Below, piece after piece: positions 1-64,000 of a DNA stretch of 64,000 bases. Under the pieces are notes generated by a model. The model was given only the letters and a program-made list of their open reading frames with translations, was not told where the DNA came from and made no database searches. Origin of the DNA: Lachnospiraceae bacterium (lineage in GTDB: Bacteria; Bacillota; Clostridia; Lachnospirales; Lachnospiraceae). Position numbers and translations under genes: made by a program. Location: contig SFDP01000024.1 in the NCBI GenBank assembly GCA_004558185.1, positions 9,362 to 73,361 on the forward strand, written 5' to 3'. Within the stretch, counting starts at the first letter, position 1. The number at the start of each line of letters is the position of its first letter.

Positions 1-3
1 TGC

Positions 4-450
4 TTAACGCTCCCCTCCCAAGGCTCTTATGGAGCGGATAATCGATACCGGCTCCAGTCTTTTTGCTTCCGCTGTGCCTTCAAATTCCCAAAAGCCGGAC
101 TGAGTAAAAAACCATTTTTCCCAGGGCATATGGATAGACATGGACACTCTTACCTTAACCTTGGAAAAGGATACCTCCACCCGGCTTTGCAGGTTTTCCA
201 CCGCAAGCAAGCGTTGTCCGATAAGCTCCTTAAGCTGTTCATAGGTATATTCTTCTATTTGTGCATTGCTTCCTTCCTGCTGAAGGCTCCCGCGCAAAGC
301 CGCAGTATACGCAATCTGGCGAAGCAGACATACATTATAGAGGTAGAAGCCAAGATAGATGGAGAAAGCAATTCCCAACAGAATTAAAGGTATGATGAAG
401 GAGGCTTCAATCGTCATATAGGCCTGACAGCCTTTTCTCTGCTTATCCAT
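4..450 (-). CDS. TadE-like pseudopilin (minor Flp/Tad pilus component)
   Basis: 148-aa ORF, last gene of the Tad operon. The N-terminus MDKQRKGCQAYMTIEASFIIPLILL has a short charged leader, an xIEAS motif and a hydrophobic helix, as in TadE/Flp-type prepilin-like proteins. It overlaps the upstream peptidase gene by 8 nt. Confidence 0.5.
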   Translation of the reverse strand: MDKQRKGCQAYMTIEASFIIPLILLGIAFSIYLGFYLYNVCLLRQIAYTAALRGSLQQEGSNAQIEEYTYEQLKELIGQRLLAVENLQSRVEVSFSKVKVRVSMSIHMPWEKWFFTQSGFWEFEGTAEAKRLEPVSIIRSIRALGGER

Positions 451-925
451 AGCAAATCCTCCATATAATGAAGTTGGCTATCCAAAGAAAGGGAATAAAG
501 GGAATTCGAGTATTTCGGTTTGCTTTTTTTCTGCAAAGCAATATTCCTGCCCAGAAAGCTGCCATAAGAAGGGCAAACAACCAGACATACCAAATCAGGG
601 GGAAGGCCAGACAGCCACCTAAGATCAATAAAAGGATTCCGTCTCCGTATCCAACCTTTTCTCCTGTCAGCCTGGCACAAAACAGAAAGAGCAGCCCCGG
701 CAGCAACCGAAAAGCCGTTTCCCCCAATGAAAAATCTTTCCCACTCCATTCCTGCCACAAAAATCCAAGTTCAAGTACGATTCCAACCCACAGGTAGGCA
801 AGGCTGACCTCCTTTTTCTTTCCGTCAATATACGCTCCTACTCCCAGATAGCACATGACAATCACTTCCTGCATAGGTCCTTTCTCCTTCATTAGTACAT
901 AATTCTTAGCTTTTATAGTCCACAT
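443..925 (-). CDS. A24-family prepilin (Flp) peptidase, copy 1
   Basis: 160-aa polytopic membrane ORF. GYGDGILLLILGG fits the GxGD catalytic box of CpaA/TadV-type aspartic prepilin peptidases. Tad locus context. Confidence 0.7.
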   Translation of the reverse strand: MWTIKAKNYVLMKEKGPMQEVIVMCYLGVGAYIDGKKKEVSLAYLWVGIVLELGFLWQEWSGKDFSLGETAFRLLPGLLFLFCARLTGEKVGYGDGILLLILGGCLAFPLIWYVWLFALLMAAFWAGILLCRKKANRNTRIPFIPFLWIANFIIWRICYG

Positions 926-1737
926 TTGCTGCAGGCGGGTACCCCGGCCAGTTGTGAAAGATATACTCCTTTAACCGTTCGTTTCAATCCTTGACAACCC
1001 AGGGTGGCATGATAGCGGTCGCCCTGTTCAGTAAGATAGACCAGGGCAGAGAATTCTCCGTTTCCGCAGTATTCACAAGGGGAATAACGGGCACCGCCCC
1101 TGTTTCTTTCCTGTTCCACCAGGGCAAAAGGAAACACCTTAATGGAAAGAGCCAGGTGAGTACAGGTTCTGCTCTTGTGATAAACCTCCCCATAGCTGGT
1201 TATGTAAACTATTTCTTCTTCCTTTTTTCGTTTTCCCTGCCCCGCTGCATCATAGCCTGTCCAGGGCTTAACCACACACTGTACGGACAGCAATGCTCTG
1301 GGAGCCGCCAGGAAAGGAATAGGAGAATCCACGGCTTCTGCCTCTTTAAGACAAATCATCTCATCACTTCCACCCACTCCTTCTCCTGCTGCATAGGCAT
1401 ACACCGCCAATTCCTTTCCCTGCTGCTGCAGTTTCCCCAGTCGCTCTCCATATTGAATAAACAGGAAGATAAACGAGAAAACATTTACGACAAAAAAGAG
1501 AAAACAGAAAAAGGAAACCGATGCTTCCAGAGACATAGATGCCTTCATTCCACAAGAAGCAAAGCGGGATGCTTTTTGGAATTGAATGAAATAATCGTGT
1601 ATAGGGGAACACCTATTATTTTTGCTATAAGGATTAAGTGTTGATTTTCGTAAAATAGGGGGTCTATTTTTACGATCTGTCTGGAGAGAAGCTTTTGTGT
1701 CTTGTTGAATAGTTTCTGTTTGCATCCCAAAAAGCAT
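913..1737 (-). CDS. Tad-locus membrane protein with a TadE-like motif and two tandem His/Cys3 modules
   Basis: 274-aa ORF. The internal stretch MKASMSLEASVSFFCFLFFVV resembles the xIEAS+helix of ORF 4..450, so the true start may be near 1548. The C-terminus carries two copies of VY[IL]T..G..YH-x4-C-x(20-28)-C-x2-CG. Confidence 0.45.
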   Translation of the reverse strand: MLFGMQTETIQQDTKASLQTDRKNRPPILRKSTLNPYSKNNRCSPIHDYFIQFQKASRFASCGMKASMSLEASVSFFCFLFFVVNVFSFIFLFIQYGERLGKLQQQGKELAVYAYAAGEGVGGSDEMICLKEAEAVDSPIPFLAAPRALLSVQCVVKPWTGYDAAGQGKRKKEEEIVYITSYGEVYHKSRTCTHLALSIKVFPFALVEQERNRGGARYSPCEYCGNGEFSALVYLTEQGDRYHATLGCQGLKRTVKGVYLSQLAGVPACSKCGL

Positions 1738-1804
1738 CCTGCTTTACTCCTCCTTTCCTGAAGTCTTCATTAGTCCCGAGAGATCTGCACTTTTCCCATA
1801 CCAG

Positions 1805-3256
1805 TCAGTAGGTAAAATGTCTGGTGATTTCATAGCTGTAGCCATATCCGCTGCTTACATTGGCCTTAGCTTTGAGTGCCTCTATACACCCATCCATTTG
1901 GAAATATTCATTTCCCGATGTCAGCCGAATATCCATTTCACAAATGTCCATAAACCTCTCCAATATTTTTTCTTCTCCCCTTATATAGAGAAAGCCTTCC
2001 AAAAAATCTCTGTAATCCATGCCCTTATCTGCACTGCGGTATTCATCCAGATGTGCCGTAAAATTAACCAAATGCAGCAGGGGCGTGTTCCAGCTATTAT
2101 CATCTTTACCCAGGGGGATTTTATTTCCATCCAGGAGAATACGAATATCCTGTACACTTTCGGCATAGCCCCAGGCAAACAGAATGGTCAGCTTTACCGG
2201 CTCCACTAATTCCGGCATCAGTGCCAATCCGCTGATTACTGCTGCCAATGCTTCGGCCTGTGCCTGTTTATCCTGACTGGAAAACAGATACAGGGTATTG
2301 ACTGCCTGCCGGATATGCAGGATATCCTCCAGTACCCTACACAAGTTCTCATCATCTTTGCTCTCTCCTTTTAATAAATATTCCAGTTGGTAGGACAATA
2401 CCCCTTTATCCAGAGTATTTCCGTAATAACCACATTTTTCAAATAGGTACTCCTGCAAAAGAACCCTGCCCGCCGTCTGTTCGATCATACTCTCTTTGGT
2501 TTCCAATTCTCCTGTCCCTTTTAGAGGCCGGCGGTGACTAAAATAGTTTTCCGGATGTATTTCCACAGCAGAAACAGCAGTTCCCGGAGGGAGCGCTGTT
2601 TTCAGAATACCTGTCCCTCTCGTTTCTCTGATATAATCTGCCGGATTATCTACAGCAGGCTCAGCCTCCTCCTGCTGCTCTTCCTGCAGTTGTCTTCTCC
2701 TGTTTTCCAACAACTCATCAATTTCTTCATGAGCCTGATCCCATCTGGCATTAATCTCGTCACTGCTCATCCCATTGGGTTGGATAAGATTAAAGTTTTC
2801 TGCGGCCTTTTCCACGAGATTAATTCCTTTTTTGCTTTTCATATAGTCTACTATTTGCCGCTTCAATACCTGTCCCTGCTCATCTGAAGGCCTAAGACAG
2901 GCCTCCAGAGTAACATTATCACAGCTTAATCCGGTTAAATCCCTAAATCCCATAAGACCTGTGATTTCCTTTATAAAATTTTGGTTCATATAATATTGGA
3001 GATGTTCTTCTACTAAATCTGTGGAGGGACTTCCCTCCCCATAGGTGGTATCAATATAAAACAAATCATATTGCTCCAGAAGCTGTCTGTTATATTCCCC
3101 AAAAACAGAGTATAGCCCAATGTCCATTACCCCTTCTGTTTCCAGTCGGATAGTCTGTATCCGAACTCCTTCAATCAGAGTGAAAATCAGGGACAGCATT
3201 ACCCCTAATGTAAGGGCAAGATATAAGGTAATGTAACCGCCTTCCTGCCTCCTCAT
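1805..3256 (-). CDS. hypothetical membrane-anchored protein of the Tad locus
   Basis: 483-aa ORF with one N-terminal hydrophobic helix (GGYITLYLALTLGVMLSLIF). I cannot name a catalytic motif. Its start overlaps the flp stop by 1 nt (TAATG). Confidence 0.5.
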   Translation of the reverse strand: MRRQEGGYITLYLALTLGVMLSLIFTLIEGVRIQTIRLETEGVMDIGLYSVFGEYNRQLLEQYDLFYIDTTYGEGSPSTDLVEEHLQYYMNQNFIKEITGLMGFRDLTGLSCDNVTLEACLRPSDEQGQVLKRQIVDYMKSKKGINLVEKAAENFNLIQPNGMSSDEINARWDQAHEEIDELLENRRRQLQEEQQEEAEPAVDNPADYIRETRGTGILKTALPPGTAVSAVEIHPENYFSHRRPLKGTGELETKESMIEQTAGRVLLQEYLFEKCGYYGNTLDKGVLSYQLEYLLKGESKDDENLCRVLEDILHIRQAVNTLYLFSSQDKQAQAEALAAVISGLALMPELVEPVKLTILFAWGYAESVQDIRILLDGNKIPLGKDDNSWNTPLLHLVNFTAHLDEYRSADKGMDYRDFLEGFLYIRGEEKILERFMDICEMDIRLTSGNEYFQMDGCIEALKAKANVSSGYGYSYEITRHFTY

Positions 3257-3426
3257 TAAACTGACTTTGCCTGTCTGGTTATCTTCTCAAAGATTGCTTC
3301 TACCAGAGAAGTCAACTGATCCTTGAAAATAATGACCAGGCTGATGAGGACCACAATAATAAGAATGATTTCAACAGTTCCCATTCCTTCATCTTCCATA
3401 AAAAAATCTTTCCAGTTTTTTAACAT
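3256..3426 (-). CDS. flp: Flp-family type IVb pilin
   Basis: 56 aa counted from the RBS-supported ATG (AGAGAGG-5 nt-ATG at 3426; the ORF track starts further upstream at 3471). MLKNWKDFFMEDEGMGTVEIILIIVVLISLVIIF shows a leader, a G/xxxxE-type cleavage motif (G-MGTVE) and a hydrophobic core. Confidence 0.7.
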   Translation of the reverse strand: MLKNWKDFFMEDEGMGTVEIILIIVVLISLVIIFKDQLTSLVEAIFEKITRQAKSV

Positions 3427-3470
3427 ATTTACCTCTCTTTCTGCTGCTTTAGCGCATTTTTGTTGTTTCA

Positions 3471-4799
3471 TTAAAGTTGGAAGGAAAAGCAGGCCGGTAC
3501 GATAATTAAGATCATTACCATCCCAAGCATCAGCATCATGGGAAGCAACAGCTTTGTTCCCGCCTCTTCTCCCTTTCGCTTAACCTGATTTTTTCTCTCT
3601 TCATTAGCCCGCCAGCTCTCCTGACGAAGAGTATCCAGTATGTTTGCCGCCCCCTTCTGTACAGTTTGTATTAACAGAGTGGACAGCTTCCGATAAAGGG
3701 GAAGACTGCATCGTCTGCCCAAAAGCTCATAGGCTTCGATTTCTCCCAGTCCATTCTCCATACGGCGGCAGATATAGCCCAGCTCCTCATACAAAAATTC
3801 TATTCTTTTTCCTTTCCCTCTTTTTTGTCTGTCATCCTGCACTATTCTGTATAATGCACCCTTCACTGTCATGCCTGCCTCCATAAGAAGAGTGAGCTTA
3901 CTGACGAATTCCGAATATTGAGCCTGTAAACACCTGTCCCGTTCCTGAGCCTGTTTATGTACCTCCTTGTCCTTTTCATACCAGACTGCTGCCAATACGA
4001 TAGGAAGAAAAAGGAAGAGGATAAACACTCCTTTTCCAGTAGGATAGCGCCAATTCAGCTCCTTTCCTCCCTCTGTCCGGGGCAGGAAAAGGAATTCCTC
4101 CTCTCTGCTCTCCCTTTCTTCAGCCTGAATACCTGCGGATAATCTTCGTAAAAAGGAATCCTCTGTTCCTTCCTCTTCATCTATAACACGGACAAAAAGA
4201 TGATGCTCCTGTTTCCATTCTCCATACTCCATGGTTACCGTAAGCTCAACGATCCCATCCTCTTGGGCCTGCCCATTTTCAGGAGTTTCTCCTTCCGGCT
4301 CCTTATCCCTTCGTATCCTTCCCTGGCTGTCCACCAGACTATTGTTGCTGCTTCTCCAGCTTAAGAGCAGTGGATAACCCTCTACTTCCTGGGGAAGATT
4401 CAGGTCCTTACTGATCTGGTCCACACTTTCGTTTTCTCCCAGGATAATTTGGGGCAGAGCATCTGCAAGCTGTTGGAAATATGACTCAACTTCCTCTTTA
4501 CTATACTCCTTCTCTCCCAGCGTAACGGTAATAGGCTGCCACGCCTCTTCCTCTCTTTGTACCTCTAAGGTCACTTCCTTCTTCCCTCTCCCATAGGGAT
4601 TACGCTCAATGGAATTTCCTTCTTCCAGTCTTCTTTGCTGAAAAGTCTGATAAGCCAGCAGACTCATCAGAATGCTTCCTGCCAAAAAGAGTAGCAGCAT
4701 ATCCTTTTTCTTTTTCTTATAATAATTTTCGATCAAAAGCTCTTGGTTCTGTCCCACATACAGTTTGGAAAAATCCTTTTCAATCTGTTTTTTTCCCAT
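3471..4799 (-). CDS. TadC-like T2SS-F family inner-membrane platform protein with a long N-terminal extension
   Basis: 442 aa. The C-terminal ~170 aa (LTLLMEAGMTVKGALYRI...IEAYELLGRRCSLPLYRKLSTLL...LLLPMMLMLGMVMILIIVPA) looks like a GspF/TadC domain. The N-terminal ~250 aa is an acidic, TM-anchored extension. Confidence 0.6.
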   Translation of the reverse strand: MGKKQIEKDFSKLYVGQNQELLIENYYKKKKKDMLLLFLAGSILMSLLAYQTFQQRRLEEGNSIERNPYGRGKKEVTLEVQREEEAWQPITVTLGEKEYSKEEVESYFQQLADALPQIILGENESVDQISKDLNLPQEVEGYPLLLSWRSSNNSLVDSQGRIRRDKEPEGETPENGQAQEDGIVELTVTMEYGEWKQEHHLFVRVIDEEEGTEDSFLRRLSAGIQAEERESREEEFLFLPRTEGGKELNWRYPTGKGVFILFLFLPIVLAAVWYEKDKEVHKQAQERDRCLQAQYSEFVSKLTLLMEAGMTVKGALYRIVQDDRQKRGKGKRIEFLYEELGYICRRMENGLGEIEAYELLGRRCSLPLYRKLSTLLIQTVQKGAANILDTLRQESWRANEERKNQVKRKGEEAGTKLLLPMMLMLGMVMILIIVPACFSFQL

Positions 4800-4858
4800 A
4801 GCTTCCTCCTATTTCTTCAGCAAATAATCCCTTAATCCGATCAGGCGGCACTGATTGG

Positions 4859-5545
4859 TTAAATTGCAATATCCGTAATCTTTTCTATCCAGCCCACAGC
4901 CATACAGTACAACAACAGGCAAACAGTCATAATCAGGATTCCTGCCGGATTATGGTACAGGGGATCAAAATAGCCCGGTGATGTCAAATCCATATAGAAC
5001 AAAAGGATGAAGGGGATCAGACACATGATCCGGCTTTCCATTTTCCTGGCATGGATCAGGGTTTGGATTTCTTCTTTGATCTCCGCCTTTTCCTGTATCA
5101 TATCCACCGTTCTTTTCATCATTTCCTGCCATCTCCCTCCTGTTTTCTTAGCAATAGAAAAGACTTCTGCAAATTCCTGTACTTCCCCTCCGGGACAGCG
5201 GTTTCCCAAATCAAGCAGTAATTGCTCAAGGGGAATTTGATTATTCATTCCTCTTCGGATCACTAACAGCTCTCTGACCATATCTGCCGAGCTGCCATAC
5301 AAATTCACTATATCCGTGTAACATTCTAAAAACGAATTTTCTATGGAATAGCCTGCCTGCAGATTAATATTTACACTAAGCAAAACCTCCCGAAATTCTT
5401 TTTCCAGCTGCTCACTTCGTTTTTTTATGCTCCTGGATTTTTTCTTTTTTCGATAAAAGTACAGCATCGGTGTTAAGAGAAGGAAGGCATAGATGCTGCG
5501 GTAAAAGAAGTAAGCGATGACTGCCATGATTCCCAATCCTTCCAT
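4859..5545 (-). CDS. TadB-like T2SS-F family inner-membrane protein
   Basis: The ORF track gives 4859..5671. I prefer the ATG at 5545 (GAGGTG-4 nt-ATG, MEGLGIMAVIAYFFY) because it avoids a 56-nt overlap with cpaF. TM-cytoplasmic domain-TM layout as in TadB. Confidence 0.55.
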   Translation of the reverse strand: MEGLGIMAVIAYFFYRSIYAFLLLTPMLYFYRKKKKSRSIKKRSEQLEKEFREVLLSVNINLQAGYSIENSFLECYTDIVNLYGSSADMVRELLVIRRGMNNQIPLEQLLLDLGNRCPGGEVQEFAEVFSIAKKTGGRWQEMMKRTVDMIQEKAEIKEEIQTLIHARKMESRIMCLIPFILLFYMDLTSPGYFDPLYHNPAGILIMTVCLLLYCMAVGWIEKITDIAI

Positions 5546-5615
5546 TGTACACCTCAGCTCCTGGTAAACAGAAAAGGTACACCTTCCATAATCCTCAAGC
5601 CTCTGTTTACCTGAT

Positions 5616-6845
5616 CTACGGATAGGAAATTCCTGCACTTTCCATTTTATAGCGGTTAATAAGCTGCCCAACGCTGACCAGACCTCCTTTGATTTTTTCT
5701 TCCTTTTCCTCTCCTGCTTCCTGAAAACGATATAATGGATTCAGTATGATCTGATCCCCCTTCATTCCTGAAATCTCTGTGATCTCCAGAACCTTCCTGG
5801 TTTTATCTCTAAGCCGTCCCAGATGAACGATCAAATCAATCCCCGAAGCAATCTGTCTTCGTATTGCACTTACCGGAAGCTCCACGCCCATAAGAATCAT
5901 CGTTTCCAGGCGAATCAGCATATCTGCTGCACTGTTTGCATGGGCAGTAGACATACTGCCGTCATGACCACAATTCATCGCACTGCCGATCATATCCAAT
6001 GCCTCTGCTCCCCGCACCTCCCCTACAATTATCCTGTCCGGTCTCATCCGCAGGCTGGCCTTGATCAAATCCCGAATAGTAATTACCTTTCCTCCTTCCA
6101 GATTTGCATTCCGGGTCTCCATGCGGATCAGATTCTCTACCGACCAGAGCTGCAGCTCTGCACTGTCTTCAATGGTAATTACCCGCTCATCAGCAGGAAT
6201 ATACTGAGATAAGGCATTCAGAAAGGTAGTTTTGCCGCTGCCCGTTCCTCCGCTCACCAATATGTTATATCTGGCCTTTACCGCCTTTTGCAAAAAGTAG
6301 ATTACCTCCTGACTTACAGCCCCATATTCCTTAAGCCTGTCCATGGTCATAGGAGATGCCGAAAAGCGGCGTATGGTCAGAATAGGCCCATTCAGCGCTA
6401 TCGGGTAAAGCACTACATTAACCCGGGAGCCACCGGGAAGCCTGGCATCCACTATGGGAGAAGCCTCATTAACCGTTCGATTGCAGCCTGCTACGATCTG
6501 CTGGATAACCTGCAATAGCTTTTCTCCTGATTCAAACTCAGTGGATAATCGTTTCATCCTTCCTCCCTGCTCAATAAAAATATGAGTCGGTCCATTCACC
6601 ATAATCTCCGTTACACTTTCATCCTCTAATAGCTCCTGCAGAACGTCTAGCTTCCTCAGGGAATAAAAGATCTCTTTCCCTATTCGTTTTCGCTCCTGCA
6701 AAGAAAAGCTGCTTCCCTCCTGCTTTCGCAGAAGATAATGGCTGATCAGCTCCTGAATCTGTTCATCGCTAAGCTCATCTCCAAATGCCATATCCTCCAT
6801 AATCTCCCGTCTGAGGCTGTTAATAAGGCTCTGTTTATCTCCCAT
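5616..6845 (-). CDS. cpaF: CpaF/TadA pilus-assembly secretion ATPase
   Basis: Walker A GGTGSGKTTFLNAL, ITIEDSAELQ, and the His box GHDGSMSTAHANS of VirB11/CpaF-type ATPases. Start set at MGDKQS (6845), overlapping the upstream gene by 11 nt. Confidence 0.9.
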   Translation of the reverse strand: MGDKQSLINSLRREIMEDMAFGDELSDEQIQELISHYLLRKQEGSSFSLQERKRIGKEIFYSLRKLDVLQELLEDESVTEIMVNGPTHIFIEQGGRMKRLSTEFESGEKLLQVIQQIVAGCNRTVNEASPIVDARLPGGSRVNVVLYPIALNGPILTIRRFSASPMTMDRLKEYGAVSQEVIYFLQKAVKARYNILVSGGTGSGKTTFLNALSQYIPADERVITIEDSAELQLWSVENLIRMETRNANLEGGKVITIRDLIKASLRMRPDRIIVGEVRGAEALDMIGSAMNCGHDGSMSTAHANSAADMLIRLETMILMGVELPVSAIRRQIASGIDLIVHLGRLRDKTRKVLEITEISGMKGDQIILNPLYRFQEAGEEKEEKIKGGLVSVGQLINRYKMESAGISYP

Positions 6846-7830
6846 AAAAGTCCTCCATTCTTTCTCTGGCAAATTCTGCCAGCTCTGTGTAGGTAAGCTG
6901 GAGAATATCCGAGGGCAGATTCTTAATTTCGGGAATGGTATACTGTTGGGTTTTCTTCCAGATGTCTTCGTAATCACACTCTTCCAGTACCTGCTTATAC
7001 TGCTCTATTTTGGCCAGTGCAAACCCGTCTTCACGACCAAGCGTATAGATAATATTGCAAAGCCTTAAGACATCAAACAGTCCCTGTACTCCGTCAGATA
7101 AATCTAACAGCACGTATTCATATTCACTTCCCCTCTCAATTTCCTTTAACAGATGAATCCATTCCTCACGGCTGACGGATACAAAATCCAGGTAGGAGCC
7201 AAAGGGGGGAAGAATATCCAGACCGCCTACCCTCTCCACCATGCTGCCAAGGCGGTAAGCAAATTTATCCGGTGTATTATGCAGATAGTAAAGAAGCTCT
7301 GACATATCTGTTGCAAAATCCTTTTTTAATAGCTGTCCCAGGCCGGAATAGCATTCCAGATTGAGATATAATACCTTGTGCTTTTTGCTTAACAGTTGTC
7401 CCAAAACAAAAGCATACGAGGTTTTCAGGCATTTCCCCACCGGAGAGTAAATTCCAACCAGCTTCATTTCTTTCCCCCCTGCTATGGGTCTTCCTACTAC
7501 TCCCTCCCTGGCTATCCATTCCAGAAGCTCCCTGACGATCTTTTCACAGGATTGGTATTTCCAGATAAACCTCTCCATGTCTTTTGTCCCTTCTCTTTGC
7601 TCTCCCAACAGAAAAATCTGCTCAATAGGCAGCTCCTCCATCTCCTTTTCATAATCCTTTTGTGCCACCAACGCCACCGACAGAGGATGTCTGAGTGCAA
7701 AGCTATACAGGCTTTCAGCAGAGGTAAAAACCTGTACTTCAAAGGGAAAGCCCTTTCGTAAATTCAGGTAATCCACCAGCCCGTAGGCATATTCTGTTTC
7801 ACTGTCACAAACCGCAAGTATGTGATTCAT
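6835..7830 (-). CDS. TadZ/CpaE-like protein (receiver-like N-domain plus degenerate ParA/MinD-like domain)
   Basis: 331 aa. The N-terminus MNHILAVCDSETEYAYGLVDYL looks like an atypical receiver. The central GIYSPVGKCLKTSYAF is a degraded deviant Walker A. Its position directly upstream of cpaF matches tadZ. Confidence 0.5.
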   Translation of the reverse strand: MNHILAVCDSETEYAYGLVDYLNLRKGFPFEVQVFTSAESLYSFALRHPLSVALVAQKDYEKEMEELPIEQIFLLGEQREGTKDMERFIWKYQSCEKIVRELLEWIAREGVVGRPIAGGKEMKLVGIYSPVGKCLKTSYAFVLGQLLSKKHKVLYLNLECYSGLGQLLKKDFATDMSELLYYLHNTPDKFAYRLGSMVERVGGLDILPPFGSYLDFVSVSREEWIHLLKEIERGSEYEYVLLDLSDGVQGLFDVLRLCNIIYTLGREDGFALAKIEQYKQVLEECDYEDIWKKTQQYTIPEIKNLPSDILQLTYTELAEFARERMEDFYGR

Positions 7831-8366
7831 AAGCCGATTCCTCCTAATACAAGTAGTGTACTGATCAAAATGGGGACTGCAAAGGGAATTGAGGTTTCCT
7901 TCTTCATTCTTTCTCCCTCTTCACCAGGGGGATAGTAGGAGCCTACACTCCTTTGCATCAGACAGCCCAGAAGAAAGCTGAGGGCATACCGCATACGGGA
8001 TATAAGCCTTCTTTGCAGCAGGAGCAGGGGTATAGAGAATAACGCCCCGCAAAAAAAGCTAAGCAGGATACAGTTAAGGGTATCTCTGGCCGGCAGGAAG
8101 CAGCCAATTAGCGAAAACAGCTTAATATCTCCTGCCCCCAGTGTGCCTGTGCGAAATAAAGGGAAGAGTAAAACAGGGGGAAGAATTATCCCCGGAAAGA
8201 AATTGAAAATTTGATCGATGTCTTTTTCTGAAAGTAACTGTCCAAAGCCCAGAATAAAACCGATAAGAATGAGAAGATTGGGAATTTTTCCTTTCCGTAA
8301 ATCCCATAATGCAGCAAGAAGCAATACTGCTGCAAGAAGTTTCAAGTGTTCACCTTCTTTCAACAT
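7827..8366 (-). CDS. A24-family prepilin (Flp) peptidase, copy 2
   Basis: 179-aa polytopic ORF with GAGDIKLFSLIG (GxGD box). First gene of the Tad operon, 4-nt overlap with the tadZ-like gene. Confidence 0.7.
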   Translation of the reverse strand: MLKEGEHLKLLAAVLLLAALWDLRKGKIPNLLILIGFILGFGQLLSEKDIDQIFNFFPGIILPPVLLFPLFRTGTLGAGDIKLFSLIGCFLPARDTLNCILLSFFCGALFSIPLLLLQRRLISRMRYALSFLLGCLMQRSVGSYYPPGEEGERMKKETSIPFAVPILISTLLVLGGIGL

Positions 8367-8542
8367 GGATATGCAACTATTCTTTTATCATAATCAAAGT
8401 TGGATTCTTCATTGGCTTGCTTCACCGCTGTCCGATGAAACAGCCCAGTCAGGCTGGATAAATCCATCCCATAGAAAAAACAGAATATTCTTCAGAAGCC
8501 CCGAAATCCTTCGCAGGCAAGAATGTTTTACTTGTGAGTGTG

Positions 8543-8571
8543 AGTATAAACCTATTTTTTCCCTTTGTCTA
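8543..8571 (-). promoter_or_regulatory. candidate sigma-A promoter of the Tad operon
   Basis: The minus strand reads TAGACA-17 nt-TATACT about 180 nt upstream of the first Tad gene. Confidence 0.3.
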
Positions 8572-8607
8572 TAGCAAATCAGAAAAAAATTAATCTTTGT
8601 TTATTTT

Positions 8608-8880
8608 TTACAACAGTCCGTAAATTTTGATTCCAAAAAGGAGGATAACCCCTGGAAATCCAAGAATTGTACTTGTCAAAACAGTCCCCGGGTTCAGTCC
8701 GATAACCACAGAAAATCCCGTTAACTGCATAAGCTGATTCAGAAAAAAAATAGTAATTGTTCCGGCCACGCCTCTGTACACCAGATTTAAAATCAGATGT
8801 GAATGACGTTTCACAGCCAGAATCAAGAGGACAATTCCACATACCCCTACAATAAGCAGTGCTCCCTGATAGGTTTCCAT
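8608..8880 (-). CDS. bofA: pro-sigma-K processing inhibitor BofA
   Basis: 90 aa from METYQG (RBS GAGGTGG). Two hydrophobic helices and ...VVIGLNPGTVLTSTILGFPGVILLFG, as in the BofA family. Adjacent to a yaaL-like gene, as in Bacillus. Confidence 0.75.
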   Translation of the reverse strand: METYQGALLIVGVCGIVLLILAVKRHSHLILNLVYRGVAGTITIFFLNQLMQLTGFSVVIGLNPGTVLTSTILGFPGVILLFGIKIYGLL

Positions 8881-9003
8881 ATCCACCTCGGTTTTTATTA
8901 CTGTTAGTCCATTTTTATGCACAAGGAATAAAGGTTATGATATGTATATTTTTTCCTGAGGGTGACTATACTTCTCATAAGAGAAAAAAGGAGGAGCATC
9001 CAC

Positions 9004-9297
9004 ATGAAGTTTCATTTTCGCCAATCTTCCTGTCCTGTCTTTGAAGAGCGGCCAAAAACACTGAGAGAATCTATTCTGGAGGATTTGGAAAAAACAAGAT
9101 ACGAATTGGAAACAGCTTATCTGGGCTTCGATTATGTTACTGATCCGGATTTAATTGACTGCTACATCTATGAAGTGAATTCGATCATGAAGCGCTATCG
9201 TTACCTGCTGAATCAGGCAGCGAACTTAAGTCCGCTGCCTGAAGAGGATGTTCTGGTATCAAATTCGGAAACCCCGGTTGGTGCTCTGGTCGGCTAA
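9004..9297 (+). CDS. DUF2508/YaaL-like protein
   Basis: 97 aa from MKFHF (RBS AAGGAGGAG). LEDLEKTRYELETAYLGFDYVTDPDLIDCYIYEVNSIMKRYRYLL matches my memory of the YaaL pattern. bofA neighbourhood. Confidence 0.6.
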   Translation: MKFHFRQSSCPVFEERPKTLRESILEDLEKTRYELETAYLGFDYVTDPDLIDCYIYEVNSIMKRYRYLLNQAANLSPLPEEDVLVSNSETPVGALVG

Positions 9298-9735
9298 ATC
9301 TACATTCAGGCTTCCTTTTCCATAGGTAAGTCCTGCATATACAACCTGTGCGTTTTCCATAAGGGGAGCCGAGGTGTCCTGTGAAGCAACCTTTTCATAG
9401 GACTGCTTCAGCTCTTTTAACATATCTTCTACCGGTTTTAGTAATTCCTTTTTTTCCTGTATGGCTGCACTGGATAGCTGCCGCTTATAAAAATAGTACA
9501 GGCTGTGAAGCGAGAGGGCTATCTCATAGTTCAGATCCAGAGAAGCAATCAGTTCATCCAGACAATCCTTTGCCTTCCTGACGTTTTTCTTATATTCCTG
9601 CTTGTCCCCTGTATCAAAGGCCAGGGAAGCATCCTCCAGAAAAGTCAGGGTCATCTCATACAGGATAACGATCAACTGGGTTTTGTTGGCCTGCGTGATC
9701 CGCAGGGTAAATTCCTGCTTTTTCTCCTTCGTCAT
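9259..9735 (-). CDS. fliS: flagellar export chaperone FliS
   Basis: 158 aa. The N-terminus ...ITQANKTQLIVILYEMTLTFLEDA...KNVRKAKDCLDELIASLD is typical of FliS four-helix bundles. Lies immediately downstream of flagellin. Confidence 0.7.
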   Translation of the reverse strand: MTKEKKQEFTLRITQANKTQLIVILYEMTLTFLEDASLAFDTGDKQEYKKNVRKAKDCLDELIASLDLNYEIALSLHSLYYFYKRQLSSAAIQEKKELLKPVEDMLKELKQSYEKVASQDTSAPLMENAQVVYAGLTYGKGSLNVDLADQSTNRGFRI

Positions 9736-9744
9736 AGGCGCCTC

Positions 9745-10851
9745 TTACTGTAATAGCTGTAATACGGTTGCCGGCCTTTCATTGGCCTGAGCCAGCATGG
9801 AGGTGGCTGCCTGATTGACCACCTGATAGCTGCTGTAATGGGTCATTTCTACAGCCATATCGGTATCCATAACACGGGAATATGCACTGGTCATATTCTC
9901 ACTGGTGGTTCCCAGATTATTTACCGTATGCTCAAGACGGTTCTGATAAGCACCCAGGGCACTTCTGGCAGAAGAAACAAACTTAATGGCAAAGTCCACA
10001 TCATTAATGGCATTTCTTCCATTTTCCTGAGTCAGCACGTCAGTCTTTTCAATGCCCATATTCTTCGTATTCATAGCCGGAATCTTTACCTCCAGAGTCT
10101 GTCCCTCGTTGGAGCCTACCTGCAGGGTCATGGAGCCCATACCGGTAATATCTACTTCCATATCGTTAACCGCTCCGGCACCTGCTGCCACAGTCATACG
10201 GATTTCAAAATTCTGGGCTCCCGTAAGGATGATCTCATCATCCTTTACCCTGACATTCAACTGCCCGCTAATATCATTTCCGCTGGGATCCGTTACAGCA
10301 ACTGTTGTACCATCTGCCAGCTTATCTCCATCCCATGCAGGAGTAATATCCATTGTATATTTTCCCACCGGAACCTTGGCATCATAGTAACTAACCTTTA
10401 CTTCAGCTTTATCGGTATAGCCCTTCATATCAAAGCTGCCGTCCAGAAGGTTCTTCCCATTATACTGCGTGGTGTCGGAAATTCGCTGTGCTTCATCCTT
10501 AAGAGCCTGAAACTCGTCATCAATCATCGTTCTGTCATCATCGGAAAGCACTCCATGAGAAGCCTTTATGGCCAGCTCGTTCATTCTCTGGAGAATTTCA
10601 TGAACCTCACCCAAGGCTCCATCGGCAATCTCAATTACGGATATTCCGCTTGTTGAATTCTCTCCGGCAGCATCCAGCCCCCGGATCTGTGCATTCATCC
10701 TTCTGGAAATCGCCAGGCCCGAAGGATTATCCTTGGCATTATTGATCTTGTAGCCGGAGGAAAGGCGTTCCATAGCCTTGGATAACTTGGAATCATTACG
10801 ATGTAAGGCATTGTTGGTCAGCATTGCTGTTACGTTATAGTTTATTCTCAT
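9745..10851 (-). CDS. fliC: flagellin
   Basis: MRINYNVTAMLTNNAL...RLSSGYKINNAKDNPSGLAISRRM at the N-terminus and ...LGAYQNRLEHTVNNL...QANERPATVLQLLQ at the C-terminus are the conserved D0/D1 flagellin segments. Start set at 10851. Confidence 0.92.
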   Translation of the reverse strand: MRINYNVTAMLTNNALHRNDSKLSKAMERLSSGYKINNAKDNPSGLAISRRMNAQIRGLDAAGENSTSGISVIEIADGALGEVHEILQRMNELAIKASHGVLSDDDRTMIDDEFQALKDEAQRISDTTQYNGKNLLDGSFDMKGYTDKAEVKVSYYDAKVPVGKYTMDITPAWDGDKLADGTTVAVTDPSGNDISGQLNVRVKDDEIILTGAQNFEIRMTVAAGAGAVNDMEVDITGMGSMTLQVGSNEGQTLEVKIPAMNTKNMGIEKTDVLTQENGRNAINDVDFAIKFVSSARSALGAYQNRLEHTVNNLGTTSENMTSAYSRVMDTDMAVEMTHYSSYQVVNQAATSMLAQANERPATVLQLLQ

Positions 10852-10876
10852 GGTTTCTTCCTTTCTTTTATCCTTT

Positions 10877-13800
10877 TTATCCTTTTCTGATAAAAGCAAT
10901 AAATTCCTTTGCTATCTTGTATAAAAGTGCAGTATTGGGATTCTCTTCTCCTTCTCCCCGCTCCGGAGTGTTGATATTCAGATTTCTATTCTCTCCAAAG
11001 AATATTCCCTTCATCTGAATCTCCGTTTCCTTTAAGGCTTCTCCTATGGCTTCTGTAAGAACAGAAGACTGCTCCTGTAAAAGCTCCTTTTTGTCCATAT
11101 ACTCTGTCAAAACAGAGCCTTCCAGTACATTCTGGCTTACACTGAACCGGCCTTCTACCTTCCCCAGTCTCTCCGTGTCCAGAGTAATCTTTACCTCACC
11201 TCTGGTACTCCCACGATGAATAATGGTCAGATTAATAGAGGTCAGCTCTTCACCGATCTGTACCGGAATCTCATAGTTTTCCTCCCTGGCCAGGTCGGAG
11301 GCAAGATGCAACTGCTTATAAAGCTGCTGAATCCCCTTGATATCCACATAAGCGGCTTCGTCCCCCAGAGAAGAAACGGCATTCTCCAGTGCCTGCCCGG
11401 CTTCTTCGATAATCGACTGGTATTCTTCCTCTCTCTCCTCAGGCTGAACCTGATCCATTTTTTCCAGAAAGCCTTCTGCCTTTTCCAAAAATCCAAAGAC
11501 CTTTTTCTCCTGAGCAAGGCTTTCCTGCCGGGCCAGGAATTTCTCCTCCCATGTGCGAATGTTCCTGAAGGTCTTTCCCCTTTGGGTAGTGAGGACTCCC
11601 GCACTCTGTAAATTCTCGATGGTAACCGGCTGATGATAGGCCTTCAAATAATCTGCCTGAGCAGAGTCCTTTTCCAATGTCTGTCTGATTTCCTTCAGAT
11701 TTTCCTGTACGAACCCTTCTTCTGCCTGTTCATCCTCTATAATGGTTTCCACCTGCTGTGCCAACTGCTCCAGGCTCCTTGTATCGCCCAGACTTTTTCG
11801 AATGCTTGCAAATCCTTCCTCTATCTGCTCAGAGATGGAAGTCCCTTTTCTTTCCATCTCCTGTAATGCTCCTACCGAATCATCAACACGGATATCCGTA
11901 GGCTTTGCCTTTCGGCTTCTTACTGCCGACAGAAGATTGGAGAAATTCAGCTCTGCTCCCTGTGCAACCAGACTTCCGATTACTGCTCCGTCTGTTTTTT
12001 CAATTTGCCTAAGAAGACGGTAAATACCGATATAGGCCTTTCGCTCATCCTGAGTTATCTCTTTTTGCTGCTCAAGCTTATAGAGGAATTTGCTGTACTT
12101 TGCAGTATCCTCACCAAATTCTCCATCCTTAAGCCGGATATACTCCTCCAGCTCCTCCAGAGTCATCTCCATCGGATTCTTTCCCTGACGTATCATATCC
12201 AGAGTCAGCCCCGGTTTCATTCCTTCAATGACGGCCTGAACCTGTCTGTCTGCCTCCTGTACTTTGCGGAGATTTTCTTCGTTGATCTCCATCCGGTTAT
12301 AGCCCAGGATACGTATGGCTCTCCTGTTCTCATGAGTAAGAGCCAGATCCATATCCTGCAAAATATCATCCACATTACGAAAAGCCTTGCGGATACTGTC
12401 TCCCAGGTCTGCTCTGGGAGCCGTCATCAACGTTTCATAGCTTTCCTCTGCTGCCTGATACCGGCTTTGCAGCAGAAGTCCTTCCTGCCCTACCTGACTT
12501 AGTGTAGGTCTTTCCATAAAGGGAATCTTTCCCACCAATGCCAAAGGCATATGGGGCAATTCACCTATTTGCTGTAAAGTCTCCCGGTATAGCTCTCCTT
12601 TTCCTCCCTCTGCGGCAGCTCCAAAGAGGCTCTGTTCCCACTGCCTTCCGGCTTCATCCAGCCTGGCGATCAGTTCCTCCATGGGTGTTATATCAATGGA
12701 AAAGTCGGACTGCAGAAGCTTCAGATTAGCTTCTACCGTCATTTTCAGCCTTACCTCCTCCAGACCTTTTCGTGCCTGTACCTGCACAGCATAATTACCC
12801 TCTGTCTGGAAATAGCCTTCCATATTTTCCAAAGTAAGAGGAAGACCTGAGCCACCTGCATAATCTGCTGCCTCAGGGGGCAGGTCATGCAGCCGCTCAT
12901 AGATTTCTACAGCCCTGGCATATATGCTTTGGGGCTGTCCTGCCACAGGAATGTCCCATAGGTTTCTTCCTTCCGCCAGTGCCTGAGCCGCCTGGCCGAT
13001 AATCTCATCTTCCTTCAGGGGAAAGGTAAGGTTCTCGATATACTGAACCAACTCCATATTTTCGCTATTGATGGGGAGTCCTCTTTCCATCAGCCATTTG
13101 GCAGTGTCCATATTCCTGTCATCCGGTGCATAGCCACTGTCCTCAAGCCGCTGCTTGAGCTGTTCCTCCAACCCGGAAATATCCTCTTCCAGGGTCTGCG
13201 TTCTGCGAACATTCTGATAAGTTTCTCCCTGTCTGCCATAGCTTCCGGTGGTATATCCGCCTGTCTTACCATAATGAGCTATATCTACACTGCTGTAGCC
13301 AGCCTTGTAAAGGTTCCCCAGAGTAGGGGAAAGTCTCCCTGCTGCCAAATAGGAAACAGTCCCATCCTGCGGTTCTTTCAGGGCTTGTGCCTGCTGCCAG
13401 ATCTGATCAACCTGACGGATATTCTCCTCGGTAACTGGTGCATCAGCCTGTTTCAGGGCTCTGGCAATTTTATTGGCATAGGCTCTGCTGCCGGTAATCT
13501 GCTCCAGCTCCTCTCTGGATAAGCTGTCGTTATAGCCGGTAATCTCTGTTCCTGACTGTGCCAGCACCGTTTTAATCTTATCCAGAATAGTGACGGCTTC
13601 TTCCGGCTCCATGCGGTAGACATCAAAGCCCTCTTTATCCATTTCCAGAAAATCCTGGCCCGACATAGAATTAGACATTACTGCATTAAAGTTACGCTGC
13701 AGGAGCATAAAGCTTTCTACTCCTACCTCCTGTATAACCTCTTTGTTGAACCCTCCATGGTTGTCAAAGCTAAAGTTATCCGTAACTTTACCAGAAATGT

Positions 13801-13933
13801 CTAACACAGTCTGATGATTCAGAAAAGAACCTGCCGTTTTGTCTTGGTTCTGCACCCAGCTCTTTTGCTGGGCATATGTGGTTTTCGTCTGTTGAGTCTT
13901 TCCTTCATTCTGCCACTCAAAGCTAATTCTCAT
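10877..13933 (-). CDS. large acidic coiled-coil protein, flagellum-associated, with a possible FliK-like C-terminal domain
   Basis: 1018 aa from MRISFEW. No enzymatic motifs seen. The C-terminal ...KITLDTERLGKVEGRFSVSQNVLEGSVLTEYMDKKELLQEQSSVLTEAIGEAL resembles the Flg_hook/FliK C-domain pattern (L.PE.LG.v.v.f...). Ends 25 nt upstream of fliC. Confidence 0.5.
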   Translation of the reverse strand: MRISFEWQNEGKTQQTKTTYAQQKSWVQNQDKTAGSFLNHQTVLDISGKVTDNFSFDNHGGFNKEVIQEVGVESFMLLQRNFNAVMSNSMSGQDFLEMDKEGFDVYRMEPEEAVTILDKIKTVLAQSGTEITGYNDSLSREELEQITGSRAYANKIARALKQADAPVTEENIRQVDQIWQQAQALKEPQDGTVSYLAAGRLSPTLGNLYKAGYSSVDIAHYGKTGGYTTGSYGRQGETYQNVRRTQTLEEDISGLEEQLKQRLEDSGYAPDDRNMDTAKWLMERGLPINSENMELVQYIENLTFPLKEDEIIGQAAQALAEGRNLWDIPVAGQPQSIYARAVEIYERLHDLPPEAADYAGGSGLPLTLENMEGYFQTEGNYAVQVQARKGLEEVRLKMTVEANLKLLQSDFSIDITPMEELIARLDEAGRQWEQSLFGAAAEGGKGELYRETLQQIGELPHMPLALVGKIPFMERPTLSQVGQEGLLLQSRYQAAEESYETLMTAPRADLGDSIRKAFRNVDDILQDMDLALTHENRRAIRILGYNRMEINEENLRKVQEADRQVQAVIEGMKPGLTLDMIRQGKNPMEMTLEELEEYIRLKDGEFGEDTAKYSKFLYKLEQQKEITQDERKAYIGIYRLLRQIEKTDGAVIGSLVAQGAELNFSNLLSAVRSRKAKPTDIRVDDSVGALQEMERKGTSISEQIEEGFASIRKSLGDTRSLEQLAQQVETIIEDEQAEEGFVQENLKEIRQTLEKDSAQADYLKAYHQPVTIENLQSAGVLTTQRGKTFRNIRTWEEKFLARQESLAQEKKVFGFLEKAEGFLEKMDQVQPEEREEEYQSIIEEAGQALENAVSSLGDEAAYVDIKGIQQLYKQLHLASDLAREENYEIPVQIGEELTSINLTIIHRGSTRGEVKITLDTERLGKVEGRFSVSQNVLEGSVLTEYMDKKELLQEQSSVLTEAIGEALKETEIQMKGIFFGENRNLNINTPERGEGEENPNTALLYKIAKEFIAFIRKG

Positions 13934-14036
13934 ACGCTTAAATTCCTTATAAAAAAGAGTGAATATAAGCATGACTGAAAAATCTGCTGCTTACATTCAC
14001 TCTCTATTTCGGCTCTTTTAAAATGAAACTTAACCT

Positions 14037-15959
14037 TTACAGCTGAAATACTGCTGACCCAAAAGCAGGCAGCGTAAACGCAATGGAATAAGGTCGATCA
14101 TCCCAGGCCTTCTTTTTGGGCGTAAGCTCCTCTGCTATCTTACTGCCTTTACCGCCAAACCGAACGTCATCACTGTTTAACAGTAATCTGCATTTTTTTC
14201 TCGTAGGCACACCTACCCGATAATTCTCCCAAACCATAGGGGTCATATTCATGATAAACAGCAGTTTTTTCTTTCCATCTCCACTTTTGCGGATAAAGCT
14301 GTATACACTATGTTCAGAATCATTACAATTTACCCATTCAAAGCCGCCCCAGTCATTATCGATCTCATACATGGCGGAATTATTGCGGTAAAGCCTTAGC
14401 AACTCCTTTACATATTCCTGCATCCCTTTGTTCAAAGGGTTCTCCAGGAGGAACCAATCCAGCTCTCTGGCCTCACTCCACTCTCTCTCCTGAGCGAATT
14501 CCTGTCCCATGAACAATAGCTTTTTTCCGGCATGGCCGAACATGAATGTGTAACCGGTTCTCAGGTTAGCATATTTGTCCACCTGATATCCGGGCATTTT
14601 GTTGACCATGGAGCATTTCAGATGCACCACCTCGTCATGGGAAAGTGGCAAAATATAATTTTCGGAGCTATTATAGCTCATGGCAAAGGTCATTCCATGG
14701 TGGGCATTTTTCTTAAAATAAGGATCCAGCTTCATATATTCACAAAAGTCGTGCATCCAGCCCATATTCCATTTGAAGGAAAAGCCCAGCCCGTCCTCCT
14801 CTACCTTTCCGGTAACCATAGGCCATGCAGTTGATTCCTCTGCAATAGTCATTACACCCGGATATGTACCGCAAATCACCGAGTTAAAGTGCTTAAAAAA
14901 CTCTATTGCTTCAAGATTCTTATTGCCGCCATATTTATTGGCAACCCACTCTCCATCCTTCTTGCCATAGTCCAGATAAAGCATGGAGGCAACCGCATCT
15001 ACTCTAAGACCGTCTACATGAAACTCCTTAATCCAGAACAGTGCATTGGCAATAAGAAAATTTTTTACCTCGTTCTTCCCATAGTTAAATATCTTCGTTC
15101 CCCAGTCCGGGTGTTCCCCCAGACGTTTATCGGGATGCTCATAAAGACAGGTTCCGTCAAATTCTGCCAGGCCATGGGCATCTCTCGGGAAATGGGCCGG
15201 TACCCAGTCCAGGATCACACCGATTTTATTCCGATGCAGGGTATTGATCAGATACATAAAATCTTCCGGGCTGCCGTAACGGGAGGTAGGCGCATAATAG
15301 CCGGTTACCTGATATCCCCAGGAGCCATCGAAGGGATGTTCTGCTATACCCATCAGCTCAACATGGGTAAATTCCATCTCCTTCAGATACTCAACAATAC
15401 GATCCGCAAATTCCCGATAGGTATAAAAACCATCCGGGGTGCCGTCAGGATGCTTCATCCAGGATCCGATATGGCACTCATAAATAGCCATCGGCTCTTT
15501 ATTCATATCTTTCCTGTCTCTGTCTGAAAGCCAGTCTTCATCGGTCCATTTAAACCTGCCAATATCTGCCGTTCTGGAAGCTGTACCGGGGCGCATCTCG
15601 GCTGCATTAGCAAAGGGATCCGCCTTATACAGCTTATCTCCTTTCGGAGTGGTAATCAAAAACTTGTATAATTCCCCTGTTCCTACTCCGGGAAAAAATC
15701 CTGCATAAATCCCCCCGGGACCTAATCGCTGCAGCTTATGGCTGGTTTCATTCCAGTCATTGAAGGTACCGATTACATGAACCTCTTTGGCTCCCGGTGC
15801 CCATACGGCAAAGTACATTCCTTCCCTGCCTTCTTCCTGCGATGGATGTGCTCCCAGCTTTTTATAAATGTCATAATGCGTTCCCTGGGCAAACAGATAT
15901 TCATCATCCTTGGAGATAAAGACCTTCTCCCTATTGCCTTTCTTTGATTTAACCGCCAT
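14037..15959 (-). CDS. glgB: 1,4-alpha-glucan branching enzyme
   Basis: 640 aa with GH13 signatures: GVILDWVPAHF, HVDGLRVDAVASMLY, MTIAEESTAWP, PLSHDEVVH. Confidence 0.95.
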   Translation of the reverse strand: MAVKSKKGNREKVFISKDDEYLFAQGTHYDIYKKLGAHPSQEEGREGMYFAVWAPGAKEVHVIGTFNDWNETSHKLQRLGPGGIYAGFFPGVGTGELYKFLITTPKGDKLYKADPFANAAEMRPGTASRTADIGRFKWTDEDWLSDRDRKDMNKEPMAIYECHIGSWMKHPDGTPDGFYTYREFADRIVEYLKEMEFTHVELMGIAEHPFDGSWGYQVTGYYAPTSRYGSPEDFMYLINTLHRNKIGVILDWVPAHFPRDAHGLAEFDGTCLYEHPDKRLGEHPDWGTKIFNYGKNEVKNFLIANALFWIKEFHVDGLRVDAVASMLYLDYGKKDGEWVANKYGGNKNLEAIEFFKHFNSVICGTYPGVMTIAEESTAWPMVTGKVEEDGLGFSFKWNMGWMHDFCEYMKLDPYFKKNAHHGMTFAMSYNSSENYILPLSHDEVVHLKCSMVNKMPGYQVDKYANLRTGYTFMFGHAGKKLLFMGQEFAQEREWSEARELDWFLLENPLNKGMQEYVKELLRLYRNNSAMYEIDNDWGGFEWVNCNDSEHSVYSFIRKSGDGKKKLLFIMNMTPMVWENYRVGVPTRKKCRLLLNSDDVRFGGKGSKIAEELTPKKKAWDDRPYSIAFTLPAFGSAVFQL

Positions 15960-15979
15960 ACTAACCCCTCTTTTCTTCT

Positions 15980-18532
15980 CTACATGAAATCTTTTTCCCT
16001 CAAAATAACCATATCCTCTTCATCGTAGCGTTTCCCTAAAAGCAGGTCAAACAAATGTGCAAGATTCTTTTTATCTGCATGAGCAATGGCTTCATCCACC
16101 AGCTCTCTTACCTCTGCTACCGTAACGATATGGTCACTGGTCTGCCTGTCCTCAATCCTGGTCTGAAGAGCCAGCATACCCAATTCATCAATGGAATACT
16201 CCAGATGATAGGCATACTGCCTTCCATATGCCGCAAGTGCATCATTGTTCAGCTCCTCAATCTCTATACGGGCATTGAAGAAGCTCTCCATAGCAGGATA
16301 GGCTGCCAGCATACGTTTTATCGCCTTTTTATTATCCTCCAGAATAACCACGATTCCGGTCTGCTCCTGATTCAGGGCCTTCAACAGCTTCATCACTGCC
16401 TGGCTGTTCATTCCGCTGGCCTTCTCAATAATCAATCCGCCATTATTCAGCTTGGAAATAGTACTGTCTACATTTTTACTGTTCAGGGAAGCACCTGACA
16501 CCTTGGCAACCACTCCGGAAAAATTGGCATCGGTCATCTGAATATCCTTCATAATATTCTTGGCCAGCTTGACGGTTCCCGAAGCAGCCTCGCCGGATAC
16601 GATAACATTACCGGTATAAGCTGCCAGACTGATCATATCCAACGCTCTCATAAATCGTTTTCTGGCTCCCTTCGTCTGAATAAAGGGACCAAACAGGGTT
16701 CTCTCCTCATCGGTAAGATCACGCACAGTGTCCTGTTCCTCTTCTTCAGAAGGCTCTTCCACGGACTTTATCTGTTTCTCAGACAAGGTATCCTCCTGAG
16801 ACGTCTGGACAGCCGGCTCTTCTTCTATCTCCTCCAGCTCTTCTACTTCCGGCAGCTCCTCCACCTCAGCCAGCTTCTCTGCAGCGGATAGCTTCAATTC
16901 TTCTCCCCCAGCCTCTTCTTCTGACTGCTCCAGCGCTGCTGCCTGTTCTTCGGCCAAAAACGTTTCTCCCGGCGGCGTCTGGTTCTGTTCCTGGTACTGC
17001 CCGCCAGACAGGTTCTGCCCTTGTGCTAAACGTTGTTCTTCAACTATGCTTTGCTGCTCTGCACAAATCTGTTTGCTGCTGTCGGCCAGTTCTTCTTCCT
17101 TCTCCAACTGCTCCAGAATGCCATCTCTCACTTTTGCTTCAAACTCGCTGAACATACTGCCGGTCTGTGCCATAACCTTCTGGGTCAGTTCTGCTTTGCG
17201 CTTTTCCTCGTTCTCTTTTTTGGTTTTTTCCCATTCGATCAGAACATCTTCTATCTTCATCTGACCGGTGATCTGTTTTTCAAGCCTGGTCTCCTCCGGT
17301 ACCACCAGGCTGATCTGTCCATCATAATCCTGGGACAGGAAACCTGCCATTGGAGCCGGCACATCTTCCGTCAGGGGCTCTACTAAAGGTCGTTTCATAA
17401 TCTCCTTAATGGAGGGAATCTCCTTCGTTGCCTCCCCCGGAGGAAAATCGTTCTCCCTCTGCTGGGTTATCTTTTCTTTTCTTCCCGACGGCTGACCTTC
17501 TTCTGCAGGGGCTTCAGCCTCCGATTCCTTTTTGGGGGCATCTGCAGCCTCTTCCTTAAGGGGAGAGGTCAGCACTTCCGGCTTCAGCTCTCCTGCTATT
17601 TCTGCCGTGTTATCTTCAAAGAAAACCTCCTTTATCGTGCTGGGAGTATCATACATGGGAGCCATTATCTGACTGGTTACTGTTCCCGGGCCGCTTTCAG
17701 AGGTATCCGGCTTCTCCGCCTCTTCCGTCTTCGGTTCACCTGGACTGAGGACCTCTTTCATGCTTTCTGCCAGGGCTTTTTGAAGATTGATGGTATCATA
17801 CTGCCCCATTTTCATAGGCTGAACCTGAATCTCCAGCTCCTCTGCCTGCTCCTTCGGCACTTCTTCCTTTACTTTCCCGGTCACTGATTCCTGCTGTGGT
17901 GCATCAGTTGCTTTTTTTCCACCCATCAGATGCTCATAGCTGGCCTGCTGGGCAGGACTTAAGGGCTCATGAAGCATTTTCAGTTCCATGGCTTTTTTTA
18001 CATATCGGCCTTCGCTGAACCACAAAATAAGCTGATCACACTCTTCTACACATTTGGTCGTCAATCCAATTCGGTGGTAGAGATAGGCCAGTTCGTATCC
18101 CCACTTTTCCCTGTAATCACGTTTTTTCAATTCTTCCAATACGGCAATGCGCTCTTCCAGGCTTACCTCCTGAGCTTCATAGAGCTTATACTGCAATACG
18201 TATTTACCGTTATCCATCGGTGCCAGTTGTACAAACTCTTTGTAATATTCTATGGCCTGAACCACCTCGCCCATTTTTATACAAAGCTCACATAGAGAAT
18301 AAAGGATCATCCTCCCTCCGGGATGACGCTCATAAGCCATAAGCAACAGCTCTTTACTCTCCTTATAGCGGCGATTTACCTTATATAAATCGCTGACCGT
18401 ACACAGCATGGCAACGCTGCGTACTCTGGTCCAGTCAATCTCATCGGCGATCTTAACTGCCTTACGAAACTCCCTTCTGGAAATCAGAGCCTTAATTTCT
18501 TCTGCTTTCAATTTATATTCCTGCTTATCCAA
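15980..18532 (-). CDS. TPR-repeat protein with an acidic linker and a degenerate SpoVK/CbbX-like AAA+ C-terminal domain
   Basis: 850 aa with an N-terminal ~190 aa of TPR-like helices and an E/P/K-rich middle. The C-terminus aligns by eye to SpoVK-type AAA modules, but its Walker A reads GEAASGT and the DEAY box reads GGLIIEKASG. Confidence 0.6.
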   Translation of the reverse strand: MDKQEYKLKAEEIKALISRREFRKAVKIADEIDWTRVRSVAMLCTVSDLYKVNRRYKESKELLLMAYERHPGGRMILYSLCELCIKMGEVVQAIEYYKEFVQLAPMDNGKYVLQYKLYEAQEVSLEERIAVLEELKKRDYREKWGYELAYLYHRIGLTTKCVEECDQLILWFSEGRYVKKAMELKMLHEPLSPAQQASYEHLMGGKKATDAPQQESVTGKVKEEVPKEQAEELEIQVQPMKMGQYDTINLQKALAESMKEVLSPGEPKTEEAEKPDTSESGPGTVTSQIMAPMYDTPSTIKEVFFEDNTAEIAGELKPEVLTSPLKEEAADAPKKESEAEAPAEEGQPSGRKEKITQQRENDFPPGEATKEIPSIKEIMKRPLVEPLTEDVPAPMAGFLSQDYDGQISLVVPEETRLEKQITGQMKIEDVLIEWEKTKKENEEKRKAELTQKVMAQTGSMFSEFEAKVRDGILEQLEKEEELADSSKQICAEQQSIVEEQRLAQGQNLSGGQYQEQNQTPPGETFLAEEQAAALEQSEEEAGGEELKLSAAEKLAEVEELPEVEELEEIEEEPAVQTSQEDTLSEKQIKSVEEPSEEEEQDTVRDLTDEERTLFGPFIQTKGARKRFMRALDMISLAAYTGNVIVSGEAASGTVKLAKNIMKDIQMTDANFSGVVAKVSGASLNSKNVDSTISKLNNGGLIIEKASGMNSQAVMKLLKALNQEQTGIVVILEDNKKAIKRMLAAYPAMESFFNARIEIEELNNDALAAYGRQYAYHLEYSIDELGMLALQTRIEDRQTSDHIVTVAEVRELVDEAIAHADKKNLAHLFDLLLGKRYDEEDMVILREKDFM

Positions 18533-18823
18533 AACAGCACCTCAACGTTCGTCTATATTTTGTATACAGTAACCCACTTTTAATCTTATTTAGTGTATCA
18601 CAGCCCTTATGAAAATACAAGGAAGATATGCGTTTGTTACTCCTATCTTCCCTATTCCCTATTAGCTTGCCGATTAGCTTTTAAAATTATTCCTCTGTCC
18701 CTGCGTTAATAGACAGGCAGGAATGAGACTATTGACACAGGCCGCTTTACTATGCTATTTTCAAGACAATAACTGATATTTTTCTTATTTTTGTTTACGT
18801 ATACAGAAGAAAGGAGGTCTCCT

Positions 18824-19387
18824 ATGTCACTTATTAATAAGGAAATAAATGATTTTTCCGTACAGGCTTTTATGAACAACAGCTTTGACACCGTATGCAA
18901 GTCAGATATTATTGGAAAATGGAGTGTTTTTTTCTTTTACCCCGCAGATTTTTCCTTTGTCTGTCCTACTGAATTAGAGGATTTAGCCAATATGTATGAC
19001 CGGTTTAAGGCCATTGGCTGCGAAATCTATTCCATATCTGCAGACACTCATTTTGTACATAAGGCATGGCACGATGCCTCTGAAAGGGTAAGCAAAATTC
19101 AATACCCTATGCTGGCTGACCCTACCCATGCTCTGGCCAGGGATTTTGATGTCCTCGTGGAAAGCAGAGGCGTAGCCGAACGGGGAACCTTCATTATTAA
19201 TCCGGAGGGAAAGATTGTAGCCTATGAAATTAACTCCGGTAATGTGGGCCGTAATGCAGAAGAGCTTTTGCGGAAGGTACAGGCCTGTCAATTCGTCTAT
19301 GAGCATGGTGATGAGGTATGTCCGGCCAAATGGCAGCCGGGTGCCCCTACGCTGAAGCCCAGTCTGGATCTTGTAGGCTTATTATAG
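18824..19387 (+). CDS. ahpC: peroxiredoxin AhpC (typical 2-Cys)
   Basis: RBS GAAAGGAGG. FFFYPADFSFVCPTEL holds the peroxidatic Cys and EVCPAKW the resolving Cys. Confidence 0.92.
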   Translation: MSLINKEINDFSVQAFMNNSFDTVCKSDIIGKWSVFFFYPADFSFVCPTELEDLANMYDRFKAIGCEIYSISADTHFVHKAWHDASERVSKIQYPMLADPTHALARDFDVLVESRGVAERGTFIINPEGKIVAYEINSGNVGRNAEELLRKVQACQFVYEHGDEVCPAKWQPGAPTLKPSLDLVGLL

Positions 19388-19396
19388 AATGGTCGG

Positions 19397-20089
19397 ATGA
19401 CCGGGAGGTGGATTTTGGAACACACTAAAGATGATAACGGCGGCTTTTTTTTGGATCAGCAGATGCAGAGGGAACTGAGACAGGTGTTTAAAAAACTGAA
19501 TAAAAAGGTAATTCTTACCGCTATTTTAGAGAAGAATTCATCCAAATCTTCTGAAATGACACAGTTATTGAACGAAATTGCCGAATTAAGTGATTTTATT
19601 GAGGTTAACTGTATTACTGCCGGCTGTTCTCCTGATTTAGAAGAGCTGATGGATTGTGACGGCCACTTTCCTGCTTTAGGCATTTTCGATGGCCAGATGC
19701 AGTTTAGCGGTCTGTCCTATCTGGGTATTCCCGGGGGAAAAGAGATCAACTCCCTGGTGTACGGTCTGTATAATGTTGCAGGCCCTGGGCAAACGATCAG
19801 TGGGAAGAATAAAAAACGGTTGGCAAAGATCATTTCACCTCATCGGATCAAGGTCTGTGTTTCGCTGGCTTGTCATCACTGCTGTAATACCGTAATTGCC
19901 AGCCAGCTATTAAGTGCCCAAAATCCTTATCTTTCTTCACAGATGATAGATGCTGCTCTTTTTCCCGATATCGTTGAGAAATATAAGCTGGAGCGTGTTC
20001 CCTTACTTATTCTCGATGATACTGCCTTTCTCTGGGGAGAAAAGGGGATTGAGGATATCCTTTCTCTGCTGGAAAACAGTATAAGCTGA
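19397..20089 (+). CDS. stand-alone AhpF N-terminal-domain-like thioredoxin-fold protein
   Basis: About 225 aa. ELRQVFKKLNKKVILTAIL...EMTQLLNEIAELSDFIEV resembles the AhpF NTD, and SLACHHC supplies its CxxC. No FAD/NAD reductase part follows. The likely real start is the TTG at 19415 (GGGAGG-6 nt-TTG). Confidence 0.6.
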   Translation: MTGRWILEHTKDDNGGFFLDQQMQRELRQVFKKLNKKVILTAILEKNSSKSSEMTQLLNEIAELSDFIEVNCITAGCSPDLEELMDCDGHFPALGIFDGQMQFSGLSYLGIPGGKEINSLVYGLYNVAGPGQTISGKNKKRLAKIISPHRIKVCVSLACHHCCNTVIASQLLSAQNPYLSSQMIDAALFPDIVEKYKLERVPLLILDDTAFLWGEKGIEDILSLLENSIS

Positions 20090-20093
20090 CTTC

Positions 20094-20131
20094 AAAAGGG
20101 GATATGTGGCATGGTACACATATCCCCTTTT
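20094..20131. terminator. bidirectional rho-independent terminator
   Basis: AAAAGGGGATATGTG-8 nt loop-CACATATCCCCTTTT, with A/T runs on both sides. Lies between the convergent ahpF-NTD gene and the Cys-repeat peptide gene. Confidence 0.8.
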
Positions 20132-20206
20132 ATTATGTATCAATTAACTGAACTCCTATGTGAAAGCTATTGTCTATGGTGCCGCTTGAAAAGCATGGAG
20201 TTTAGT

Positions 20207-20389
20207 TTATTCTTCTGTGCAGTTCATATTTTGCAGACTGCAGGCCTTTTCCTCCCTGTCTATACAGTTCATATCCGTCAGCCCACAGTTCTTATCCTCT
20301 CCGCCTACACAATTCATATCGGTAAAGGCACAGGTTTTGTCACTATCTGACATCCCATTCATGTTCGTTATCCCCAGCTTTTTCTTCAT
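20207..20389 (-). CDS. small Cys-repeat peptide (three 15-aa C-x6-C modules), candidate RiPP precursor or metal-binding peptide
   Basis: 60 aa. Strong RBS (AAGGAGG-5 nt-ATG), and the start lies 14 nt after the DUF1667 stop. Followed by the terminator at 20094..20131. Modules: SDSDKTCAFTDMNCV / GGEDKNCGLTDMNCI / DREEKACSLQNMNCT. Confidence 0.5.
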   Translation of the reverse strand: MKKKLGITNMNGMSDSDKTCAFTDMNCVGGEDKNCGLTDMNCIDREEKACSLQNMNCTEE

Positions 20390-20403
20390 GACTTACCTCC
20401 TTC

Positions 20404-20769
20404 TTAATCTACATTCGCCGTTGCCACAACCGCTACGCCGGTTCCTGCTGCATCCGGAAGAATGGTATCTCCTACCCGGACAGGAGTAACCGCTTCAACT
20501 TCCTTTAGCCTACGAACCACATCAAAAATTTTCTCCTTGGGAATATCTTTTGCGGTCTTACAGGGAACCTGACCCTTTTCTCTCCCTTTTATCCTTACCG
20601 TAGTGGTTACCATGCGGGCAGGTTCGGTCACTTCTTTTCTTGCGTAGTTCTCTCCTCTCGGACAGGTGTTTCCGCTAACCCCTATCCGCTCACCATCTAT
20701 GTTTACCTCCAGCATACACCCCAGGGGACAGATAATACAAGTCAAATCTCTTTTTTCCATAGACTTCAC
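20404..20769 (-). CDS. DUF1667 domain protein (third subunit of the clostridial G3P dehydrogenase triad)
   Basis: 121 aa. CIICPLGC...GNTCPRGENYARKEVTEPARMVTTTV is the DUF1667 pattern. 4-nt overlap with the upstream oxidoreductase gene. Confidence 0.7.
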   Translation of the reverse strand: MKSMEKRDLTCIICPLGCMLEVNIDGERIGVSGNTCPRGENYARKEVTEPARMVTTTVRIKGREKGQVPCKTAKDIPKEKIFDVVRRLKEVEAVTPVRVGDTILPDAAGTGVAVVATANVD

Positions 20770-22031
20770 TCCTTTTCAATTTTTATCGTGATTTCTGTCA
20801 AAGTCGGAAGCTCCAATAATTTTTCTTTTGAAAGCCTAATTTCCTCCATCTCTCCGGGAGCTGCCACAGGCCGCTTTTTCCGCAGAATACATTGACCCGA
20901 AAGGTACACACAGATGAAGCAGTTTTTGTATACTCTGTCCACCCGAAACCGTATCGTAAGGACATCATCCATATTCGATAAACGAATGCAGCCGGGCACC
21001 GTATAGCGTATACCATCTTCAGGAATCAGTCTGACTTCCTCTTCCTTCCTCCTTTCCATTTTCCCTTCAACATAGCGTGCCGCATTTCTTCCTGCCAGCA
21101 ACGCCTCCTGGGAAACAAAATCCACCAAATCATGAACGTGCAGTACATTTCCACAGGCAAATACCCCTTCAATACTGGTTTCCAGGCTTTCGTTGACCCT
21201 TGCCCCATTGGTGGCCTTTTCCATTTCTATTCCCATTCCCAGAGACAGCTCATTCTCCGGGATAAGCCCTACCGACAAAAGGAGCGTATCACAGGGAATA
21301 TACTCCTCTGTTCCCGGAATAGGCCTTTTCCTTTCATCCACCTGTGCCAGAGTCACCCCCTTCAAACGCTCTCTGCCGTCGATATCCACTACCGTATGAC
21401 TGAGCTTTAAGGGTATCCCATAGTCCTCAAGACACTGCACAATATTTCTTTTCAGTCCACCGGAGTAGGGCATCAATTCTGCCACAGCCTTTACCTTTGC
21501 CCCCTCCAATGTCATCCTTCTTGCCATAATCAGCCCGATATCTCCTGATCCCAGAATCACTACCTCCCTCCCGGGAAGATAGCCTTCCATATTGACTAAC
21601 CGTTGTGCGGTTCCGGCAGAAAAGATTCCTGCCGGCCGATAGCCGGGAATATTGAGGGCTCCTCTTGGCCTCTCCCGACAGCCCATAGCCAGAATGACCG
21701 CCTTTGCCTGAATTTCGAACACTCCCAGGGTGCAGTTCATAGCCGTCACCTTTTTATCCGGGGATATTTCCATAACCATGGTATTAAGCATATATTCAAT
21801 ACCCAGCTCATTCACCCGGTCAATAAACCGTATGGCATACTCCGGCCCTGTCAGTTCCTCCTTAAACGTGTGGAGCCCAAATCCATTATGGATACACTGA
21901 TTCAGTATCCCCCCCAGTTGATTATCCCTTTCCAAAATCAAGATGCTGTCACTTCCGTTTTCTTTTGCACCTACTGCGGCTGCAAGACCGGCGGGGCCGC
22001 CGCCGACAATCACAATATCGTATTTTTTCAC
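20766..22031 (-). CDS. NAD(P)/FAD-dependent pyridine-nucleotide-disulfide-type oxidoreductase
   Basis: 421 aa with two Rossmann dinucleotide motifs, IVIVGGGPAGLAAA and VVILGSGDIGLIMA, plus ACGNV near the C-terminal third. glp operon context. Confidence 0.8.
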   Translation of the reverse strand: MKKYDIVIVGGGPAGLAAAVGAKENGSDSILILERDNQLGGILNQCIHNGFGLHTFKEELTGPEYAIRFIDRVNELGIEYMLNTMVMEISPDKKVTAMNCTLGVFEIQAKAVILAMGCRERPRGALNIPGYRPAGIFSAGTAQRLVNMEGYLPGREVVILGSGDIGLIMARRMTLEGAKVKAVAELMPYSGGLKRNIVQCLEDYGIPLKLSHTVVDIDGRERLKGVTLAQVDERKRPIPGTEEYIPCDTLLLSVGLIPENELSLGMGIEMEKATNGARVNESLETSIEGVFACGNVLHVHDLVDFVSQEALLAGRNAARYVEGKMERRKEEEVRLIPEDGIRYTVPGCIRLSNMDDVLTIRFRVDRVYKNCFICVYLSGQCILRKKRPVAAPGEMEEIRLSKEKLLELPTLTEITIKIEKE

Positions 22032-22046
22032 GAAAATCCCCCTTTC

Positions 22047-23507
22047 CTATAACCGATCTTTATTTCTTCCAACGATTACCAGGGATTCTTTTCCCATCTT
22101 GGTAAGCTCCGACTCCTCTGTTTCAAGCTGTCTTGCAAGTATCTCCATAACCCTTGGTAAGCAAAAGCCGGACTGGCATCTCCCCATTCCTGCCCGTGTT
22201 CTTCGTTTAATCCCATCCAGTGATCTGGCTCCCAGGGGGCGATTTATGGCATCCAGAATTTCTCCCTCTGTCACCATCTCACATCTGCAGATTATATTGC
22301 CATATTCCGGATGTTTTTGAATTAATTGCTTTCTCTCCTCCCCGGTCAGGCTTTCCGGCATAAGAATTCCCTTGCGCCGGGCCACAAAATCCTCCTTTTT
22401 TTCCGGGTCGATTTTTTTTCTGAGAATATCCGCTATCATTTCTCCAATAGCAGGAGCGCTGCTTAACCCCGGTGACTCTATCCCTGCACAGTCAATGAAC
22501 CCCTCAGCATCCTCTGCCTCTTCAATAATAAACTCATGCCCCTTTTCATGTGCCCTGAGTCCTGCAAAGGAGGTAATTACCTGACTCATGGGTATATTTT
22601 TCACGTTCAACTGAGCCTTCGAAATCACCTCTGACAGACCTTCCCGGGTAGTAGCAACATTTTCCTTGTCAGTAATATCCGTTGCCGTAGGGCCAAGCAG
22701 AAGATTACCATGTATGGTAGGGGTGACCAGTATTCCTTTTCCGTATTTTCCAGGCAGGGAAAAAATCACCTGCTTAACTTGCTTTCCCGCACACTTATCC
22801 AGCAGACAGTATTCTCCTTTTCTGGGCGTAATACAGATTTTATTTTTGCTGACCATATTATGGATTTTATCCGCATATACACCTGCCGCATTCACCACAT
22901 AGCCGGTTCGGCAGCTTCCCTTATTGGTGTTGATCGTAAATCCCTTCTTCTCTTTTACTATTCCGGTCACTTCTGTATTAAATTGAAATTCCACTCCGTT
23001 GACAAAAGCATTTTCCGCAAGTGCAAAGGTCAGGCCAAAGGGACACACTATTCCCGCTGTAGGTGCATACAGTGCTGCCACCACATCCTCTGACAGCTCA
23101 GGCTCCATTTGGGTAAGTCTTTTTCCTTCTATAATCTCCAGGCCTTTCACTCCGTTTTTTATCCCCCGCTCATAGAGCTCTCGGAGTTTGGGCATATCCT
23201 CTTTGCTCCTTGACACAACTAACGATCCAATTCTTTTAAAGGGAAAATCCAGCTCCTCTGCCAGCTCCTCCATCATTTCATTTCCCCGTACATTCAGCCT
23301 GGCCATCAATGAACCATTGGCAGCATCATAGCCCGCATGAATAATGGCACTGTTTGCTTTTGTGGTTCCGGTGCAAACATCTTCCTCCTTTTCCAGCACC
23401 AATACCTTTAATTTGTATCTGGAAAGCTCTCTTGCCGTGGCTGCACCGCAAACACCGGCACCAATAATGACTACATCGTACATATCCTCTTTCTCCTCTT
23501 TGCTCAA
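22047..23507 (-). CDS. glpA: FAD-dependent glycerol-3-phosphate dehydrogenase/oxidase with a BFD-like [2Fe-2S] domain
   Basis: 486 aa with the FAD motif VVIIGAGVCGAATAREL. The C-terminal CRCEMVTEGEI...GMGRCQSGFC is a BFD-like Cys cluster. Sits between glpF and the oxidoreductase/DUF1667 pair. Confidence 0.8.
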   Translation of the reverse strand: MSKEEKEDMYDVVIIGAGVCGAATARELSRYKLKVLVLEKEEDVCTGTTKANSAIIHAGYDAANGSLMARLNVRGNEMMEELAEELDFPFKRIGSLVVSRSKEDMPKLRELYERGIKNGVKGLEIIEGKRLTQMEPELSEDVVAALYAPTAGIVCPFGLTFALAENAFVNGVEFQFNTEVTGIVKEKKGFTINTNKGSCRTGYVVNAAGVYADKIHNMVSKNKICITPRKGEYCLLDKCAGKQVKQVIFSLPGKYGKGILVTPTIHGNLLLGPTATDITDKENVATTREGLSEVISKAQLNVKNIPMSQVITSFAGLRAHEKGHEFIIEEAEDAEGFIDCAGIESPGLSSAPAIGEMIADILRKKIDPEKKEDFVARRKGILMPESLTGEERKQLIQKHPEYGNIICRCEMVTEGEILDAINRPLGARSLDGIKRRTRAGMGRCQSGFCLPRVMEILARQLETEESELTKMGKESLVIVGRNKDRL

Positions 23508-23610
23508 AGAGAGGCTAATCCCAACATTATCCTGTTGTCTGATCAGCCTCCTCTCTCATCCTTTATTCCTTTTTTCTAAAACATGACTTAATTTGTCGTG
23601 CCGCCCCCAT

Positions 23611-24321
23611 TTACCAGGGAATTGCGCCATATAAAAGCACTGCTGCCGCAGCACCTATTATGGGACCAACCAAAGGTACGATTCCGTATCCCCAGTTAGA
23701 ATCTCCCTTTGCCTGAATAGGCAGAAGCGTATGAGCCAGCCGGGGTCCAAGATCACGGGCGGGATTCAAGGCATAACCGGTCAGTCCGCCTAAAGACATA
23801 CCGATGGATACGATAATTCCAAAAACCAGAAAATTGCTCAAACCTACTGCAATGCCATCCACCTGTGCAATGCCCTTAATGGCAAACACCAATACAAAGG
23901 TGGCAATAGCTTCACTGACGATGTTTCTGGGCAAATTAGGAATGGCTGGACCTGTAGAAAATACGCCAAGCTTTGTTCCTGCATCCATGGTTGCATCAAA
24001 CTGATCCTTAAACAGGATATAAACCAGACAGGCTCCTACAAATGCGCCTGCAAACTGTGCAACAATGTATCCGGGAACCATTTCCCAGCCGATGCTTCTG
24101 TCTATGGCAAGAGCCAGAGTAAGCGCCGGGTTAAAATGGGCTCCTGATGCAGCTCCAAAAATATAAGCAGGAATCATAACCGCAAGTCCCCACGCCAGAG
24201 TGATTTGAATGGAACCTGCACCCTTCATTCCTGATTTATTCAGGGTAACGTTGGCCACTACTCCATCACCCAACAGGATAAGAATCATCGTTCCCAAAAA
24301 TTCTCCAATATATGGCAGCAT
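23611..24321 (-). CDS. glpF: glycerol uptake facilitator (aquaglyceroporin)
   Basis: Two NPA boxes (HFNPALT, LNPARDLG). Start at MLPYIG with RBS GGGAGG; the ORF-track start at 24369 would overlap glpK. Confidence 0.92.
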   Translation of the reverse strand: MLPYIGEFLGTMILILLGDGVVANVTLNKSGMKGAGSIQITLAWGLAVMIPAYIFGAASGAHFNPALTLALAIDRSIGWEMVPGYIVAQFAGAFVGACLVYILFKDQFDATMDAGTKLGVFSTGPAIPNLPRNIVSEAIATFVLVFAIKGIAQVDGIAVGLSNFLVFGIIVSIGMSLGGLTGYALNPARDLGPRLAHTLLPIQAKGDSNWGYGIVPLVGPIIGAAAAVLLYGAIPW

Positions 24322-24340
24322 AAGCAATCCTCCCTTCGTT

Positions 24341-25855
<1,515 letters not shown>

Positions 25856-25890
25856 TTATATTTTGTGTTATCCTCTAAGATAACCGCATC

Positions 25891-26457
25891 TCACATTTTC
25901 CATACTTCCCTGCTGGTGGTGGACACCGACGTGGCTCCGGCGGCAAGGGCAGTCATTACATCCTCCTTATCGGAAATCAGCCCACCTGCAATGATCGGAC
26001 TCTTAATGCTTTTTCGCAGTCTCCTGATGACCTTTGGCATCACCCCGGGGAGAACCTCTACAAAATCCGGTCGAAAATGATAGGTTTGTGTTTTTAGAGT
26101 CTCCAGAGCCATGGAGTCAATGAGAAAGACTCGCAAGACAGTGTGCATTTTAAGCTCCATAGCCCGTTTGAGCAGTGTCGGCTTTGTACTGATAATTCCA
26201 TCTGCTCCCGTTTCCTTTTTAATAAAATCCACTGCAATTTCTTTCGTTCCCAAGCCTGTTATCAGGTCGATATGTACCATGGCTATACGGCCCGAGTCCT
26301 TAATTCTTTTAACAATATCCCTGATGCTGCAAACATCTCCAAACAGGATAAACACTACCTTTATTTCTTCCTCCTGACAGCAGTGGTCAATGCTTTCCAT
26401 ATCCTTTACTGCTGCAATAATCGGATTATCCTCTACAATTTCATAAAAATTGTACAT
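25891..26457 (-). CDS. glpP: glycerol-3-phosphate-responsive antiterminator GlpP
   Basis: 188 aa from MYNFYEIVEDNPIIAAVKD (RBS GGAGGG-4 nt-ATG; the ORF-track start is 26469). ...AGGLISDKEDVMTALAAGATSVSTT at the C-terminus is typical of the GlpP family. First gene of the glp operon. Confidence 0.8.
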   Translation of the reverse strand: MYNFYEIVEDNPIIAAVKDMESIDHCCQEEEIKVVFILFGDVCSIRDIVKRIKDSGRIAMVHIDLITGLGTKEIAVDFIKKETGADGIISTKPTLLKRAMELKMHTVLRVFLIDSMALETLKTQTYHFRPDFVEVLPGVMPKVIRRLRKSIKSPIIAGGLISDKEDVMTALAAGATSVSTTSREVWKM

Positions 26458-26606
26458 ATGTCCCTCCATTGACTTTCTTTCCTGCCCGAATCGTCATACT
26501 GCTTTAAGAATCATCAATAAAAACAAACAAAAAAGCATATCTAACACGCCACTTTTATGGCGGTTTTATATGCTCTCTCATCTCAATCCATTCTTCAGTT
26601 ATTGAC

Positions 26607-26635
26607 ATTTTACAATACAATTCTAATATTTGCAA
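26607..26635 (-). promoter_or_regulatory. candidate sigma-A promoter of the glp operon
   Basis: The minus strand reads TTGCAA-17 nt-TAAAAT about 140 nt upstream of the glpP start. Confidence 0.45.
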
Positions 26636-26650
26636 GCTATTTTTGATCTT

Positions 26651-26674
26651 TTCTCCAATATTTTCTCCAATATT
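26651..26674. repeat. perfect 12-nt tandem duplication (TTCTCCAATATT x2) just upstream of the glpP promoter
   Basis: Read directly: ttctccaatatt ttctccaatatt, followed by cattcca-N4-cattcca. Confidence 0.8.
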
Positions 26675-26735
26675 CATTCCATGCCCATTCCATTTGAAAT
26701 TTGCATAGCTCTGAATGGTTATCCATTTTTTATCA

Positions 26736-27197
26736 TCAGGTGCGACGAATCATTTTTTTTCCACACATAGGACAGGTAATTTCAATCTTTCCTTTTCCCT
26801 TGGGCACACGTATTTTCCGATTACAGCCTTTGCAGCGATATATTTTATGTGTTTTTCTCATGGAAATTCTGAGCTTCAGAAATTCCAACCTCTGTAAAAA
26901 CTTACGGTTTTCTTCCCTTCTTTTACATACATCTTTGGAAATTACTCTGAACAGACTGTATAATAAGCCAAACCAGGCAAAAATCTGCAGCAGACCTAAC
27001 CGAAATAAGCCCCCCAGCAAATAGACAAATATGGAGCAGTAAAAAACGGCTGTTTCCAGCTCATCCCTTCCGTTTCTGCCCATCATAAACTTCTGTATAT
27101 GCCACTTTATCCTGTTCCACATTTGCTGCTCCTGTTCTGAATAGATTGGTCGCCGTAAAGCTGCCTCCCGATTCTCTTCCTTATTTAGTTTACCCAT
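26736..27197 (-). CDS. membrane protein with a C-terminal zinc-ribbon
   Basis: 153 aa. Central hydrophobic hairpin (VFYCSIFVYLLGGLFRLGLLQIFAWFGLLY) and C-terminal CKGC-x17-CPMC. Confidence 0.55.
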   Translation of the reverse strand: MGKLNKEENREAALRRPIYSEQEQQMWNRIKWHIQKFMMGRNGRDELETAVFYCSIFVYLLGGLFRLGLLQIFAWFGLLYSLFRVISKDVCKRREENRKFLQRLEFLKLRISMRKTHKIYRCKGCNRKIRVPKGKGKIEITCPMCGKKMIRRT

Positions 27198-27329
27198 ATA
27201 TATGTACTATAACACAACAAAAAGAGAATGCAATAGAGATTATTTTCTTTTAAGAAAATACAGATATTTTTTAGATAACTGTTCCCATTTTATACCACCT
27301 GGAATAATGCCCTGCTATCGATAAAAGTT

Positions 27330-27358
27330 TTGCAGTTCACCTGCTCCTGTGATATGAT
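27330..27358 (+). promoter_or_regulatory. candidate sigma-A promoter of the ABC-F gene
   Basis: TTGCAG-17 nt-TATGAT, with a TGa extended -10 immediately upstream of the hexamer. About 60 nt before the start codon. Confidence 0.5.
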
Positions 27359-27424
27359 AGCCATTGAATAAGCAGTAGTGCAAGCACAGCTTGCGATATG
27401 CAGTAGTGTAGAATGGAGAAACCA

Positions 27425-28981
27425 ATGAGTATACTTAATGTGGAGCATTTAACCCATGGCTTCGGTGATCGGGCCATCTTTAATGATGTCTCCTTTCGTC
27501 TTTTGAAGGGAGAACACATCGGCCTGATCGGTGCCAATGGGGAAGGAAAATCTACCTTTATGAATATCATAACGGGAAAGCTGATGCCTGATGAGGGTAA
27601 GGTAGAGTGGGCCAAAAATGTCCGGGTAGGTTATCTGGATCAGCATACGGTATTAAAGCCGGGAATGACCATACGCGAGGCCCTGGCTTCTGCTTTTGAC
27701 TTTCTTTTTGAGCTGGAAGCCCAGATGAATACCATCTGCGAAAAAATGGGGGAGGCTTCTGAGCAGGAGCTGGAAGCCTATATGGAAGAATTGGGAACCA
27801 TTCAGGATTTACTGACCGTTCATGATTTTTATCTGATCGACTCCAAGGTAGAGGAGGTTGGCCGGGCACTGGGGCTCAGCGACATCGGTCTGGACAAGGA
27901 GGTAACTCAGTTAAGCGGCGGCCAGCGAACCAAGGTACTGTTAGGCAAGCTGCTGTTAGAAAAGCCTGATATTCTTTTGCTGGATGAGCCCACCAACTAT
28001 CTGGATGCGGAGCATATTGAATGGTTGAAGCGATATTTGAATGAGTATGAGAATGCTTTCATTCTGATTTCCCATGATATTCCCTTTTTGAATAGTGTAA
28101 TCAATTTGATTTATCACATGGATAATCAGGAATTGAACCGTTATGTAGGCGATTATGATAAATTCCAGGAGGTATATGCCGCAAAGAAGGCACAGCTTAC
28201 GGCTGCCTATAACCGACAGCAGAAGGAAATTGCAGATTTAAAGGATTTTGTTGCCAGAAACAAAGCCCGGGTAGCTACCCGAAACATGGCCATGTCCCGT
28301 CAAAAAAAGCTGGATAAAATGGAGGTAATTGAGCTGGCCTCTGAAAAGCCTAAGCCGGAGTTTCATTTTAAGGAGGCTCGTACCCCGGGGCGGTATATTT
28401 TCCGTACTGCCAATCTGGTCATCGGTTACGATGAACCACTTTCCACACCCCTCAATCTGGAAATGGAGCGTGGGGAAAAAATTGCACTTATTGGGTCCAA
28501 CGGAATTGGGAAAACCACCCTGCTGAAATCCATTCTGGGGCTGATTCCTTCTTTGTCCGGAGACATAGAGCTGGATCATTATCTGAGTATAGGCTATTTT
28601 GAGCAGGAGATGGCGGCCGGGATCGAGACCACCTGCATGGAAGAGCTCTGGAAGGAGTTCCCCGGTTTTACCCAGTATGAGGTACGCTCTGCTCTGGCAA
28701 AATGCGGGCTTACGACTAAGCATATTGAAAGTAAGGTAAAGGTATTAAGTGGTGGCGAGCAGGCCAAGGTAAGGCTGTGTAAGCTGATCAATCGGGAAAC
28801 CAATGTACTTTTGCTGGATGAGCCCACTAATCATCTGGATGTGGATGCCAAGGAGGAACTGCAGCGGGCATTAAAGTGCTACAAAGGAAGTATTCTGATG
28901 GTTTGCCATGAACCGGAATTTTACGAAGGCTGGGCTACCAGAGTTCTGGACTGCAGCCAGTGGACCACGAAGATATTCTGA
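27425..28981 (+). CDS. ABC-F family ATPase (two fused ABC domains, no TMD)
   Basis: Walker A GANGEGKST and GSNGIGKTT, signatures LSGGQRTK and LSGGEQAK, and an inter-domain linker with a Q/K/R-rich arm. Start taken at MSILNV (GGAGA-5 nt-ATG); the ORF track starts at 27413. Confidence 0.88.
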   Translation: MSILNVEHLTHGFGDRAIFNDVSFRLLKGEHIGLIGANGEGKSTFMNIITGKLMPDEGKVEWAKNVRVGYLDQHTVLKPGMTIREALASAFDFLFELEAQMNTICEKMGEASEQELEAYMEELGTIQDLLTVHDFYLIDSKVEEVGRALGLSDIGLDKEVTQLSGGQRTKVLLGKLLLEKPDILLLDEPTNYLDAEHIEWLKRYLNEYENAFILISHDIPFLNSVINLIYHMDNQELNRYVGDYDKFQEVYAAKKAQLTAAYNRQQKEIADLKDFVARNKARVATRNMAMSRQKKLDKMEVIELASEKPKPEFHFKEARTPGRYIFRTANLVIGYDEPLSTPLNLEMERGEKIALIGSNGIGKTTLLKSILGLIPSLSGDIELDHYLSIGYFEQEMAAGIETTCMEELWKEFPGFTQYEVRSALAKCGLTTKHIESKVKVLSGGEQAKVRLCKLINRETNVLLLDEPTNHLDVDAKEELQRALKCYKGSILMVCHEPEFYEGWATRVLDCSQWTTKIF

Positions 28982-29032
28982 TTTTAATTGATTTATCATC
29001 AAAAAAGAGATACATAGGAGCAATATTGTTAA

Positions 29033-29078
29033 AAAAGAATTCCTGACCATTGTTATAGATGGACAGGAATTCTTTTTT
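29033..29078. terminator. bidirectional rho-independent terminator
   Basis: AAAAGAATTCCTG-18 nt-CAGGAATTCTTTTTT between the convergent ABC-F and 5'-nucleotidase genes. Confidence 0.75.
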
Positions 29079-29119
29079 ATACTAAGCAGATTACATTGGC
29101 TATCTGACAACCCCTTTTC

Positions 29120-31138
29120 TTAGTCTTTCTTCTGTTTTTTCCGTACAATAACCACTACTGCAATAAGAGCGATGATAACTACAAGAACCACGATGGCCGT
29201 TAAATTATTGGATTCTTCTGCCACCTCTGCTTTCGTTCCCTCTTCAGCTTCCACATTCTCTGCTTCTTCTGTTCCCGACATAGCTTCTGTTTCTTCTGCA
29301 CGCTGTGCAGCTTCCATAAGGATTCTTCCTGAACCATCGGTTGTGCTGTAATTCAGAAGAAGACCCGGATATTTTTCCAAAAGAGGAGAATTTGTTCCTT
29401 CTATCACACCACCTTCAAAGGCCTGTATATAGTTGGCAAGCACCATATAATCCTCCATGACATAATCCAGAACATTTACTGCATCATAAAACATATTGAA
29501 GCCATCACCCAGATCACGAAGGGTATAATTATAACCTGCCAGATTATATTTTGCAGTCAAGTCCAGGTCTTCATAGGCATTGGTTTCCTTGTTGTATACC
29601 TTTACATTATGTACGCGATACCCTCCCGTAGGGCTGCCAATCCATACTCCCTTGTCATCCTGCTGTGTAGATTCAGGCCACTGAGTATCTATGGAGTAAG
29701 TGATTCCGGATACCTGTAAAAATCCTCCGGATTCCTCTCCTGTTCCTGCTACCCGAGCTCCCCATTCCAGAGCATCTAAAAGCTGCTGTCCACTTACGGT
29801 TTGTAGACATGCCACATTACCAAAGGTATGAATATCCTTACATACTTTATAAGAAATATCTCCCGAAATGGCTTTATTTCGAATTCCCCCGCCATTCATT
29901 ACGGCCACATCTACATCCATATCCATGCTGTCAAACAGATAGTAGAGTGCATCTGCACAGAAGTCTCCCGTATTCGTTTCCTGAGAGCGTACCAGTCTGG
30001 TTTCTCCATCATAATTATCAAAGGTCAGTTTCGCAGAACCGATTACCGTACCCAGCTTAGCATCAATTTCAGCCAGCCATGCAGCCTTCAGCTCCTGTAC
30101 CTTTTTGTCTGCCTCATAGCCTAAGCCGGGTGCCAGTCGGGAAGAAAGTTCGTATCCTACAATTTCTGTTTCAGGTTTTCCATCATCATCAAGCACAGGT
30201 TCACCATTTTCGTCAACTACATCCTGTAAAATCTCAGATGCCTCAAGCAGCTCTGTAGAAATCTCACCGCTATCCCCATCAATTACCATTAAACCGATGG
30301 CATTAAAATAATAACCGGTCTGGGTAAGGAGAACCTCCTGCCCTTCCTTATCCTTTACCAATTTACCTTCTACCGTGCTATGGGAATGTCCATCAATAAA
30401 CGCATCCAGGCCGGAAAGACCGGATATGGTCTCTTCACTTGTCCAGGGCTTTGATGAAGGGTCGTCTCCCAGATGCCCCAGAGCAATTACCTTCGTTGCC
30501 CCCTCTGCTTTTGCCTCATCAATAGCCTTCTGTATATCCTGTTTAAGTGCTTCTCCTGTATCACCTGCACTTATACCATAAATGTAATTTCCAACCTCAT
30601 CCTGAAAGTAGGCCGGTGTAGACTTGGTAAAGGATTCCGGTGTGGTAATTCCCACAATGGCTACCGTTTCCTCCCCACAGGAAAAGAGCACATAACTGTC
30701 CAGTACATTTTTCCCTCTGACTCCATTTTCCTCCTCATAAAAATTGCAGGATACATAAGGGAATTCTGCCCATTCCACAGCATTCATACAGCCGTTCATT
30801 CCATAATCAAACTCATGGTTTCCCAGCGTAGCTAAATCATAGCCTGCGGCATTCATTAAAGAGATAACCGTTTTCCCCTTATCCATAGAACCATAAGCAG
30901 TACCCTGAATATGATCTCCTGCATCCACCAGCAAAACGTGTCCATACTCCTTTTCAAGCTGAGCTTTCAAAGAAGCAATAACGTCATAACTAAGCGGATT
31001 ATCAATGTAAGTATGTACATCATTGGTATAGAGGATTGCAATATCATTCGCAGTCCCTGCTTCGGCTGCTATAGTATCCACTGTATAAAAAGAGCACACC
31101 ATGATTATCGCAATTAAAAATGCTGCTATTTTTTTCAT
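29120..31138 (-). CDS. secreted bifunctional metallophosphatase/5'-nucleotidase with a C-terminal TM anchor
   Basis: Signal peptide MKKIAAFLIAIIMVCSF. Metallophosphoesterase motifs YTNDVH, VDAGDHIQG, GNHEFD. 5'-nucleotidase C-domain. C-terminal LTAIVVLVVIIALIAVVVIVRKKQKKD. Start set at 31138. Confidence 0.88.
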   Translation of the reverse strand: MKKIAAFLIAIIMVCSFYTVDTIAAEAGTANDIAILYTNDVHTYIDNPLSYDVIASLKAQLEKEYGHVLLVDAGDHIQGTAYGSMDKGKTVISLMNAAGYDLATLGNHEFDYGMNGCMNAVEWAEFPYVSCNFYEEENGVRGKNVLDSYVLFSCGEETVAIVGITTPESFTKSTPAYFQDEVGNYIYGISAGDTGEALKQDIQKAIDEAKAEGATKVIALGHLGDDPSSKPWTSEETISGLSGLDAFIDGHSHSTVEGKLVKDKEGQEVLLTQTGYYFNAIGLMVIDGDSGEISTELLEASEILQDVVDENGEPVLDDDGKPETEIVGYELSSRLAPGLGYEADKKVQELKAAWLAEIDAKLGTVIGSAKLTFDNYDGETRLVRSQETNTGDFCADALYYLFDSMDMDVDVAVMNGGGIRNKAISGDISYKVCKDIHTFGNVACLQTVSGQQLLDALEWGARVAGTGEESGGFLQVSGITYSIDTQWPESTQQDDKGVWIGSPTGGYRVHNVKVYNKETNAYEDLDLTAKYNLAGYNYTLRDLGDGFNMFYDAVNVLDYVMEDYMVLANYIQAFEGGVIEGTNSPLLEKYPGLLLNYSTTDGSGRILMEAAQRAEETEAMSGTEEAENVEAEEGTKAEVAEESNNLTAIVVLVVIIALIAVVVIVRKKQKKD

Positions 31139-31322
31139 CCGTATTAATCTCCTTTCTCTATTTGACTGATTCATATATAATGATACCAGGGTCAAAAGCC
31201 CCTAACTATGATACCTAGTGTAACGGTTTCTAAATAACTGCACTATTCACGCAGTATATTTTTCTGAGAGTGCAGGGCAAAAAACGTAGGCGTAGCGGGC
31301 TACGCTGAGGATTACTAGTATA

Positions 31323-31369
31323 AAAGGAGTATCATATATCTCGCTCTTCAAATCCTATGATACTCCTTT
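31323..31369 (-). terminator. probable terminator after deoB
   Basis: 14-bp perfect inverted repeat AAAGGAGTATCATA...TATGATACTCCTTT with a 19-nt loop. The minus strand has a short U run after it. Confidence 0.45.
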
Positions 31370-31398
31370 ACTGCTCAATCAGATACTATGGACATGAC

Positions 31399-32589
31399 TT
31401 AATCCAGAGCTTCTAAAATCGAATTTCCAATCGTTCCTTCCGGCATTTTTACCCCAAAGTTATCAGCAATCGTCGCTCCTATAACGGCGAAGCTGTCCGT
31501 TTCCGAAAGCTGTCCGCAGCCCTTAAGGGATTTGGAATAGGCCAGGAAAGGTACCTTCTCTCTGGTATGATCGGTTCCGGTGTAGGTGGGGTCGTTTCCA
31601 TGATCCGCACTGATGATTAAAAGATCATCTTCCCTTAACGCTCCCAGGAAGTCTCCCAGCTTCTCATCGAACTTTTCAATCTCTTTTGCATAGCCTTCAG
31701 GGTTTCTTCTATGTCCCCAAAGGGCATCAAAGTCTACCAGATTAACGAAGCAAAGACCGGTAAAATCTTTTCCTGCTATTTCAATGGTCTGCTCCATACC
31801 ATGTACGGAGGACTGTGATTTATAAGCCTCAGTGATTCCCTCTCCATCAAAAATATCTTTGATTTTTCCTACAGAGATCACATCGAAGCCATTCTCTTTC
31901 AGGGCATCCATTGCGGTTTTCCCAAAAGGCTTGAGGGCATAATCGTGGCGATTGCTGGTTCGCCTAAACTCCCCTTTTTTCTTGCCCACATAGGGTCTTG
32001 CAATGACACGGCCAACCTTCCATTCATCCTTCATGGTGATTTCTCTTGCGATTTCGCAGCAGCGGTATAATTCCTCAAGTCCAAAGGTTTCCTCATTTCC
32101 GCATATCTGCAGGACAGAATCCGCAGAGGTATATACAATCATATGACCGGTAGCGATTTCTTCCTCTGCCAGCTCATCCAGAATTTCGGTTCCGCTGGCA
32201 CTCTTGTTGCCGATAACAGTCCTTCCTGTTCTTTCCTCCAGTTCCCTGATCAGCTCCGGGGGAAAACCGGTATCGGTAAAGGTCTGAAAGGGAGTGGTAA
32301 CCTCCAGTCCCATCATCTCCCAGTGACCGGTCATGGTATCCTTTCCCTTACTCTTCTCCTTCATCTTCGTGTAATAGCCCAGGGGCTTATCCACTGCTGC
32401 CACCTGCTTTAAGGGAATGATATTGGCCAGCCCCAGCTTCTGCAGGTTGGGAATGACCAGATTTTCTACCGCTTCGGAAATATGACCCAGAGTATTTACT
32501 CCCACATCTCCAAAATCTGCAGAATCGGGCATTTCACCCACCCCCAGGGAATCTACTACAACAACAAAAATACGATTAAATTTTGGCAT
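31399..32589 (-). CDS. deoB: phosphopentomutase
   Basis: 396 aa. [26 protein letters not shown] and [10 protein letters not shown] are DeoB signatures. Confidence 0.95.
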
Positions 32590-32617
32590 AACACCGATTA
32601 CCTTTCTAAAATCTTAT

Positions 32618-33286
32618 CTAATACCCATTCGCTTCCTCATTCTTCATGAGCTTAATAATCCGGCTGGTTCCCAGGCGGTCTGCTCCCAGTTCAAGAAATT
32701 TTTCTGCATCCTCTAATGAAGCTATTCCACCTGCTGCTTTAATCTTTACCCCCGCACCGACATGAGCAGCAAAAAGCTCAATATCCTTAAAGGTTGCTCC
32801 TGCAGTGGAAAATCCGGTTGAGGTTTTAATGTAGTCGGCACCTGCTGCAGTCACAATTTCGCACATCTTCACCTTCTCTGCTTCATCCAGCAGACAGGTT
32901 TCAATGATGACCTTTAATAGATTATCTCCACAGGCTTTTTTTAACAGCCGGATTTCCTCCTCAATCAAATCATATTTTTTGTCCTTCAGCCAGCCTATAT
33001 TGATAACCATATCAATTTCTTTGGCGCCGTTGGCAAGAGCATCCTTCGTCTCAAACTCCTTTACCGCCGTAGTCATATAGCCATTGGGGAAGCCAATAAC
33101 CGTACATACGGTCATCCTGTCCTGTACATACTCCTTGGCCTGTTTAACAAAGCTGGGTGGAATACATATGCTTGCAGTCCCATAGGCAATGGCATCATCG
33201 CAAATCTGTTTGATTTCCTCCCAGGTAGCCGTCTGGGTAAGCAGAGTATGATCCACGTGCTTTACTATCTCTTTCTTATCCATCAT
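32618..33286 (-). CDS. deoC: deoxyribose-phosphate aldolase
   Basis: 222 aa. VDHTLL..., [10 protein letters not shown] and YIKTSTGF (Schiff-base Lys) are typical of DeoC. Confidence 0.93.
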
Positions 33287-33295
33287 AATCCCTCC

Positions 33296-34003
33296 TTACG
33301 CCAGTTCCAACGCAACTTCCATCATTTTTCCAAAGCCGATCTGACGTTCCTCGGCACTTAGGGCTTCATCACGATAAATATGATCAGAGACAGTGAGTAT
33401 ACAGAGCGCTTTCTTTCCGGCCTTTGCCGCATTCATGTAAAGAGCCGCTGCTTCCATCTCCACTGCCAATACTCCCATGCTTCTCCACAAATCATTGGCA
33501 TTTTTATTAGCATTATAAAAAACGTCTGAGGAAAGTACATTACCCACAACTACCTTTGTTCCCTGTGCCTTGGCAACATCTACAGCCTTTCTTAACAGAC
33601 CGTAATCTGCAATGGGCGCATAGGTCCCCGGCAGTCCATACTGCTCAGCAAAGCGGGAATCTGTACAGGCTCCCATCCCGATAATTACATCCATGACATT
33701 TACCTCATCCTGCAGCGCACCGGCAGAACCGATTCGAATAATCTGTTCGACTCCATAGAAATTGAATAATTCGTAGGAGTAAATACCAATGGATGGCATT
33801 CCCATGCCGCCTCCCATTACGGAGATCTCTCTTCCTTTATAGGTTCCGGTAAACCCCAGCATATTTCTTACCGAAGTAACCTGCCTGGCATTTTCCAGAT
33901 AGGTTTCCGCAATATATTTTGCCCGCAAAGGGTCTCCCGGCATTAATACTGTTTTTGCAAAATCACCTTCTTTTGCTGCGATATGTGGTGTAGGTATTGA
34001 CAT
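33296..34003 (-). CDS. deoD: purine nucleoside phosphorylase, DeoD (hexameric PNP/UDP-1) type
   Basis: MSIPTPHIAAKEGDFAKTVLMPGDPLRAKYIAE..., GMGMPSIGIYSYEL, AVEMEAAALY. Start at 34003 with RBS AGGAGG. Confidence 0.93.
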   Translation of the reverse strand: MSIPTPHIAAKEGDFAKTVLMPGDPLRAKYIAETYLENARQVTSVRNMLGFTGTYKGREISVMGGGMGMPSIGIYSYELFNFYGVEQIIRIGSAGALQDEVNVMDVIIGMGACTDSRFAEQYGLPGTYAPIADYGLLRKAVDVAKAQGTKVVVGNVLSSDVFYNANKNANDLWRSMGVLAVEMEAAALYMNAAKAGKKALCILTVSDHIYRDEALSAEERQIGFGKMMEVALELA

Positions 34004-34035
34004 AACGAATCCTCCTATACATTCTTCCATATTAT

Positions 34036-34190
34036 TTTCTGTAATTATTCAGAACCCCATTCGCAAAATCGCTGCTTGGCAGCTTTTCTTTTGCTCATGT
34101 GGCTACTTCGCCATATAAATTTACGATTCTGTTTGAATGCAAGCATTCACAGAATGTAAATTTGCATGGCCCTGAATAGTTACATTTTTC
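34036..34190 (-). promoter_or_regulatory. conserved structured 5' leader, copy A (candidate riboswitch or attenuator upstream of deoD)
   Basis: By hand alignment there are only 2 differences over ~75 nt against 44245..44319. A 12-bp closing helix pairs 34172..34183 with 34041..34052 (one C-A mismatch). The internal hairpin at 34121..34160 differs in sequence from copy B but keeps its pairing and the GCUUGC apex. Confidence 0.55.
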
Positions 34191-34791
34191 TTAATAGTCC
34201 TGCAAAATACTGGATACAGGGACCTGCCGTCAGAGCCGTAACTATAGTTACCATTCCTGCCCTTCCACCTAACGACCAGCCAAGAATAATCATGACAAAG
34301 TCAAAAATCATTTTCACCGTTCGAAACTCTTTCCCGGTTTTTTCGGCAAGAAGCAGAACCACTCCCGTAAAAGGGTCTACCCCGATATCCATCGTAATGA
34401 ACATAGCCACCCCAAGATAGAGCAGAAAACAGCCTGCAGCGGAAAAAGCGATCTGTGTTCCCGGCCCCTCTGCCTTCACCAGTATTTCATATAGTTTATT
34501 TCCAATATTAATACACATCCCGTAGGGAACAAAATAAACCAGAGTTCCCACACTGACGTATTTTCTTCCGGCAAAAAGCAGCAAAACAAGAATACCGCCG
34601 TTTACCGCATTGGATACCCAGCCAAGCTGCGACTGGCTCAGTCCAAAAAACACACGAATCCCGTCATAAACGATGCCCACCGAATCGTTGCCAAGACCTG
34701 TGCAATTATTAAAGGCCACTCCGATCCCAATCAGAAGAACTCCTACCAGAGCTGCCAGAATGGCGGAAAAAGAAATTTTTCCTTCTTCCAT
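34180..34791 (-). CDS. YczE-like polytopic membrane protein (putative transporter)
   Basis: 203 aa with about 6 TM helices. AFNNCTGLGNDSV and MDIGVDPFTG resemble the YczE/DUF6198 pattern as I remember it. Sits between the ABC permease gene and deoD. Confidence 0.4.
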   Translation of the reverse strand: MEEGKISFSAILAALVGVLLIGIGVAFNNCTGLGNDSVGIVYDGIRVFFGLSQSQLGWVSNAVNGGILVLLLFAGRKYVSVGTLVYFVPYGMCINIGNKLYEILVKAEGPGTQIAFSAAGCFLLYLGVAMFITMDIGVDPFTGVVLLLAEKTGKEFRTVKMIFDFVMIILGWSLGGRAGMVTIVTALTAGPCIQYFAGLLRKM

Positions 34792-34800
34792 TGTATTCCT

Positions 34801-35733
34801 TTATTTGGACCTTTCAAAAATTTTTCCGTTTGCCGCAGGAGTATGTCCTTTACCTACAAACAGAATTAGCGCTGCCAACGTGACAAGATAAGGAAGCATG
34901 GAAATCAGGTTTGGTGAGATAACGTTGGACATACTGATAATTGATTTTACCCCGCTGCAGAAGCCAAAAAGCAGACAGGCCTTCATGGCTCCTCCGGGAG
35001 AGAACTTTCCGAAGATTACGGCTGCAATGGCAATAAAGCCCTGCCCTACAATCACGCTGGGTCTAAACTGATTAATGGTTGCCAGGGTAACGAAGGCTCC
35101 CCCCAACCCTGCCATAAAGCCGGACAGGATCACACAGATATAGCGTACCAGATACACATTGATCCCCAGAGATTCACAGGCCTCGGGGTGTTCCCCTACC
35201 GCACGTAAATGGGTACCGAATTTGGTTTTGTAAAAGACAAACGATGCAATAGCTGCAAAAACAAAAACCAGATAAGCTACTGTATATACATTCAATACAT
35301 TACCTAAAAAGGAACCGGCTTCAAAAAAGCCTTCGAACATTTTGGGCAGCTTATTGGCCGAATTTAACGGCGGTGTATCCGATGAGCTGAAGATTGCTTT
35401 AGACAAAAACAATGCAAGCCCCGGACCGATGAAATTGATTGCCGTACCGGCAATGGTCTGGTCTGCATGAAACTGAATACAGACAATCGCATGAATCACA
35501 GCCAGTAACGCACCGGCCAGACCACCCAGAAGCCAGGCCACCCAGCCGTTTCCCACCACAAGTCCGGTTGCAGCACCTACGAAGGCACCAATGGTCATCA
35601 TTCCTTCAATTCCCAGATTAACCACACCGCTTCGCTCAGAAAAGCAGGAGCCAAGAGCAGCCAATAATAAGGGTGGGGTTGCTACCAGTGTAGCATTAAT
35701 TAAAAGACCTAAATTGCTGACCAATCCATCCAT
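34801..35733 (-). CDS. BMP-family (nucleoside) ABC transporter permease
   Basis: 310-aa polytopic protein. ...RSGVVNLGIEGMM... is typical of the branched-chain/ribose-type permease fold used by NupQ/RnsD-like proteins. Confidence 0.8.
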   Translation of the reverse strand: MDGLVSNLGLLINATLVATPPLLLAALGSCFSERSGVVNLGIEGMMTIGAFVGAATGLVVGNGWVAWLLGGLAGALLAVIHAIVCIQFHADQTIAGTAINFIGPGLALFLSKAIFSSSDTPPLNSANKLPKMFEGFFEAGSFLGNVLNVYTVAYLVFVFAAIASFVFYKTKFGTHLRAVGEHPEACESLGINVYLVRYICVILSGFMAGLGGAFVTLATINQFRPSVIVGQGFIAIAAVIFGKFSPGGAMKACLLFGFCSGVKSIISMSNVISPNLISMLPYLVTLAALILFVGKGHTPAANGKIFERSK

Positions 35734-36801
35734 CTATTTTGCCTCCTTTCTCTTAGCCATTCTAATAAACATTCTTTTAAATACCTGGGAAATGGCAATA
35801 AAGATAATGACACATCCCATAATAATATCGATCACTTCCTCCGGCGCTCCCACTATGGTCAGCTTGGAGCCTCCATATTTCATTGCTCCGTAGAATATAC
35901 CGGAAAAAATACAGCCAATAGGATTGGAGCCTGCAATCAGTGCCACTGTAATTCCCTCGAAGCCGTAGCCTTCCTGTCCGGCAAACTGACTGATACGTCC
36001 TCCCATACCCAATACCTGTACCGCACCGCCTATACCGGCCAGGGCACCAGAGATTCCCAAAGCTGTAAGGATGGATTTATTGGCATTGATACCGCCGAAG
36101 GTGGCTGCTTCTTTATTAAACCCAACTGCCTTCAGCTTGTAACCAAGAGTGGTTTTTTCAATAATTACCCAGATACCGACAGCTACAACCACTGCAAGAA
36201 GGAAGCCCCAATTGGCCCCATTGCAGTTAAGCGCCTTGAGCATTCCTTCCGGAAGGAGCAATCTGGCAGAATCCAGTACATTTTTAGTCGCCTCTCCGCT
36301 CCCCTCCTTATGCAGGGCATCTGTATTTACCATATAATTGGACAGATAAAAGGCCAGCCAGTTGAACATAATGTAAGATAAAACCTCATGAATTCCCCGC
36401 TTTACCTTCATCAGCCCCACCAGATAGGACCAGAAAAAGCCGGCTGCGGCTGCTGCCAGAATACACAGCGGTGCATGAATGATTGGAGGCAGTTTGACCA
36501 GAATACCTACTGCACAGGCAGCCAGCGCCCCTACCACGAACTGTCCCTCTGCACCGATATTGAACACACCCGTTCTCAGGGAAAAGGCTACGCTTAAGCC
36601 GGTAAAAATCAAAGGACTGGCATATACCAATGTCCAGATCATATATTTGGGTTTCCCGATAACACCATCAATCAATTTTCCATAGGCTACTGAGGGACTG
36701 ATTCCCGCCACTGCCAGGAAAATAGCTCCAATAATAAATCCGATAACGATGGCGATCAGTGTATACAGCACATTTACTTCCAGAATACTCTTCTTTTTCA
36801 T
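35734..36801 (-). CDS. BMP-family (nucleoside) ABC transporter permease
   Basis: 355-aa polytopic protein. ...RTGVFNIGAEGQF... (NupP/RnsC-like). Abuts the next permease gene and overlaps the ATPase gene by 4 nt. Confidence 0.8.
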   Translation of the reverse strand: MKKKSILEVNVLYTLIAIVIGFIIGAIFLAVAGISPSVAYGKLIDGVIGKPKYMIWTLVYASPLIFTGLSVAFSLRTGVFNIGAEGQFVVGALAACAVGILVKLPPIIHAPLCILAAAAAGFFWSYLVGLMKVKRGIHEVLSYIMFNWLAFYLSNYMVNTDALHKEGSGEATKNVLDSARLLLPEGMLKALNCNGANWGFLLAVVVAVGIWVIIEKTTLGYKLKAVGFNKEAATFGGINANKSILTALGISGALAGIGGAVQVLGMGGRISQFAGQEGYGFEGITVALIAGSNPIGCIFSGIFYGAMKYGGSKLTIVGAPEEVIDIIMGCVIIFIAISQVFKRMFIRMAKRKEAK

Positions 36802-38354
36802 GTCCGTTTACCTCCTGCCATTAAGAAGCCAAGCTCCTTCTCATCCGTTTTCTTACTTACAATTTCTTCTCTGGATACCGTACCTGTTATTTTCCCTTCG
36901 GAAATAACCATAATACGGTCAGATAAGCTCATGATCTCATCCAGCTCAAAGGATACCAATAGAACCGCACGATTCCTGTTTCTTTGCTCCACCAGATATT
37001 TGTGCACAAATTCAATGGCGCCTACATCCAGTCCACGGGTAGGGTTTACTGCAATCAGAAGCTCCTTATCATTGGTAATTTCTCTGGCAATGATTACCTT
37101 TTGCTGATTGCCGCCGGACAAAGTTGCTGCGGGCCGCCCCTCTGTTCCTCTGGGGCGGATATCGAACTTCTCCATCAGGGCGGTTGCATTCTGCCTGATT
37201 GCCTTTCGATTCAAAAATCCCTTATGGGCATAGGGCTCTTCATTAAAGTGCTGCAGAATCATATTGTCCTCATTGGAAAACTCCAAAACCAGACCATGCT
37301 TATGCCGGTCGGCAGGTATACTGGAAATTCCTGCATCAAAGGTTTCCTTGGGGGTACGATTGAAGACATCCCTGCCCATGACCCTTATCTCTCCTGATTC
37401 AGCCTTTCTCAAACCCGTAAGAATCTCTACCAGCTCTGTCTGACCGTTTCCATCGACACCTGCAAGTCCTACAATTTCTCCCTTACGCACATCCAGATCC
37501 AATCCGTTGAGTACCTCTACTCCCCGATAATCTTTGGCACGAATATTCTTTACCTCAAGAACGATCTCACCCGGTTCCTGTTCCTTTTTTTCTACCTTGA
37601 AGTTTACATCCCGGCCTACCATCATGGCGGCAAGATCATTCTCACTTATTCCCTCAACATCTACCGTATCAATATATTTTCCCTGGCGAATGATGGTACA
37701 GCGGTCAGAGGAAGCAGTGATTTCCTTCAGCTTATGAGTAATTAAAATGATGCTTTTCCCATCTGCTGTCAGATTCTCGATAATGGTCAGCAATCCTTCT
37801 ATTTCCTGTGGAGTAAGAGATGCGGTGGGCTCGTCAAGAATCAGCACATCTGCTCCCCGATAGAGTACCTTTAGAATTTCCACCCTCTGCTGCATACCTA
37901 CAGAAATATCTTCAATCTTTGCTTCCGGATCAATACTCATGTGATAGCGTTCAGACAGCTCCAGAATCCTTTTTCTGGCCGTATCCCGGTCTACAACCAG
38001 GCCTTTCACCGGCTCCATACCCAAAATAATATTGTCCAATACGGTAAACGGCTGGATCAGCATAAAGTGCTGGTGAACCATACCTATTCCAATGTCAATG
38101 GCATCCTTCGGACTGTTAAAGCTCACCTGCTTTCCATTGATGAAAATCTGCCCCTGGGTAGGCTTGTACAATCCGCACAGGACATTCATCAGCGTACTCT
38201 TACCTGCACCGTTTTCTCCCAGAACAGCATGGACTTCCCCTTTATGCACGACCAACTGAATATGATCATTTGCCGTAAAGTCACCGAATTTCTTCACAAT
38301 GTCCTTCATTTCAATCACAACCGCACTTTTGTCCATGTGACTTACTCTTCCCAA
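36798..38354 (-). CDS. nucleoside/sugar-type ABC transporter ATPase (two fused ABC domains)
   Basis: Walker A GENGAGKST. The second domain has GVDGNGQTE and LSGGNQQK. The TTG start at 38354 has AGGAGG 8 nt upstream; an alternative ATG lies at 38336. Confidence 0.88.
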   Translation of the reverse strand: MGRVSHMDKSAVVIEMKDIVKKFGDFTANDHIQLVVHKGEVHAVLGENGAGKSTLMNVLCGLYKPTQGQIFINGKQVSFNSPKDAIDIGIGMVHQHFMLIQPFTVLDNIILGMEPVKGLVVDRDTARKRILELSERYHMSIDPEAKIEDISVGMQQRVEILKVLYRGADVLILDEPTASLTPQEIEGLLTIIENLTADGKSIILITHKLKEITASSDRCTIIRQGKYIDTVDVEGISENDLAAMMVGRDVNFKVEKKEQEPGEIVLEVKNIRAKDYRGVEVLNGLDLDVRKGEIVGLAGVDGNGQTELVEILTGLRKAESGEIRVMGRDVFNRTPKETFDAGISSIPADRHKHGLVLEFSNEDNMILQHFNEEPYAHKGFLNRKAIRQNATALMEKFDIRPRGTEGRPAATLSGGNQQKVIIAREITNDKELLIAVNPTRGLDVGAIEFVHKYLVEQRNRNRAVLLVSFELDEIMSLSDRIMVISEGKITGTVSREEIVSKKTDEKELGFLMAGGKRT

Positions 38355-38370
38355 AATTCCCGCCTCCTTT

Positions 38371-39213
38371 TCATATCATGACTATTTTTCTATATCCCTT
38401 CGCCCTGATCAGTTCCGCCAGCTCCTCTAAAAAATCCGGTGAGGGAATCTGATAGCCTGAATACTCCTTTCGAACGCCCATCGGCCGGTAGGCAATGAGC
38501 TTTATTCTTATGTCCTCTCTTGCTTTGCAGTCTGAAAGCAAGTCAGCAATGTGGCTCACACTCTCTCTTGCATCATACAAGTCCTGTACAACTACCACAC
38601 GTATCTCTTCCAGCTTACCCTCTGCCAAAAGAAAACGTACATTTTCCAACACCGTTTCATTGGAGAATCCCGTAATCCTTTCATGATCTGTCCGGTCAAA
38701 GGCTTTTATGTCCAGCATTACCCCGTCTGTTACCCGCAGCAGCTCCGGGTACTGACAAAAGGGAATAGTTCCGTTACTGTCAATCAGGGTTCCCAGGCCA
38801 GCCTGCGCAGCAAGAGTAAACAATTCGAGCAGAAACTCAGGATAGAGCATACATTCTCCTCCGGAAACGGTTACTCCGCGAATAAAGGGAATCTGATGCT
38901 TTACCACTTCGTATACCTCTTTTGCCGTCATTTCTCTTACCTTGGGTGAACTGCTGTGTGGGCAGACCCTGATGCAGGTATCGCAAAGCAGACATTTTTC
39001 CGAATGAAAATTTACTTTTTTATTCCTGTCAAATGTCAGGGCTTTGGCAGGACACTGGCTTACACAAATACCGCAGTTTTCACAAACCACCCTGGTTTCC
39101 GGATTATGGCAGTATTTACAGTTAAGGTTACAGCCCTGTAAAAATACGGCTGTTCGGTTACCCGGTCCATCTACGCTGCTAAAGGGAATGATCCGATTTA
39201 CTATAGCCTTCAT
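38371..39213 (-). CDS. yjjW: glycyl-radical enzyme activating protein (radical SAM, YjjW-like)
   Basis: GPGNRTAVFLQGCNLNCKYCHNPE (CX3CX2C), plus two ferredoxin-type clusters CENCGICVSQCP and CLLCDTCIRVCP. The start codon overlaps the GRE stop (ATGA). Confidence 0.85.
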   Translation of the reverse strand: MKAIVNRIIPFSSVDGPGNRTAVFLQGCNLNCKYCHNPETRVVCENCGICVSQCPAKALTFDRNKKVNFHSEKCLLCDTCIRVCPHSSSPKVREMTAKEVYEVVKHQIPFIRGVTVSGGECMLYPEFLLELFTLAAQAGLGTLIDSNGTIPFCQYPELLRVTDGVMLDIKAFDRTDHERITGFSNETVLENVRFLLAEGKLEEIRVVVVQDLYDARESVSHIADLLSDCKAREDIRIKLIAYRPMGVRKEYSGYQIPSPDFLEELAELIRAKGYRKIVMI

Positions 39214-40757
39214 CAGCGTACTTTTCTTTCCAAAATCTTCCCATTTTGGGCAGCCCCCAGTCCCAATGCAGTGGTATCCTGTAAAACCGCTTCTCCCTTA
39301 TCCAGCTTATCCATTTCTGAGCGTTTTACCAGATAGCCGGTAATACGAATAACATCACTGTCACTGCTATAGAAGGATAAATAACGTATATCCCGCTTAA
39401 AGGCTCCTTTAACAATATCCAGAACATATTCCGGATTTTTGTGTACCGTAAGATCAATGGGGAAAATATCTCCGGTGCCGGAAGGAAAATACCGGTGAAA
39501 TTTGCTGATGACCAGCAGCTGTTCAACCAGCTCTTTTGGCTCCTCTCCAATGGGAATTCTGGTTCCCGGGCTAATGCCCTTGTCCTCAGCTATTCCCACC
39601 TGGGCATGGAGAAGAAAATGGTTTTCTGTAACCTCGCAATATGGATTACAATGATTGCGATTAAAGGTATCAATAATATCCATAATCTCTACACCCAACT
39701 GATTGGCATATTCATCATGGCCAAAGCGTTCCTGCCTGCCCTCCTTTTCCAGGAGAGTATTCACGCATTCTGCCAAACCTACCAGGCCAAACATGGCCGT
39801 AAATCGATCTCTATGGATAAAGCCTTCTTTTGCCAGAAAATTATTTTCAAAAAATCCACTTTCCTCCACCTCGAAACGGATTCGTTGGTCCATATAGGCA
39901 GCCATGATTTCCATTACACAGGGAAGCTCTTTCTCCATAAACTGCCGGATATTCTCTGCCCGCTTTGCGATGTTGGAGAGAATAAGCCGACAAAGGGTAT
40001 AAGCCCCTCCACCTAAGGGAAGGCCGTTATAACAGCTTGCAATTACATATCTCTCACTCAATTCATTCCTGAACATTCTGTCATTGGCAAAGCTGGGCTT
40101 TGCACTGTGCAGAGCACATTCTACCGCTTTGAGTGCAAAGTCATCCTCCGTTATCCCCTCTTCATATTTCAGGGTAAGATTCGGTACGGCCTGCTCAAGC
40201 TGCTGCTCTACCTCCAGAATCAGTCTTCCCGCTTTTGTACTTTTAGGCCCGATATTGGCATGAGAAAAGGAATCCAGGATAGTCCTGTCCATATGGACAA
40301 AGAACAGCTTCAGGAGCTTCTTTGCCTCATCCTCAGTAACCGTATCGATATAGGGCTCCAGAAGAGTATCAAGCTGCCCGGTATAAACGGGGAAATTGGT
40401 TACACTGGGAACGTGCTTGTAAAAAATCAACAAATGGTTTAATACTTCATACAGATCCCTGGGTGGCTCCAACTGCAGAAATTTACTTCCCTCTCTTAAA
40501 AACTTTTCATAGTCAGGGATAATATACCGGGGGCGCAAAGGAGCATTTCCTTCTGCCAGATCACAGATACACTTTTCTCCATTTTCAGGCTCCAGAAGTT
40601 CCTTCAGTCCCTCCGGTAAATCAAGAACCTCTAAAAGTGAGTCCGCTGCTATGGCAAGATTAGCTACCTTCTGCTCATGCGTCAGCACAGGACTTTGGAT
40701 TATTCCCAATATCCTTTCTCTGGTCTCTTCTACTCTTTCCATTGATATTTTTCTCAT
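39213..40757 (-). CDS. yjjI: short (YjjI-family, DUF3029-like) glycyl radical enzyme
   Basis: 514 aa from MRKISMERVEE (GGGAGG-5 nt-ATG). Glycyl-radical fingerprint SDVIRITGYLVK lies about 40 aa from the C-terminus. Candidate thiyl loop VIASCYNGLPLGGG. The size and the coupled activase match the YjjI/YjjW pair. Confidence 0.75.
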   Translation of the reverse strand: MRKISMERVEETRERILGIIQSPVLTHEQKVANLAIAADSLLEVLDLPEGLKELLEPENGEKCICDLAEGNAPLRPRYIIPDYEKFLREGSKFLQLEPPRDLYEVLNHLLIFYKHVPSVTNFPVYTGQLDTLLEPYIDTVTEDEAKKLLKLFFVHMDRTILDSFSHANIGPKSTKAGRLILEVEQQLEQAVPNLTLKYEEGITEDDFALKAVECALHSAKPSFANDRMFRNELSERYVIASCYNGLPLGGGAYTLCRLILSNIAKRAENIRQFMEKELPCVMEIMAAYMDQRIRFEVEESGFFENNFLAKEGFIHRDRFTAMFGLVGLAECVNTLLEKEGRQERFGHDEYANQLGVEIMDIIDTFNRNHCNPYCEVTENHFLLHAQVGIAEDKGISPGTRIPIGEEPKELVEQLLVISKFHRYFPSGTGDIFPIDLTVHKNPEYVLDIVKGAFKRDIRYLSFYSSDSDVIRITGYLVKRSEMDKLDKGEAVLQDTTALGLGAAQNGKILERKVR

Positions 40758-40820
40758 CCTTACCTCCCATACCGGCATCCTTTTACCATCATTCTTTATC
40801 CCGTTTATTTGGAAATCTGT

Positions 40821-40851
40821 CCTGAGGCTTTGGACTGACCGCAGCCTCAGG
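40821..40851 (-). other. intercistronic stem-loop between the SBP gene and yjjI
   Basis: CCTGAGGCT-13 nt-AGCCTCAGG with no clear U tract. Could be a partial terminator or an mRNA stabiliser that sets the ratio of SBP to the rest of the operon. Confidence 0.35.
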
Positions 40852-40868
40852 GCAGCTATCCTCTTGGA

Positions 40869-41969
40869 TTAGTCTAATTCATAAACATCGCCGTATGCAG
40901 CTTCAAAGGCATCCTTTGAGTCAGGAACGGTGATTTCACCGGAAATAATTTTTTCCTTAACTTCATTTACCGCAGTAACTACTTCCTCCGGAAGAAGATC
41001 TGTAGTAGGTGCAATATCCACACCTTCATTTGTCAAATCATAAACAGCAACGCCACCCTTCAATGTGCCTTCTGCAAGCTGCGAAACAGTAGAATATACT
41101 GCATTATCAACACGCTTCATTGCAGAGGTAATTACCGTTTCGGGTGCCAGATAGCTCTGGTCACTGTCTACACCGATTGCCATGATTCCTTTGGACTGAC
41201 ATTCAGAGATCACACCGGTACCGGTAGCACCTGCAGCATGGAATACCACGTCAGCGCCATTGGTAACGAAGTTGGTGGTAAGGGTGGTTCCCATTGCCGG
41301 ATCACCAAAATTATTGGCATTACCCTGCTGAATCTTTGCATTAGGGTTAGCATCCAAAACACCTGCACAGTAGCCATAGCCAAACAGATGCATCACATCA
41401 CTTGCCATACCAAGAACGAAACCTACATTGTCCTTTTCGGTCATTAAACCTGCCACATAGCCAACCAGGTAGGAAGCCTGTTCCTGCTTGAAGGTAAGAC
41501 AGGTTACGTTGGCAAGATCTGCACAACTGCTGTCATCAATAATCGCAAAATTTACATCAGGATTAGCTTCTGCTGCTGCTCTGGTAGCATCTGCCAAAAG
41601 GAAGCCTACGCTGATAATCAGGTCATAGTCTTCATCAATAAAGGTTTCAATATTAGGTGCATAATCAGCATCGGTTGAGGAAGAAAGATAGTTTACTTCT
41701 ACCCCGAAGTCCTTTGCTGCCTTCTGTAATCCTTCCCAGGCGGACTGGTTGAAGGACTGATCCTCTACTCCGCCGGTATCTGTTACCAGTCCGATTTTCA
41801 GGCCTTCCCCGGACACTGCAGTATCCGTACCTGCTTCTTCAGTAACTGCACTTTCACTTCCTGTACTTTCGGTACCTGTGTTACCGTTTCCTGTGTTCTG
41901 ACCACCACACGCCACCAGGGAAAGTGCCATGGTAGTAGCCAATACTACTGCCAATAGTTTCTTTTTCAT
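40869..41969 (-). CDS. BMP-family (PnrA/Med-like) nucleoside-binding lipoprotein
   Basis: Lipobox LSLVAC-GG, a G/T/S/E-rich linker, then IGLVTDTGGVEDQSFNQSAWEGL, typical of BMP/PnrA substrate-binding proteins. Confidence 0.88.
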   Translation of the reverse strand: MKKKLLAVVLATTMALSLVACGGQNTGNGNTGTESTGSESAVTEEAGTDTAVSGEGLKIGLVTDTGGVEDQSFNQSAWEGLQKAAKDFGVEVNYLSSSTDADYAPNIETFIDEDYDLIISVGFLLADATRAAAEANPDVNFAIIDDSSCADLANVTCLTFKQEQASYLVGYVAGLMTEKDNVGFVLGMASDVMHLFGYGYCAGVLDANPNAKIQQGNANNFGDPAMGTTLTTNFVTNGADVVFHAAGATGTGVISECQSKGIMAIGVDSDQSYLAPETVITSAMKRVDNAVYSTVSQLAEGTLKGGVAVYDLTNEGVDIAPTTDLLPEEVVTAVNEVKEKIISGEITVPDSKDAFEAAYGDVYELD

Positions 41970-42033
41970 AATTCTTCTTCTCCTTTTTCTTTTTTATTAA
42001 AATGGATAGACTCCAATTTAATCCTTTGATCAA

Positions 42034-42738
42034 CTATTCCGTTTCCAGCTTCATCTGACTGTACTGCTTTCGGTTCATGCAAATTTTCCCGCCTTCCACA
42101 CTGATCCTCTCTTCCTTTTTCAGCTTCTGAATGCTTCGCTGAACGCTTCTGACATGAAAGCCCAGTCTCTCAGCCAACTGTGTCTGTGTTTTCTGCAGTT
42201 TCATCTGTCCCTTGCTGCCATTCTTTTCGTAGGATTCCACCAAATACAGCATTAATCTTTTTTTGCAGTTGGAAAAAAACCATTTGCGTTCACCGGAGGT
42301 CTGATTGCTTAATCCGTTCATCAGATTTTGTGTCCGCATAAATAACGCATTCACATCCTTTTTCATCCATTCCAGATAAACCGCTGAAGGAATAATCAGC
42401 ACCTCTCCGTCTGTAGCCGCCCGTATGGTTGCCCTGTATTCGGAAATACCACCGAAGATTTCAAAATCGCCTACTACGGACATCTGTGGGAATTCCATGA
42501 ACAGATAGACACTTCCTACCAAAGGTAAATCCAGGCCTATGGCCTTTCCCTTGATTATGATATAAACGTATCTGCTGGGAGCAGCGCTCTGAATCAGCAC
42601 CTCATCTCTCACCATCCGGGTATGCTTAATTGTGGAAATCACCTCATCCGGACAGTTTTCGAACAGACGACAGAGGTACTTGTGGTCATGCTCCGGCAAC
42701 TGTCCGATAATTTGTAAAAGCTGGTCTTTGGATTTCAT
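42034..42738 (-). CDS. Crp/Fnr-family transcriptional regulator
   Basis: 234 aa with an N-terminal cNMP-binding-like beta-roll and a C-terminal HTH (TQTQLAERLGFHVRSVQRSIQKLKKE). Confidence 0.8.
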   Translation of the reverse strand: MKSKDQLLQIIGQLPEHDHKYLCRLFENCPDEVISTIKHTRMVRDEVLIQSAAPSRYVYIIIKGKAIGLDLPLVGSVYLFMEFPQMSVVGDFEIFGGISEYRATIRAATDGEVLIIPSAVYLEWMKKDVNALFMRTQNLMNGLSNQTSGERKWFFSNCKKRLMLYLVESYEKNGSKGQMKLQKTQTQLAERLGFHVRSVQRSIQKLKKEERISVEGGKICMNRKQYSQMKLETE

Positions 42739-42951
42739 CGTTTTTTTCCTCGTTCATTGTACCTGTTTTATCGCTGATTGTAAAGTTTACTGTCGGTTTC
42801 AGTCAAATCATCTATCTGCTTAAATTGTATCTGTAGAAATACATAAAAAAAACGACACTTGTCATGTTTTTTATGTTTCTATCTTTTCCACAAAAACATC
42901 TAACTATTTCCTGAAATTTCCCCATGTTATTGTTCAATTTTAACAGAAAAC

Positions 42952-43005
42952 AGGCTGCTGTAAAACTGATCATCCAAGCCACAGATTTTCGCTTTACAGC
43001 AGCCT
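42952..43005. terminator. rho-independent terminator after cdd
   Basis: 13-bp perfect stem AGGCTGCTGTAAA...TTTACAGCAGCCT, flanked by T runs on both strands. Begins 4 nt after the cdd stop. Confidence 0.75.
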
Positions 43006-43008
43006 TTT

Positions 43009-43437
43009 TTATGCCAGATTTGCCGGTCCAAATCCTAATGGAAGAAGTTCCTTTAGTGGATAAACATCATATTCTTTTTTATTTTTTGCCAGAATGATCT
43101 CAAACTCTTCCGGGCAGCAAAATTCCATCATTACCTGACGGCAGACTCCGCAGGGAGCTGCGTACTCCGTCAGACTTTCTCCCTTGCCCCCTACCACGCA
43201 GATGGCACGAAACTCCCTGATCCCTTCGCTCACTGCCTTGAAGAAGGCTGTACGCTCTGCACAATTGGAGGGTCCATAGGCCGCATTTTCAATATTACAG
43301 CCGGTATAAATGGTTCCATCTTTTGCCATAAGCGCCGCCCCTACTTTAAATCCCGAATAGGGGGTATAGGAAAAGGCTCGCTGTGCCAGAGCCGTTTCAA
43401 TCAGCTTCTCAATCACATCCTGCTTCAATGCTTCCAT
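43009..43437 (-). CDS. cdd: cytidine deaminase
   Basis: 142 aa with the zinc motifs NCAERTA and PCGVCRQ. Confidence 0.93.
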
Positions 43438-44209
43438 TCTCTTTCTCCTCCTTAATCAGTTTTCTCAGTGCCTCTACAGCTACCTGGATAGCCAGATCCG
43501 TATCATGAACTACCGGATTCTCCAATCCCTCTTTCTCTCTTTCCTGGTTGGCCACCACGAGGAAGCAGCTCCCCGCACGGACACGAAGATAATTTGCCAC
43601 AATAAACAGCGCTGCTGATTCCATCTCAGAGGCCAGACAGCCCATCCTTTTCCATGCCTCCCATTTGTTTACCAGCTCATAGCTGACCGGCTTAATTTCC
43701 GGCTCATGCTGACCATAGAAAGAATCCTTGCACTGTACCACACCTACATGGTACTGTACCTTTTTATCCTTTGCAGCGGCCACCAACGCATTGGTGATCC
43801 CCAGGTCGGCTACTGCCGGATACTCAATGGGTGCATATTCCTTACTGGTTCCCTCCATGCGGATCGCTCCCGTGGCAATCACCACATCTCCGCTCTTTAC
43901 CTTAAGCTGCATCCCGCCACAGGTACCAATACGAATAAACGTGTCTGCCCCTGACTTCACCAGTTCCTCCATGGCAATGGAAGCTGACGGACCACCGATT
44001 CCGGTGGAGGTCACACTTACCTTCACTCCTTCCAGATAGCCAGTGTAGGTTACATACTCTCTGCTGTCTGCAATCAGCTTTGCATCATCAAAATAGCGGG
44101 CAATTTTCTCACACCGTTTGGGATCCCCGGGCATAATGACATAGCGCCCCACATCTCCCTTACCTACCTGAATATGATACTGTCTACCGGTATCTTCTGA
44201 ATACTTCAT
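43409..44209 (-). CDS. udp: uridine phosphorylase-like PNP/UDP-1 family nucleoside phosphorylase
   Basis: 266 aa from [12 protein letters not shown] (RBS GGAGGG). [40 protein letters not shown]. Overlaps cdd by 29 nt. Confidence 0.85.
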
Positions 44210-44239
44210 AGCCTTATCCCTCCATAGCATTATTTTCCC

Positions 44240-44392
44240 GTAACTATTCAGAACCCCATTCGCAAAATCGCTGCTTGGCAGCTTTCCTTTTGCTCATGTG
44301 GTTACTTCGCCATATAAATGTTCAATGATATGTCCATTCCTGCAAGCAGGATGTTCATTTTATTGAACATTTGCCTGGCTCTGAATAGTTAC
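44240..44392 (-). promoter_or_regulatory. conserved structured 5' leader, copy B (candidate riboswitch or attenuator upstream of udp-cdd)
   Basis: A perfect 12-bp closing helix pairs 44381..44392 with 44240..44251. The core 44245..44319 is near-identical to copy A. The hairpin at 44319..44371 has a different sequence but preserves the pairing and the GCUUGC apex. Confidence 0.6.
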
Positions 44393-44406
44393 ATTTTCTC
44401 TTGTTT

Positions 44407-44415
44407 TTTATACCA
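44407..44415 (-). promoter_or_regulatory. extended -10 promoter element driving leader B
   Basis: The minus strand reads TGgTATAAA about 15 nt upstream of the first conserved leader nucleotide and directly downstream of the terminator of the preceding operon. Confidence 0.45.
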
Positions 44416-44430
44416 TAACACAAATAAAGA

Positions 44431-44467
44431 AAAAAGGACAAATGTCTTTTTTAACAAATGTCCTTTT
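44431..44467 (-). terminator. probable terminator of the amino-acid ABC operon
   Basis: The minus strand has AAAAGGACA...TGTCCTTTT followed by TTCTTTATTT, 12 nt after the ATPase stop. Confidence 0.45.
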
Positions 44468-44478
44468 ATGCTATCTCT

Positions 44479-45219
44479 TTATAACACCTTTGATAAAAAT
44501 TCCCTGAGTCTGGGATTTTCGGGATGTTCAAAAAATTCTCCCGGTGTATTTTCCTCTTTGATCTGTCCCTCATCAATAAACATGACCCGGGTTCCCACCT
44601 CCTTGGCAAAGCCCATTTCATGAGTGACTACAGCCATGGTCATGCCCTGTCCGGCCAGGTCTCGCATTACGGCCAGTACCTCTCCTACCATCTCCGGATC
44701 CAATGCACTGGTAGGCTCATCAAAAAGCATAACATCAGGGTTCATGCACAGGGAACGAACGATGGCGATTCTCTGCTTCTGCCCACCGGACAGTTGGGAA
44801 GGGTAAGCATGAGCCTTTTCCTCTAGTCCAACCCTTTTCAATAATTCCACGGCCTGACTTTCGGCCTCCTCTTTGGACTTTTTCAGCAGCTTAATGGGTG
44901 CAAGAGTCATATTCTGGAGAATCGTTTTATGAGGAAAAAGATTAAAGTGCTGGAACACCATTCCAATCTTCTGACGGTACTTATTAATATTGCATTTGGG
45001 ATCGGTAATGTTTAAGCCTTCAAAGCAGATGCTTCCTCCGGTAGGCTCCTCCAAAAGATTCAGTGACCGCAGAAAGGTGGACTTACCGGAGCCTGAGGGC
45101 CCTACGATTACCACTACCTCGCCCTGGTAGATATTGGTGGAAATATGATCCAGAACCAGATGATCCCCAAAGGATTTGCATAAATCCTTAATCTCGAATA
45201 AAGCCGTTCTATCTTGCAT
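44479..45219 (-). CDS. polar amino-acid ABC transporter ATPase (GlnQ/HisP-like)
   Basis: Walker [10 protein letters not shown], signature [11 protein letters not shown], Walker [12 protein letters not shown]. Confidence 0.92.
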
Positions 45220-45910
45220 CGGTTCTCAGCCTCCTTTCCAGTTTTCCCACACCGAAGCTGAGGCAGGATACGATTACCAGATAAATGGCTGCTGCCGCCA
45301 GCAGAGGAAGCAATGGCTCATAGGTCTGACTTCTGATGGTATTGGCACCATGGGTAATGTCCGTCAGTGCAATATAACCACAGATCGAGGTTTCCTTTAA
45401 CAGCGTGATAAATTCATTGGCCAGAGCAGGCAATACGTTTTTAAAGGCCTGAGGCGTAATAATATACCACATGGTCTGAGCATAACCAAAGCCCAAGCTG
45501 CGGCCGGCCTCAAACTGGCCCTGATCAATGGACATGATTCCAGAGCGGAAAATCTCTGCCACATAGGCTCCCGAGTTAATTCCGAAGGATAAAATCGCTA
45601 CAAACTGCTTGCTGACATTCGGACTGGCAAAAATAATATAGTACATGATCAATAGCTGAATCATGGCCGGGGTTCCCCGGATTACCGTCAGGTAGAGCTT
45701 ACACACCCAGTCCAAAATCCTTAACAGAATATTTTTGCTGCCGCTTTTATCTGCTGTAGAACGAACCAGAGCAACCAAGAAGCCTAAGGCCACACCCAGA
45801 AGGATGGCAAATATGGTTACGGTAAAGGTAGTTCCCAAACCGTTGGTAATGTACCTCCACCGATTATCCTCTATAAAATTCAAATAAAATTTTTGTTTAA
45901 ATTCTTCCAT
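45209..45910 (-). CDS. polar amino-acid ABC transporter permease (HisM/GlnP-like)
   Basis: 233 aa with 5 TM helices and the EAA-type loop [20 protein letters not shown]. Confidence 0.9.
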
Positions 45911-45915
45911 AATTC

Positions 45916-46710
45916 CTACTTACCACGCACAACGATCACCTGGGTGGCCGTTGTATAAGAATCAGAGAAATCTACACTCAACAGACGATCCTCAGTTACC
46001 GTCATTCCTGCTACGCCAATATCTGCTTTCCCGCTGGTGACAGCATTAATGATGGAATCAAACTCCATATCTTCAATCTTTAATTCCATACCTAAAATAT
46101 CACACACCGCCTGAGCCATATCTGCATCAATTCCTACGATCACCTGATTCTCATAGTACTCATAAGGCTCAAACGCTGCATTGGTAGCCATAACCAGAGT
46201 TCCGTTGGTACGCTGTACATCTGCGGGCGATTCATAAGGGAATTTACCCTTGGTATCATCACCGATATAGTTGGAAATAATCTGATCCAAAGTTCCATTG
46301 GCCTTAAGTTCGGCTAAAGCACCATTGATTTTTTCTTTTAATTCACTATTTTCCTTTGAAATACAGATGGCATACTCCTCCAGTGCAAATTCCTCCTCCA
46401 GAATCTTTAAGTCAGAATTCTTTTTTACAAAAGCAATAGCCGGCTGCTCATCAATAATGACACAGTCTACCTTCCCCTGCTTTAAAGCCTGAATGGCATC
46501 TGCCCCTTTATTATAACGTTCAATAGTGGAACCTTCCTCTTCATAATCACTGGCATAAATATCTCCGGTAGTACCTAACTGTACGCCAATCGTTTTACCG
46601 GGCAAATCATCTACCGAGTTAACGGTATTGGCAGGCACATTGGATCCTCCACAGGCTGTCAGCCCAAAAACCATGGCCGACATCATCAAGCTGACAATTA
46701 ATTTTTTCAT
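45916..46710 (-). CDS. polar amino-acid ABC substrate-binding lipoprotein
   Basis: Lipobox GLTAC-GG. Family-3 SBP pattern (...DIGVAGMTVTEDR...). Start at MKKLIV with RBS GGAGGG. Confidence 0.88.
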   Translation of the reverse strand: MKKLIVSLMMSAMVFGLTACGGSNVPANTVNSVDDLPGKTIGVQLGTTGDIYASDYEEEGSTIERYNKGADAIQALKQGKVDCVIIDEQPAIAFVKKNSDLKILEEEFALEEYAICISKENSELKEKINGALAELKANGTLDQIISNYIGDDTKGKFPYESPADVQRTNGTLVMATNAAFEPYEYYENQVIVGIDADMAQAVCDILGMELKIEDMEFDSIINAVTSGKADIGVAGMTVTEDRLLSVDFSDSYTTATQVIVVRGK

Positions 46711-46815
46711 GTTTCCCTCCATTTTGCTGTATGAACAGCACCATAATCATTCTTTACGCATATTTATACATTACTTGTCCATCATAGCACTATTTCCCAA
46801 AAATGCAACAATAAT

Positions 46816-47346
46816 TTACAAACTCTTCCCATATTCCAGCACATTTTCCAATGTATCTTCCCCATAGAGAGTTATGGTCATTACCATTATCATATCATCT
46901 ATACGACGCAGATAAAAATGCTGTCTTGCCTTGGTTTCTTCCACCTGCGCCGTAAAGCAATAATATACTTCCTGATAGAGCTCGGCTTCTTCCGCCTCCG
47001 TACAGCTATAGGTATATTCTTTGGAGGTCATGAGCTTTTCCCGATATAGCCGGACATAATCCTCCATTCGAATCAGGGTGCCTCCTTTGATGGCAGTCAA
47101 ATCCTCATACTGAATTCTAATGCTGCTTCCGGTTAAGGTATTTTCAGCCAGCAGCCCTGTCTCCTCTCCCCCTTTACTATCCTCTGGAGCGTTCTCCCAG
47201 ACAGTCCATTCCTGTGGAAGGGTAAACTGAATATTGGCCGCCTTACTGGTTCCTTCATGAACCTGAGTTTGAGCCTTGCGGCTCTGATTACTGCAGCCGG
47301 ACAGCAGAATGATGCCAATTAGAATTAGATAACCGATTTTCTTCAT
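46816..47346 (-). CDS. hypothetical lipoprotein
   Basis: 176 aa with lipobox LLSGC-S. No recognisable domain. Confidence 0.55.
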   Translation of the reverse strand: MKKIGYLILIGIILLSGCSNQSRKAQTQVHEGTSKAANIQFTLPQEWTVWENAPEDSKGGEETGLLAENTLTGSSIRIQYEDLTAIKGGTLIRMEDYVRLYREKLMTSKEYTYSCTEAEEAELYQEVYYCFTAQVEETKARQHFYLRRIDDMIMVMTITLYGEDTLENVLEYGKSL

Positions 47347-47358
47347 TGCTTTTATCCT

Positions 47359-48213
47359 TTAATCATATGATGTTGGGGGCAAAAGGTGCTGGTACACCTC
47401 TCTCTTGCTGATGCCCCGATCCTTTGCCACCAGCCGCATTGCCTCCTTACGCTCTATCCCCTGCTCCTCATAATACTCCATATGCTCCTTAATGGAAAGA
47501 GCCTGCCAGCCTGCCCTTTGCTCATTTTGTCTGTCATAGAGACTTCTTCCCTCTACCACCAGTACATATTCCCCTCGGGGTTCATTTTCTTCGTAGTAGT
47601 CTATGGCTTTCTCTAAGGTAGTCGGAAATATGGTTTCAAATTTTTTAGTCAATTCCCGGCACAGGGTAATTCGGCGATTTCCCAAGACCCCCTCCAGCTC
47701 CTTTAAGGTCTGCTTCAAATGATGAGGGGCTTCATAGAGGATGATGGTTCGGCTCTCCAGCTTCAATTCCTCCAGAATTGCTTTTTTCTCTTTTTTATCC
47801 GCTGGAAGAAAGCCTTCAAAACAAAACCGCCTGGCAGGCAGGCCGGAAAGGGTAAGTGCAGTAATGCAGGCTGCAGCTCCCGGCAATGAGGTAACGGGAA
47901 TCCCCTCCTCCTGACACCTTGCTACCAAAACCTCACCGGGATCAGAAATGGCGGGGGTACCCGCATCGGTGATCAGTGCGATCCTTTTTCCTGCCCGAAG
48001 GTGTCCAAGCAGTACCTCTGCCTTTTCATATTTGTTATGCTCATGATAGCTGGTCATGGGTGTTCTTATCTGAAAATGGTTTAACAGGCGAATACTGTTT
48101 CTGGTATCCTCTGCGGCAATTAAATCTGCCTCTCTAAGGCATTCAACGACCCGGGGCGTCATGTCCCCCAGATTTCCTATTGGAGTAGCACATAAAAAAA
48201 GCTGTCCTGTCAT
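47359..48213 (-). CDS. rsmI: 16S rRNA (cytidine1402-2'-O)-methyltransferase
   Basis: LFLCATPIGNLGDMTPR, IAAEDTR, TDAGTPAISDPG. Start at MTGQLF (RBS GGGAGGG). Confidence 0.92.
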   Translation of the reverse strand: MTGQLFLCATPIGNLGDMTPRVVECLREADLIAAEDTRNSIRLLNHFQIRTPMTSYHEHNKYEKAEVLLGHLRAGKRIALITDAGTPAISDPGEVLVARCQEEGIPVTSLPGAAACITALTLSGLPARRFCFEGFLPADKKEKKAILEELKLESRTIILYEAPHHLKQTLKELEGVLGNRRITLCRELTKKFETIFPTTLEKAIDYYEENEPRGEYVLVVEGRSLYDRQNEQRAGWQALSIKEHMEYYEEQGIERKEAMRLVAKDRGISKREVYQHLLPPTSYD

Positions 48214-48285
48214 AATCCCTCCCTTTTGCCGGTTGGTATTGCTTTTTGACAGTATAACAGCTTTTTTTCTTAAACTCAAATGCTT

Positions 48286-50214
48286 CTATTTATTTTCCAG
48301 CGAAGCCGCTTCTCCAATATACTTCCAGTTTACCAGCTCATTGGCATAAACCGTTTTTACTGCTTCTGCCTGAGCCCTGGTGGCAACCACATAGGGCATG
48401 GTCTTGGAACCGATTCCCTGGAAAGCATTTTCGTATTTTCCTTCGGTAATTTCCGAAATGCTTACTCCCCGATAAACAATATCATAGTTGCTGTCTCTTT
48501 CTTCCCACAAGAAGCCCATTTTCCCATCCGGCTGCAGAGTGCAGGTGGAATAAGCGCTATTATACTGCTGCAAAAGATAAAAATTATTGGTGTTCCAACC
48601 GCTGACATAGGCTGCTGCCGTAGTATCTCCTTCCTGCAGCTCCTTATAATAAATCCCTACTCCCACACGCTTGTCATTTCTTAATGTGGGCAATGACTGC
48701 AGCGCAAGGTAGCCATACTTTCCTGTCTGGGTATTTTTCACATAGGCAATATAAACCTCTCCATTGGTGCTGTTTCCTGCCGGAAAATTCAGCTCCTGTC
48801 TGCTGTCCCAGGCACCTGTTTTATAGGTATTGTCTGTTTTTTCATAATGGAAAACATTGATATAGCGTCCGCTTCCCTTTCTGCTGGAAATAAGTACATC
48901 TCCATTAGGCAGCTCTTCTATTTTTGCCTCATCTCCGGCAGGTACCGGGGATGCCTCTACGCTTCCCAATACCTTCCAGGTCTTTCCAAAATCATCCGAA
49001 TACAGTACATGGTTGGCATTGGTATTGGTACCACCCTCTCTGGCCAGGATCGCACTGTAAATACGATAATAGTCGCCCACCTTAACATAGCGGGACTGCA
49101 TGATTCTGCCGGAAGCAAAGAAGAAAGCCTGCCATTTGGGATTCAACTGGTAAATCTGCTCATCGATTCTTACCGGAGCACCAAAGGTTTCTCCATTATC
49201 CTCAGAAAGCATGGTGGAAGCCTGGGTTTTGCCTACATCCATATAGCCATAGGAGCCGCTTACACTGACTAACAATACCTTGTCCGATTCACGATCTGCC
49301 ACAAGAGCCGCATCTCCATAGCCGATCGCCAGTTCCTGCCCCCGTACTCCCGGTCTGGTCAGCCCTGCAGTCAGATTGCGGGAAGCGGACCAGGTTTTTC
49401 CATTGGTAAGTGAGGTTCTTGTTACCAGATCAATCTGATGGCCCAGATTAGCGTATCCCTCCCAATTGGTTCCCAAATCACTGGCCGTATTATAGCGGTA
49501 ATCTGCCACCGCAACGATATTTCCATTGTTGGCTGTGGTAATGGCCGGAATCCGATAGTGCACCTCTCCTACAGCCGTTTCCCACAAAGCCTGCTTTCCT
49601 TCCTGCTGCGGCATCAACTGAGCCTTGCGGATTCCCCACCAGGCATCTGTTTTATTGCTTCCGTCACCTTCCTTGAAAATCGCATATGTACGGTTTCCTT
49701 CCCCATTCTCTGTGCTGAGGTATTTTCCCGTTGCCTGACTGCGAATAGTCACATAGCAGATATCCCCTTCTATAGCCTTAATTTCCAGAGTATACTGGCC
49801 GCCTATATTCTCTCTGTTCTTATCAGAAACGACAAACTCCTTATCTTCGTAGCCCTGGTGACCCATAATGCCCTCTCCCAGGACTGCAAATCCGGTTCCC
49901 ATATTTCTCATACTGTACTGTCCTGCATCCGTTTTTTCAAACCGCCAGCTATATTTTCGAGAGTAGCTGTTGGGATAATTTCCATCGTACTTCAGCCAGC
50001 CTGTATCCCTTCCTCCATCGTCATATAGCATACGGGCTGCAGGCTCCAGCAATTGTTCATTTTCATCATAGGCATCCCAGATTTCATAGTAGGTTCCCCT
50101 CTCCAGTTCCATAGCTTGTCCCACCAGATTTTCACCGTGTACATCCAGCTTCATCAGTCCGAATAACGCCAGCCCCAATATGGCAGCGCATGTAAAAAAA
50201 GGTTGTCTGCTCAT
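48286..50214 (-). CDS. secreted exo-alpha-sialidase (GH33) with an unassigned ~190-aa N-terminal domain
   Basis: Signal peptide present. RIP motif (VHYRIPAITT). Asp-boxes SLTNGKTWS, SEDNGETFG, SDDFGKTWK. The N-terminal domain is rich in aromatic residues and Gly and could be lectin- or CBM-like. Confidence 0.88.
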   Translation of the reverse strand: MSRQPFFTCAAILGLALFGLMKLDVHGENLVGQAMELERGTYYEIWDAYDENEQLLEPAARMLYDDGGRDTGWLKYDGNYPNSYSRKYSWRFEKTDAGQYSMRNMGTGFAVLGEGIMGHQGYEDKEFVVSDKNRENIGGQYTLEIKAIEGDICYVTIRSQATGKYLSTENGEGNRTYAIFKEGDGSNKTDAWWGIRKAQLMPQQEGKQALWETAVGEVHYRIPAITTANNGNIVAVADYRYNTASDLGTNWEGYANLGHQIDLVTRTSLTNGKTWSASRNLTAGLTRPGVRGQELAIGYGDAALVADRESDKVLLVSVSGSYGYMDVGKTQASTMLSEDNGETFGAPVRIDEQIYQLNPKWQAFFFASGRIMQSRYVKVGDYYRIYSAILAREGGTNTNANHVLYSDDFGKTWKVLGSVEASPVPAGDEAKIEELPNGDVLISSRKGSGRYINVFHYEKTDNTYKTGAWDSRQELNFPAGNSTNGEVYIAYVKNTQTGKYGYLALQSLPTLRNDKRVGVGIYYKELQEGDTTAAAYVSGWNTNNFYLLQQYNSAYSTCTLQPDGKMGFLWEERDSNYDIVYRGVSISEITEGKYENAFQGIGSKTMPYVVATRAQAEAVKTVYANELVNWKYIGEAASLENK

Positions 50215-50257
50215 TCCTTTTCCCTCCTTTATAATATATATGCTGCCAATGTGGGGT

Positions 50258-50785
50258 TTATTCCTGAAATTGATGAAAAAAATAGGAATCCAGCCACAGG
50301 AAAAGGTTCATCAGCACTAAAGGAAGGAAAAAAAGACAAACAAACAAGCCGCCTATATTCTCCCAGGTGATTCTGTTTCCATCAGCAAACAGAACCAAAA
50401 GCTGGGTGACTTGGGCAACAAGATAAAAGAAAAGAGAGAAACGAATCATCTTTTTTTGCCAATAGCTTCTCATAATTTTGACAGATACCGGTACATAATA
50501 GAGCGTTTTCCATAGTCTTTTGTCCCTTCTTCCTTTTTTCTCCAGTCCGATATTCATATAGAAAGAAATATACCAGGCCAGAGTACCATAGCCATACAGA
50601 ACCGATACTGTCCTTGCTCCATCTTCCAGACAAAAATATGCCCCCGAACCCATTGCCAGAAATGCCATTACCCCTATACCAAACTTTTGCATCCAGGGCT
50701 CATACCTCCAGGGAAGTACCTCCTGATAAAAGGCTTCCAGAGCCGTTTTTTGCCGTTTTTCCAGTTCCTTTTCCTCCATGCTCAT
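50258..50785 (-). CDS. hypothetical polytopic membrane protein (ABC partner?)
   Basis: About 175 aa with 4-5 TM helices. The start MSMEEK overlaps the ATPase stop (ATGA). No recognisable family. Confidence 0.5.
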   Translation of the reverse strand: MSMEEKELEKRQKTALEAFYQEVLPWRYEPWMQKFGIGVMAFLAMGSGAYFCLEDGARTVSVLYGYGTLAWYISFYMNIGLEKKGRRDKRLWKTLYYVPVSVKIMRSYWQKKMIRFSLFFYLVAQVTQLLVLFADGNRITWENIGGLFVCLFFLPLVLMNLFLWLDSYFFHQFQE

Positions 50786-51498
50786 TGTCTCCCCTCTTCT
50801 TCTTTTCGAACCCAACCAAGAGTTCCCGCCTTAAACGCCGTCAGGATATCCGGGGTCTCCCCAAAAGCCCTCAGGCTCCCTTCCTCCAATAGTCCTAAAT
50901 AGTCTGTTTTTAACTCCATTTCCTCCATAAGATGGCTGGTCATCAAAATGGAAGCTCCCCCATGTTCAACAATTTTATGTAATAATTGAAAGAATTCTGC
51001 CCGGAAAACAGGATCCATTCCCGCAGTCACCTCATCTAAAAGATACAGGCTGGGCTGATACGCCATAGCAAAGGCCAAGTGAAATTTGATTTTTTCGCCT
51101 CGGGAAAGGCGGCCATATACTCTCTTGCCAGAAAGCTCTATCCTTTCCATAGCTTCTTTCCATTCTTCCAGAGAAAAGTTCTCATAGAAAAGCCCAAAGA
51201 CTTTCGCATTTCTCTCCAGCGTTTCCTCGTGAAAAAATCTGCTTTCCTCTGTAAGATAAGCAATTTTATTTCCGGTCCAAAGAGGGTTGCTGTGACAATT
51301 TTTGTCTGCTACTAAAATATCCCCCTGATATCTGCTTTTTCCATTGGCAATACATTTTAACAGGGTAGTTTTTCCGGCTCCGTTTTTTCCCATAAGACCC
51401 ATGATATAGCCCTCTGGCAGCGAGAAGGAAATATTCTGCAGACGGAATTTTTTTCTTACTGCACTGACCTCTTTAACTTCCAATATCATTTTCTCCAT
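50782..51498 (-). CDS. ABC transporter ATP-binding protein
   Basis: Walker A GKNGAGKTT, signature LSRGEKIK, Walker B LYLLDEVTAGMD. Confidence 0.88.
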   Translation of the reverse strand: MEKMILEVKEVSAVRKKFRLQNISFSLPEGYIMGLMGKNGAGKTTLLKCIANGKSRYQGDILVADKNCHSNPLWTGNKIAYLTEESRFFHEETLERNAKVFGLFYENFSLEEWKEAMERIELSGKRVYGRLSRGEKIKFHLAFAMAYQPSLYLLDEVTAGMDPVFRAEFFQLLHKIVEHGGASILMTSHLMEEMELKTDYLGLLEEGSLRAFGETPDILTAFKAGTLGWVRKEEEGRQ

Positions 51499-51503
51499 TG
51501 CCC

Positions 51504-51878
51504 TTATCCTTCCATAAATAATGTATCTACCATTTCCTTTATCTGTCTGGTAGTAACTCCTGCCTGCTTAGCCTCTCCTATGATTTCTGCCAGACGCTTC
51601 TCCCATTCCATTAACTGCTTTTCCATCAGGTAATCAGAATTATATTCACAAACATAAAAGCCCTTTCCCGGAACGGAACGAATCAGCCCTTCCTTTTCCA
51701 GTTCCTCATAAGCTCTTTTAGTGGTAATTACGCTTACTCCCAGATCGCCTGCCAAGGTGCGAATGGAGGGCAGGGCTTCTCCCTCAGCAAGCTGATGGGT
51801 GAGAATAAGATTTTTCAGTTGATTCACAATCTGCTCATAAATTGCCAGGGTGCCCTGGGGTTGGATTACAATATTCAT
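51504..51878 (-). CDS. GntR-family (YtrA-subfamily, short) transcriptional regulator
   Basis: 124 aa from MNIVIQ (RBS AAGGAGAGG). The winged HTH LPSIRTLAGDLGVSVITTKRAYEELEKEGLI is followed by a very short C-terminal part, typical of YtrA. Confidence 0.85.
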   Translation of the reverse strand: MNIVIQPQGTLAIYEQIVNQLKNLILTHQLAEGEALPSIRTLAGDLGVSVITTKRAYEELEKEGLIRSVPGKGFYVCEYNSDYLMEKQLMEWEKRLAEIIGEAKQAGVTTRQIKEMVDTLFMEG

Positions 51879-51891
51879 TGCAGCCTCTCCT

Positions 51892-52575
51892 TCAATCTTC
51901 ATACACAAACGCCCTCTGCCACTCCTCCTTCCAGGCTTTCCTGAGACTCCAGGCCAGAGGAAGCGAAAGACTCAAGGTACAAATGAGCCAGGGGAGCTTT
52001 AGCTCATTACCTTCGGATTCAACCAGAAAAACCACTGAAAAGAAATTAGAACACATACAAATTATTACACAAAAGGTTTCTTTTAATATAGTCCATTCTG
52101 ATCTGCCTTTTTTCTTCTCTTTTCCCTTTTCATTCATCATCCATCCATTAAAGCCACAGAAAATAAGTGCTGACAGAGCAAAATTGAATAGAAAAAGCAG
52201 CACCCAGAAACCATCAGCAATGTGCATTGCCACCAGTCCCAATGTCCCTAGAGCGCCTGCCAGTGCAGGTATACCAATATTACAGATCATCCTTCCTGTA
52301 ATAAAGTGTCTCCTTGTGCTTTCTTCCATGGGACAAAGATAGAATATTTTCGGCATTTTAATGGAGTGAAGCTGCCCGGAAAGAAGCTGGAAGAAAAAGG
52401 GGAGTATTCCAAAACCATAGGACACCATCCCTTTTTGAATCCCCATTCTATTACATGTGTAAACACCATAGATGATAAAGCCTACTACCCAAGATGCCTG
52501 GCCGCTTTTCCAAAGCTCCTTAATTTTTATTAAGCTAAAATCCCACCAATAGTCTTTCATTATTTTTTTCCACAT
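51892..52575 (-). CDS. hypothetical polytopic membrane protein (ABC partner?)
   Basis: 227 aa with about 6 TM helices. No recognisable family. Confidence 0.5.
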   Translation of the reverse strand: MWKKIMKDYWWDFSLIKIKELWKSGQASWVVGFIIYGVYTCNRMGIQKGMVSYGFGILPFFFQLLSGQLHSIKMPKIFYLCPMEESTRRHFITGRMICNIGIPALAGALGTLGLVAMHIADGFWVLLFLFNFALSALIFCGFNGWMMNEKGKEKKKGRSEWTILKETFCVIICMCSNFFSVVFLVESEGNELKLPWLICTLSLSLPLAWSLRKAWKEEWQRAFVYED

Positions 52576-52580
52576 TTGCT

Positions 52581-53426
52581 TTATTTCCCCTTCTCCAAAC
52601 CATACATCAGTTCCTCAAGCGTGGGCTTCCACACTTGCAGACTTTTATCAAAATGGCTGTTCCTTCCTGCCGTTACCAGAGCTCTGGTACCAAAGACGCC
52701 TTCCTCCTGATATAAGATTCTGTCCTTTTTCAATAATCTAATCTTATAGCCTTCTCCCTGAATCATGCGATAGCTGTCTCTTAAAGTCTCCACATCTGCA
52801 AACAATCGGAGCTTTCCCTTCTGCAGATAAAGAATATAATCTGCCACCTTATCCAAGTCCCCGGTAACATGGGTGGAAAGAATTACGCTGTTTTTTCCAT
52901 TGGAGATAAATTCCTTTAACAGGCAAAGGAACTCTTCCCGAAACCGGAGATCAAAGTTTCCCGTAGGCTCATCTAAAAGCAATAGTCGAGCCTGATGCGA
53001 AAGAGCAAATGCAAACTGAAATTTAAGCTGTTCTCCCTTAGACAGTCTGCCATAGTGTGTTTTCTCCATCAGTCCAAATCGATTCAGATATTCCCTCATT
53101 AATTCCAGATCAAATCTTTTATAATAGCTGCCATAAAAACAGGCATTATGATAAAGTGTTTCTGCCTGGTCAAAAAGAGGCTCCTGAAGAACCAGGCCGA
53201 TTTCATCAAGAATCTCCCGACTTTTTTCACCATAGGCCTTTCCCCCTATAAGAATGGTTCCCTGATCCTGTTTATAGACTCCTGACAGGAGGTGCAGCAA
53301 CGAGGTTTTTCCCGCTCCATTTCTTCCAATCAGGCCGCAAATATATCCCTCCGGCAGAGTAAAGGAAATCTGGGATAGAGAAAAGCTCCCTAATTTCTTA
53401 TTAAGTTGATCCACTTCTATTCGCAC
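52581..53426 (-). CDS. ABC transporter ATP-binding protein
   Basis: Walker A GRNGAGKTS, signature LSKGEQLK, Walker B LLLLDEPTGNFD. GTG start at 53426 with GAGGAGG 7 nt upstream. The ORF-track extension to 53504 runs through a promoter/palindrome. Confidence 0.85.
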   Translation of the reverse strand: MRIEVDQLNKKLGSFSLSQISFTLPEGYICGLIGRNGAGKTSLLHLLSGVYKQDQGTILIGGKAYGEKSREILDEIGLVLQEPLFDQAETLYHNACFYGSYYKRFDLELMREYLNRFGLMEKTHYGRLSKGEQLKFQFAFALSHQARLLLLDEPTGNFDLRFREEFLCLLKEFISNGKNSVILSTHVTGDLDKVADYILYLQKGKLRLFADVETLRDSYRMIQGEGYKIRLLKKDRILYQEEGVFGTRALVTAGRNSHFDKSLQVWKPTLEELMYGLEKGK

Positions 53427-53447
53427 AGGCCTACCTCCTCTAAAACA

Positions 53448-53504
53448 AAAACCGTATATACACTGTATATCTAAATATATACAGTGTATATACGGTTTTG
53501 TCAA
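53448..53504 (-). promoter_or_regulatory. promoter (TTGACA-17-TATATA) overlapped by a perfect 23-bp inverted repeat; probable YtrA-type operator and terminator of the sda operon
   Basis: AAAACCGTATATACACTGTATAT-6 nt-ATATACAGTGTATATACGGTTTT (53448..53470 / 53477..53499). On the minus strand, -35 is at 53499..53504 and -10 at 53476..53481. As RNA the hairpin is followed by UUUUUGUUUU. Confidence 0.6.
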
Positions 53505-53532
53505 TAGGTTTTATTGCGTATTTTGATTTCTA

Positions 53533-54411
53533 CTATTTACCGCATCCCGAGCACAGTCCGTAGCCGGTAGGTGTTGCTGCGCATCCACCTAAAGCAGTTT
53601 CACGCAATTCTGCAGGCATCTTTTTTCCTACCATATACATAGCCGCAATCATCTCATCCAGTGGGATAAGCTGATCAATACCGGAAAGTGCAATTTCTGC
53701 CGCAATCAATGCATTGGCTACACCGGCTGCATTGCGATTCTGGCAAGGACATTCTACCAACCCTCTTACCGGGTCACAGACCAGACCAAGCATATTCATG
53801 AGAACCGTACTGGCCGCATTCAGACACTGCTCTGGTGTACCTCCCATCAGTTCCACAGCCGCAGAAGCCGCCATAGCAGATGCGACCCCTACCTCGGCCT
53901 GACATCCCCCTACTGCGCCTGCAACAGTTGCGTTACGCATAGCAAGGTAGCCAATGGCTCCTGCATTAAATAAAGCATCCACGAGACGATCATCGGATAT
54001 ATGATACTCATCCTGAAGAGCCAGCAAAAGGCCGGGGACTATCCCCGATGAGCCGGCAGTAGGTGCTGCCACGATCAGGCCCATGGAGGCGTTGACCTCT
54101 AGTATCCCCATCGCATAGGTTAGCCCCTTACCAAGGATATTACCACAGATATCCTTCCCTTTTGCCCGATGTACGCTCAGTCTTTTTGCTTCGCCTCCAA
54201 TAAGGTCTCCCATGGATTTCCTGGGATTTTTCACAGCCGCTATAGCAGACTGACGCATAACATCCAGCACGTGCTGCATACGGTAGCAGATTGAATCAAC
54301 TGTAGTTTCTCCCAGACTGCATTCCCGCTGCTTCATCGCATGGGAAATCTGTATCTGATTCTTATTGCATAAATCCAGAAGCTCTTCAGCATTTCTAAAA
54401 TCCATTTTCAT
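53533..54411 (-). CDS. sdaAA: L-serine ammonia-lyase, iron-sulfur-dependent, alpha subunit
   Basis: 292 aa. AAPTAGSSGIVPG, GGCQAEVG, and LVCDPV...VECPC supplying the cluster cysteines. Confidence 0.93.
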   Translation of the reverse strand: MKMDFRNAEELLDLCNKNQIQISHAMKQRECSLGETTVDSICYRMQHVLDVMRQSAIAAVKNPRKSMGDLIGGEAKRLSVHRAKGKDICGNILGKGLTYAMGILEVNASMGLIVAAPTAGSSGIVPGLLLALQDEYHISDDRLVDALFNAGAIGYLAMRNATVAGAVGGCQAEVGVASAMAASAAVELMGGTPEQCLNAASTVLMNMLGLVCDPVRGLVECPCQNRNAAGVANALIAAEIALSGIDQLIPLDEMIAAMYMVGKKMPAELRETALGGCAATPTGYGLCSGCGK

Positions 54412-54437
54412 TCTCCTTCTTCCTTATTTCTTTACAG

Positions 54438-55100
54438 CTACACTATCATTACATCAGATACATAGCTATTTTGCTGGATTTTAGCTGCAATGTCCACAGG
54501 CAGTTGATTATCCGATTCTACAATCGTATAGGCAGTATGCCCTTTCGCTTCCCTGAAAATCCTCATAAACGCAATATTCACACTGCTGTCACTAAGACAT
54601 TTCGTAATATGGGCAGCTACACCCGGTTTATCACGATGTATGACGATTACAGCACTATATTCACCTGTAAAATCCACTTCCACCTGGTTGATCCGCACGA
54701 TACGCACCTTGCCGCCCCCCAGAGACTCTCCACGTACAGTCATCTCCCGGTCACCGGAGCTGAGCATATGAATATCCACCGTATTCGGATATATATCCAT
54801 ATCTTTCTTGTCGATCTTAAAAGAAAACTCCAATCCTCGTTCCTGTGCAATATGAAAGGAATCACAGATCCTGGTATCATCCGTTGAAAATCCCATAATT
54901 CCTCCTAACAGAGCACGATCTGTGCCGTGTCCCTGATAAGTTCTGGCAAAAGAGCCATAAAGAGTAAACTCCACCTTCTTTACAGCTCCTCCAATCATTT
55001 TCTGCGCCAGAAATGCGATCTGTGCAGTACCTGCCGTATGGGAACTGGAAGGGCCAATCATAATGGGCCCTAAAACATCGAATACACTAATAAATGACAT
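54438..55100 (-). CDS. sdaAB: L-serine ammonia-lyase, iron-sulfur-dependent, beta subunit
   Basis: MSFISVFDVLGPIMIGPSSSHTAG at the N-terminus plus a C-terminal ACT-like domain. Start chosen by similarity to the typical SdaAB N-terminus. Confidence 0.9.
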   Translation of the reverse strand: MSFISVFDVLGPIMIGPSSSHTAGTAQIAFLAQKMIGGAVKKVEFTLYGSFARTYQGHGTDRALLGGIMGFSTDDTRICDSFHIAQERGLEFSFKIDKKDMDIYPNTVDIHMLSSGDREMTVRGESLGGGKVRIVRINQVEVDFTGEYSAVIVIHRDKPGVAAHITKCLSDSSVNIAFMRIFREAKGHTAYTIVESDNQLPVDIAAKIQQNSYVSDVMIV

Positions 55101-55135
55101 ATTAATCCCCATTCTAAAGCGTTTCACTCAGTTTC

Positions 55136-56356
55136 CTAAAGTACGTTTTTATCTTTCAAGATAAATTTTTTGTAAATCGTGTCTATAATTACACCTATAG
55201 CATTGTCCCCGCAGACGTTGCAAGCCGTTCCAAAGGAATCCTGTGTTATATAAAGCGCTACCATAATTGCACAGATAGGCCCTTCCGGATCACCGGCAAC
55301 TGTTCCGAATATCATGTACAGGAAAGGAAGTGCCGTCATAATAGAACCGCCTGGAGCGCCTGGGGAAGCCACCATGGCAACACCCAGTGTCATAATAAAA
55401 GGAAGAACCGTCACCAGACTGATAGGTATCTGGTTCATCAGACAGACTGCCGTAGCACAGGCAGAAATTGTAATCATAGAGCCTGCCATATGAATGTTGG
55501 CACAAAGCGGCACAACAAAATTTCGAATCTGTTCACAAATCCCATCTGCTGCTGCACACTCCAGATTAACAGGGATGGTTGCTGCTGATGACTGGGTTCC
55601 CAGAGCTGTAGTATACCCGGGAATCTGATTTTTAATCAATGTTAGTGGATTCTTTTTACCTACAATGCCTGCCATAATAAACTGAAGCAGGATGCAAATC
55701 AGATGCATAAGAATCACTACCAAAAAAACCTTCCATAGAATACTTAATACAGCAAATGTCTTACCTGATTTTGTCATGTCCACAAATGTTCCACAGATAT
55801 ACAGAGGCAGCAGTGGGATAATGATAGTATGCAGTACCTTATCAATAATCTTTGAAAAATCCTTCATGGTATTATACAGCGTATCCCCAATGTCCCTGCC
55901 GCGCATACCCGATAGGCAAAGCCCAAGGATAAATGCAAGCACAACCGCTGACATAGTATCCAGAAGAGGTGGAATGGCCAAACTGAAGTAAGATTCTACA
56001 GAAACCCCAGCAGTAGCAGCAATCTGTTCCAGTGCCCCTTCACTCATGAAATGCGGAAATAGTGCAGAAGATACCAGATAGGAGCAGGATCCGGCAATCA
56101 GAGTCGAACTGTAGGCCAGTGCCACAGTAATCAGAAGGAGCTTCCCGGCTCCCTGTGACAAATCTGCAATTCCCATTGTTACATAAGCTAAAATCATCAG
56201 TGGAATAACAAATTTGAGGAATGAACTGAAAAATCCTGACAGTGTCACAACCAACCGACAAACCTCTTCTGGTAAAAACTGCCCAATCAGAATACCTGCA
56301 ATAATTGCCATAAACAATTTCGGTACAAGTCCCAGTTTAAATTTCTTTATCTCCAT
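55136..56356 (-). CDS. dicarboxylate/amino-acid:cation symporter family transporter, probably serine/threonine (SstT-like)
   Basis: About 406-aa polytopic protein. GTQSSAATIPV and ...MVASPGAPGG... resemble DAACS re-entrant loop motifs. First gene of the operon with sdaAB/sdaAA. Confidence 0.75.
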   Translation of the reverse strand: MEIKKFKLGLVPKLFMAIIAGILIGQFLPEEVCRLVVTLSGFFSSFLKFVIPLMILAYVTMGIADLSQGAGKLLLITVALAYSSTLIAGSCSYLVSSALFPHFMSEGALEQIAATAGVSVESYFSLAIPPLLDTMSAVVLAFILGLCLSGMRGRDIGDTLYNTMKDFSKIIDKVLHTIIIPLLPLYICGTFVDMTKSGKTFAVLSILWKVFLVVILMHLICILLQFIMAGIVGKKNPLTLIKNQIPGYTTALGTQSSAATIPVNLECAAADGICEQIRNFVVPLCANIHMAGSMITISACATAVCLMNQIPISLVTVLPFIMTLGVAMVASPGAPGGSIMTALPFLYMIFGTVAGDPEGPICAIMVALYITQDSFGTACNVCGDNAIGVIIDTIYKKFILKDKNVL

Positions 56357-56548
56357 TTTTAATTTCCCCTTCTCCAATAACCTATTTTCGTTTGTATGGA
56401 TTTTAATAGTTACTTGTATTATTTTATTTAGTGCACATTTTCCCTTGACGTCTTGGTAACGTCATTATATCATAGCATTATACACAAATTAAATTCATGG
56501 ATTTTATATATGTATTGAAATTTTTTAATAATAGGATTTGAAATCGAA

Positions 56549-57430
56549 ATGGAAATTCGTCAGCTTGTTACATTTATCAAAGTAGCTCAGCTTCAAAGTT
56601 TTTCAAAAGCAGCAGAAAATCTTGGATACTCTCAGTCTGCGGTTACCGTACAGATCCGCCTTCTGGAAGAAGACCTGAATACCAAACTGTTTGATAGAAT
56701 CGGCAAACACATCACCCTTACCGCTCAGGGGCAGGAGTTCCTTACCTATGCTTACAGCATCCTCAATGAAATCAACAAAGCTAAACTTTCCCTCAATGAT
56801 GATACAGAGTTGAACAAGCCTCTCCACATCGGCACGATAGAGTCCCTCTGCTTTTCAAAATTACCTCCCATTCTCAGCTATTTCCGCGAAAACTACCCCA
56901 AAGTAGCTATTCGCATCACTACTGCATCGCCAGAAGAACTGATCGAAATGATGGAACATAACCAGTTGGATCTAATTTACATACTTGATGAACCCAAATA
57001 CAATAATAATTGGAACAAAGTCATGGAAGTCAGGGAAAATATTGTTTTCGTGGCCTCATCAACATCTGAGCCGGCAGATATTCATCGGCTGACGTTGGGA
57101 AAGCTCTTGGAGTACCCTTTCTTTCTTACAGAAAAAAACGCCAACTACCGTCATGCCCTTGATCATTACCTGGCTTCCAGAAAAATGATCATGTCTCCCT
57201 TCCTGGAAATCAGTAATACGGAATTTATCATAAAAATGCTTTCAGAAAGCAACGGCATCTCCTTCCTGCCTTATTTTACTGTTCGAAAAAGCGTGGAAGA
57301 AGGCAAGCTCACTCTCCTTGAAGTAGACAGCTTTCATGTCTCCATGTACCGTCAGATTTTCTATCATAAGGATAAATGGATGACCAGGGAAATGGCAGAA
57401 TTTATTCGACTGGCAGAAGAAATAAGATGA
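56549..57430 (+). CDS. LysR-family transcriptional regulator
   Basis: MEIRQLVTFIKVAQLQSFSKAAENLGYSQSAVTVQIRLLEEDLNTKLFDR is the canonical LysR HTH. Divergent from the serine operon. Confidence 0.92.
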   Translation: MEIRQLVTFIKVAQLQSFSKAAENLGYSQSAVTVQIRLLEEDLNTKLFDRIGKHITLTAQGQEFLTYAYSILNEINKAKLSLNDDTELNKPLHIGTIESLCFSKLPPILSYFRENYPKVAIRITTASPEELIEMMEHNQLDLIYILDEPKYNNNWNKVMEVRENIVFVASSTSEPADIHRLTLGKLLEYPFFLTEKNANYRHALDHYLASRKMIMSPFLEISNTEFIIKMLSESNGISFLPYFTVRKSVEEGKLTLLEVDSFHVSMYRQIFYHKDKWMTREMAEFIRLAEEIR

Positions 57431-57612
57431 TAGAAAACAGATACTCCGGTTTTAGCAATAGCCCCATAACAGGTAATTTCTAAACTCAAATATGCTGATA
57501 GTTATCCTCACCCAATGAGGCGAATGGTTGGAACGGATTTGAAAAATACTCCTTTACCGTATTTTCACCTTTTTCTTAATGTTTCTATAGTCAAGAAAAT
57601 ATGAGTTGCAAA

Positions 57613-58932
57613 TCACCCATGAATCATAACCTTGGCAGTAAATACTCCCTTCGTATATGTAAAAGAATTCGCACCACCGTTTTTTTCAGAAATACGGCGG
57701 ACAGACTGAATTCCAACGCCATTTCCCTTACGCTTTGTGGACAGAAAAACACCATCTTTCATGCGTACTTCTCCATCAAAACTGTTCTCCACTTGTATTA
57801 ACAACAGGCTGTTCTTATGCATATAGGCTTCTACCTTGATTTCTCTTTTTGGCACTGCCGTTTTTATGCTTGCTTCCAAGGCATTCTCCAAAAGATTGGA
57901 AATTACAAGACACATATCTATTTCATCTACCAGAATTTGAGGCGGTAAATCTATCCTGGCATGGAACGGAATGTTTTGTCGTTTTGCCATTTCATAGTAG
58001 TAACCGATCACGCTGTCTGCAGCTCTGTTTTCACAAAATTGCATATCCAGATTCGGGATTCTGTTCTCTGCTCCGAAGAGATATTCTTTTATTTTTTCCA
58101 ACTCCCCGGCTTCTGCCATAACAGAAAGCTGGCGAAAGTGATGTCTCATATCGTGCTTTGCCTGCCTTACTTCTTCGATTGCCATGCGCAGATTATCGTA
58201 CCGCTCCTGCTGCATAGACAGAAAATGATTTTCCTGTTGCAACTTAGCATTTCGATTCAAGCTATTTGCCGCCAAAATAAACATGATATAAAACAAAACA
58301 AGCAGTACCAGCAAAACCAGACTAATTACAATGTATCCCTGCAACACTCGTCCTGTGTATAAAGTATTCGGATATGTTGGAATCATAAACAGATTCAATG
58401 CAATAAACACTAACGGCAATATCCAGAACACATACCAGGTTTGGGCAAAATTTTCGTCTTCGATTATTGTTCGTACGTCATGAGTAGCAGGATAATATGC
58501 AATTACAACAGCCCCCCAGCAAATGGCATTGTAAATAATACCACCCATCAGAGAAAACCATAATTCATTTTCTGTCGAATGATGATGAACAATCAGCATG
58601 GCATTGATTGCTCTGGACAAACTGTTGATACAGGAAAATACCCCACAGACAGAAAGTGCCACACTGAAGGATTTCCACAACGAAACTTGAATCGTTCTTG
58701 TATATACCAAAACAGCAATTAACATTGCAATAACCAAAAAGAGAGATGTAGAAATATTCAACTGAAAGCTGATGCAGGCACCCAGTATGGAGATGAGCAA
58801 AAGCAACGGCAGCATCCAGCCTGCAAGTTTTACAGGTGATTGCTTTAAATAAGATCTGACTGGAAAATAAGCAAGCAAAATACCCGGTATCACTACAGAA
58901 ATTTCAAGCATGGGCCGCAGTATATTCTCCAT
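57613..58932 (-). CDS. AgrC/ComD-like (HPK10) membrane sensor histidine kinase
   Basis: About 6-7 N-terminal TM helices, H-box QAKHDMRHHFRQL, and GHKL motifs NLLENALEAS and GNGVGIQSVRRISEKNGG. Confidence 0.85.
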   Translation of the reverse strand: MENILRPMLEISVVIPGILLAYFPVRSYLKQSPVKLAGWMLPLLLLISILGACISFQLNISTSLFLVIAMLIAVLVYTRTIQVSLWKSFSVALSVCGVFSCINSLSRAINAMLIVHHHSTENELWFSLMGGIIYNAICWGAVVIAYYPATHDVRTIIEDENFAQTWYVFWILPLVFIALNLFMIPTYPNTLYTGRVLQGYIVISLVLLVLLVLFYIMFILAANSLNRNAKLQQENHFLSMQQERYDNLRMAIEEVRQAKHDMRHHFRQLSVMAEAGELEKIKEYLFGAENRIPNLDMQFCENRAADSVIGYYYEMAKRQNIPFHARIDLPPQILVDEIDMCLVISNLLENALEASIKTAVPKREIKVEAYMHKNSLLLIQVENSFDGEVRMKDGVFLSTKRKGNGVGIQSVRRISEKNGGANSFTYTKGVFTAKVMIHG

Positions 58933-59378
58933 TTATATATGCCCCCTTTGAAACAGAAAATCCATAAATGTCTGACGGCAGTTTTCAAAAGTCCGTAATT
59001 GACAAGAACTCTGCTCCCCTCATCCATGACAAAAGCTGCATCATCAAAATCGGCAGCGTGTTCCATATTGACAATCACACCACGGCTACAAAGGAAAAAT
59101 CGTCTATCTTTTCTAAGTGGTGCAGCAAATTCCCCGAAAGTCTGTCTGGTAATCAATTTCTTTTGGGTTGCTGTATGAATATGTATCATGTGGGAAAGAT
59201 GCTCCGCATACACAATATCTTGGAAATGCAGTCGCACCTCACTGCCGCTAACTTTCACCTGAATATAATTATCCGGCTTCGGGATACGGGAAATGATTTC
59301 ATCCATTAACTGGCGAATATCGTCTTCTGTATAGGGCTTCACAAGATAGTGCATAGCACGAACCTGAAACCCTTCCAA
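58893..59378 (-). pseudogene. 5'-truncated LytTR-family response regulator (receiver domain missing)
   Basis: The frame opens only at 59405 (in-frame TGA at 59406..59408). The first recognisable residues, ALEGFQVRAMHYLVKPY, are the last strand/helix of a receiver. The LytTR domain follows. Only a TTG start is available and there is no RBS. Confidence 0.6.
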
Positions 59379-61087
59379 TGCTTGGCGGTCTTGCCATTCG
59401 GGATATCAATTCGGAATATACAACGACTTTGGGATATTTTTCTCCTACAGAGCATGACGGCGGCAGATATGCAATCCAAAGTTCCTATTCTTTCATCGAT
59501 GCGGATAACAGACTCGTGTGTCCCACCAGTAATAATCATGTTCTGATACTGAAAGCTACGGACAGTGACGGGAACGTACTTCCTGTATTTGAAAAAGTGT
59601 TAGACATCGATATCAAGACTTTGGCAGAAGCAGCTCTGGGCAAAACTCTGGATCAAAATTTGTTATCTATTGTATTTGATTATGAAGGAAATCTGTGGTT
59701 TGCCACCGGTGGTTTTCGCATCTATCCGGATCGTATGCAACAGGGTGTGATGGGGTATATTACCTGCGATGCCATTAATACGATCCTTGACGGCGAGGAA
59801 GTGGATCTGGCAAAAGAAGTATTCGTTTATGGACTAACCCCCGGCGAAGGTGCAGAAAATGGTATTGCTTCCTGCAAAGAGGGGGCGGTCATCCTTACAA
59901 ATCAAAACTGCTATCTGCTCAACGCCGATAATGGAGTGGAAGTAGTTTGGCAAACTCCTTATGAAAGTGTTGGCGCAAAATGCAGCGTGGAAGGAGACGA
60001 AACTACAGGCGGTGGTCTTGCCTGGGGAGGAGGCAGCTCTCCTTCATTAACACCGAACCTTGTAATGATTACAGATAATCAGAATCTGGTAAATCTACTT
60101 GCTTTAGATATTAAAACCGGTGAAGTGGTTGCAAGTATGCCTGTACTCGATGAATTACCAAAGGGAATGCAGGTATCCGTCGAAAATTCTGTCATTGTAT
60201 ACGATAACGGTGCAGGTACGGTAAGTACCATCGTATGCAACTGGTTCGGTGCAGGCAGTGCCAATCTGTCCAAAGCCGACAACGACTCTTCTGTTCAAAG
60301 CTATGACAATCTCTACGATGCGAATTGGATTGCCAAAGGTAACCGCATGATTCTGCCCGGTGTGGAACGGGTGGATACGCTCAAAACCCCAAACGGTTAT
60401 GAGATGAAGAGTATCTGGTGTAGAAATGATTTACGGGACACCTCTATGTTGAAGCTCTCCACCGCAACTGGCTATATTTATGGCTATGTACAGGATATAG
60501 ACAGCGGTATGTGGCAGTATATCATTCTGGACTTTGAGACAGGACAGACAGTCTTTACTATGGATGTTTCTGAGCATTACGGATATAACAATATGGCTAT
60601 CGGAATGTATGCAGGCAACAGCGGCAATGCTCTGTACTGTCCAACCGGCTATCTGGAATTGCTTAGATTGCAGGATCGATTTGTCTATCTGCCTGAAATG
60701 CCATACCGTAATGTCGATCTAGACAAGGCAAACCGAAATGTCCTGAGCCAGGATACCTTTATGCAAAACGGTGGGCAGGGCAGTGTTATTGGCTGGCTTA
60801 ATACAATTACAGTCGAAAATGTGCATCCGAATACAACGGTTGCCATCCGCATGAACAGCCTGAGCGGAAATGCCGGAGAGCTGAAACTGTACGCTTACAG
60901 CGATGATGGCAAACTGGTGGAGGTTCCGAAAGAGCAGTGGCATATCCAGCAGGAAGATGGAACAATTCCTACCACATTATCTACTGATACACTCTATGAG
61001 ATCCATGTTTCGGTGGAAGATAATGGTGCATACGATTTGAGTAGCATAGAAAAGGAAATCACAATTTCTGTAGTACTTGGCAGATAA
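59378..61087 (+). CDS. hypothetical protein, possibly a beta-propeller, apparently lacking its N-terminus
   Basis: 569-aa ORF with no signal peptide and no RBS before the ATG at 59378. The reading frame opens only 9 nt upstream. Gly/aromatic-rich repeats (WFATGGFRIY, GGGLAWGGGSSPS). Confidence 0.5.
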   Translation: MLGGLAIRDINSEYTTTLGYFSPTEHDGGRYAIQSSYSFIDADNRLVCPTSNNHVLILKATDSDGNVLPVFEKVLDIDIKTLAEAALGKTLDQNLLSIVFDYEGNLWFATGGFRIYPDRMQQGVMGYITCDAINTILDGEEVDLAKEVFVYGLTPGEGAENGIASCKEGAVILTNQNCYLLNADNGVEVVWQTPYESVGAKCSVEGDETTGGGLAWGGGSSPSLTPNLVMITDNQNLVNLLALDIKTGEVVASMPVLDELPKGMQVSVENSVIVYDNGAGTVSTIVCNWFGAGSANLSKADNDSSVQSYDNLYDANWIAKGNRMILPGVERVDTLKTPNGYEMKSIWCRNDLRDTSMLKLSTATGYIYGYVQDIDSGMWQYIILDFETGQTVFTMDVSEHYGYNNMAIGMYAGNSGNALYCPTGYLELLRLQDRFVYLPEMPYRNVDLDKANRNVLSQDTFMQNGGQGSVIGWLNTITVENVHPNTTVAIRMNSLSGNAGELKLYAYSDDGKLVEVPKEQWHIQQEDGTIPTTLSTDTLYEIHVSVEDNGAYDLSSIEKEITISVVLGR

Positions 61088-61111
61088 ATACGTTTTTGTA
61101 AAATGTACGGC

Positions 61112-61158
61112 CGCTCTCGTTACTGATCAATAATTAAGAGGTAACGAGAGCGTATTTT
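61112..61158 (+). terminator. rho-independent terminator
   Basis: CGCTCTCGTTAC-17 nt-GTAACGAGAGCG followed by TATTTTGT. Confidence 0.75.
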
Positions 61159-61209
61159 GTAGACAGGTTTTTATGAACTTTTTAAGGCTCTTTCCAAATC
61201 AAGGGGCTG

Positions 61210-61575
61210 TCAGTTAAACCGGGTATCAGCAAGTTGTTCATTATAATAGCATCTTGCCAGCAAAACAGCACCTACATAAGGCTCTGCCTTGGGCACTGTC
61301 AATTCCATTCCGTTTGCTTCAAGCAGTTTCACAAAGGGATTCATGATCACATCTCCGACTTTGAAAATACCGCTCGAACAGGATACCATACATTTTCGAC
61401 CATCAAAGATTTTTTTCTTGACACCATAGATAATGTCATAGAGTTCTTTTGCCGCCTGTTCATAAAACACCGTTAAAAAGCATTGCTGTATTTCCTGCAA
61501 AAAAATCGGTTCTGTAAGCTTCATCAGAATCCCCACCCGGTCCGAAGCTTGCTGCATCAATTTTCTGTAAAACAT
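61210..61575 (-). pseudogene. C-terminal fragment of a BadF/BadG/BcrA/BcrD-type (N-acetylhexosamine kinase-like) ATPase
   Basis: 121 aa. ...CMVSCSSGIFKVGDVIMNPFVKLLEANGMELTVPKAEPYVGAVLLARCY matches only the last third of ~300-aa BadF-type kinases. Confidence 0.5.
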
Positions 61576-61601
61576 TTTTTTGTATAAATTCCAGAGAATC
61601 T

Positions 61602-62360
61602 TTAATATGCATCATTAAAGCTTTCTACTGTTTTTCCATTCAGGTAAAATGCTCTGGAAACTTGGCTTCTCTGAGAATAACCTGCAAGAAGAATGTTTGT
61701 CGGCCAGCCGGCATTAAGACCAAACGGAATAATACCTGCTGCAGCCAATTCATCTACCGCTGTATCAAATTCTGCCCACGTTTCCCATTCAGAAGGTACT
61801 TTTGCTCCTGCTTTTACGAATAATGCTTCATTATACCAGAATCCGACAGCTTCAATCTGTTCACGAACAGAATAAACATTCCCCTCCTCTGTAAGGTTTT
61901 GGTCATAGCAAACTCCGACACCTGCTTTAAACGCTGCATCTTGATCCAGATATGGTTTCAAATCAAGGATCGCACCTGCTGCTGACGCCACCGGGGTAAT
62001 GTCCCATCCCCCGAAGTCAGCAATATCATAAAATGTACCTGCACCTAAATCATTCAATGCTGTGTTGTAAATCCCCTCTGCACCTGATTCATCTGCAACA
62101 ATTATGAAATTGAATTCATCAGCATGTGCATCAGCAAACTCCTGATAGATTGCACGCATTTCGGCCGCTGCCGGCCATTCGGCTTCATCATGATAATAGC
62201 CATGAGTAAATGTGATTGTAGGAATCTCGCTTTCGATTGTCTGAGGTTCTTCTTTTGCTGCAGACTCTCCACCCGTTTCTTGACTTTGTCCGCCACAGCC
62301 AATTATCACAGATGCAGCTAAAGCTGTGCCAATTAATAAGCTAATAATTTTCTTTTTCAT
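61602..62360 (-). pseudogene. N-terminal fragment of a family-1 sugar ABC substrate-binding lipoprotein
   Basis: 252 aa with lipobox VIIGC-GG. Its length is about half that of the paralogue-like neighbour at 62530..63810. It ends 26 nt before the kinase fragment. Confidence 0.5.
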
Positions 62361-62477
62361 AGATTTTCCCTCCTAGAGACTTTGTATATGAAGTTTAGCA
62401 TTCGGAGGGTAAATAGCAGAATAAACAAAACCTTTTGTTTTCCGTACTTTTTTATCCAGATTCTCTTTAATCATGAA

Positions 62478-62519
62478 AAAATGCACTTTTTTGAATTTTC
62501 AGTCAAAAAAGTGCATTTT
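62478..62519 (-). terminator. rho-independent terminator after the SBP gene
   Basis: 15-bp perfect inverted repeat AAAATGCACTTTTTT-12 nt-AAAAAAGTGCATTTT. A U run follows on the minus strand. Confidence 0.7.
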
Positions 62520-62529
62520 ATAAATCATC

Positions 62530-63810
62530 CTAATTCATCCGTTCCAGGCTCTCAATCATTTTTTCCAAATCCCTTTCACTTATGCAGGCTTTCTCAAGTG
62601 ATTCAGAAATAATATCAATTGCTTCACTGTTCCATGTAGAGGTAATGGTCTTTAGCTGAATTTCCGCATGATGTGCACTCTCCAAAGCATTGCCCAGCAG
62701 TGGGTATTTTTCTGCAATGACCTGATTATCCACCATTGGATTAGATGGCGCCTGCCCCGTCTGGGCTGCAAGTCTCGTCTGGGTTTCCTGGCTCAACATA
62801 TATTTCAAAAATCGAATCGCCGCTTCATTCTCTCTTTCATCTGGACTGTCATATACAACATATCCTGATGACGGTGAGACATAAGATAGCTCTACTCCAT
62901 AATTTGTCGGATAATTTGCATAGGCAATTTCATTGCCCCTCTCACAGTTCTGGATAATCTCACTTTCCCATACTCCATTGAAATATATGGCCGTGGTACC
63001 CTCGATAAAATATTGCCTCGCATTTTCTAAGTTATCTGTATTTTTTGAATAACGATAAATATTCGAAAAATCCTTGACTACGTTGCGGAATGATTCTGTA
63101 TCATAGCTTTCCGGAGTATCTGCTGCCATACTCAATCCTTCTGCACTTTCTCCTCCAAGTCTTGCAAGAAAGAGATTTTCCACCACCTGTACCGTTTCCA
63201 GGGCATAAACACTTCTCAGTGCGCCGGACTCCCTGTTCCATACTTCCAGCTTCTCACAAGCCTCATAAAATTCCTCCCAGTTTTCTGGTAAAGCCACCTC
63301 TCCATTCTTATCTACGATACCGGCTTCCTTAAAATAGCGTTCATTATACCAATAGCCCATTACTTCCAGTGCATCCGGCAGTGTATAAAGAGTTCCATCT
63401 GTATTGAGCCAAACCTCAAGAATCGATGGGTGAATCAGTTTCATAAACTCTTCATCGCTGCGAATATAAGGCATTAAGTCCAAAAGTTTTCCACGTTTTA
63501 TTGCATTTTCCACATAGAAAGACTGCCCATTGGTACTGACAATATTGGGCATTTCATCCAAGGCCAGCATATCATTTGCTTTTTCCACTGCAATAGAACT
63601 GTCTGATGATGGTTGGGAGGACAAAATAATATCTGAATTCTGTGTACCAAACTCATCATATATTTCCCGCATAACGGAATGAGCACGCAGAGTTCCTCCC
63701 CAACCATGGATCATGGATAAATGCACCGGCTCTGTTTCCTCCTTCATTCGACAACCTTCAAGAAGCATGATGATAACAAAAAATAGCAGAAGCTTACATG
63801 ACTTTTTCAT
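62530..63810 (-). CDS. family-1 carbohydrate ABC substrate-binding lipoprotein
   Basis: 426 aa from MKKSCKLLLFFVIIMLLEGC (lipobox). General SBP_bac_1-like composition. No cognate permease or ATPase genes appear downstream in this window. Confidence 0.75.
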   Translation of the reverse strand: MKKSCKLLLFFVIIMLLEGCRMKEETEPVHLSMIHGWGGTLRAHSVMREIYDEFGTQNSDIILSSQPSSDSSIAVEKANDMLALDEMPNIVSTNGQSFYVENAIKRGKLLDLMPYIRSDEEFMKLIHPSILEVWLNTDGTLYTLPDALEVMGYWYNERYFKEAGIVDKNGEVALPENWEEFYEACEKLEVWNRESGALRSVYALETVQVVENLFLARLGGESAEGLSMAADTPESYDTESFRNVVKDFSNIYRYSKNTDNLENARQYFIEGTTAIYFNGVWESEIIQNCERGNEIAYANYPTNYGVELSYVSPSSGYVVYDSPDERENEAAIRFLKYMLSQETQTRLAAQTGQAPSNPMVDNQVIAEKYPLLGNALESAHHAEIQLKTITSTWNSEAIDIISESLEKACISERDLEKMIESLERMN

Positions 63811-63873
63811 TTTAGAAACCCTCACAAAAATGCTGATACCACTTAACCTGATGGGCAAACAGGTGGCTGCTTA

Positions 63874-64000
63874 ATCAGCAGGTTCCTTAGATTTCTCCTC
63901 CTTTTCCCGTTCGGACAGTCTTAATATCCAGTAAATCATCACTGCACAAACCGCAATGGATAGCACCTCAACAGTTACCATGGAACTCATGCTGTCCCCA
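63874..64000 (-). CDS. 3' end of an ORF running off the window, or a 38-aa membrane peptide starting at 63990
   Basis: The frame ...GDSMSSMVTVEVLSIAVCAVMIYWILRLSEREKEEKSKEPAD* is open to the window edge and contains one TM helix. Confidence 0.25.

Follow-up and report, generated by a model that had tools for sequence, protein, structure and literature searches.

Known AhpC/AhpF-type systems combine a flavoprotein reductase with a redoxin and a peroxiredoxin. To our knowledge, a repeat-peptide component has been described neither in these nor in systems of the protein disulfide oxidoreductase (PDO) type. In anaerobes, rubredoxin and NADH:rubredoxin oxidoreductase, an enzyme of the Pyr_redox_2 family, serve the defence against O2 and H2O2. 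Regarding the small peptides of Clostridia, SCIFF (TIGR03973, six cysteines in forty-five residues) is, as far as we know, always adjoined by its radical-SAM maturase. Ranthipeptide precursors (PapA/freyrasin and the NxxC type) are also small and consist of tandem modules with Cys and Asp/Asn in C-x3-D spacing (PMC9413430). Glycerol-3-phosphate dehydrogenases (G3PDHs) of the GlpTk type form soluble complexes with NOX and DUF1667/MOX proteins, and electron transfer is mediated by proteins encoded downstream of the G3PDH genes, a position which is typical for electron-transfer or anchoring partners (PMC11962113). Finally, Clostridia, or most of them, are without glutathione, bacillithiol and mycothiol, and it is a question whether they have other thiol systems (PMC10880999).

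Here we analyse a gene for an acidic protein of 60 aa, called the DMNC-repeat peptide, which is found in the window (the whole 64-kb stretch of DNA under study) together with the following features:

18791..19387, plus strand: AhpC 2-Cys peroxiredoxin, likely starting at ATG 18824 (TIGR03137, 294 bits, above the cutoff of 272)
19397..20089, plus strand: 'TrxL', a double-thioredoxin-fold redoxin resembling the AhpF N-terminal domain and protein disulfide oxidoreductases, its active site is CHHC and its gene converges on that of the peptide
20094..20131, serving both strands: bidirectional intrinsic terminator, a 15-pair stem with T-runs on both sides
20207..20389, minus strand: DMNC-repeat peptide gene, 60 aa, stop codon included (translation, homologues, purifying selection)
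20396..20402, minus strand: Shine-Dalgarno sequence AAGGAGG
20404..20769, minus strand: gene of the DUF1667 ('MOX') subunit (PF07892, E = 2.4e-29)
20766..22031, minus strand: Pyr_redox_2 flavoprotein, the 'NOX' subunit (Pfam, NCBIfam)
22047..23507, minus strand: FAD-dependent G3P dehydrogenase/oxidase-like subunit of GlpTk type, with DAO and BFD-like [2Fe-2S] domains (Pfam, NCBIfam)
23611..26469, minus strand: glpF, glpK and glpP, i.e. MIP channel, glycerol kinase and G3P-responsive antiterminator (Pfam)

Translation of 20207..20389 on the minus strand gives MKKKLGITNMNGMSDSDKTCAFTDMNCVGGEDKNCGLTDMNCIDREEKACSLQNMNCTEE followed by the stop codon, exactly as in the original prediction. The ATG is located 14 nt past the TAA of the DUF1667 gene, a gap that measures 12-14 nt also in three related loci (L001, L015 and L022). 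The ribosome-binding site AAGGAGG lies inside this gap as predicted, with a spacing to the ATG of 6 nt and not the 5 nt originally given. With this arrangement, and with the upstream genes glpP-glpK-glpF-DAO/BFD G3PDH-Pyr_redox_2-DUF1667 confirmed by Pfam and NCBIfam, the peptide is indeed the last cistron of the glp operon in the window. The strong bidirectional terminator was also correctly recognised; it is common to the glp-peptide operon on the minus strand and the ahpC-trxL operon on the plus strand. One tryptic peptide of the DMNC-repeat protein is TCAFTDMNCVGGEDK.

As the ORF is short and a word-indexed protein search with the single peptide returned no match, one could suspect that it is spurious and that the 45-nt periodic element works as DNA or RNA, e.g. 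as operator repeats or a 3′-UTR structure. This reading is effectively refuted, its chance being negligible. An orthologue with 78 % identity is found in the same synteny, and its DNA diverges directly past the stop codon. The differences between the window and L001 pile up at third codon positions (9, 8 and 27 at positions 1, 2 and 3), and across 12 informative pairs pS ranges from 0.52 to 1.03 and pN from 0.08 to 0.32; synonymous sites are saturated and the amino acids are kept, with pS of 0.75-1.0 against pN of 0.08-0.3 in relatives. The RBS and the start and stop codons are retained in all relatives of the gene. The DMNC-repeat ORF is a genuine gene under purifying selection. The finding that had been named beforehand as speaking against it, a lack of protein-level conservation in relatives that keep the flanking genes, did not occur. 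Moreover, the repeat is weak at the DNA level, with a core of only 10-13 nt, no array reported by Tandem Repeats Finder and a mean column identity of 69 % between the four module DNAs (MAFFT), and it is therefore mainly a feature of the protein. Of the 45-nt imperfect tandem repeats originally described in the DNA, the 45-nt spacing of the motif holds and the full-unit repeat does not. Rfam showed no match for the peptide locus, only a sub-threshold DapZ score on the terminator.

The sequence RAYATGAAYTGY, coding for [DN]-M-N-C, is present 4 times in the 64-kb window, where 0.25 occurrences are expected (none of 100 shuffles reached 4), and three of these occurrences are inside the ORF, in phase and 45 nt apart. 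This enrichment and the translation bear out the three predicted 15-aa modules with C-x6-C pairs. The N-terminus had been described as leader-like; it is instead another copy of the module, degenerate and lacking Cys (K-K-L-G-I-T-N-M-N-G-M against K-x-C-G-L-T-D-M-N-C-V). The peptide is therefore built of four modules and not of a leader and three:

20351..20389, minus strand: module 0, residues 1-13, MKKKLGITNMNGM, Cys-less and degenerate, aligning with the Cys modules at the DNA and protein level
20306..20350, minus strand: module 1, SDSDKTCAFTDMNCV, with a C-x6-C pair
20261..20305, minus strand: module 2, GGEDKNCGLTDMNCI, with a C-x6-C pair; both Cys are gone in about half of the family
20210..20260, minus strand: module 3 and tail, DREEKACSLQNMNCTEE, with a C-x6-C pair; its two Cys are invariant across the family alignments

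The same four-module architecture, with about 16 residues per module, is found across the family. Two or three modules per protein carry the Cys motif T-C-[GAS]-[LI]-[NT]-D-M-N-C. Among 163 full-length members, 146 have a Cys-less first module in an oCoC or oCCC arrangement (o-C-o-C is the commonest in the family) and 159 keep at least 4 Cys. In total, 92 members have 4 Cys and 59 have 6, with almost no Cys outside module positions 1 and 8. The two cysteines of a module are strictly coupled: 382 modules have both, 263 have neither and just 2 have a single one. The best conserved positions are Asn7, Met6, [DN]5 and the hydrophobic residue at 3, Asn7 and Met6 ranking above Cys. Position 5 is D in 87 % and N in 12 %, and every Cys module contains C-x3-[DN]. 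The Cys-less modules retain the motif [LI]-x-[DN]-M-N. Member P0032 lacks Cys pairs altogether and is still located in a glycerol locus (glpP-dhaKL). Columns C50, N56 and C57 are invariant in three of three alignments and M55 in two of three. Conservation is even along the peptide, and the median net charge of the family is about −9. AlphaFold2 models from alignments of 48 and 122 sequences had pLDDT values of 62 and 66 and pTM values of 0.18 and 0.19, with no secondary structure, so no autonomous fold is predicted for the peptide.

The family surfaced through exhaustive HMMER searches, six-frame scans of contigs and a profile. The full HMMER scan of 1.84 billion representatives gave 48 matches, and the profile search gave 344 clusters at 90 % identity, all annotated as 'hypothetical' and free of Pfam domains. 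In the assembly collection, one of the members appears in 854 blocks. Two long HMMER matches (P0023 and P0033) were discarded as low-complexity repeats, several Logan 'proteins' turned out to be chimeras with translated adapter tails, and P0025 was rejected as a one-off join to a binding-protein fragment; no true domain fusion of the peptide is present among the HMMER matches. Pfam and NCBIfam showed no match for the peptide, and a sequence profile search of the PDB gave a chance match only (E = 0.7). Searches of 7.7 million papers and 0.34 million preprints for the motif strings found nothing of relevance, and the literature on small Cys-rich proteins near ahpC or glycerol genes contained nothing on a DMNC-repeat family. 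All named members, without exception, are from Lachnospiraceae, including the isolates Lachnospiraceae bacterium A2 (C810_03010) and JLR.KK009. The window ORF founds an undescribed family that is restricted to Lachnospiraceae, whereas the G3PDH-NOX-DUF1667 triad is found also in Thermococcales, Thermotoga and C. perfringens.

We examined the neighbourhood of the gene in 15 distinct genomic contexts, reaching as far as 10 kb to either side. The peptide is linked to two gene sets, glycerol genes and AhpC/TrxL, at least one of which is present in all 15. Glycerol genes were found in 12 contexts, and in eight the peptide follows directly after DUF1667, mostly with gaps of 12-48 nt. In the window and six other loci (L001, L002, L011, L015, L022 and L025) it is encoded in the same operon right behind the complex genes, at gaps of 5-48 nt. 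No glp gene was present within the flanks of L003, L006 and L029, and some members adjoin ahpC with zero glp genes within 10 kb. AhpC and/or TrxL were identified in 10 of the 15 contexts, plus the short contig L005, in divergent, co-directional or convergent orientation to the peptide. The whole set is united in one block in the window, L001, L002, L011 and L027, and L025 has the same block minus AhpC. The original prediction asked whether the peptide of relatives always follows DUF1667/glp genes or co-occurs with SPASM genes; glycerol genes are present in 12 of 15 contexts and SPASM genes in none. Stand-alone copies of the gene have promoter-like sequences and terminators of their own. Upstream of nine such copies, a search for a common operator recovered only −10/−35-like words, which were no better than in shuffles. 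AT-rich palindromes, conceivable as PerR boxes, were seen by eye in L006, L017 and L020.

The original prediction made no connection between the peptide and the convergent AhpC-TrxL pair (18791-20089), which neighbours the peptide across the family as constantly as the glp genes do. On profile scores, TrxL shares homology with PDO and with the AhpF domain that reduces AhpC (C-terminal half of TIGR03143, 181 bits; TIGR02187, the PDO model, 112; AhpF residues 2-198, 104), and its motif VSLxCHHC is invariant in seven of seven sequences. As in AhpC/AhpF and PDO-type three-component systems, AhpC and a CHHC redoxin similar to the AhpF N-terminal domain or PDO thus stand side by side here, next to the peptide. 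On the other side, the peptide shares the position directly after G3PDH-NOX-DUF1667 with the accessory subunits found downstream of G3PDH genes (GlpB/C, SdhBCD-like, CoxG, NOX/MOX); it differs from them in being far smaller and in occurring also beside ahpC without the triad. The G3PDH/NOX/DUF1667 complex contains a [2Fe-2S] and Cys-rich domains. The NOX subunit was considered as a CxxC disulfide reductase for the peptide and rejected, as relatives do not conserve the C-F-I-C-x8-C found in the window protein; with a single conserved Cys46 and no conserved CxxC in NOX, the operon has no obvious disulfide reductase for the peptide.

Several explanations of these observations were weighed. The original prediction considered an orphan RiPP precursor, and a ranthipeptide would be the nearest type, with a radical-SAM/SPASM enzyme encoded elsewhere linking Cys to the Asp/Asn of the module (C-x3-[DN] and/or [DN]-x2-C). 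The modules invite such a reading: the C-x3-D/N of each Cys module is the spacing crosslinked by PapB in freyrasin (PMC9413430), [DN]-x-x-C is present too, the Cys-bearing repeats are in tandem as in PapA, and the Cys-Xn-Asp/Glu/Asn motif of ranthipeptides is thereby found. However, the genes expected around a precursor are not there. The prediction rightly saw no maturase, protease or exporter next to the peptide, and the 15 contexts and the 64-kb window contained no SPASM or other peptide-maturase radical-SAM gene, no RRE-type leader, no protease or leader peptidase and no exporter that was dedicated or linked with any consistency. Radical-SAM genes were limited to a HemW-like one, 8.5 kb off in one locus, and the gene at 38371-39213, correctly described as the sole one in the window, a YjjW-type activase beside a YjjI-like glycyl-radical enzyme (GRE). 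The peptide itself fits poorly as well. It has two co-varying Cys per module for only one central acceptor; the reversed orientation D-x3-C is not processed by PapB (PMC9413430); some modules are conserved without Cys; conservation of Asn7/Met6 above Cys is not predicted by a pure crosslink-site view; and, because the N-terminus copies the module, there is no split into leader and core. The gene sits 12-14 nt behind that of an enzyme subunit, and its linkage to genes of primary metabolism and redox chemistry is conserved. SCIFF is likewise a small clostridial-class peptide with six Cys, but it has another motif and repeat structure and an adjacent maturase, and NCBIfam showed no match of our peptide to SCIFF or any other precursor model at E <= 1. 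Given the lack of a maturase and the constant glycerol/peroxide context, we consider a RiPP very unlikely; tandem C-x3-D peptides recovered by genome mining need not be RiPP precursors. In our view it is highly probable that the small protein is real and conserved, that its function is tied to its gene neighbourhood and that it is no clustered RiPP.

What the protein does is a more delicate matter. If the modules bound metal, two Cys pairs could form a Cys4 site, and the peptide might be a rubredoxin-like one-electron carrier or a metallochaperone for G3PDH/NOX/DUF1667. Cys are lost only pairwise and essentially all full-length members have two or more Cys modules (4 or 6 Cys), the common o-C-o-C arrangement resembles the pseudo-twofold duplication of Cys4 knuckle proteins, and disorder of the lone peptide in AlphaFold2 would be expected if folding needs metal. 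Rubredoxin is likewise about 55-60 aa, very acidic, has two Cys pairs about 25 residues apart, stands beside a Pyr_redox_2-family flavoprotein and is associated with peroxide detoxification. In contrast to rubredoxin, the peptide has C-x6-C loops and neither the two CxxC(G) nor CPxC knuckles, it lacks the aromatic core, homology and any predicted fold, and about half of the family has 6 Cys, which, like the Cys-free P0032, misfits a single Cys4 site; Pfam, NCBIfam and PDB sequences gave no match. Bacterial metallothioneins and other small Cys-rich metal-binding peptides are similarly small and disordered without ligand, but in our peptide Cys accounts for only 7-10 %, always as C-x6-C pairs without CxC, CC or CxxC clusters, the charge is strongly acidic and no metal-homeostasis genes are nearby. 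As the AhpC/TrxL linkage suggests thiol-disulfide rather than metal chemistry, a metal-thiolate protein seems rather unlikely to us. We are similarly reserved about a multivalent docking or regulatory protein whose [LI]-x-[DN]-M-N motifs would bind an oligomeric partner, e.g. the AhpC decamer, GlpK or the G3PDH complex, the Cys pairs being a redox switch or staple that would tune the binding and might throttle glycerol oxidation as peroxide rises. It would account for Asn7, Met6, [DN]5 and the hydrophobic position 3 being conserved best rather than Cys, for the motif in Cys-less modules and for the wholly Cys-less P0032 in its glpP-dhaKL locus. Four motifs with acidic linkers and no predicted fold would be typical of a disordered multivalent binder, and the stand-alone copies with their own promoter-like sequences and terminators agree with it. 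Yet no fusion protein was found among the HMMER matches, the nine stand-alone copies share no operator or regulatory signature, and the strict retention of 4 or more Cys, seen in 159 of the 163 members, argues that Cys is central, not accessory.

From its constant glycerol and/or peroxiredoxin context, the peptide looks like a thiol-based redox helper and not like a modified peptide of antibiotic type. As its alternative, the original prediction had the peptide assist the G3PDH/oxidoreductase/DUF1667 triad in a redox or metal role, and this fits the synteny. Our preferred reading is a thiol-based redox accessory of a glycerol-oxidation and peroxide-detoxification unit, and to its specific redox mechanism we assign a probability of roughly 0.4. 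The peptide would be cytoplasmic, and each Cys pair would cycle between a dithiol and an intramodule disulfide. Its exchange partners for reducing equivalents would be AhpC and the CHHC redoxin TrxL on the one hand and the soluble G3P-dehydrogenase/NOX/DUF1667 complex on the other, so that H2O2 made or met in glycerol catabolism gets reduced; the cytoplasmic location, the dithiol/disulfide chemistry, the partners and the direction of electron flow are what we infer. The peptide would thus be an extra thiol component of an AhpC/AhpF-type relay, and the conserved neighbourhood with AhpC and redoxin is consistent with this. For a redox-active dithiol, the strict co-variation of the Cys within each module is indirect evidence.

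Several observations sit uneasily with such a redox accessory. The classical redox motif is CxxC rather than C-x6-C, and the peptide is no thioredoxin, having 60 aa, no CxxC and no match to a thioredoxin Pfam model. Asn7/Met6 are conserved above Cys, Cys-less module 0 is almost universal and P0032 is free of Cys pairs, so the modules have a role beyond thiol chemistry. The two or more Cys modules of essentially every full-length member fit a Cys4 site at least as well as independent disulfides. The missing disulfide reductase in the operon and the lack of a predicted fold also speak against it. Moreover, the co-location of glp and ahpC genes could stem from a link of their own, through the H2O2 that G3P oxidation yields, and the peptide may then belong with just one of the two.

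A bolder version of the redox accessory, which we regard as unlikely, would make the peptide a gene-encoded, regenerable multi-dithiol carrier with 2-3 redox-active Cys pairs per 60-70 residues, electrons passing from G3P through GlpTk/NOX/DUF1667, the peptide, the CHHC redoxin and AhpC to H2O2. It would be the dedicated shuttle of a 'G3P:peroxide oxidoreductase' pathway in Lachnospiraceae, which are without glutathione and bacillithiol like most Clostridia. If true, such a carrier would be the physiological acceptor that the soluble anaerobic G3P dehydrogenase complex is missing, and it would represent a ribosomally made low-molecular-weight thiol system of a new type.

Experiments are feasible, since the cultured isolates A2 and JLR.KK009 carry the gene. 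Lachnospiraceae are a dominant gut group, and the DMNC-repeat family is conserved, abundant and wholly unannotated in them, placed where glycerol catabolism meets peroxide defence. It bears both on the electron acceptor of the soluble GlpTk-NOX-DUF1667 G3P dehydrogenase in anaerobes and on whether Clostridia have other thiol systems.

The original prediction placed the peptide gene at the end of the glycerol operon, and this is borne out: the genes for the glycerol-3-phosphate (G3P) dehydrogenase (G3PDH), the NOX-like flavoprotein and DUF1667 (together, the triad) and glpF, glpK and glpP lie upstream on the same strand, and a terminator closes the unit.

Features of the glp-peptide operon in the window (gene products according to Pfam/NCBIfam)
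20094-20131, terminator with a 15-bp stem, ending the operon
20207-20389, minus strand, peptide ORF, translation MKKKLGITNMNGMSDSDKTCAFTDMNCVGGEDKNCGLTDMNCIDREEKACSLQNMNCTEE
20404-20769, minus strand, DUF1667, nearest gene upstream of the peptide
20766-22031, minus strand, Pyr_redox_2 flavoprotein (NOX-like)
22047-23507, minus strand, G3PDH, DAO plus BFD-[2Fe-2S]
farther upstream, minus strand, GlpF, GlpK and antiterminator GlpP, in that order from the peptide

The predicted Shine-Dalgarno sequence AAGGAGG is present and the ATG follows the TAA of DUF1667 by 14 nt, but the spacing to the ATG is 6 nt rather than 5. The module motif [DN]-M-N-C, as RAYATGAAYTGY, has four copies in the window where 0.25 are expected, and three of these are inside the ORF, in phase and spaced 45 nt. 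The in-phase modules thus stand, but the DNA-level repeat shrinks to a 10-13-nt core. Tandem Repeats Finder detected no array, and the four module DNAs have a mean column identity of 69 % when aligned. The repeat is mainly a feature of the protein, not of the DNA.

The ORF is a real small protein-coding gene under selection. A genome scan recovered an orthologue with 78 % identity and identical synteny in the Lachnospiraceae MAG L001, and the DNA alignment of the two is conserved across the ORF and collapses directly past the stop codon, with 9, 8 and 27 differences at codon positions 1, 2 and 3. Nei-Gojobori counts were made on 13 pairs; L003-L004 is too nearly identical to be informative, and in the other 12 pS (0.52-1.03, at or near saturation in most) is far above pN (0.08-0.32). 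The RBS, start and stop were found in all relatives. Conservation is therefore at the protein level and not, irrespective of frame, at the level of DNA or RNA; Rfam gave no match for the region, and a non-coding reading is effectively excluded.

A word-indexed protein search with the peptide alone returned no match. When 1.84 billion representatives were scanned exhaustively with phmmer, 48 matched, two of which were discarded as spurious, and a profile built from 28 members recovered 344 clusters at E <= 1e-3, every one unnamed or "hypothetical protein" and none with a Pfam domain. The named taxa are Lachnospiraceae, Pseudobutyrivibrio, Brotaphodocola and "Clostridiales"; among isolates in culture, Lachnospiraceae bacterium A2 (C810_03010) and JLR.KK009 carry the gene. 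The family is undescribed: neither Pfam, NCBIfam nor PDB sequences contained a match, and a full-text literature search for the module motif found nothing. In some predicted proteins from Logan assemblies (P0024, P0042, P0043 and P0028) the C-terminal end is translated sequencing adapter (SLIHISEPTRPY, VSYTHLDVYKRQ, GRASCRERV); these tails are assembly artefacts that inflate the seeming length variation of the family.

The protein has four modules, mostly with a period of 16 residues. Cysteine modules (C) follow D-D-D-[KT]-T-C-[GAS]-[LI]-[NT]-D-M-N-C-[LV]-G-E and Cys-less modules (o) K-x-[LFY]-[GS]-[IL]-T-[ND]-M-N-[GA]-[IVM]-[TS]-x-D; family alignments show that the N-terminal "leader" of the original prediction is actually a Cys-less module. 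Of 163 full-length representatives, 89 have the architecture o-C-o-C and 57 have o-C-C-C, the window type; 92 members have 4 Cys and 59 have 6, with almost none outside the module positions. At module positions 1 and 8, 382 modules carry both Cys, 263 carry no Cys and 2 carry just one, so the two Cys of a module act together. Asn7 is invariant across all modules and Met6 almost invariant. The representatives have a median net charge of -9 and neither a signal peptide nor a hydrophobic segment; AlphaFold2 gave no autonomous fold for the peptide (pLDDT 62-66). In P0032 (L033, 2872-3099), divergent from glpP-dhaKL, all modules are Cys-less (YSYTDMNGVSGD x3), and the module can therefore persist without its cysteine pair. 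Locus L020 carries two paralogues (3794-4069 and 6389-6595), one of 91 aa with five modules and 8 Cys between glpF and dhaK, the other of 68 aa after dhaM and convergent with the triad.

The peptide is linked to glycerol genes as well as to genes for AhpC and TrxL, an AhpF-N-terminal/PDO-like redoxin. In 15 distinct neighbourhoods, glycerol genes are present in 12 and AhpC and/or TrxL in 10, and none has neither.

Gene order around the peptide gene (pep) at homologue-bearing loci
window, L001: ahpC> trxL> <pep <DUF1667 <NOX <G3PDH <glpF <glpK <glpP
L002, L011, L025: (ahpC>) trxL> glpP> K> F> G3PDH> NOX> DUF1667> pep>, dhaKLM following
L015, L022: G3PDH> NOX> DUF1667> pep
L020: glpPKF - pep paralogue - dhaKLM> pep> <triad
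L027: <triad <glpF <glpK <tetR <trxL <ahpC, then pep> <glpP, dhaKLM>
L008: glpF> ahpC> pep
L003/L031, L006, L029: ahpC/trxL divergent from pep; flanks without glp gene
L017: triad 6.6 kb upstream
L033 (Cys-less variant): <dhaKL <glpP, then pep>

Where the peptide gene stands alone, it comes with promoter-like sequences and a strong RBS, and most such copies examined are followed by terminator-like hairpins. In L031/L032 (7817-9676), seen in isolates A2 and JLR.KK009, an IS transposase (DDE_Tnp_1, 619 aa) sits between ahpC and the peptide gene and may have uncoupled the latter from a shared divergent promoter region. In L002, L011, L025, L027 and the window (18791-26469), ahpC and/or trxL join glpP-K-F-G3PDH-NOX-DUF1667 (and dhaKLM) in one block. 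This recurrence, independently of the peptide, suggests a coupling of peroxide handling to glycerol oxidation in these anaerobes. Just upstream of ahpC in the window are genes for a 1031-aa protein with DUF6240 as its sole match (10877-13972, minus strand) and an 850-aa protein with only marginal TPR and VRR-NUC matches (15980-18532, minus strand).

The NOX-like subunit (20766-22031, minus strand) and its aligned relatives share a single invariant Cys, in GGILNQCIHNGFG close to the FAD site, that is reminiscent of single-Cys NADH oxidases and CoA-disulfide reductases. They have no conserved CxxC, and the C-F-I-C-x8-C at the C-terminus of the window protein is lineage-specific. TrxL, with an invariant CHHC site, is related by homology to protein disulfide oxidoreductases and to the N-terminal domain of AhpF, which reduces AhpC. 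The triad is a soluble G3PDH complex of the GlpTk-NOX-MOX type, and electron-transfer partners of G3PDHs are typically encoded downstream (PMC11962113).

That the peptide is an orphan RiPP precursor, as once proposed, now appears very improbable. The C-x3-D spacing that its modules share with freyrasin (PMC9413430) is the one point left in favour, but at the cluster level the 15 contexts lack any radical-SAM/SPASM maturase or leader peptidase, and no exporter is consistently linked. As originally noted, nothing of this kind adjoins the gene, and the sole radical-SAM gene of the window encodes the YjjW-type activase (TIGR04041, 370 bits) beside a YjjI-like glycyl-radical enzyme (521 aa, PF11230 E = 1e-225). 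The pair spans 38371-40778 on the minus strand and lies between genes that encode an ABC ATPase and a Bmp/PnrA-type binding protein.

The reading we rank first, tentatively and with a probability of about 0.4, is that the peptide acts in the cytoplasm as a dithiol/disulfide accessory, serving a unit that would couple G3P oxidation to peroxide reduction via TrxL and AhpC. Two variants are serious, if rather unlikely. A Cys4 metal centre would account for the retention, essentially always, of at least two Cys modules and for the pseudo-symmetry of o-C-o-C, while a multivalent docking or regulatory peptide would account for the conservation of Asn7 and Met6 and for the persistence of Cys-less modules and of the Cys-free P0032.

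In kind, the family is comparable with small Cys-rich accessories already known for redox or metal roles, but its repeat architecture and genomic niche are new. The boldest version, a hypothetical multi-dithiol electron shuttle running from G3P through the G3PDH complex, the peptide, TrxL and AhpC to H2O2, is a long shot. Clostridia lack glutathione and bacillithiol (PMC10880999). The family would matter as a candidate for the electron partner that the anaerobic soluble G3PDH complex is missing, and it could also be an unrecognised thiol system of Clostridia.

Follow-up and report, generated by a model that had tools for sequence, protein, structure and literature searches.

The window analysed in this work is a stretch of 64,000 nucleotides from a Lachnospiraceae bacterium (GCA_004558185.1 SFDP01000024.1:9362-73361). 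It harbors a co-directional nucleoside-utilisation locus of 15 kb, in which the genes follow one another in the order udp, cdd, a Crp/Fnr-like regulator gene, bmp, yjjI, yjjW, the genes coding for an ABC ATPase and two permeases, a yczE-like gene, deoD, deoC, deoB, and the gene for an ecto-nucleotidase. The yjjI-yjjW pair, which codes for a small, O2-sensitive glycyl-radical enzyme and its activase, sits within the importer genes. The features of the locus are the following:

44207..44383, minus strand: second Clostridiales-1-like RNA element, directly 5' of udp (RF01699 43.5 bits, E 8e-7, below the gathering score of 48)
43409..44230, minus strand: udp, uridine phosphorylase (TIGR01718 331 bits, cut-off 280)
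43009..43437, minus strand: cdd, cytidine deaminase (TIGR01354 138.9 bits)
42034..42738, minus strand: Crp/Fnr-family regulator (cNMP_binding and HTH_Crp_2), 64 nt upstream of bmp
40869..41969, minus strand: bmp, BMP/PnrA-family substrate-binding lipoprotein of an ABC importer (PF02608 272.6 bits)
40817..40855, minus strand: intercistronic hairpin without a U-tract, directly behind the stop of bmp
39213..40757, minus strand: yjjI, 514-aa YjjI-family glycyl-radical enzyme (TIGR04040 and PF11230)
38371..39213, minus strand: yjjW, 280-aa radical-SAM activase (TIGR04041 370.3 bits; Radical_SAM, Fer4_12, and Fer4_7 domains)
36798..38354, minus strand: ABC importer ATPase with two ABC_tran domains (PF00005, two stretches)
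35734..36801, minus strand: ABC importer permease 1 (PF02653 142.9 bits)
34801..35733, minus strand: ABC importer permease 2 (PF02653 141.7 bits)
34180..34791, minus strand: YczE-like membrane protein (NF052291 64 bits, below the cut-off)
34015..34179, minus strand: Clostridiales-1 RNA motif, directly 5' of deoD (RF01699 48.5 bits, gathering score 48)
33296..34030, minus strand: deoD, purine nucleoside phosphorylase (TIGR00107 323 bits, NF004489 360 bits)
32618..33286, minus strand: deoC, deoxyribose-phosphate aldolase (TIGR00126 240 bits)
31399..32589, minus strand: deoB, phosphopentomutase (TIGR01696 561 bits)
29120..31195, minus strand: 5'-nucleotidase/cyclic-nucleotide phosphodiesterase-like protein, secreted or anchored (partial UshA, Nt5e, and CpdB matches, all below the cut-offs)

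A preliminary description of this DNA had placed the pair between bmp and the genes that code for the ATPase and permeases of this importer, with deoD-deoC-deoB downstream and udp-cdd upstream. Both statements hold, as the flanks match PF02608, ABC_tran, and BPD_transp_2, and all five catabolic genes exceed their NCBIfam cut-offs. The same description had the pair "inserted" inside the importer operon, which is misleading: the GC content of the pair (0.45) is the same as that of its neighbours and thus gives no sign of a recent insertion, and the arrangement is old, recurring in 80 species genomes.

The importer has the architecture of the BMP/PnrA type, that is, a BMP protein, a double ATPase, and two BPD_transp_2 permeases. 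The best PDB match of the BMP protein is 7x0r ("Lbp"); other PDB relatives (E 1e-51 to 8e-49) include the 6y9u "Lipoprotein" set and T. pallidum TmpC (2fqw), chains that we take to be PnrA-type nucleoside-binding proteins. The genes found next to such importers (udp, cdd, deoBCD, and adenosine-deaminase-like ones) lead us to infer a nucleoside as the ligand. As a PnrA/TmpC-type system (lipoprotein, double-domain ATPase, two permeases, udp, cdd, and deoBCD), the operon is an ordinary example; we know, however, of no radical enzyme in the described BMP importer operons (T. pallidum, S. pneumoniae, and B. subtilis nupNOPQ). The stop of yjjW and the TTG start of the ATPase gene, which is preceded by the ribosome-binding site AAAGGAGG, are 16 nt apart, and the ATPase and permease 1 genes overlap by 4 nt. 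The yczE-like gene is frequent rather than constant in related loci (10 of the best 80 of at least 584), and the real start of deoD probably lies some codons downstream of 34030. The translation of 29120..31195 has a signal-like N-terminus and a hydrophobic C-terminus, and its product would probably serve the extracellular production of nucleosides.

Read from an upstream ATG at 40778, the yjjI ORF (39213-40778, minus strand) would have 521 aa; we prefer the start at 40757, which gives 514 aa, since a GGGAGG ribosome-binding site lies 5 nt before it and nearly all the close homologues have 514 aa. The protein matches TIGR04040 over its full length (profile positions 2-497 of 497) with 696.6 bits, the curated cut-off being 498.3 bits, and PF11230 with 749.9 bits (positions 1-485 of 485). 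As previously described for this ORF, a glycyl-radical fingerprint (SDVIRITGYLVK) lies close to its end, with Gly474 (RITGY) 40 residues before the C-terminus; the assignment to the YjjI family with the Gly and Cys residues intact also stands, Cys242 being located within SCYN. All 17 full-length representatives of the family whose C-terminus is intact carry the motifs R[IV][TS]G[YF] and SC[YF]N; two more full-length hits lacking the Gly motif, probably chimeric or frameshifted, were left out of this count. Judging from these sequences, Cys242 and Gly474 are the only universal catalytic candidates, and in the AF2 model (pLDDT 91, pTM 0.90) each of them is located on the tip of a beta-hairpin. 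Gly474 aligns with Gly465 of E. coli YjjI, which is labelled by a radical probe in vivo (bioRxiv 10.64898/2026.08.13.742689). The pair is a genuine and probably functional YjjI/YjjW glycyl-radical system. Searching Pfam with YjjI did not retrieve the Gly_radical domain (PF01228), and the PFL-like profile PF02901 reached only 24.4 bits (residues 174-255), none of its stretches passing alone.

The adjoining gene codes for a radical-SAM activase, in agreement with the preliminary description: its TIGR04041 score exceeds the cut-off of 250.2 bits, and YjjW embeds the CX3CX2C motif as CNLNCKYC and two ferredoxin-type CX2CX2CX3CP motifs, CENCGICVSQCP and CLLCDTCIRVCP. The profile of NrdG-type activases, TIGR02491, gave 42 bits (cut-off 126), and TIGR02495 gave 77 bits (cut-off 131). 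The ATGA overlap that had been reported at 39213 has to be corrected: the junction reads cgcTGATGaag, with a single base common to the stop TGA and the start ATG (1-nt overlap).

The family occurs in at least several hundred species-level genomes, with at least 584 confirmed loci, and YjjI is very common among gut Lachnospiraceae (3772 clusters at 90% identity). From a scan of genome contigs, the best 80 of these at least 584 loci, one per species-level genome, were analysed; since only the best 80 were kept, the scan yielded Lachnospiraceae-type loci only. In nearly all of these 80 genomes YjjI lies within a nucleoside locus; bmp is immediately upstream of yjjI in 60 of the 80 and yjjW immediately downstream in 62, and every mapped gene (648 out of 648) is co-directional. 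The BMP importer (bmp and abcA) is present in each of the 34 loci among the best 80 that have full 10-kb flanks, 32 of which also harbor udp, cdd, or deoB/C/D. The best 80 loci further include adenosine deaminase-like (23 loci) and uridine kinase-like (8 loci) neighbours, by motif-based assignment only. At least seven gene orders are found in this set of 80, all of them with YjjI inside the nucleoside locus. In perm2-yjjI-udp-deoB-yjjW-deoD-deoC, for instance, udp and deoB separate the enzyme from its activase, and in bmp-yjjI-udp-deoB-crp-yjjW-abcA the two are likewise split by catabolic genes. The fact that yjjW does not adjoin yjjI in some of the related loci (L008, L012, L039, and L067) was counted against the interpretation that we favour below.

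The wider diversity of the family was covered by means of representatives at 50% identity, look-ups of exact sequences, and chromosomes that are mislabelled as entries of plasmid and phage collections. The phage collection yielded Salmonella contigs of chromosomal origin and two short, unannotated fragment records, and therefore shows no bona fide phage-borne copy. A deep clade (P0126; 43% identical, three contigs) has a nucleoside cluster of its own, composed of nucleoside hydrolase(s), a phosphorylase, YjjI, YjjW, an MFS transporter, a Bmp ABC importer, a second phosphorylase, and cdd; a metagenome scan with the P0126 query gave only two usable loci. In Haemophilus, yjjI adjoins a nupC-type transporter gene (NupC/NupG) (PMC5609409). 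The E. coli K-12 proteins (b4380/b4379; PF11230 "YjjI-like", formerly DUF3029) have about the same length (YjjI ~515 aa) and, for YjjI, 43% identity over the full length, with Gly474 and Cys242 of the protein encoded in the window corresponding to Gly465 and Cys236. In both organisms the enzyme gene overlaps the activase gene and deo genes are nearby. The earlier reading had placed the E. coli pair next to deoCABD; this is correct, yjjW-yjjI lying on the minus strand at 257 bp from it, and Salmonella has the same arrangement. Nevertheless, in E. coli the pair and deoCABD are divergent, and the pair is under an anaerobic regulation of its own, whereas that of the window is co-directional with the BMP importer genes and embedded in them. 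Being divergent rather than operonic, the E. coli adjacency is weaker evidence than had been assumed. It was downgraded, as Proteus keeps the same chromosomal neighbourhood (smp-serB-radA-nadR) without deo.

In about 15 of the roughly 20 sampled lineages no nucleoside gene was found within 10 kb of yjjI-yjjW, which forms an isolated pair. These lineages include an archaeon, Actinomycetota, Chloroflexota, Fusobacteriota, and other Clostridia, as well as Vibrio, Shewanella, Aeromonas, Ferrimonas, Microbulbifer, and Proteus. The nucleoside link is therefore recurrent, not universal. It is real and strong in the Lachnospiraceae and is found again in the P0126 clade and in Haemophilus, so that the earlier reading is partly supported.

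Such a distribution might suggest that the pair is a passenger, i.e., a general anaerobic housekeeping system unrelated to nucleosides that merely shares a regulated operon, the E. coli and Haemophilus adjacencies being accidents of synteny. Besides the Proteus synteny, this would fit the finding that most of the sampled lineages keep yjjI-yjjW alone, often with a regulator of its own (LysR in Vibrio, Shewanella, Aeromonas, and the locus L085; AraC in Microbulbifer; a cNMP-binding protein in Haliovirga), and the identity of the invariant residues in linked and unlinked clades. We nevertheless regard it as unlikely, because the seven gene orders of the best 80 of at least 584 loci all retain YjjI, some of them with udp-deoB interleaved, the P0126 cluster (at 43% identity) is ordered differently, and the Haemophilus neighbour belongs to an unrelated nucleoside transporter family. 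Moreover, if each lineage is given a 3% chance (assumed, not measured) of having the pair within 10 kb of a nucleoside locus, a rough binomial estimate gives P ~0.002 for four or more linked lineages out of 20.

Our searches of the literature on the YjjI/YjjW family retrieved no functional study and no assigned substrate, as the preliminary description had maintained; a 2011 prediction of "nitrogen assimilation" for YjjI has a co-expression basis only. PDB searches with the protein and with its profile found no solved YjjI relative, and all structural matches come from fold comparison. The best ones (E 1e-16 to 1e-13, TM 0.6-0.75) are without exception class III ribonucleotide reductases, namely the NrdD proteins of P. 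copri, S. thermophilus, T4, and T. maritima, which share the glycyl-radical barrel and likewise carry the Cys and Gly loops on hairpin tips. PFL-like enzymes score just behind. The similarity to NrdD (12-15% identity) is at the fold level only: no NrdD match was retrieved from NCBIfam or by sequence from the PDB, the Pfam NRDD match is partial (30.2 bits, residues 188-367), and hhalign against E. coli NrdD gave a probability of 92.6% with the Cys loop not in register. Furthermore, YjjI is about 100-200 residues shorter than NrdD and lacks both the ATP-cone and the Zn-ribbon, the latter because no cysteine follows Gly474; its activase is of the PFL-AE/ferredoxin-domain type rather than of the NrdG type. 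Cys65, Cys242, and Gly474 were considered as counterparts of T4 NrdD Cys79, Cys290, and Gly580; Cys65, however, is His, Tyr, or Asp in six of the 17 family representatives and was rejected as a second catalytic cysteine, the second active-site cysteine of NrdD not being conserved in the YjjI family. The missing Zn-ribbon and universal second cysteine, together with the nearly equal PFL-like scores, speak against a ribonucleotide-reductase reading.

The fold and the location of yjjI inside an importer operon could also be explained by a salvage reductase, which would convert imported ribonucleosides or monophosphates, before phosphorylation, into deoxyribonucleosides for DNA. The stand-alone two-gene unit of most lineages, similar to nrdDG, would agree with this. 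It overlaps the interpretation preferred here and differs in predicting an anabolic role and an external reductant. The absence of any sign of allosteric specificity control, such as the ATP-cone, the lack of a Zn-ribbon and of a conserved second cysteine, and the presence of NrdD in E. coli make it quite improbable; the linked genes, too, are catabolic (udp, deoD, deoB, deoC, and cdd) and not kinases, except for the uridine kinase of 8 loci.

According to the gene context, we consider it rather probable that YjjI catalyses a radical reaction whose ribosyl substrate stems from imported nucleosides; NrdD, too, acts on a ribosyl substrate. By analogy with the other members of the family, under anoxia YjjW, with S-adenosylmethionine and iron-sulfur clusters, would generate a radical on Gly474; this would pass to Cys242 as a thiyl radical, which would abstract a hydrogen atom from the substrate. 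The context suggests that the latter may be a ribosyl compound imported or produced by the locus, that is, a nucleoside or a ribose or deoxyribose 1- or 5-phosphate. Since the invariant polar residues are common to all the clades, including the unlinked ones, it is probably a common metabolite and not a niche compound. A precedent for radical chemistry on sugar-phosphate rings is given by PflD and YbiW of E. coli, former orphan glycyl-radical enzymes that were assigned in 2024 to the cleavage of 1,5-anhydrohexitol 6-phosphates, the cyclic sugar phosphate being opened within a transporter-linked catabolic cluster (PMC12441222). PflD/YbiW-type structures (PDB 8id7, 8id0, and 8yjo) are among the fold-comparison matches of YjjI, yet these enzymes are PFL-like, have ~765-810 aa, and resemble YjjI at the fold level only; their substrates are hexitol-derived and enter through a PTS, in contrast with the ABC importer of the window.

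As for the chemistry, we tentatively propose a step similar to that of ribonucleotide reductases, which is possible rather than probable: the abstraction of a hydrogen beside a furanose hydroxyl would be followed by the loss of the neighbouring substituent, either as a redox-neutral elimination or as a formate-dependent deoxygenation, and the product could enter the DeoB/DeoC branch to give acetaldehyde and glyceraldehyde 3-phosphate. Less likely still is the stronger version, in which YjjI is a minimal relative of ribonucleotide reductases that removes or replaces the substituent at the 2' position of a free nucleoside or pentose phosphate. If this were true, the ribose of imported nucleosides would be split anaerobically by DeoC into these same two products, and a previously unknown branch of anaerobic pentose/nucleoside catabolism would exist in gut Lachnospiraceae and Enterobacteriaceae.

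Against a ribosyl substrate it must be said that the neighbouring genes cover all the known steps of nucleoside catabolism, which leaves no obvious pathway gap for YjjI. An unusual substrate would account for the extra enzyme: YjjI might act on what the phosphorylases leave over or on compounds that resist them, for example uracil, hypoxanthine, xanthine, or RNA nucleosides with a 2'-O-methyl or other modification, and neighbouring deaminases and hydrolases do funnel bases. We give this little credence, as neither a nucleobase permease nor any gene known for the degradation of bases was seen in the mapped loci, the similarity of the fold to a reductase suggests a site that binds sugars, and the spread of the family, archaea and marine Gammaproteobacteria included, argues for a common substrate.

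To our knowledge, all the other glycyl-radical enzymes of E. coli K-12 have been assigned a function, YjjI being the last orphan among them. The recurrence of its placement in the 80 related species, and in a small number of distant lineages too, offers a concrete lead to the substrate, not to the chemistry. The family is known, and the window and its relatives show it in a context that is new and can be tested: they add a short, well-supported list of candidates (nucleosides and their pentose phosphates) and identify organisms with yjjI hard-wired into a nucleoside operon, in which an anaerobic enzyme screen and a mutant test are feasible. Should YjjI act like a reductase on a substrate that is unphosphorylated or a sugar phosphate, the radical chemistry of ribose would reach beyond the reduction of nucleotides, and gut nucleoside metabolism would gain one more step; if the nucleoside link were incidental, the pair would be an ordinary member of a known orphan family.

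Concerning the non-coding elements, no Clostridiales-1 RNA was retrieved from nine related loci by Rfam scans, and nhmmer from the two copies of the window gave a single weak, unrelated match. The bmp-yjjI spacer has 111 nt and folds with an MFE of -34.3 kcal/mol (z -2.4); no terminator or promoter-like site was called in it, nor were such sites found around yjjI-yjjW, and its hairpin may be an mRNA stabiliser or a partial attenuator. In other organisms, Yersinia yjjI is induced anaerobically, the E. coli promoter has FNR- and NarL-like motifs (PMC3228777), and ChIP of E. coli CRP gave peaks both within yjjI and between yjjI and deoC (PMC4287617). Weak homologues of the Crp/Fnr regulator recur in related loci, in two of which (L022 and L036) they are located between deoB and yjjW; in the window, promoter-like sites precede the regulator gene at 42964, 42806, and 42784.

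The gene pair at 38371-40757 belongs to the YjjI/YjjW family, has intact radical residues and is tightly spaced within an operon; like all the other genes of the nucleoside locus discussed here, it lies on the minus strand (ORF list and translations). The ORF 39213-40778 spans 521 residues and includes an internal ATG at position 40757, giving a 514-aa protein; since GGGAGG is found 5 nt upstream of this ATG and nearly all the close homologues are 514 aa long, the shorter form is preferred, in agreement with the 514-aa glycyl-radical ORF of the preliminary description. The protein matches two YjjI profiles end to end (TIGR04040, 696.6 bits with a cut-off of 498.3; PF11230, 749.9 bits) and carries SDVIRITGYLVK, in which Gly474 is placed 40 residues before the C-terminus. 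The ORF 38371-39213, first read as a radical-SAM activase, is indeed yjjW (TIGR04041, 370.3 bits with a cut-off of 250.2), with CNLNCKYC and the two ferredoxin-type motifs (CX2CX2CX3CP); the profile searches proposed at that stage retrieved both proteins, TIGR04040 and TIGR04041 above their cut-offs. The junction of the two genes reads TGATG, stop and start sharing one base, and not ATGA as had been reported. The gap between yjjW and the ABC ATPase gene is 16 nt, with a AAAGGAGG site preceding the ATPase start, while the 111-nt spacer between yjjI and the gene of the BMP-type binding protein (bmp) harbors a stable hairpin without a U-tract (dG -34 kcal/mol, z -2.4) and no promoter-like site was found in it. 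The GC content stays even along this stretch, which gives no sign of a recent insertion of the pair.

The identities previously assigned to the flanking genes were confirmed by profile scores: the BMP protein matches PF02608 (272.6 bits), the importer ATPase has two ABC_tran stretches, the permeases are two BPD_transp_2 proteins, and udp, cdd, deoD, deoC, and deoB each score above the curated cut-off. As such, the genes surrounding the pair, for the importer and for catabolism, are ordinary.

The conservation of this context was analyzed using one genome per GTDB species. The best 80 of at least 584 confirmed loci (72-93% identity) cover Roseburia, Enterocloster, Lachnoanaerobaculum, Anaerocolumna, Butyrivibrio, Dorea, Agathobacter, and others, the closest species-level genome being a Lachnospiraceae MAG (93%); the window proteins were placed on these loci by tblastn. 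The nucleoside context is conserved, and at least seven gene orders were found around yjjI (abcA, importer ATPase; perm2, second permease; crp, Crp/Fnr-like regulator; full-flank, 10 kb present on both sides).

Gene content and gene orders in the 80 Lachnospiraceae-type loci
bmp as direct upstream neighbour of yjjI: 60 of 80 loci
yjjW as direct downstream neighbour of yjjI: 62 of 80 loci
bmp and ATPase present: 34 of 34 full-flank loci
At least one of udp, cdd, deoB, deoC, and deoD present: 32 of 34 full-flank loci
Mapped genes sharing the yjjI strand: 648 of 648
Order 1: bmp-yjjI-yjjW-abcA (47 loci, the commonest)
Order 2: udp-yjjI-yjjW-abcA
Order 3: bmp-yjjI-abcA (activase absent at that position)
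Order 4: perm2-yjjI-yjjW-deoC
Order 5: perm2-yjjI-udp-deoB-yjjW-deoD-deoC
Order 6: bmp-yjjI-udp-deoB-crp-yjjW-abcA
Order 7: perm2-yjjI-udp-cdd-deoB-(bmp)-yjjW-abcA

In orders 5, 6, and 7, nucleoside catabolic genes separate yjjI from yjjW, a splitting of enzyme and activase that is unusual for the glycyl-radical superfamily. YjjI has stayed in the locus through repeated rearrangements, and this is the strongest evidence of a functional tie. Among the remaining ORFs, once clustered, the next commonest neighbours are adenosine deaminase-like (23 loci) and uridine kinase-like (8 loci), as judged from sequence motifs only.

Split pairs are found in L018, L029, L050, L022, L036, L026, L037, and L033 (about 10001-17200 in each of these contigs), where the insert consists of udp and deoB, sometimes with cdd, a Crp-like regulator, or a second bmp. 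In four other loci (L008, L012, L039, and L067), the ABC ATPase gene directly follows yjjI at a distance of 23-140 nt and yjjW is missing from the locus, so that either the activase is encoded elsewhere or another activase serves.

Outside this group, a clade 43% identical (representative P0126; contigs L092, L095, and L096) has YjjI within a nucleoside cluster of its own, composed of one or more inosine-uridine nucleoside hydrolases, a PNP/UDP-family phosphorylase, sometimes a sulfatase-like gene, YjjI, YjjW, an MFS transporter, a Bmp-ABC-permease-permease importer, a second phosphorylase, and cdd. The sulfatase/type I phosphodiesterase-like gene (511 aa), located between the phosphorylase gene and yjjI (L092 8399-9934, L095 3322-4857), is absent from L096 and thus present in two of the three contigs. 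In Haemophilus influenzae, the genes for YjjI, a radical SAM protein, and a NupC/NupG nucleoside transporter share one 3.1-kb region (PMC5609409). The adjacency of yjjW-yjjI and deoCABD that the preliminary description named for E. coli exists, in a divergent arrangement and equally in Salmonella; CRP ChIP peaks lie within yjjI and in the yjjI/deoC spacer (PMC4287617). Proteus has the same smp-serB-radA-nadR neighbourhood as E. coli but without the deo operon, which suggests that the enterobacterial adjacency may owe something to synteny. A weak case of linkage is L085, where a Bmp ABC operon is 6 kb from the pair.

No nucleoside linkage was detected in the loci of Actinomycetota, Ferrimonas, an archaeon, Haloimpatiens, Vibrio, Shewanella, Haliovirga, Microbulbifer, Chloroflexota, Proteus, and Aeromonas, nor in L089, L093, and L101. 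Tepidibacter was also counted as unlinked, its pdp and PRK-family (uridine-kinase-type) genes lying up to 10 kb upstream and being separated from the pair by a recombinase gene and several others of no evident relation. Linked lineages are about 4 of 20 independent ones; assuming a 3% chance per lineage of linkage within 10 kb, a value that was not measured, the probability of at least four would be about 0.002 (our own rough estimate). The association with nucleoside genes is recurrent and real and is not a family-wide rule: the linkage claimed initially does recur in Lachnospiraceae and elsewhere, while its generality had been overstated. The main rival explanation, i.e., that YjjI and YjjW are mere passengers whose anaerobic role has nothing to do with nucleosides, has to be weighed between these unlinked lineages and the retention of YjjI through the Lachnospiraceae rearrangements, and we consider it unlikely. 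Under the preferred reading, a functional tie to nucleosides, the substrate is probably a common metabolite requiring no dedicated importer, because most lineages keep the pair alone.

Other neighbours of the pair were also recorded. A convergent LysR-family regulator gene stands right after yjjW in the gammaproteobacterial clade (Vibrio, Shewanella, Aeromonas, and the genome of the representative P0132; L085 12466-13362, L090 12465-13601, L091 12441-13451, and L104 12724-13920); this regulator may be dedicated to the pair, and its ligand could then give a clue to the substrate. In Shewanella piezotolerans (L091 8264-9784), yjjI is directly preceded, on its own strand, by a gene for an aldehyde dehydrogenase, so that the product may be an aldehyde. 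The P0121 clade (47% identity), which is the nearest to Lachnospiraceae, has no nucleoside genes after yjjI-yjjW but genes for an MFS transporter and for a glycerophosphodiester phosphodiesterase (L093 12496-14572). The gene that follows yjjI in Salmonella Infantis SARB27 (L107 8772-9359) is annotated as 195 aa only, with its start 247 nt further on; a truncated activase is possible there, which fits the remark of 2011 that yjjW was missing from the Salmonella bicluster (PMC3228777).

The window YjjI is a further member of a known orphan family. An exhaustive HMMER search over 1.84 billion 50%-identity representatives retrieved only 527 matches, with about 20 full-length clusters, all of 490-532 aa; R[IV][TS]G[YF] and SC[YF]N are kept in all 17 full-length representatives whose C-terminus is intact, two more full-length matches without the Gly motif having been left out as probably chimeric or frameshifted. 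The family is thus compact and uniform. Members that could be placed occur in Gammaproteobacteria (e.g., Ferrimonas, Vibrio, Photobacterium, and Shewanella), Actinomycetota, Oligoflexia, Fusobacteriota, Chloroflexota, many Clostridia, and an archaeon (judged by its eIF and NMD3 neighbours). Full-text literature searches retrieved no functional study of YjjI, in line with the preliminary description of an enzyme with no assigned substrate, and a PDB sequence search retrieved no solved structure of the family. Gly465 of the E. coli protein was labelled in vivo by a radical probe (bioRxiv 10.64898/2026.08.13.742689), control by FNR and NarL and a role in nitrogen metabolism were predicted from co-expression alone (PMC3228777), and anaerobic induction of yjjI is known in Yersinia. 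The other two former orphans of the superfamily in E. coli, PflD and YbiW, now have 1,5-anhydrohexitol 6-phosphates as substrates (PMC12441222). Within the searchable literature, what is new is the documented tie, at the operon level, between YjjI and the use of nucleosides in many Lachnospiraceae of the gut, which recurs independently in other lineages; it leaves fewer substrates to consider for an enzyme that has long been an orphan, the chemistry not being thereby established.

An AlphaFold2 model of YjjI (35 sequences; pLDDT 91, pTM 0.90) places Cys242 and Gly474 at the tips of two hairpins (strands 237-240 and 244-247, and 469-472 and 475-478, respectively), a predicted arrangement corresponding to the usual geometry of the superfamily. 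The predicted fold is closest to NrdD: in a Foldseek search against the PDB, all of the first 22 matches are class III ribonucleotide reductases of P. copri, S. thermophilus, and phage T4, the T. maritima NrdD appears from rank 25 (class III matches: E 1e-16 to 1e-13, TM 0.6-0.75, 12-15% identity), and PflD, hydroxyproline dehydratases, benzylsuccinate synthase, and CutC come close behind. The Pfam NRDD match is weak, and hhalign against E. coli NrdD gave a probability of 92.6%. A ribonucleotide reductase by the usual criteria was nevertheless rejected: there is no Zn-ribbon, as no cysteine follows Gly474; Cys65, the sole candidate for a second active-site cysteine, is not retained in 6 of 17 representatives; and the activase YjjW is not NrdG-like. 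Salvage-type nucleoside reduction is a possible and less supported reading, as is an action on bases or modified nucleosides. The same polar residues are invariant across the 17 diverse representatives, which suggests one chemistry family-wide; they comprise Arg (R77, R257, R400, R471, and R511), His (H166 and H384), Asp (D130, D157, and D392), and Glu (E69, E311, and E406), and might bind a substrate that is anionic and perhaps phosphorylated.

According to what is known of the family, YjjW would generate the Gly474 radical under anoxia, and Cys242 would then serve as the hydrogen-abstracting thiyl radical; the gene context points to a substrate that would be either a nucleoside or a pentose phosphate derived from a nucleoside. 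A reductase-like abstraction beside a furanose hydroxyl, with loss of the neighbouring substituent, redox-neutral or formate-dependent and feeding DeoB/DeoC, is the leading, still speculative proposal for the chemistry, less likely than not.

Further features of the window concern regulation and the surrounding genes. A Crp/Fnr-family regulator gene (cNMP-binding and HTH; 42034-42738) accompanies the pair; genes of this kind are also present in several Lachnospiraceae loci (L022 13814-14488 and L036 13844-14521 among them) and, in divergent orientation, in Haliovirga (Fusobacteriota; L102 9224-9895). The Clostridiales-1 RNA (RF01699) has only two matches in the 64-kb window, each 5' of a nucleoside phosphorylase gene:

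34015-34179, minus strand: copy 1, 48.5 bits, directly 5' of deoD on the coding strand
44207-44383, minus strand: copy 2, 43.5 bits, directly 5' of udp on the coding strand

This placement looks like that of a 5' leader; the motif was classed as not cis-regulatory (Weinberg et al. 2010), and nine related Lachnospiraceae loci had no copy. At 53436-53511, two unrelated microRNA models matched on both strands (31-34 bits versus gathering scores of 76-81), most likely a simple palindromic hairpin of no meaning. About 5 kb past the nucleotidase gene with which the locus ends downstream, a glycerol cluster at 20766-25837 encodes GlpK, a type 2 glycerol-3-phosphate oxidase-like protein, and a thioredoxin-reductase-like flavoprotein; together with glgB (14037-15959) and a sialidase-like gene (48286-50214), they are typical gut-commensal carbohydrate genes.
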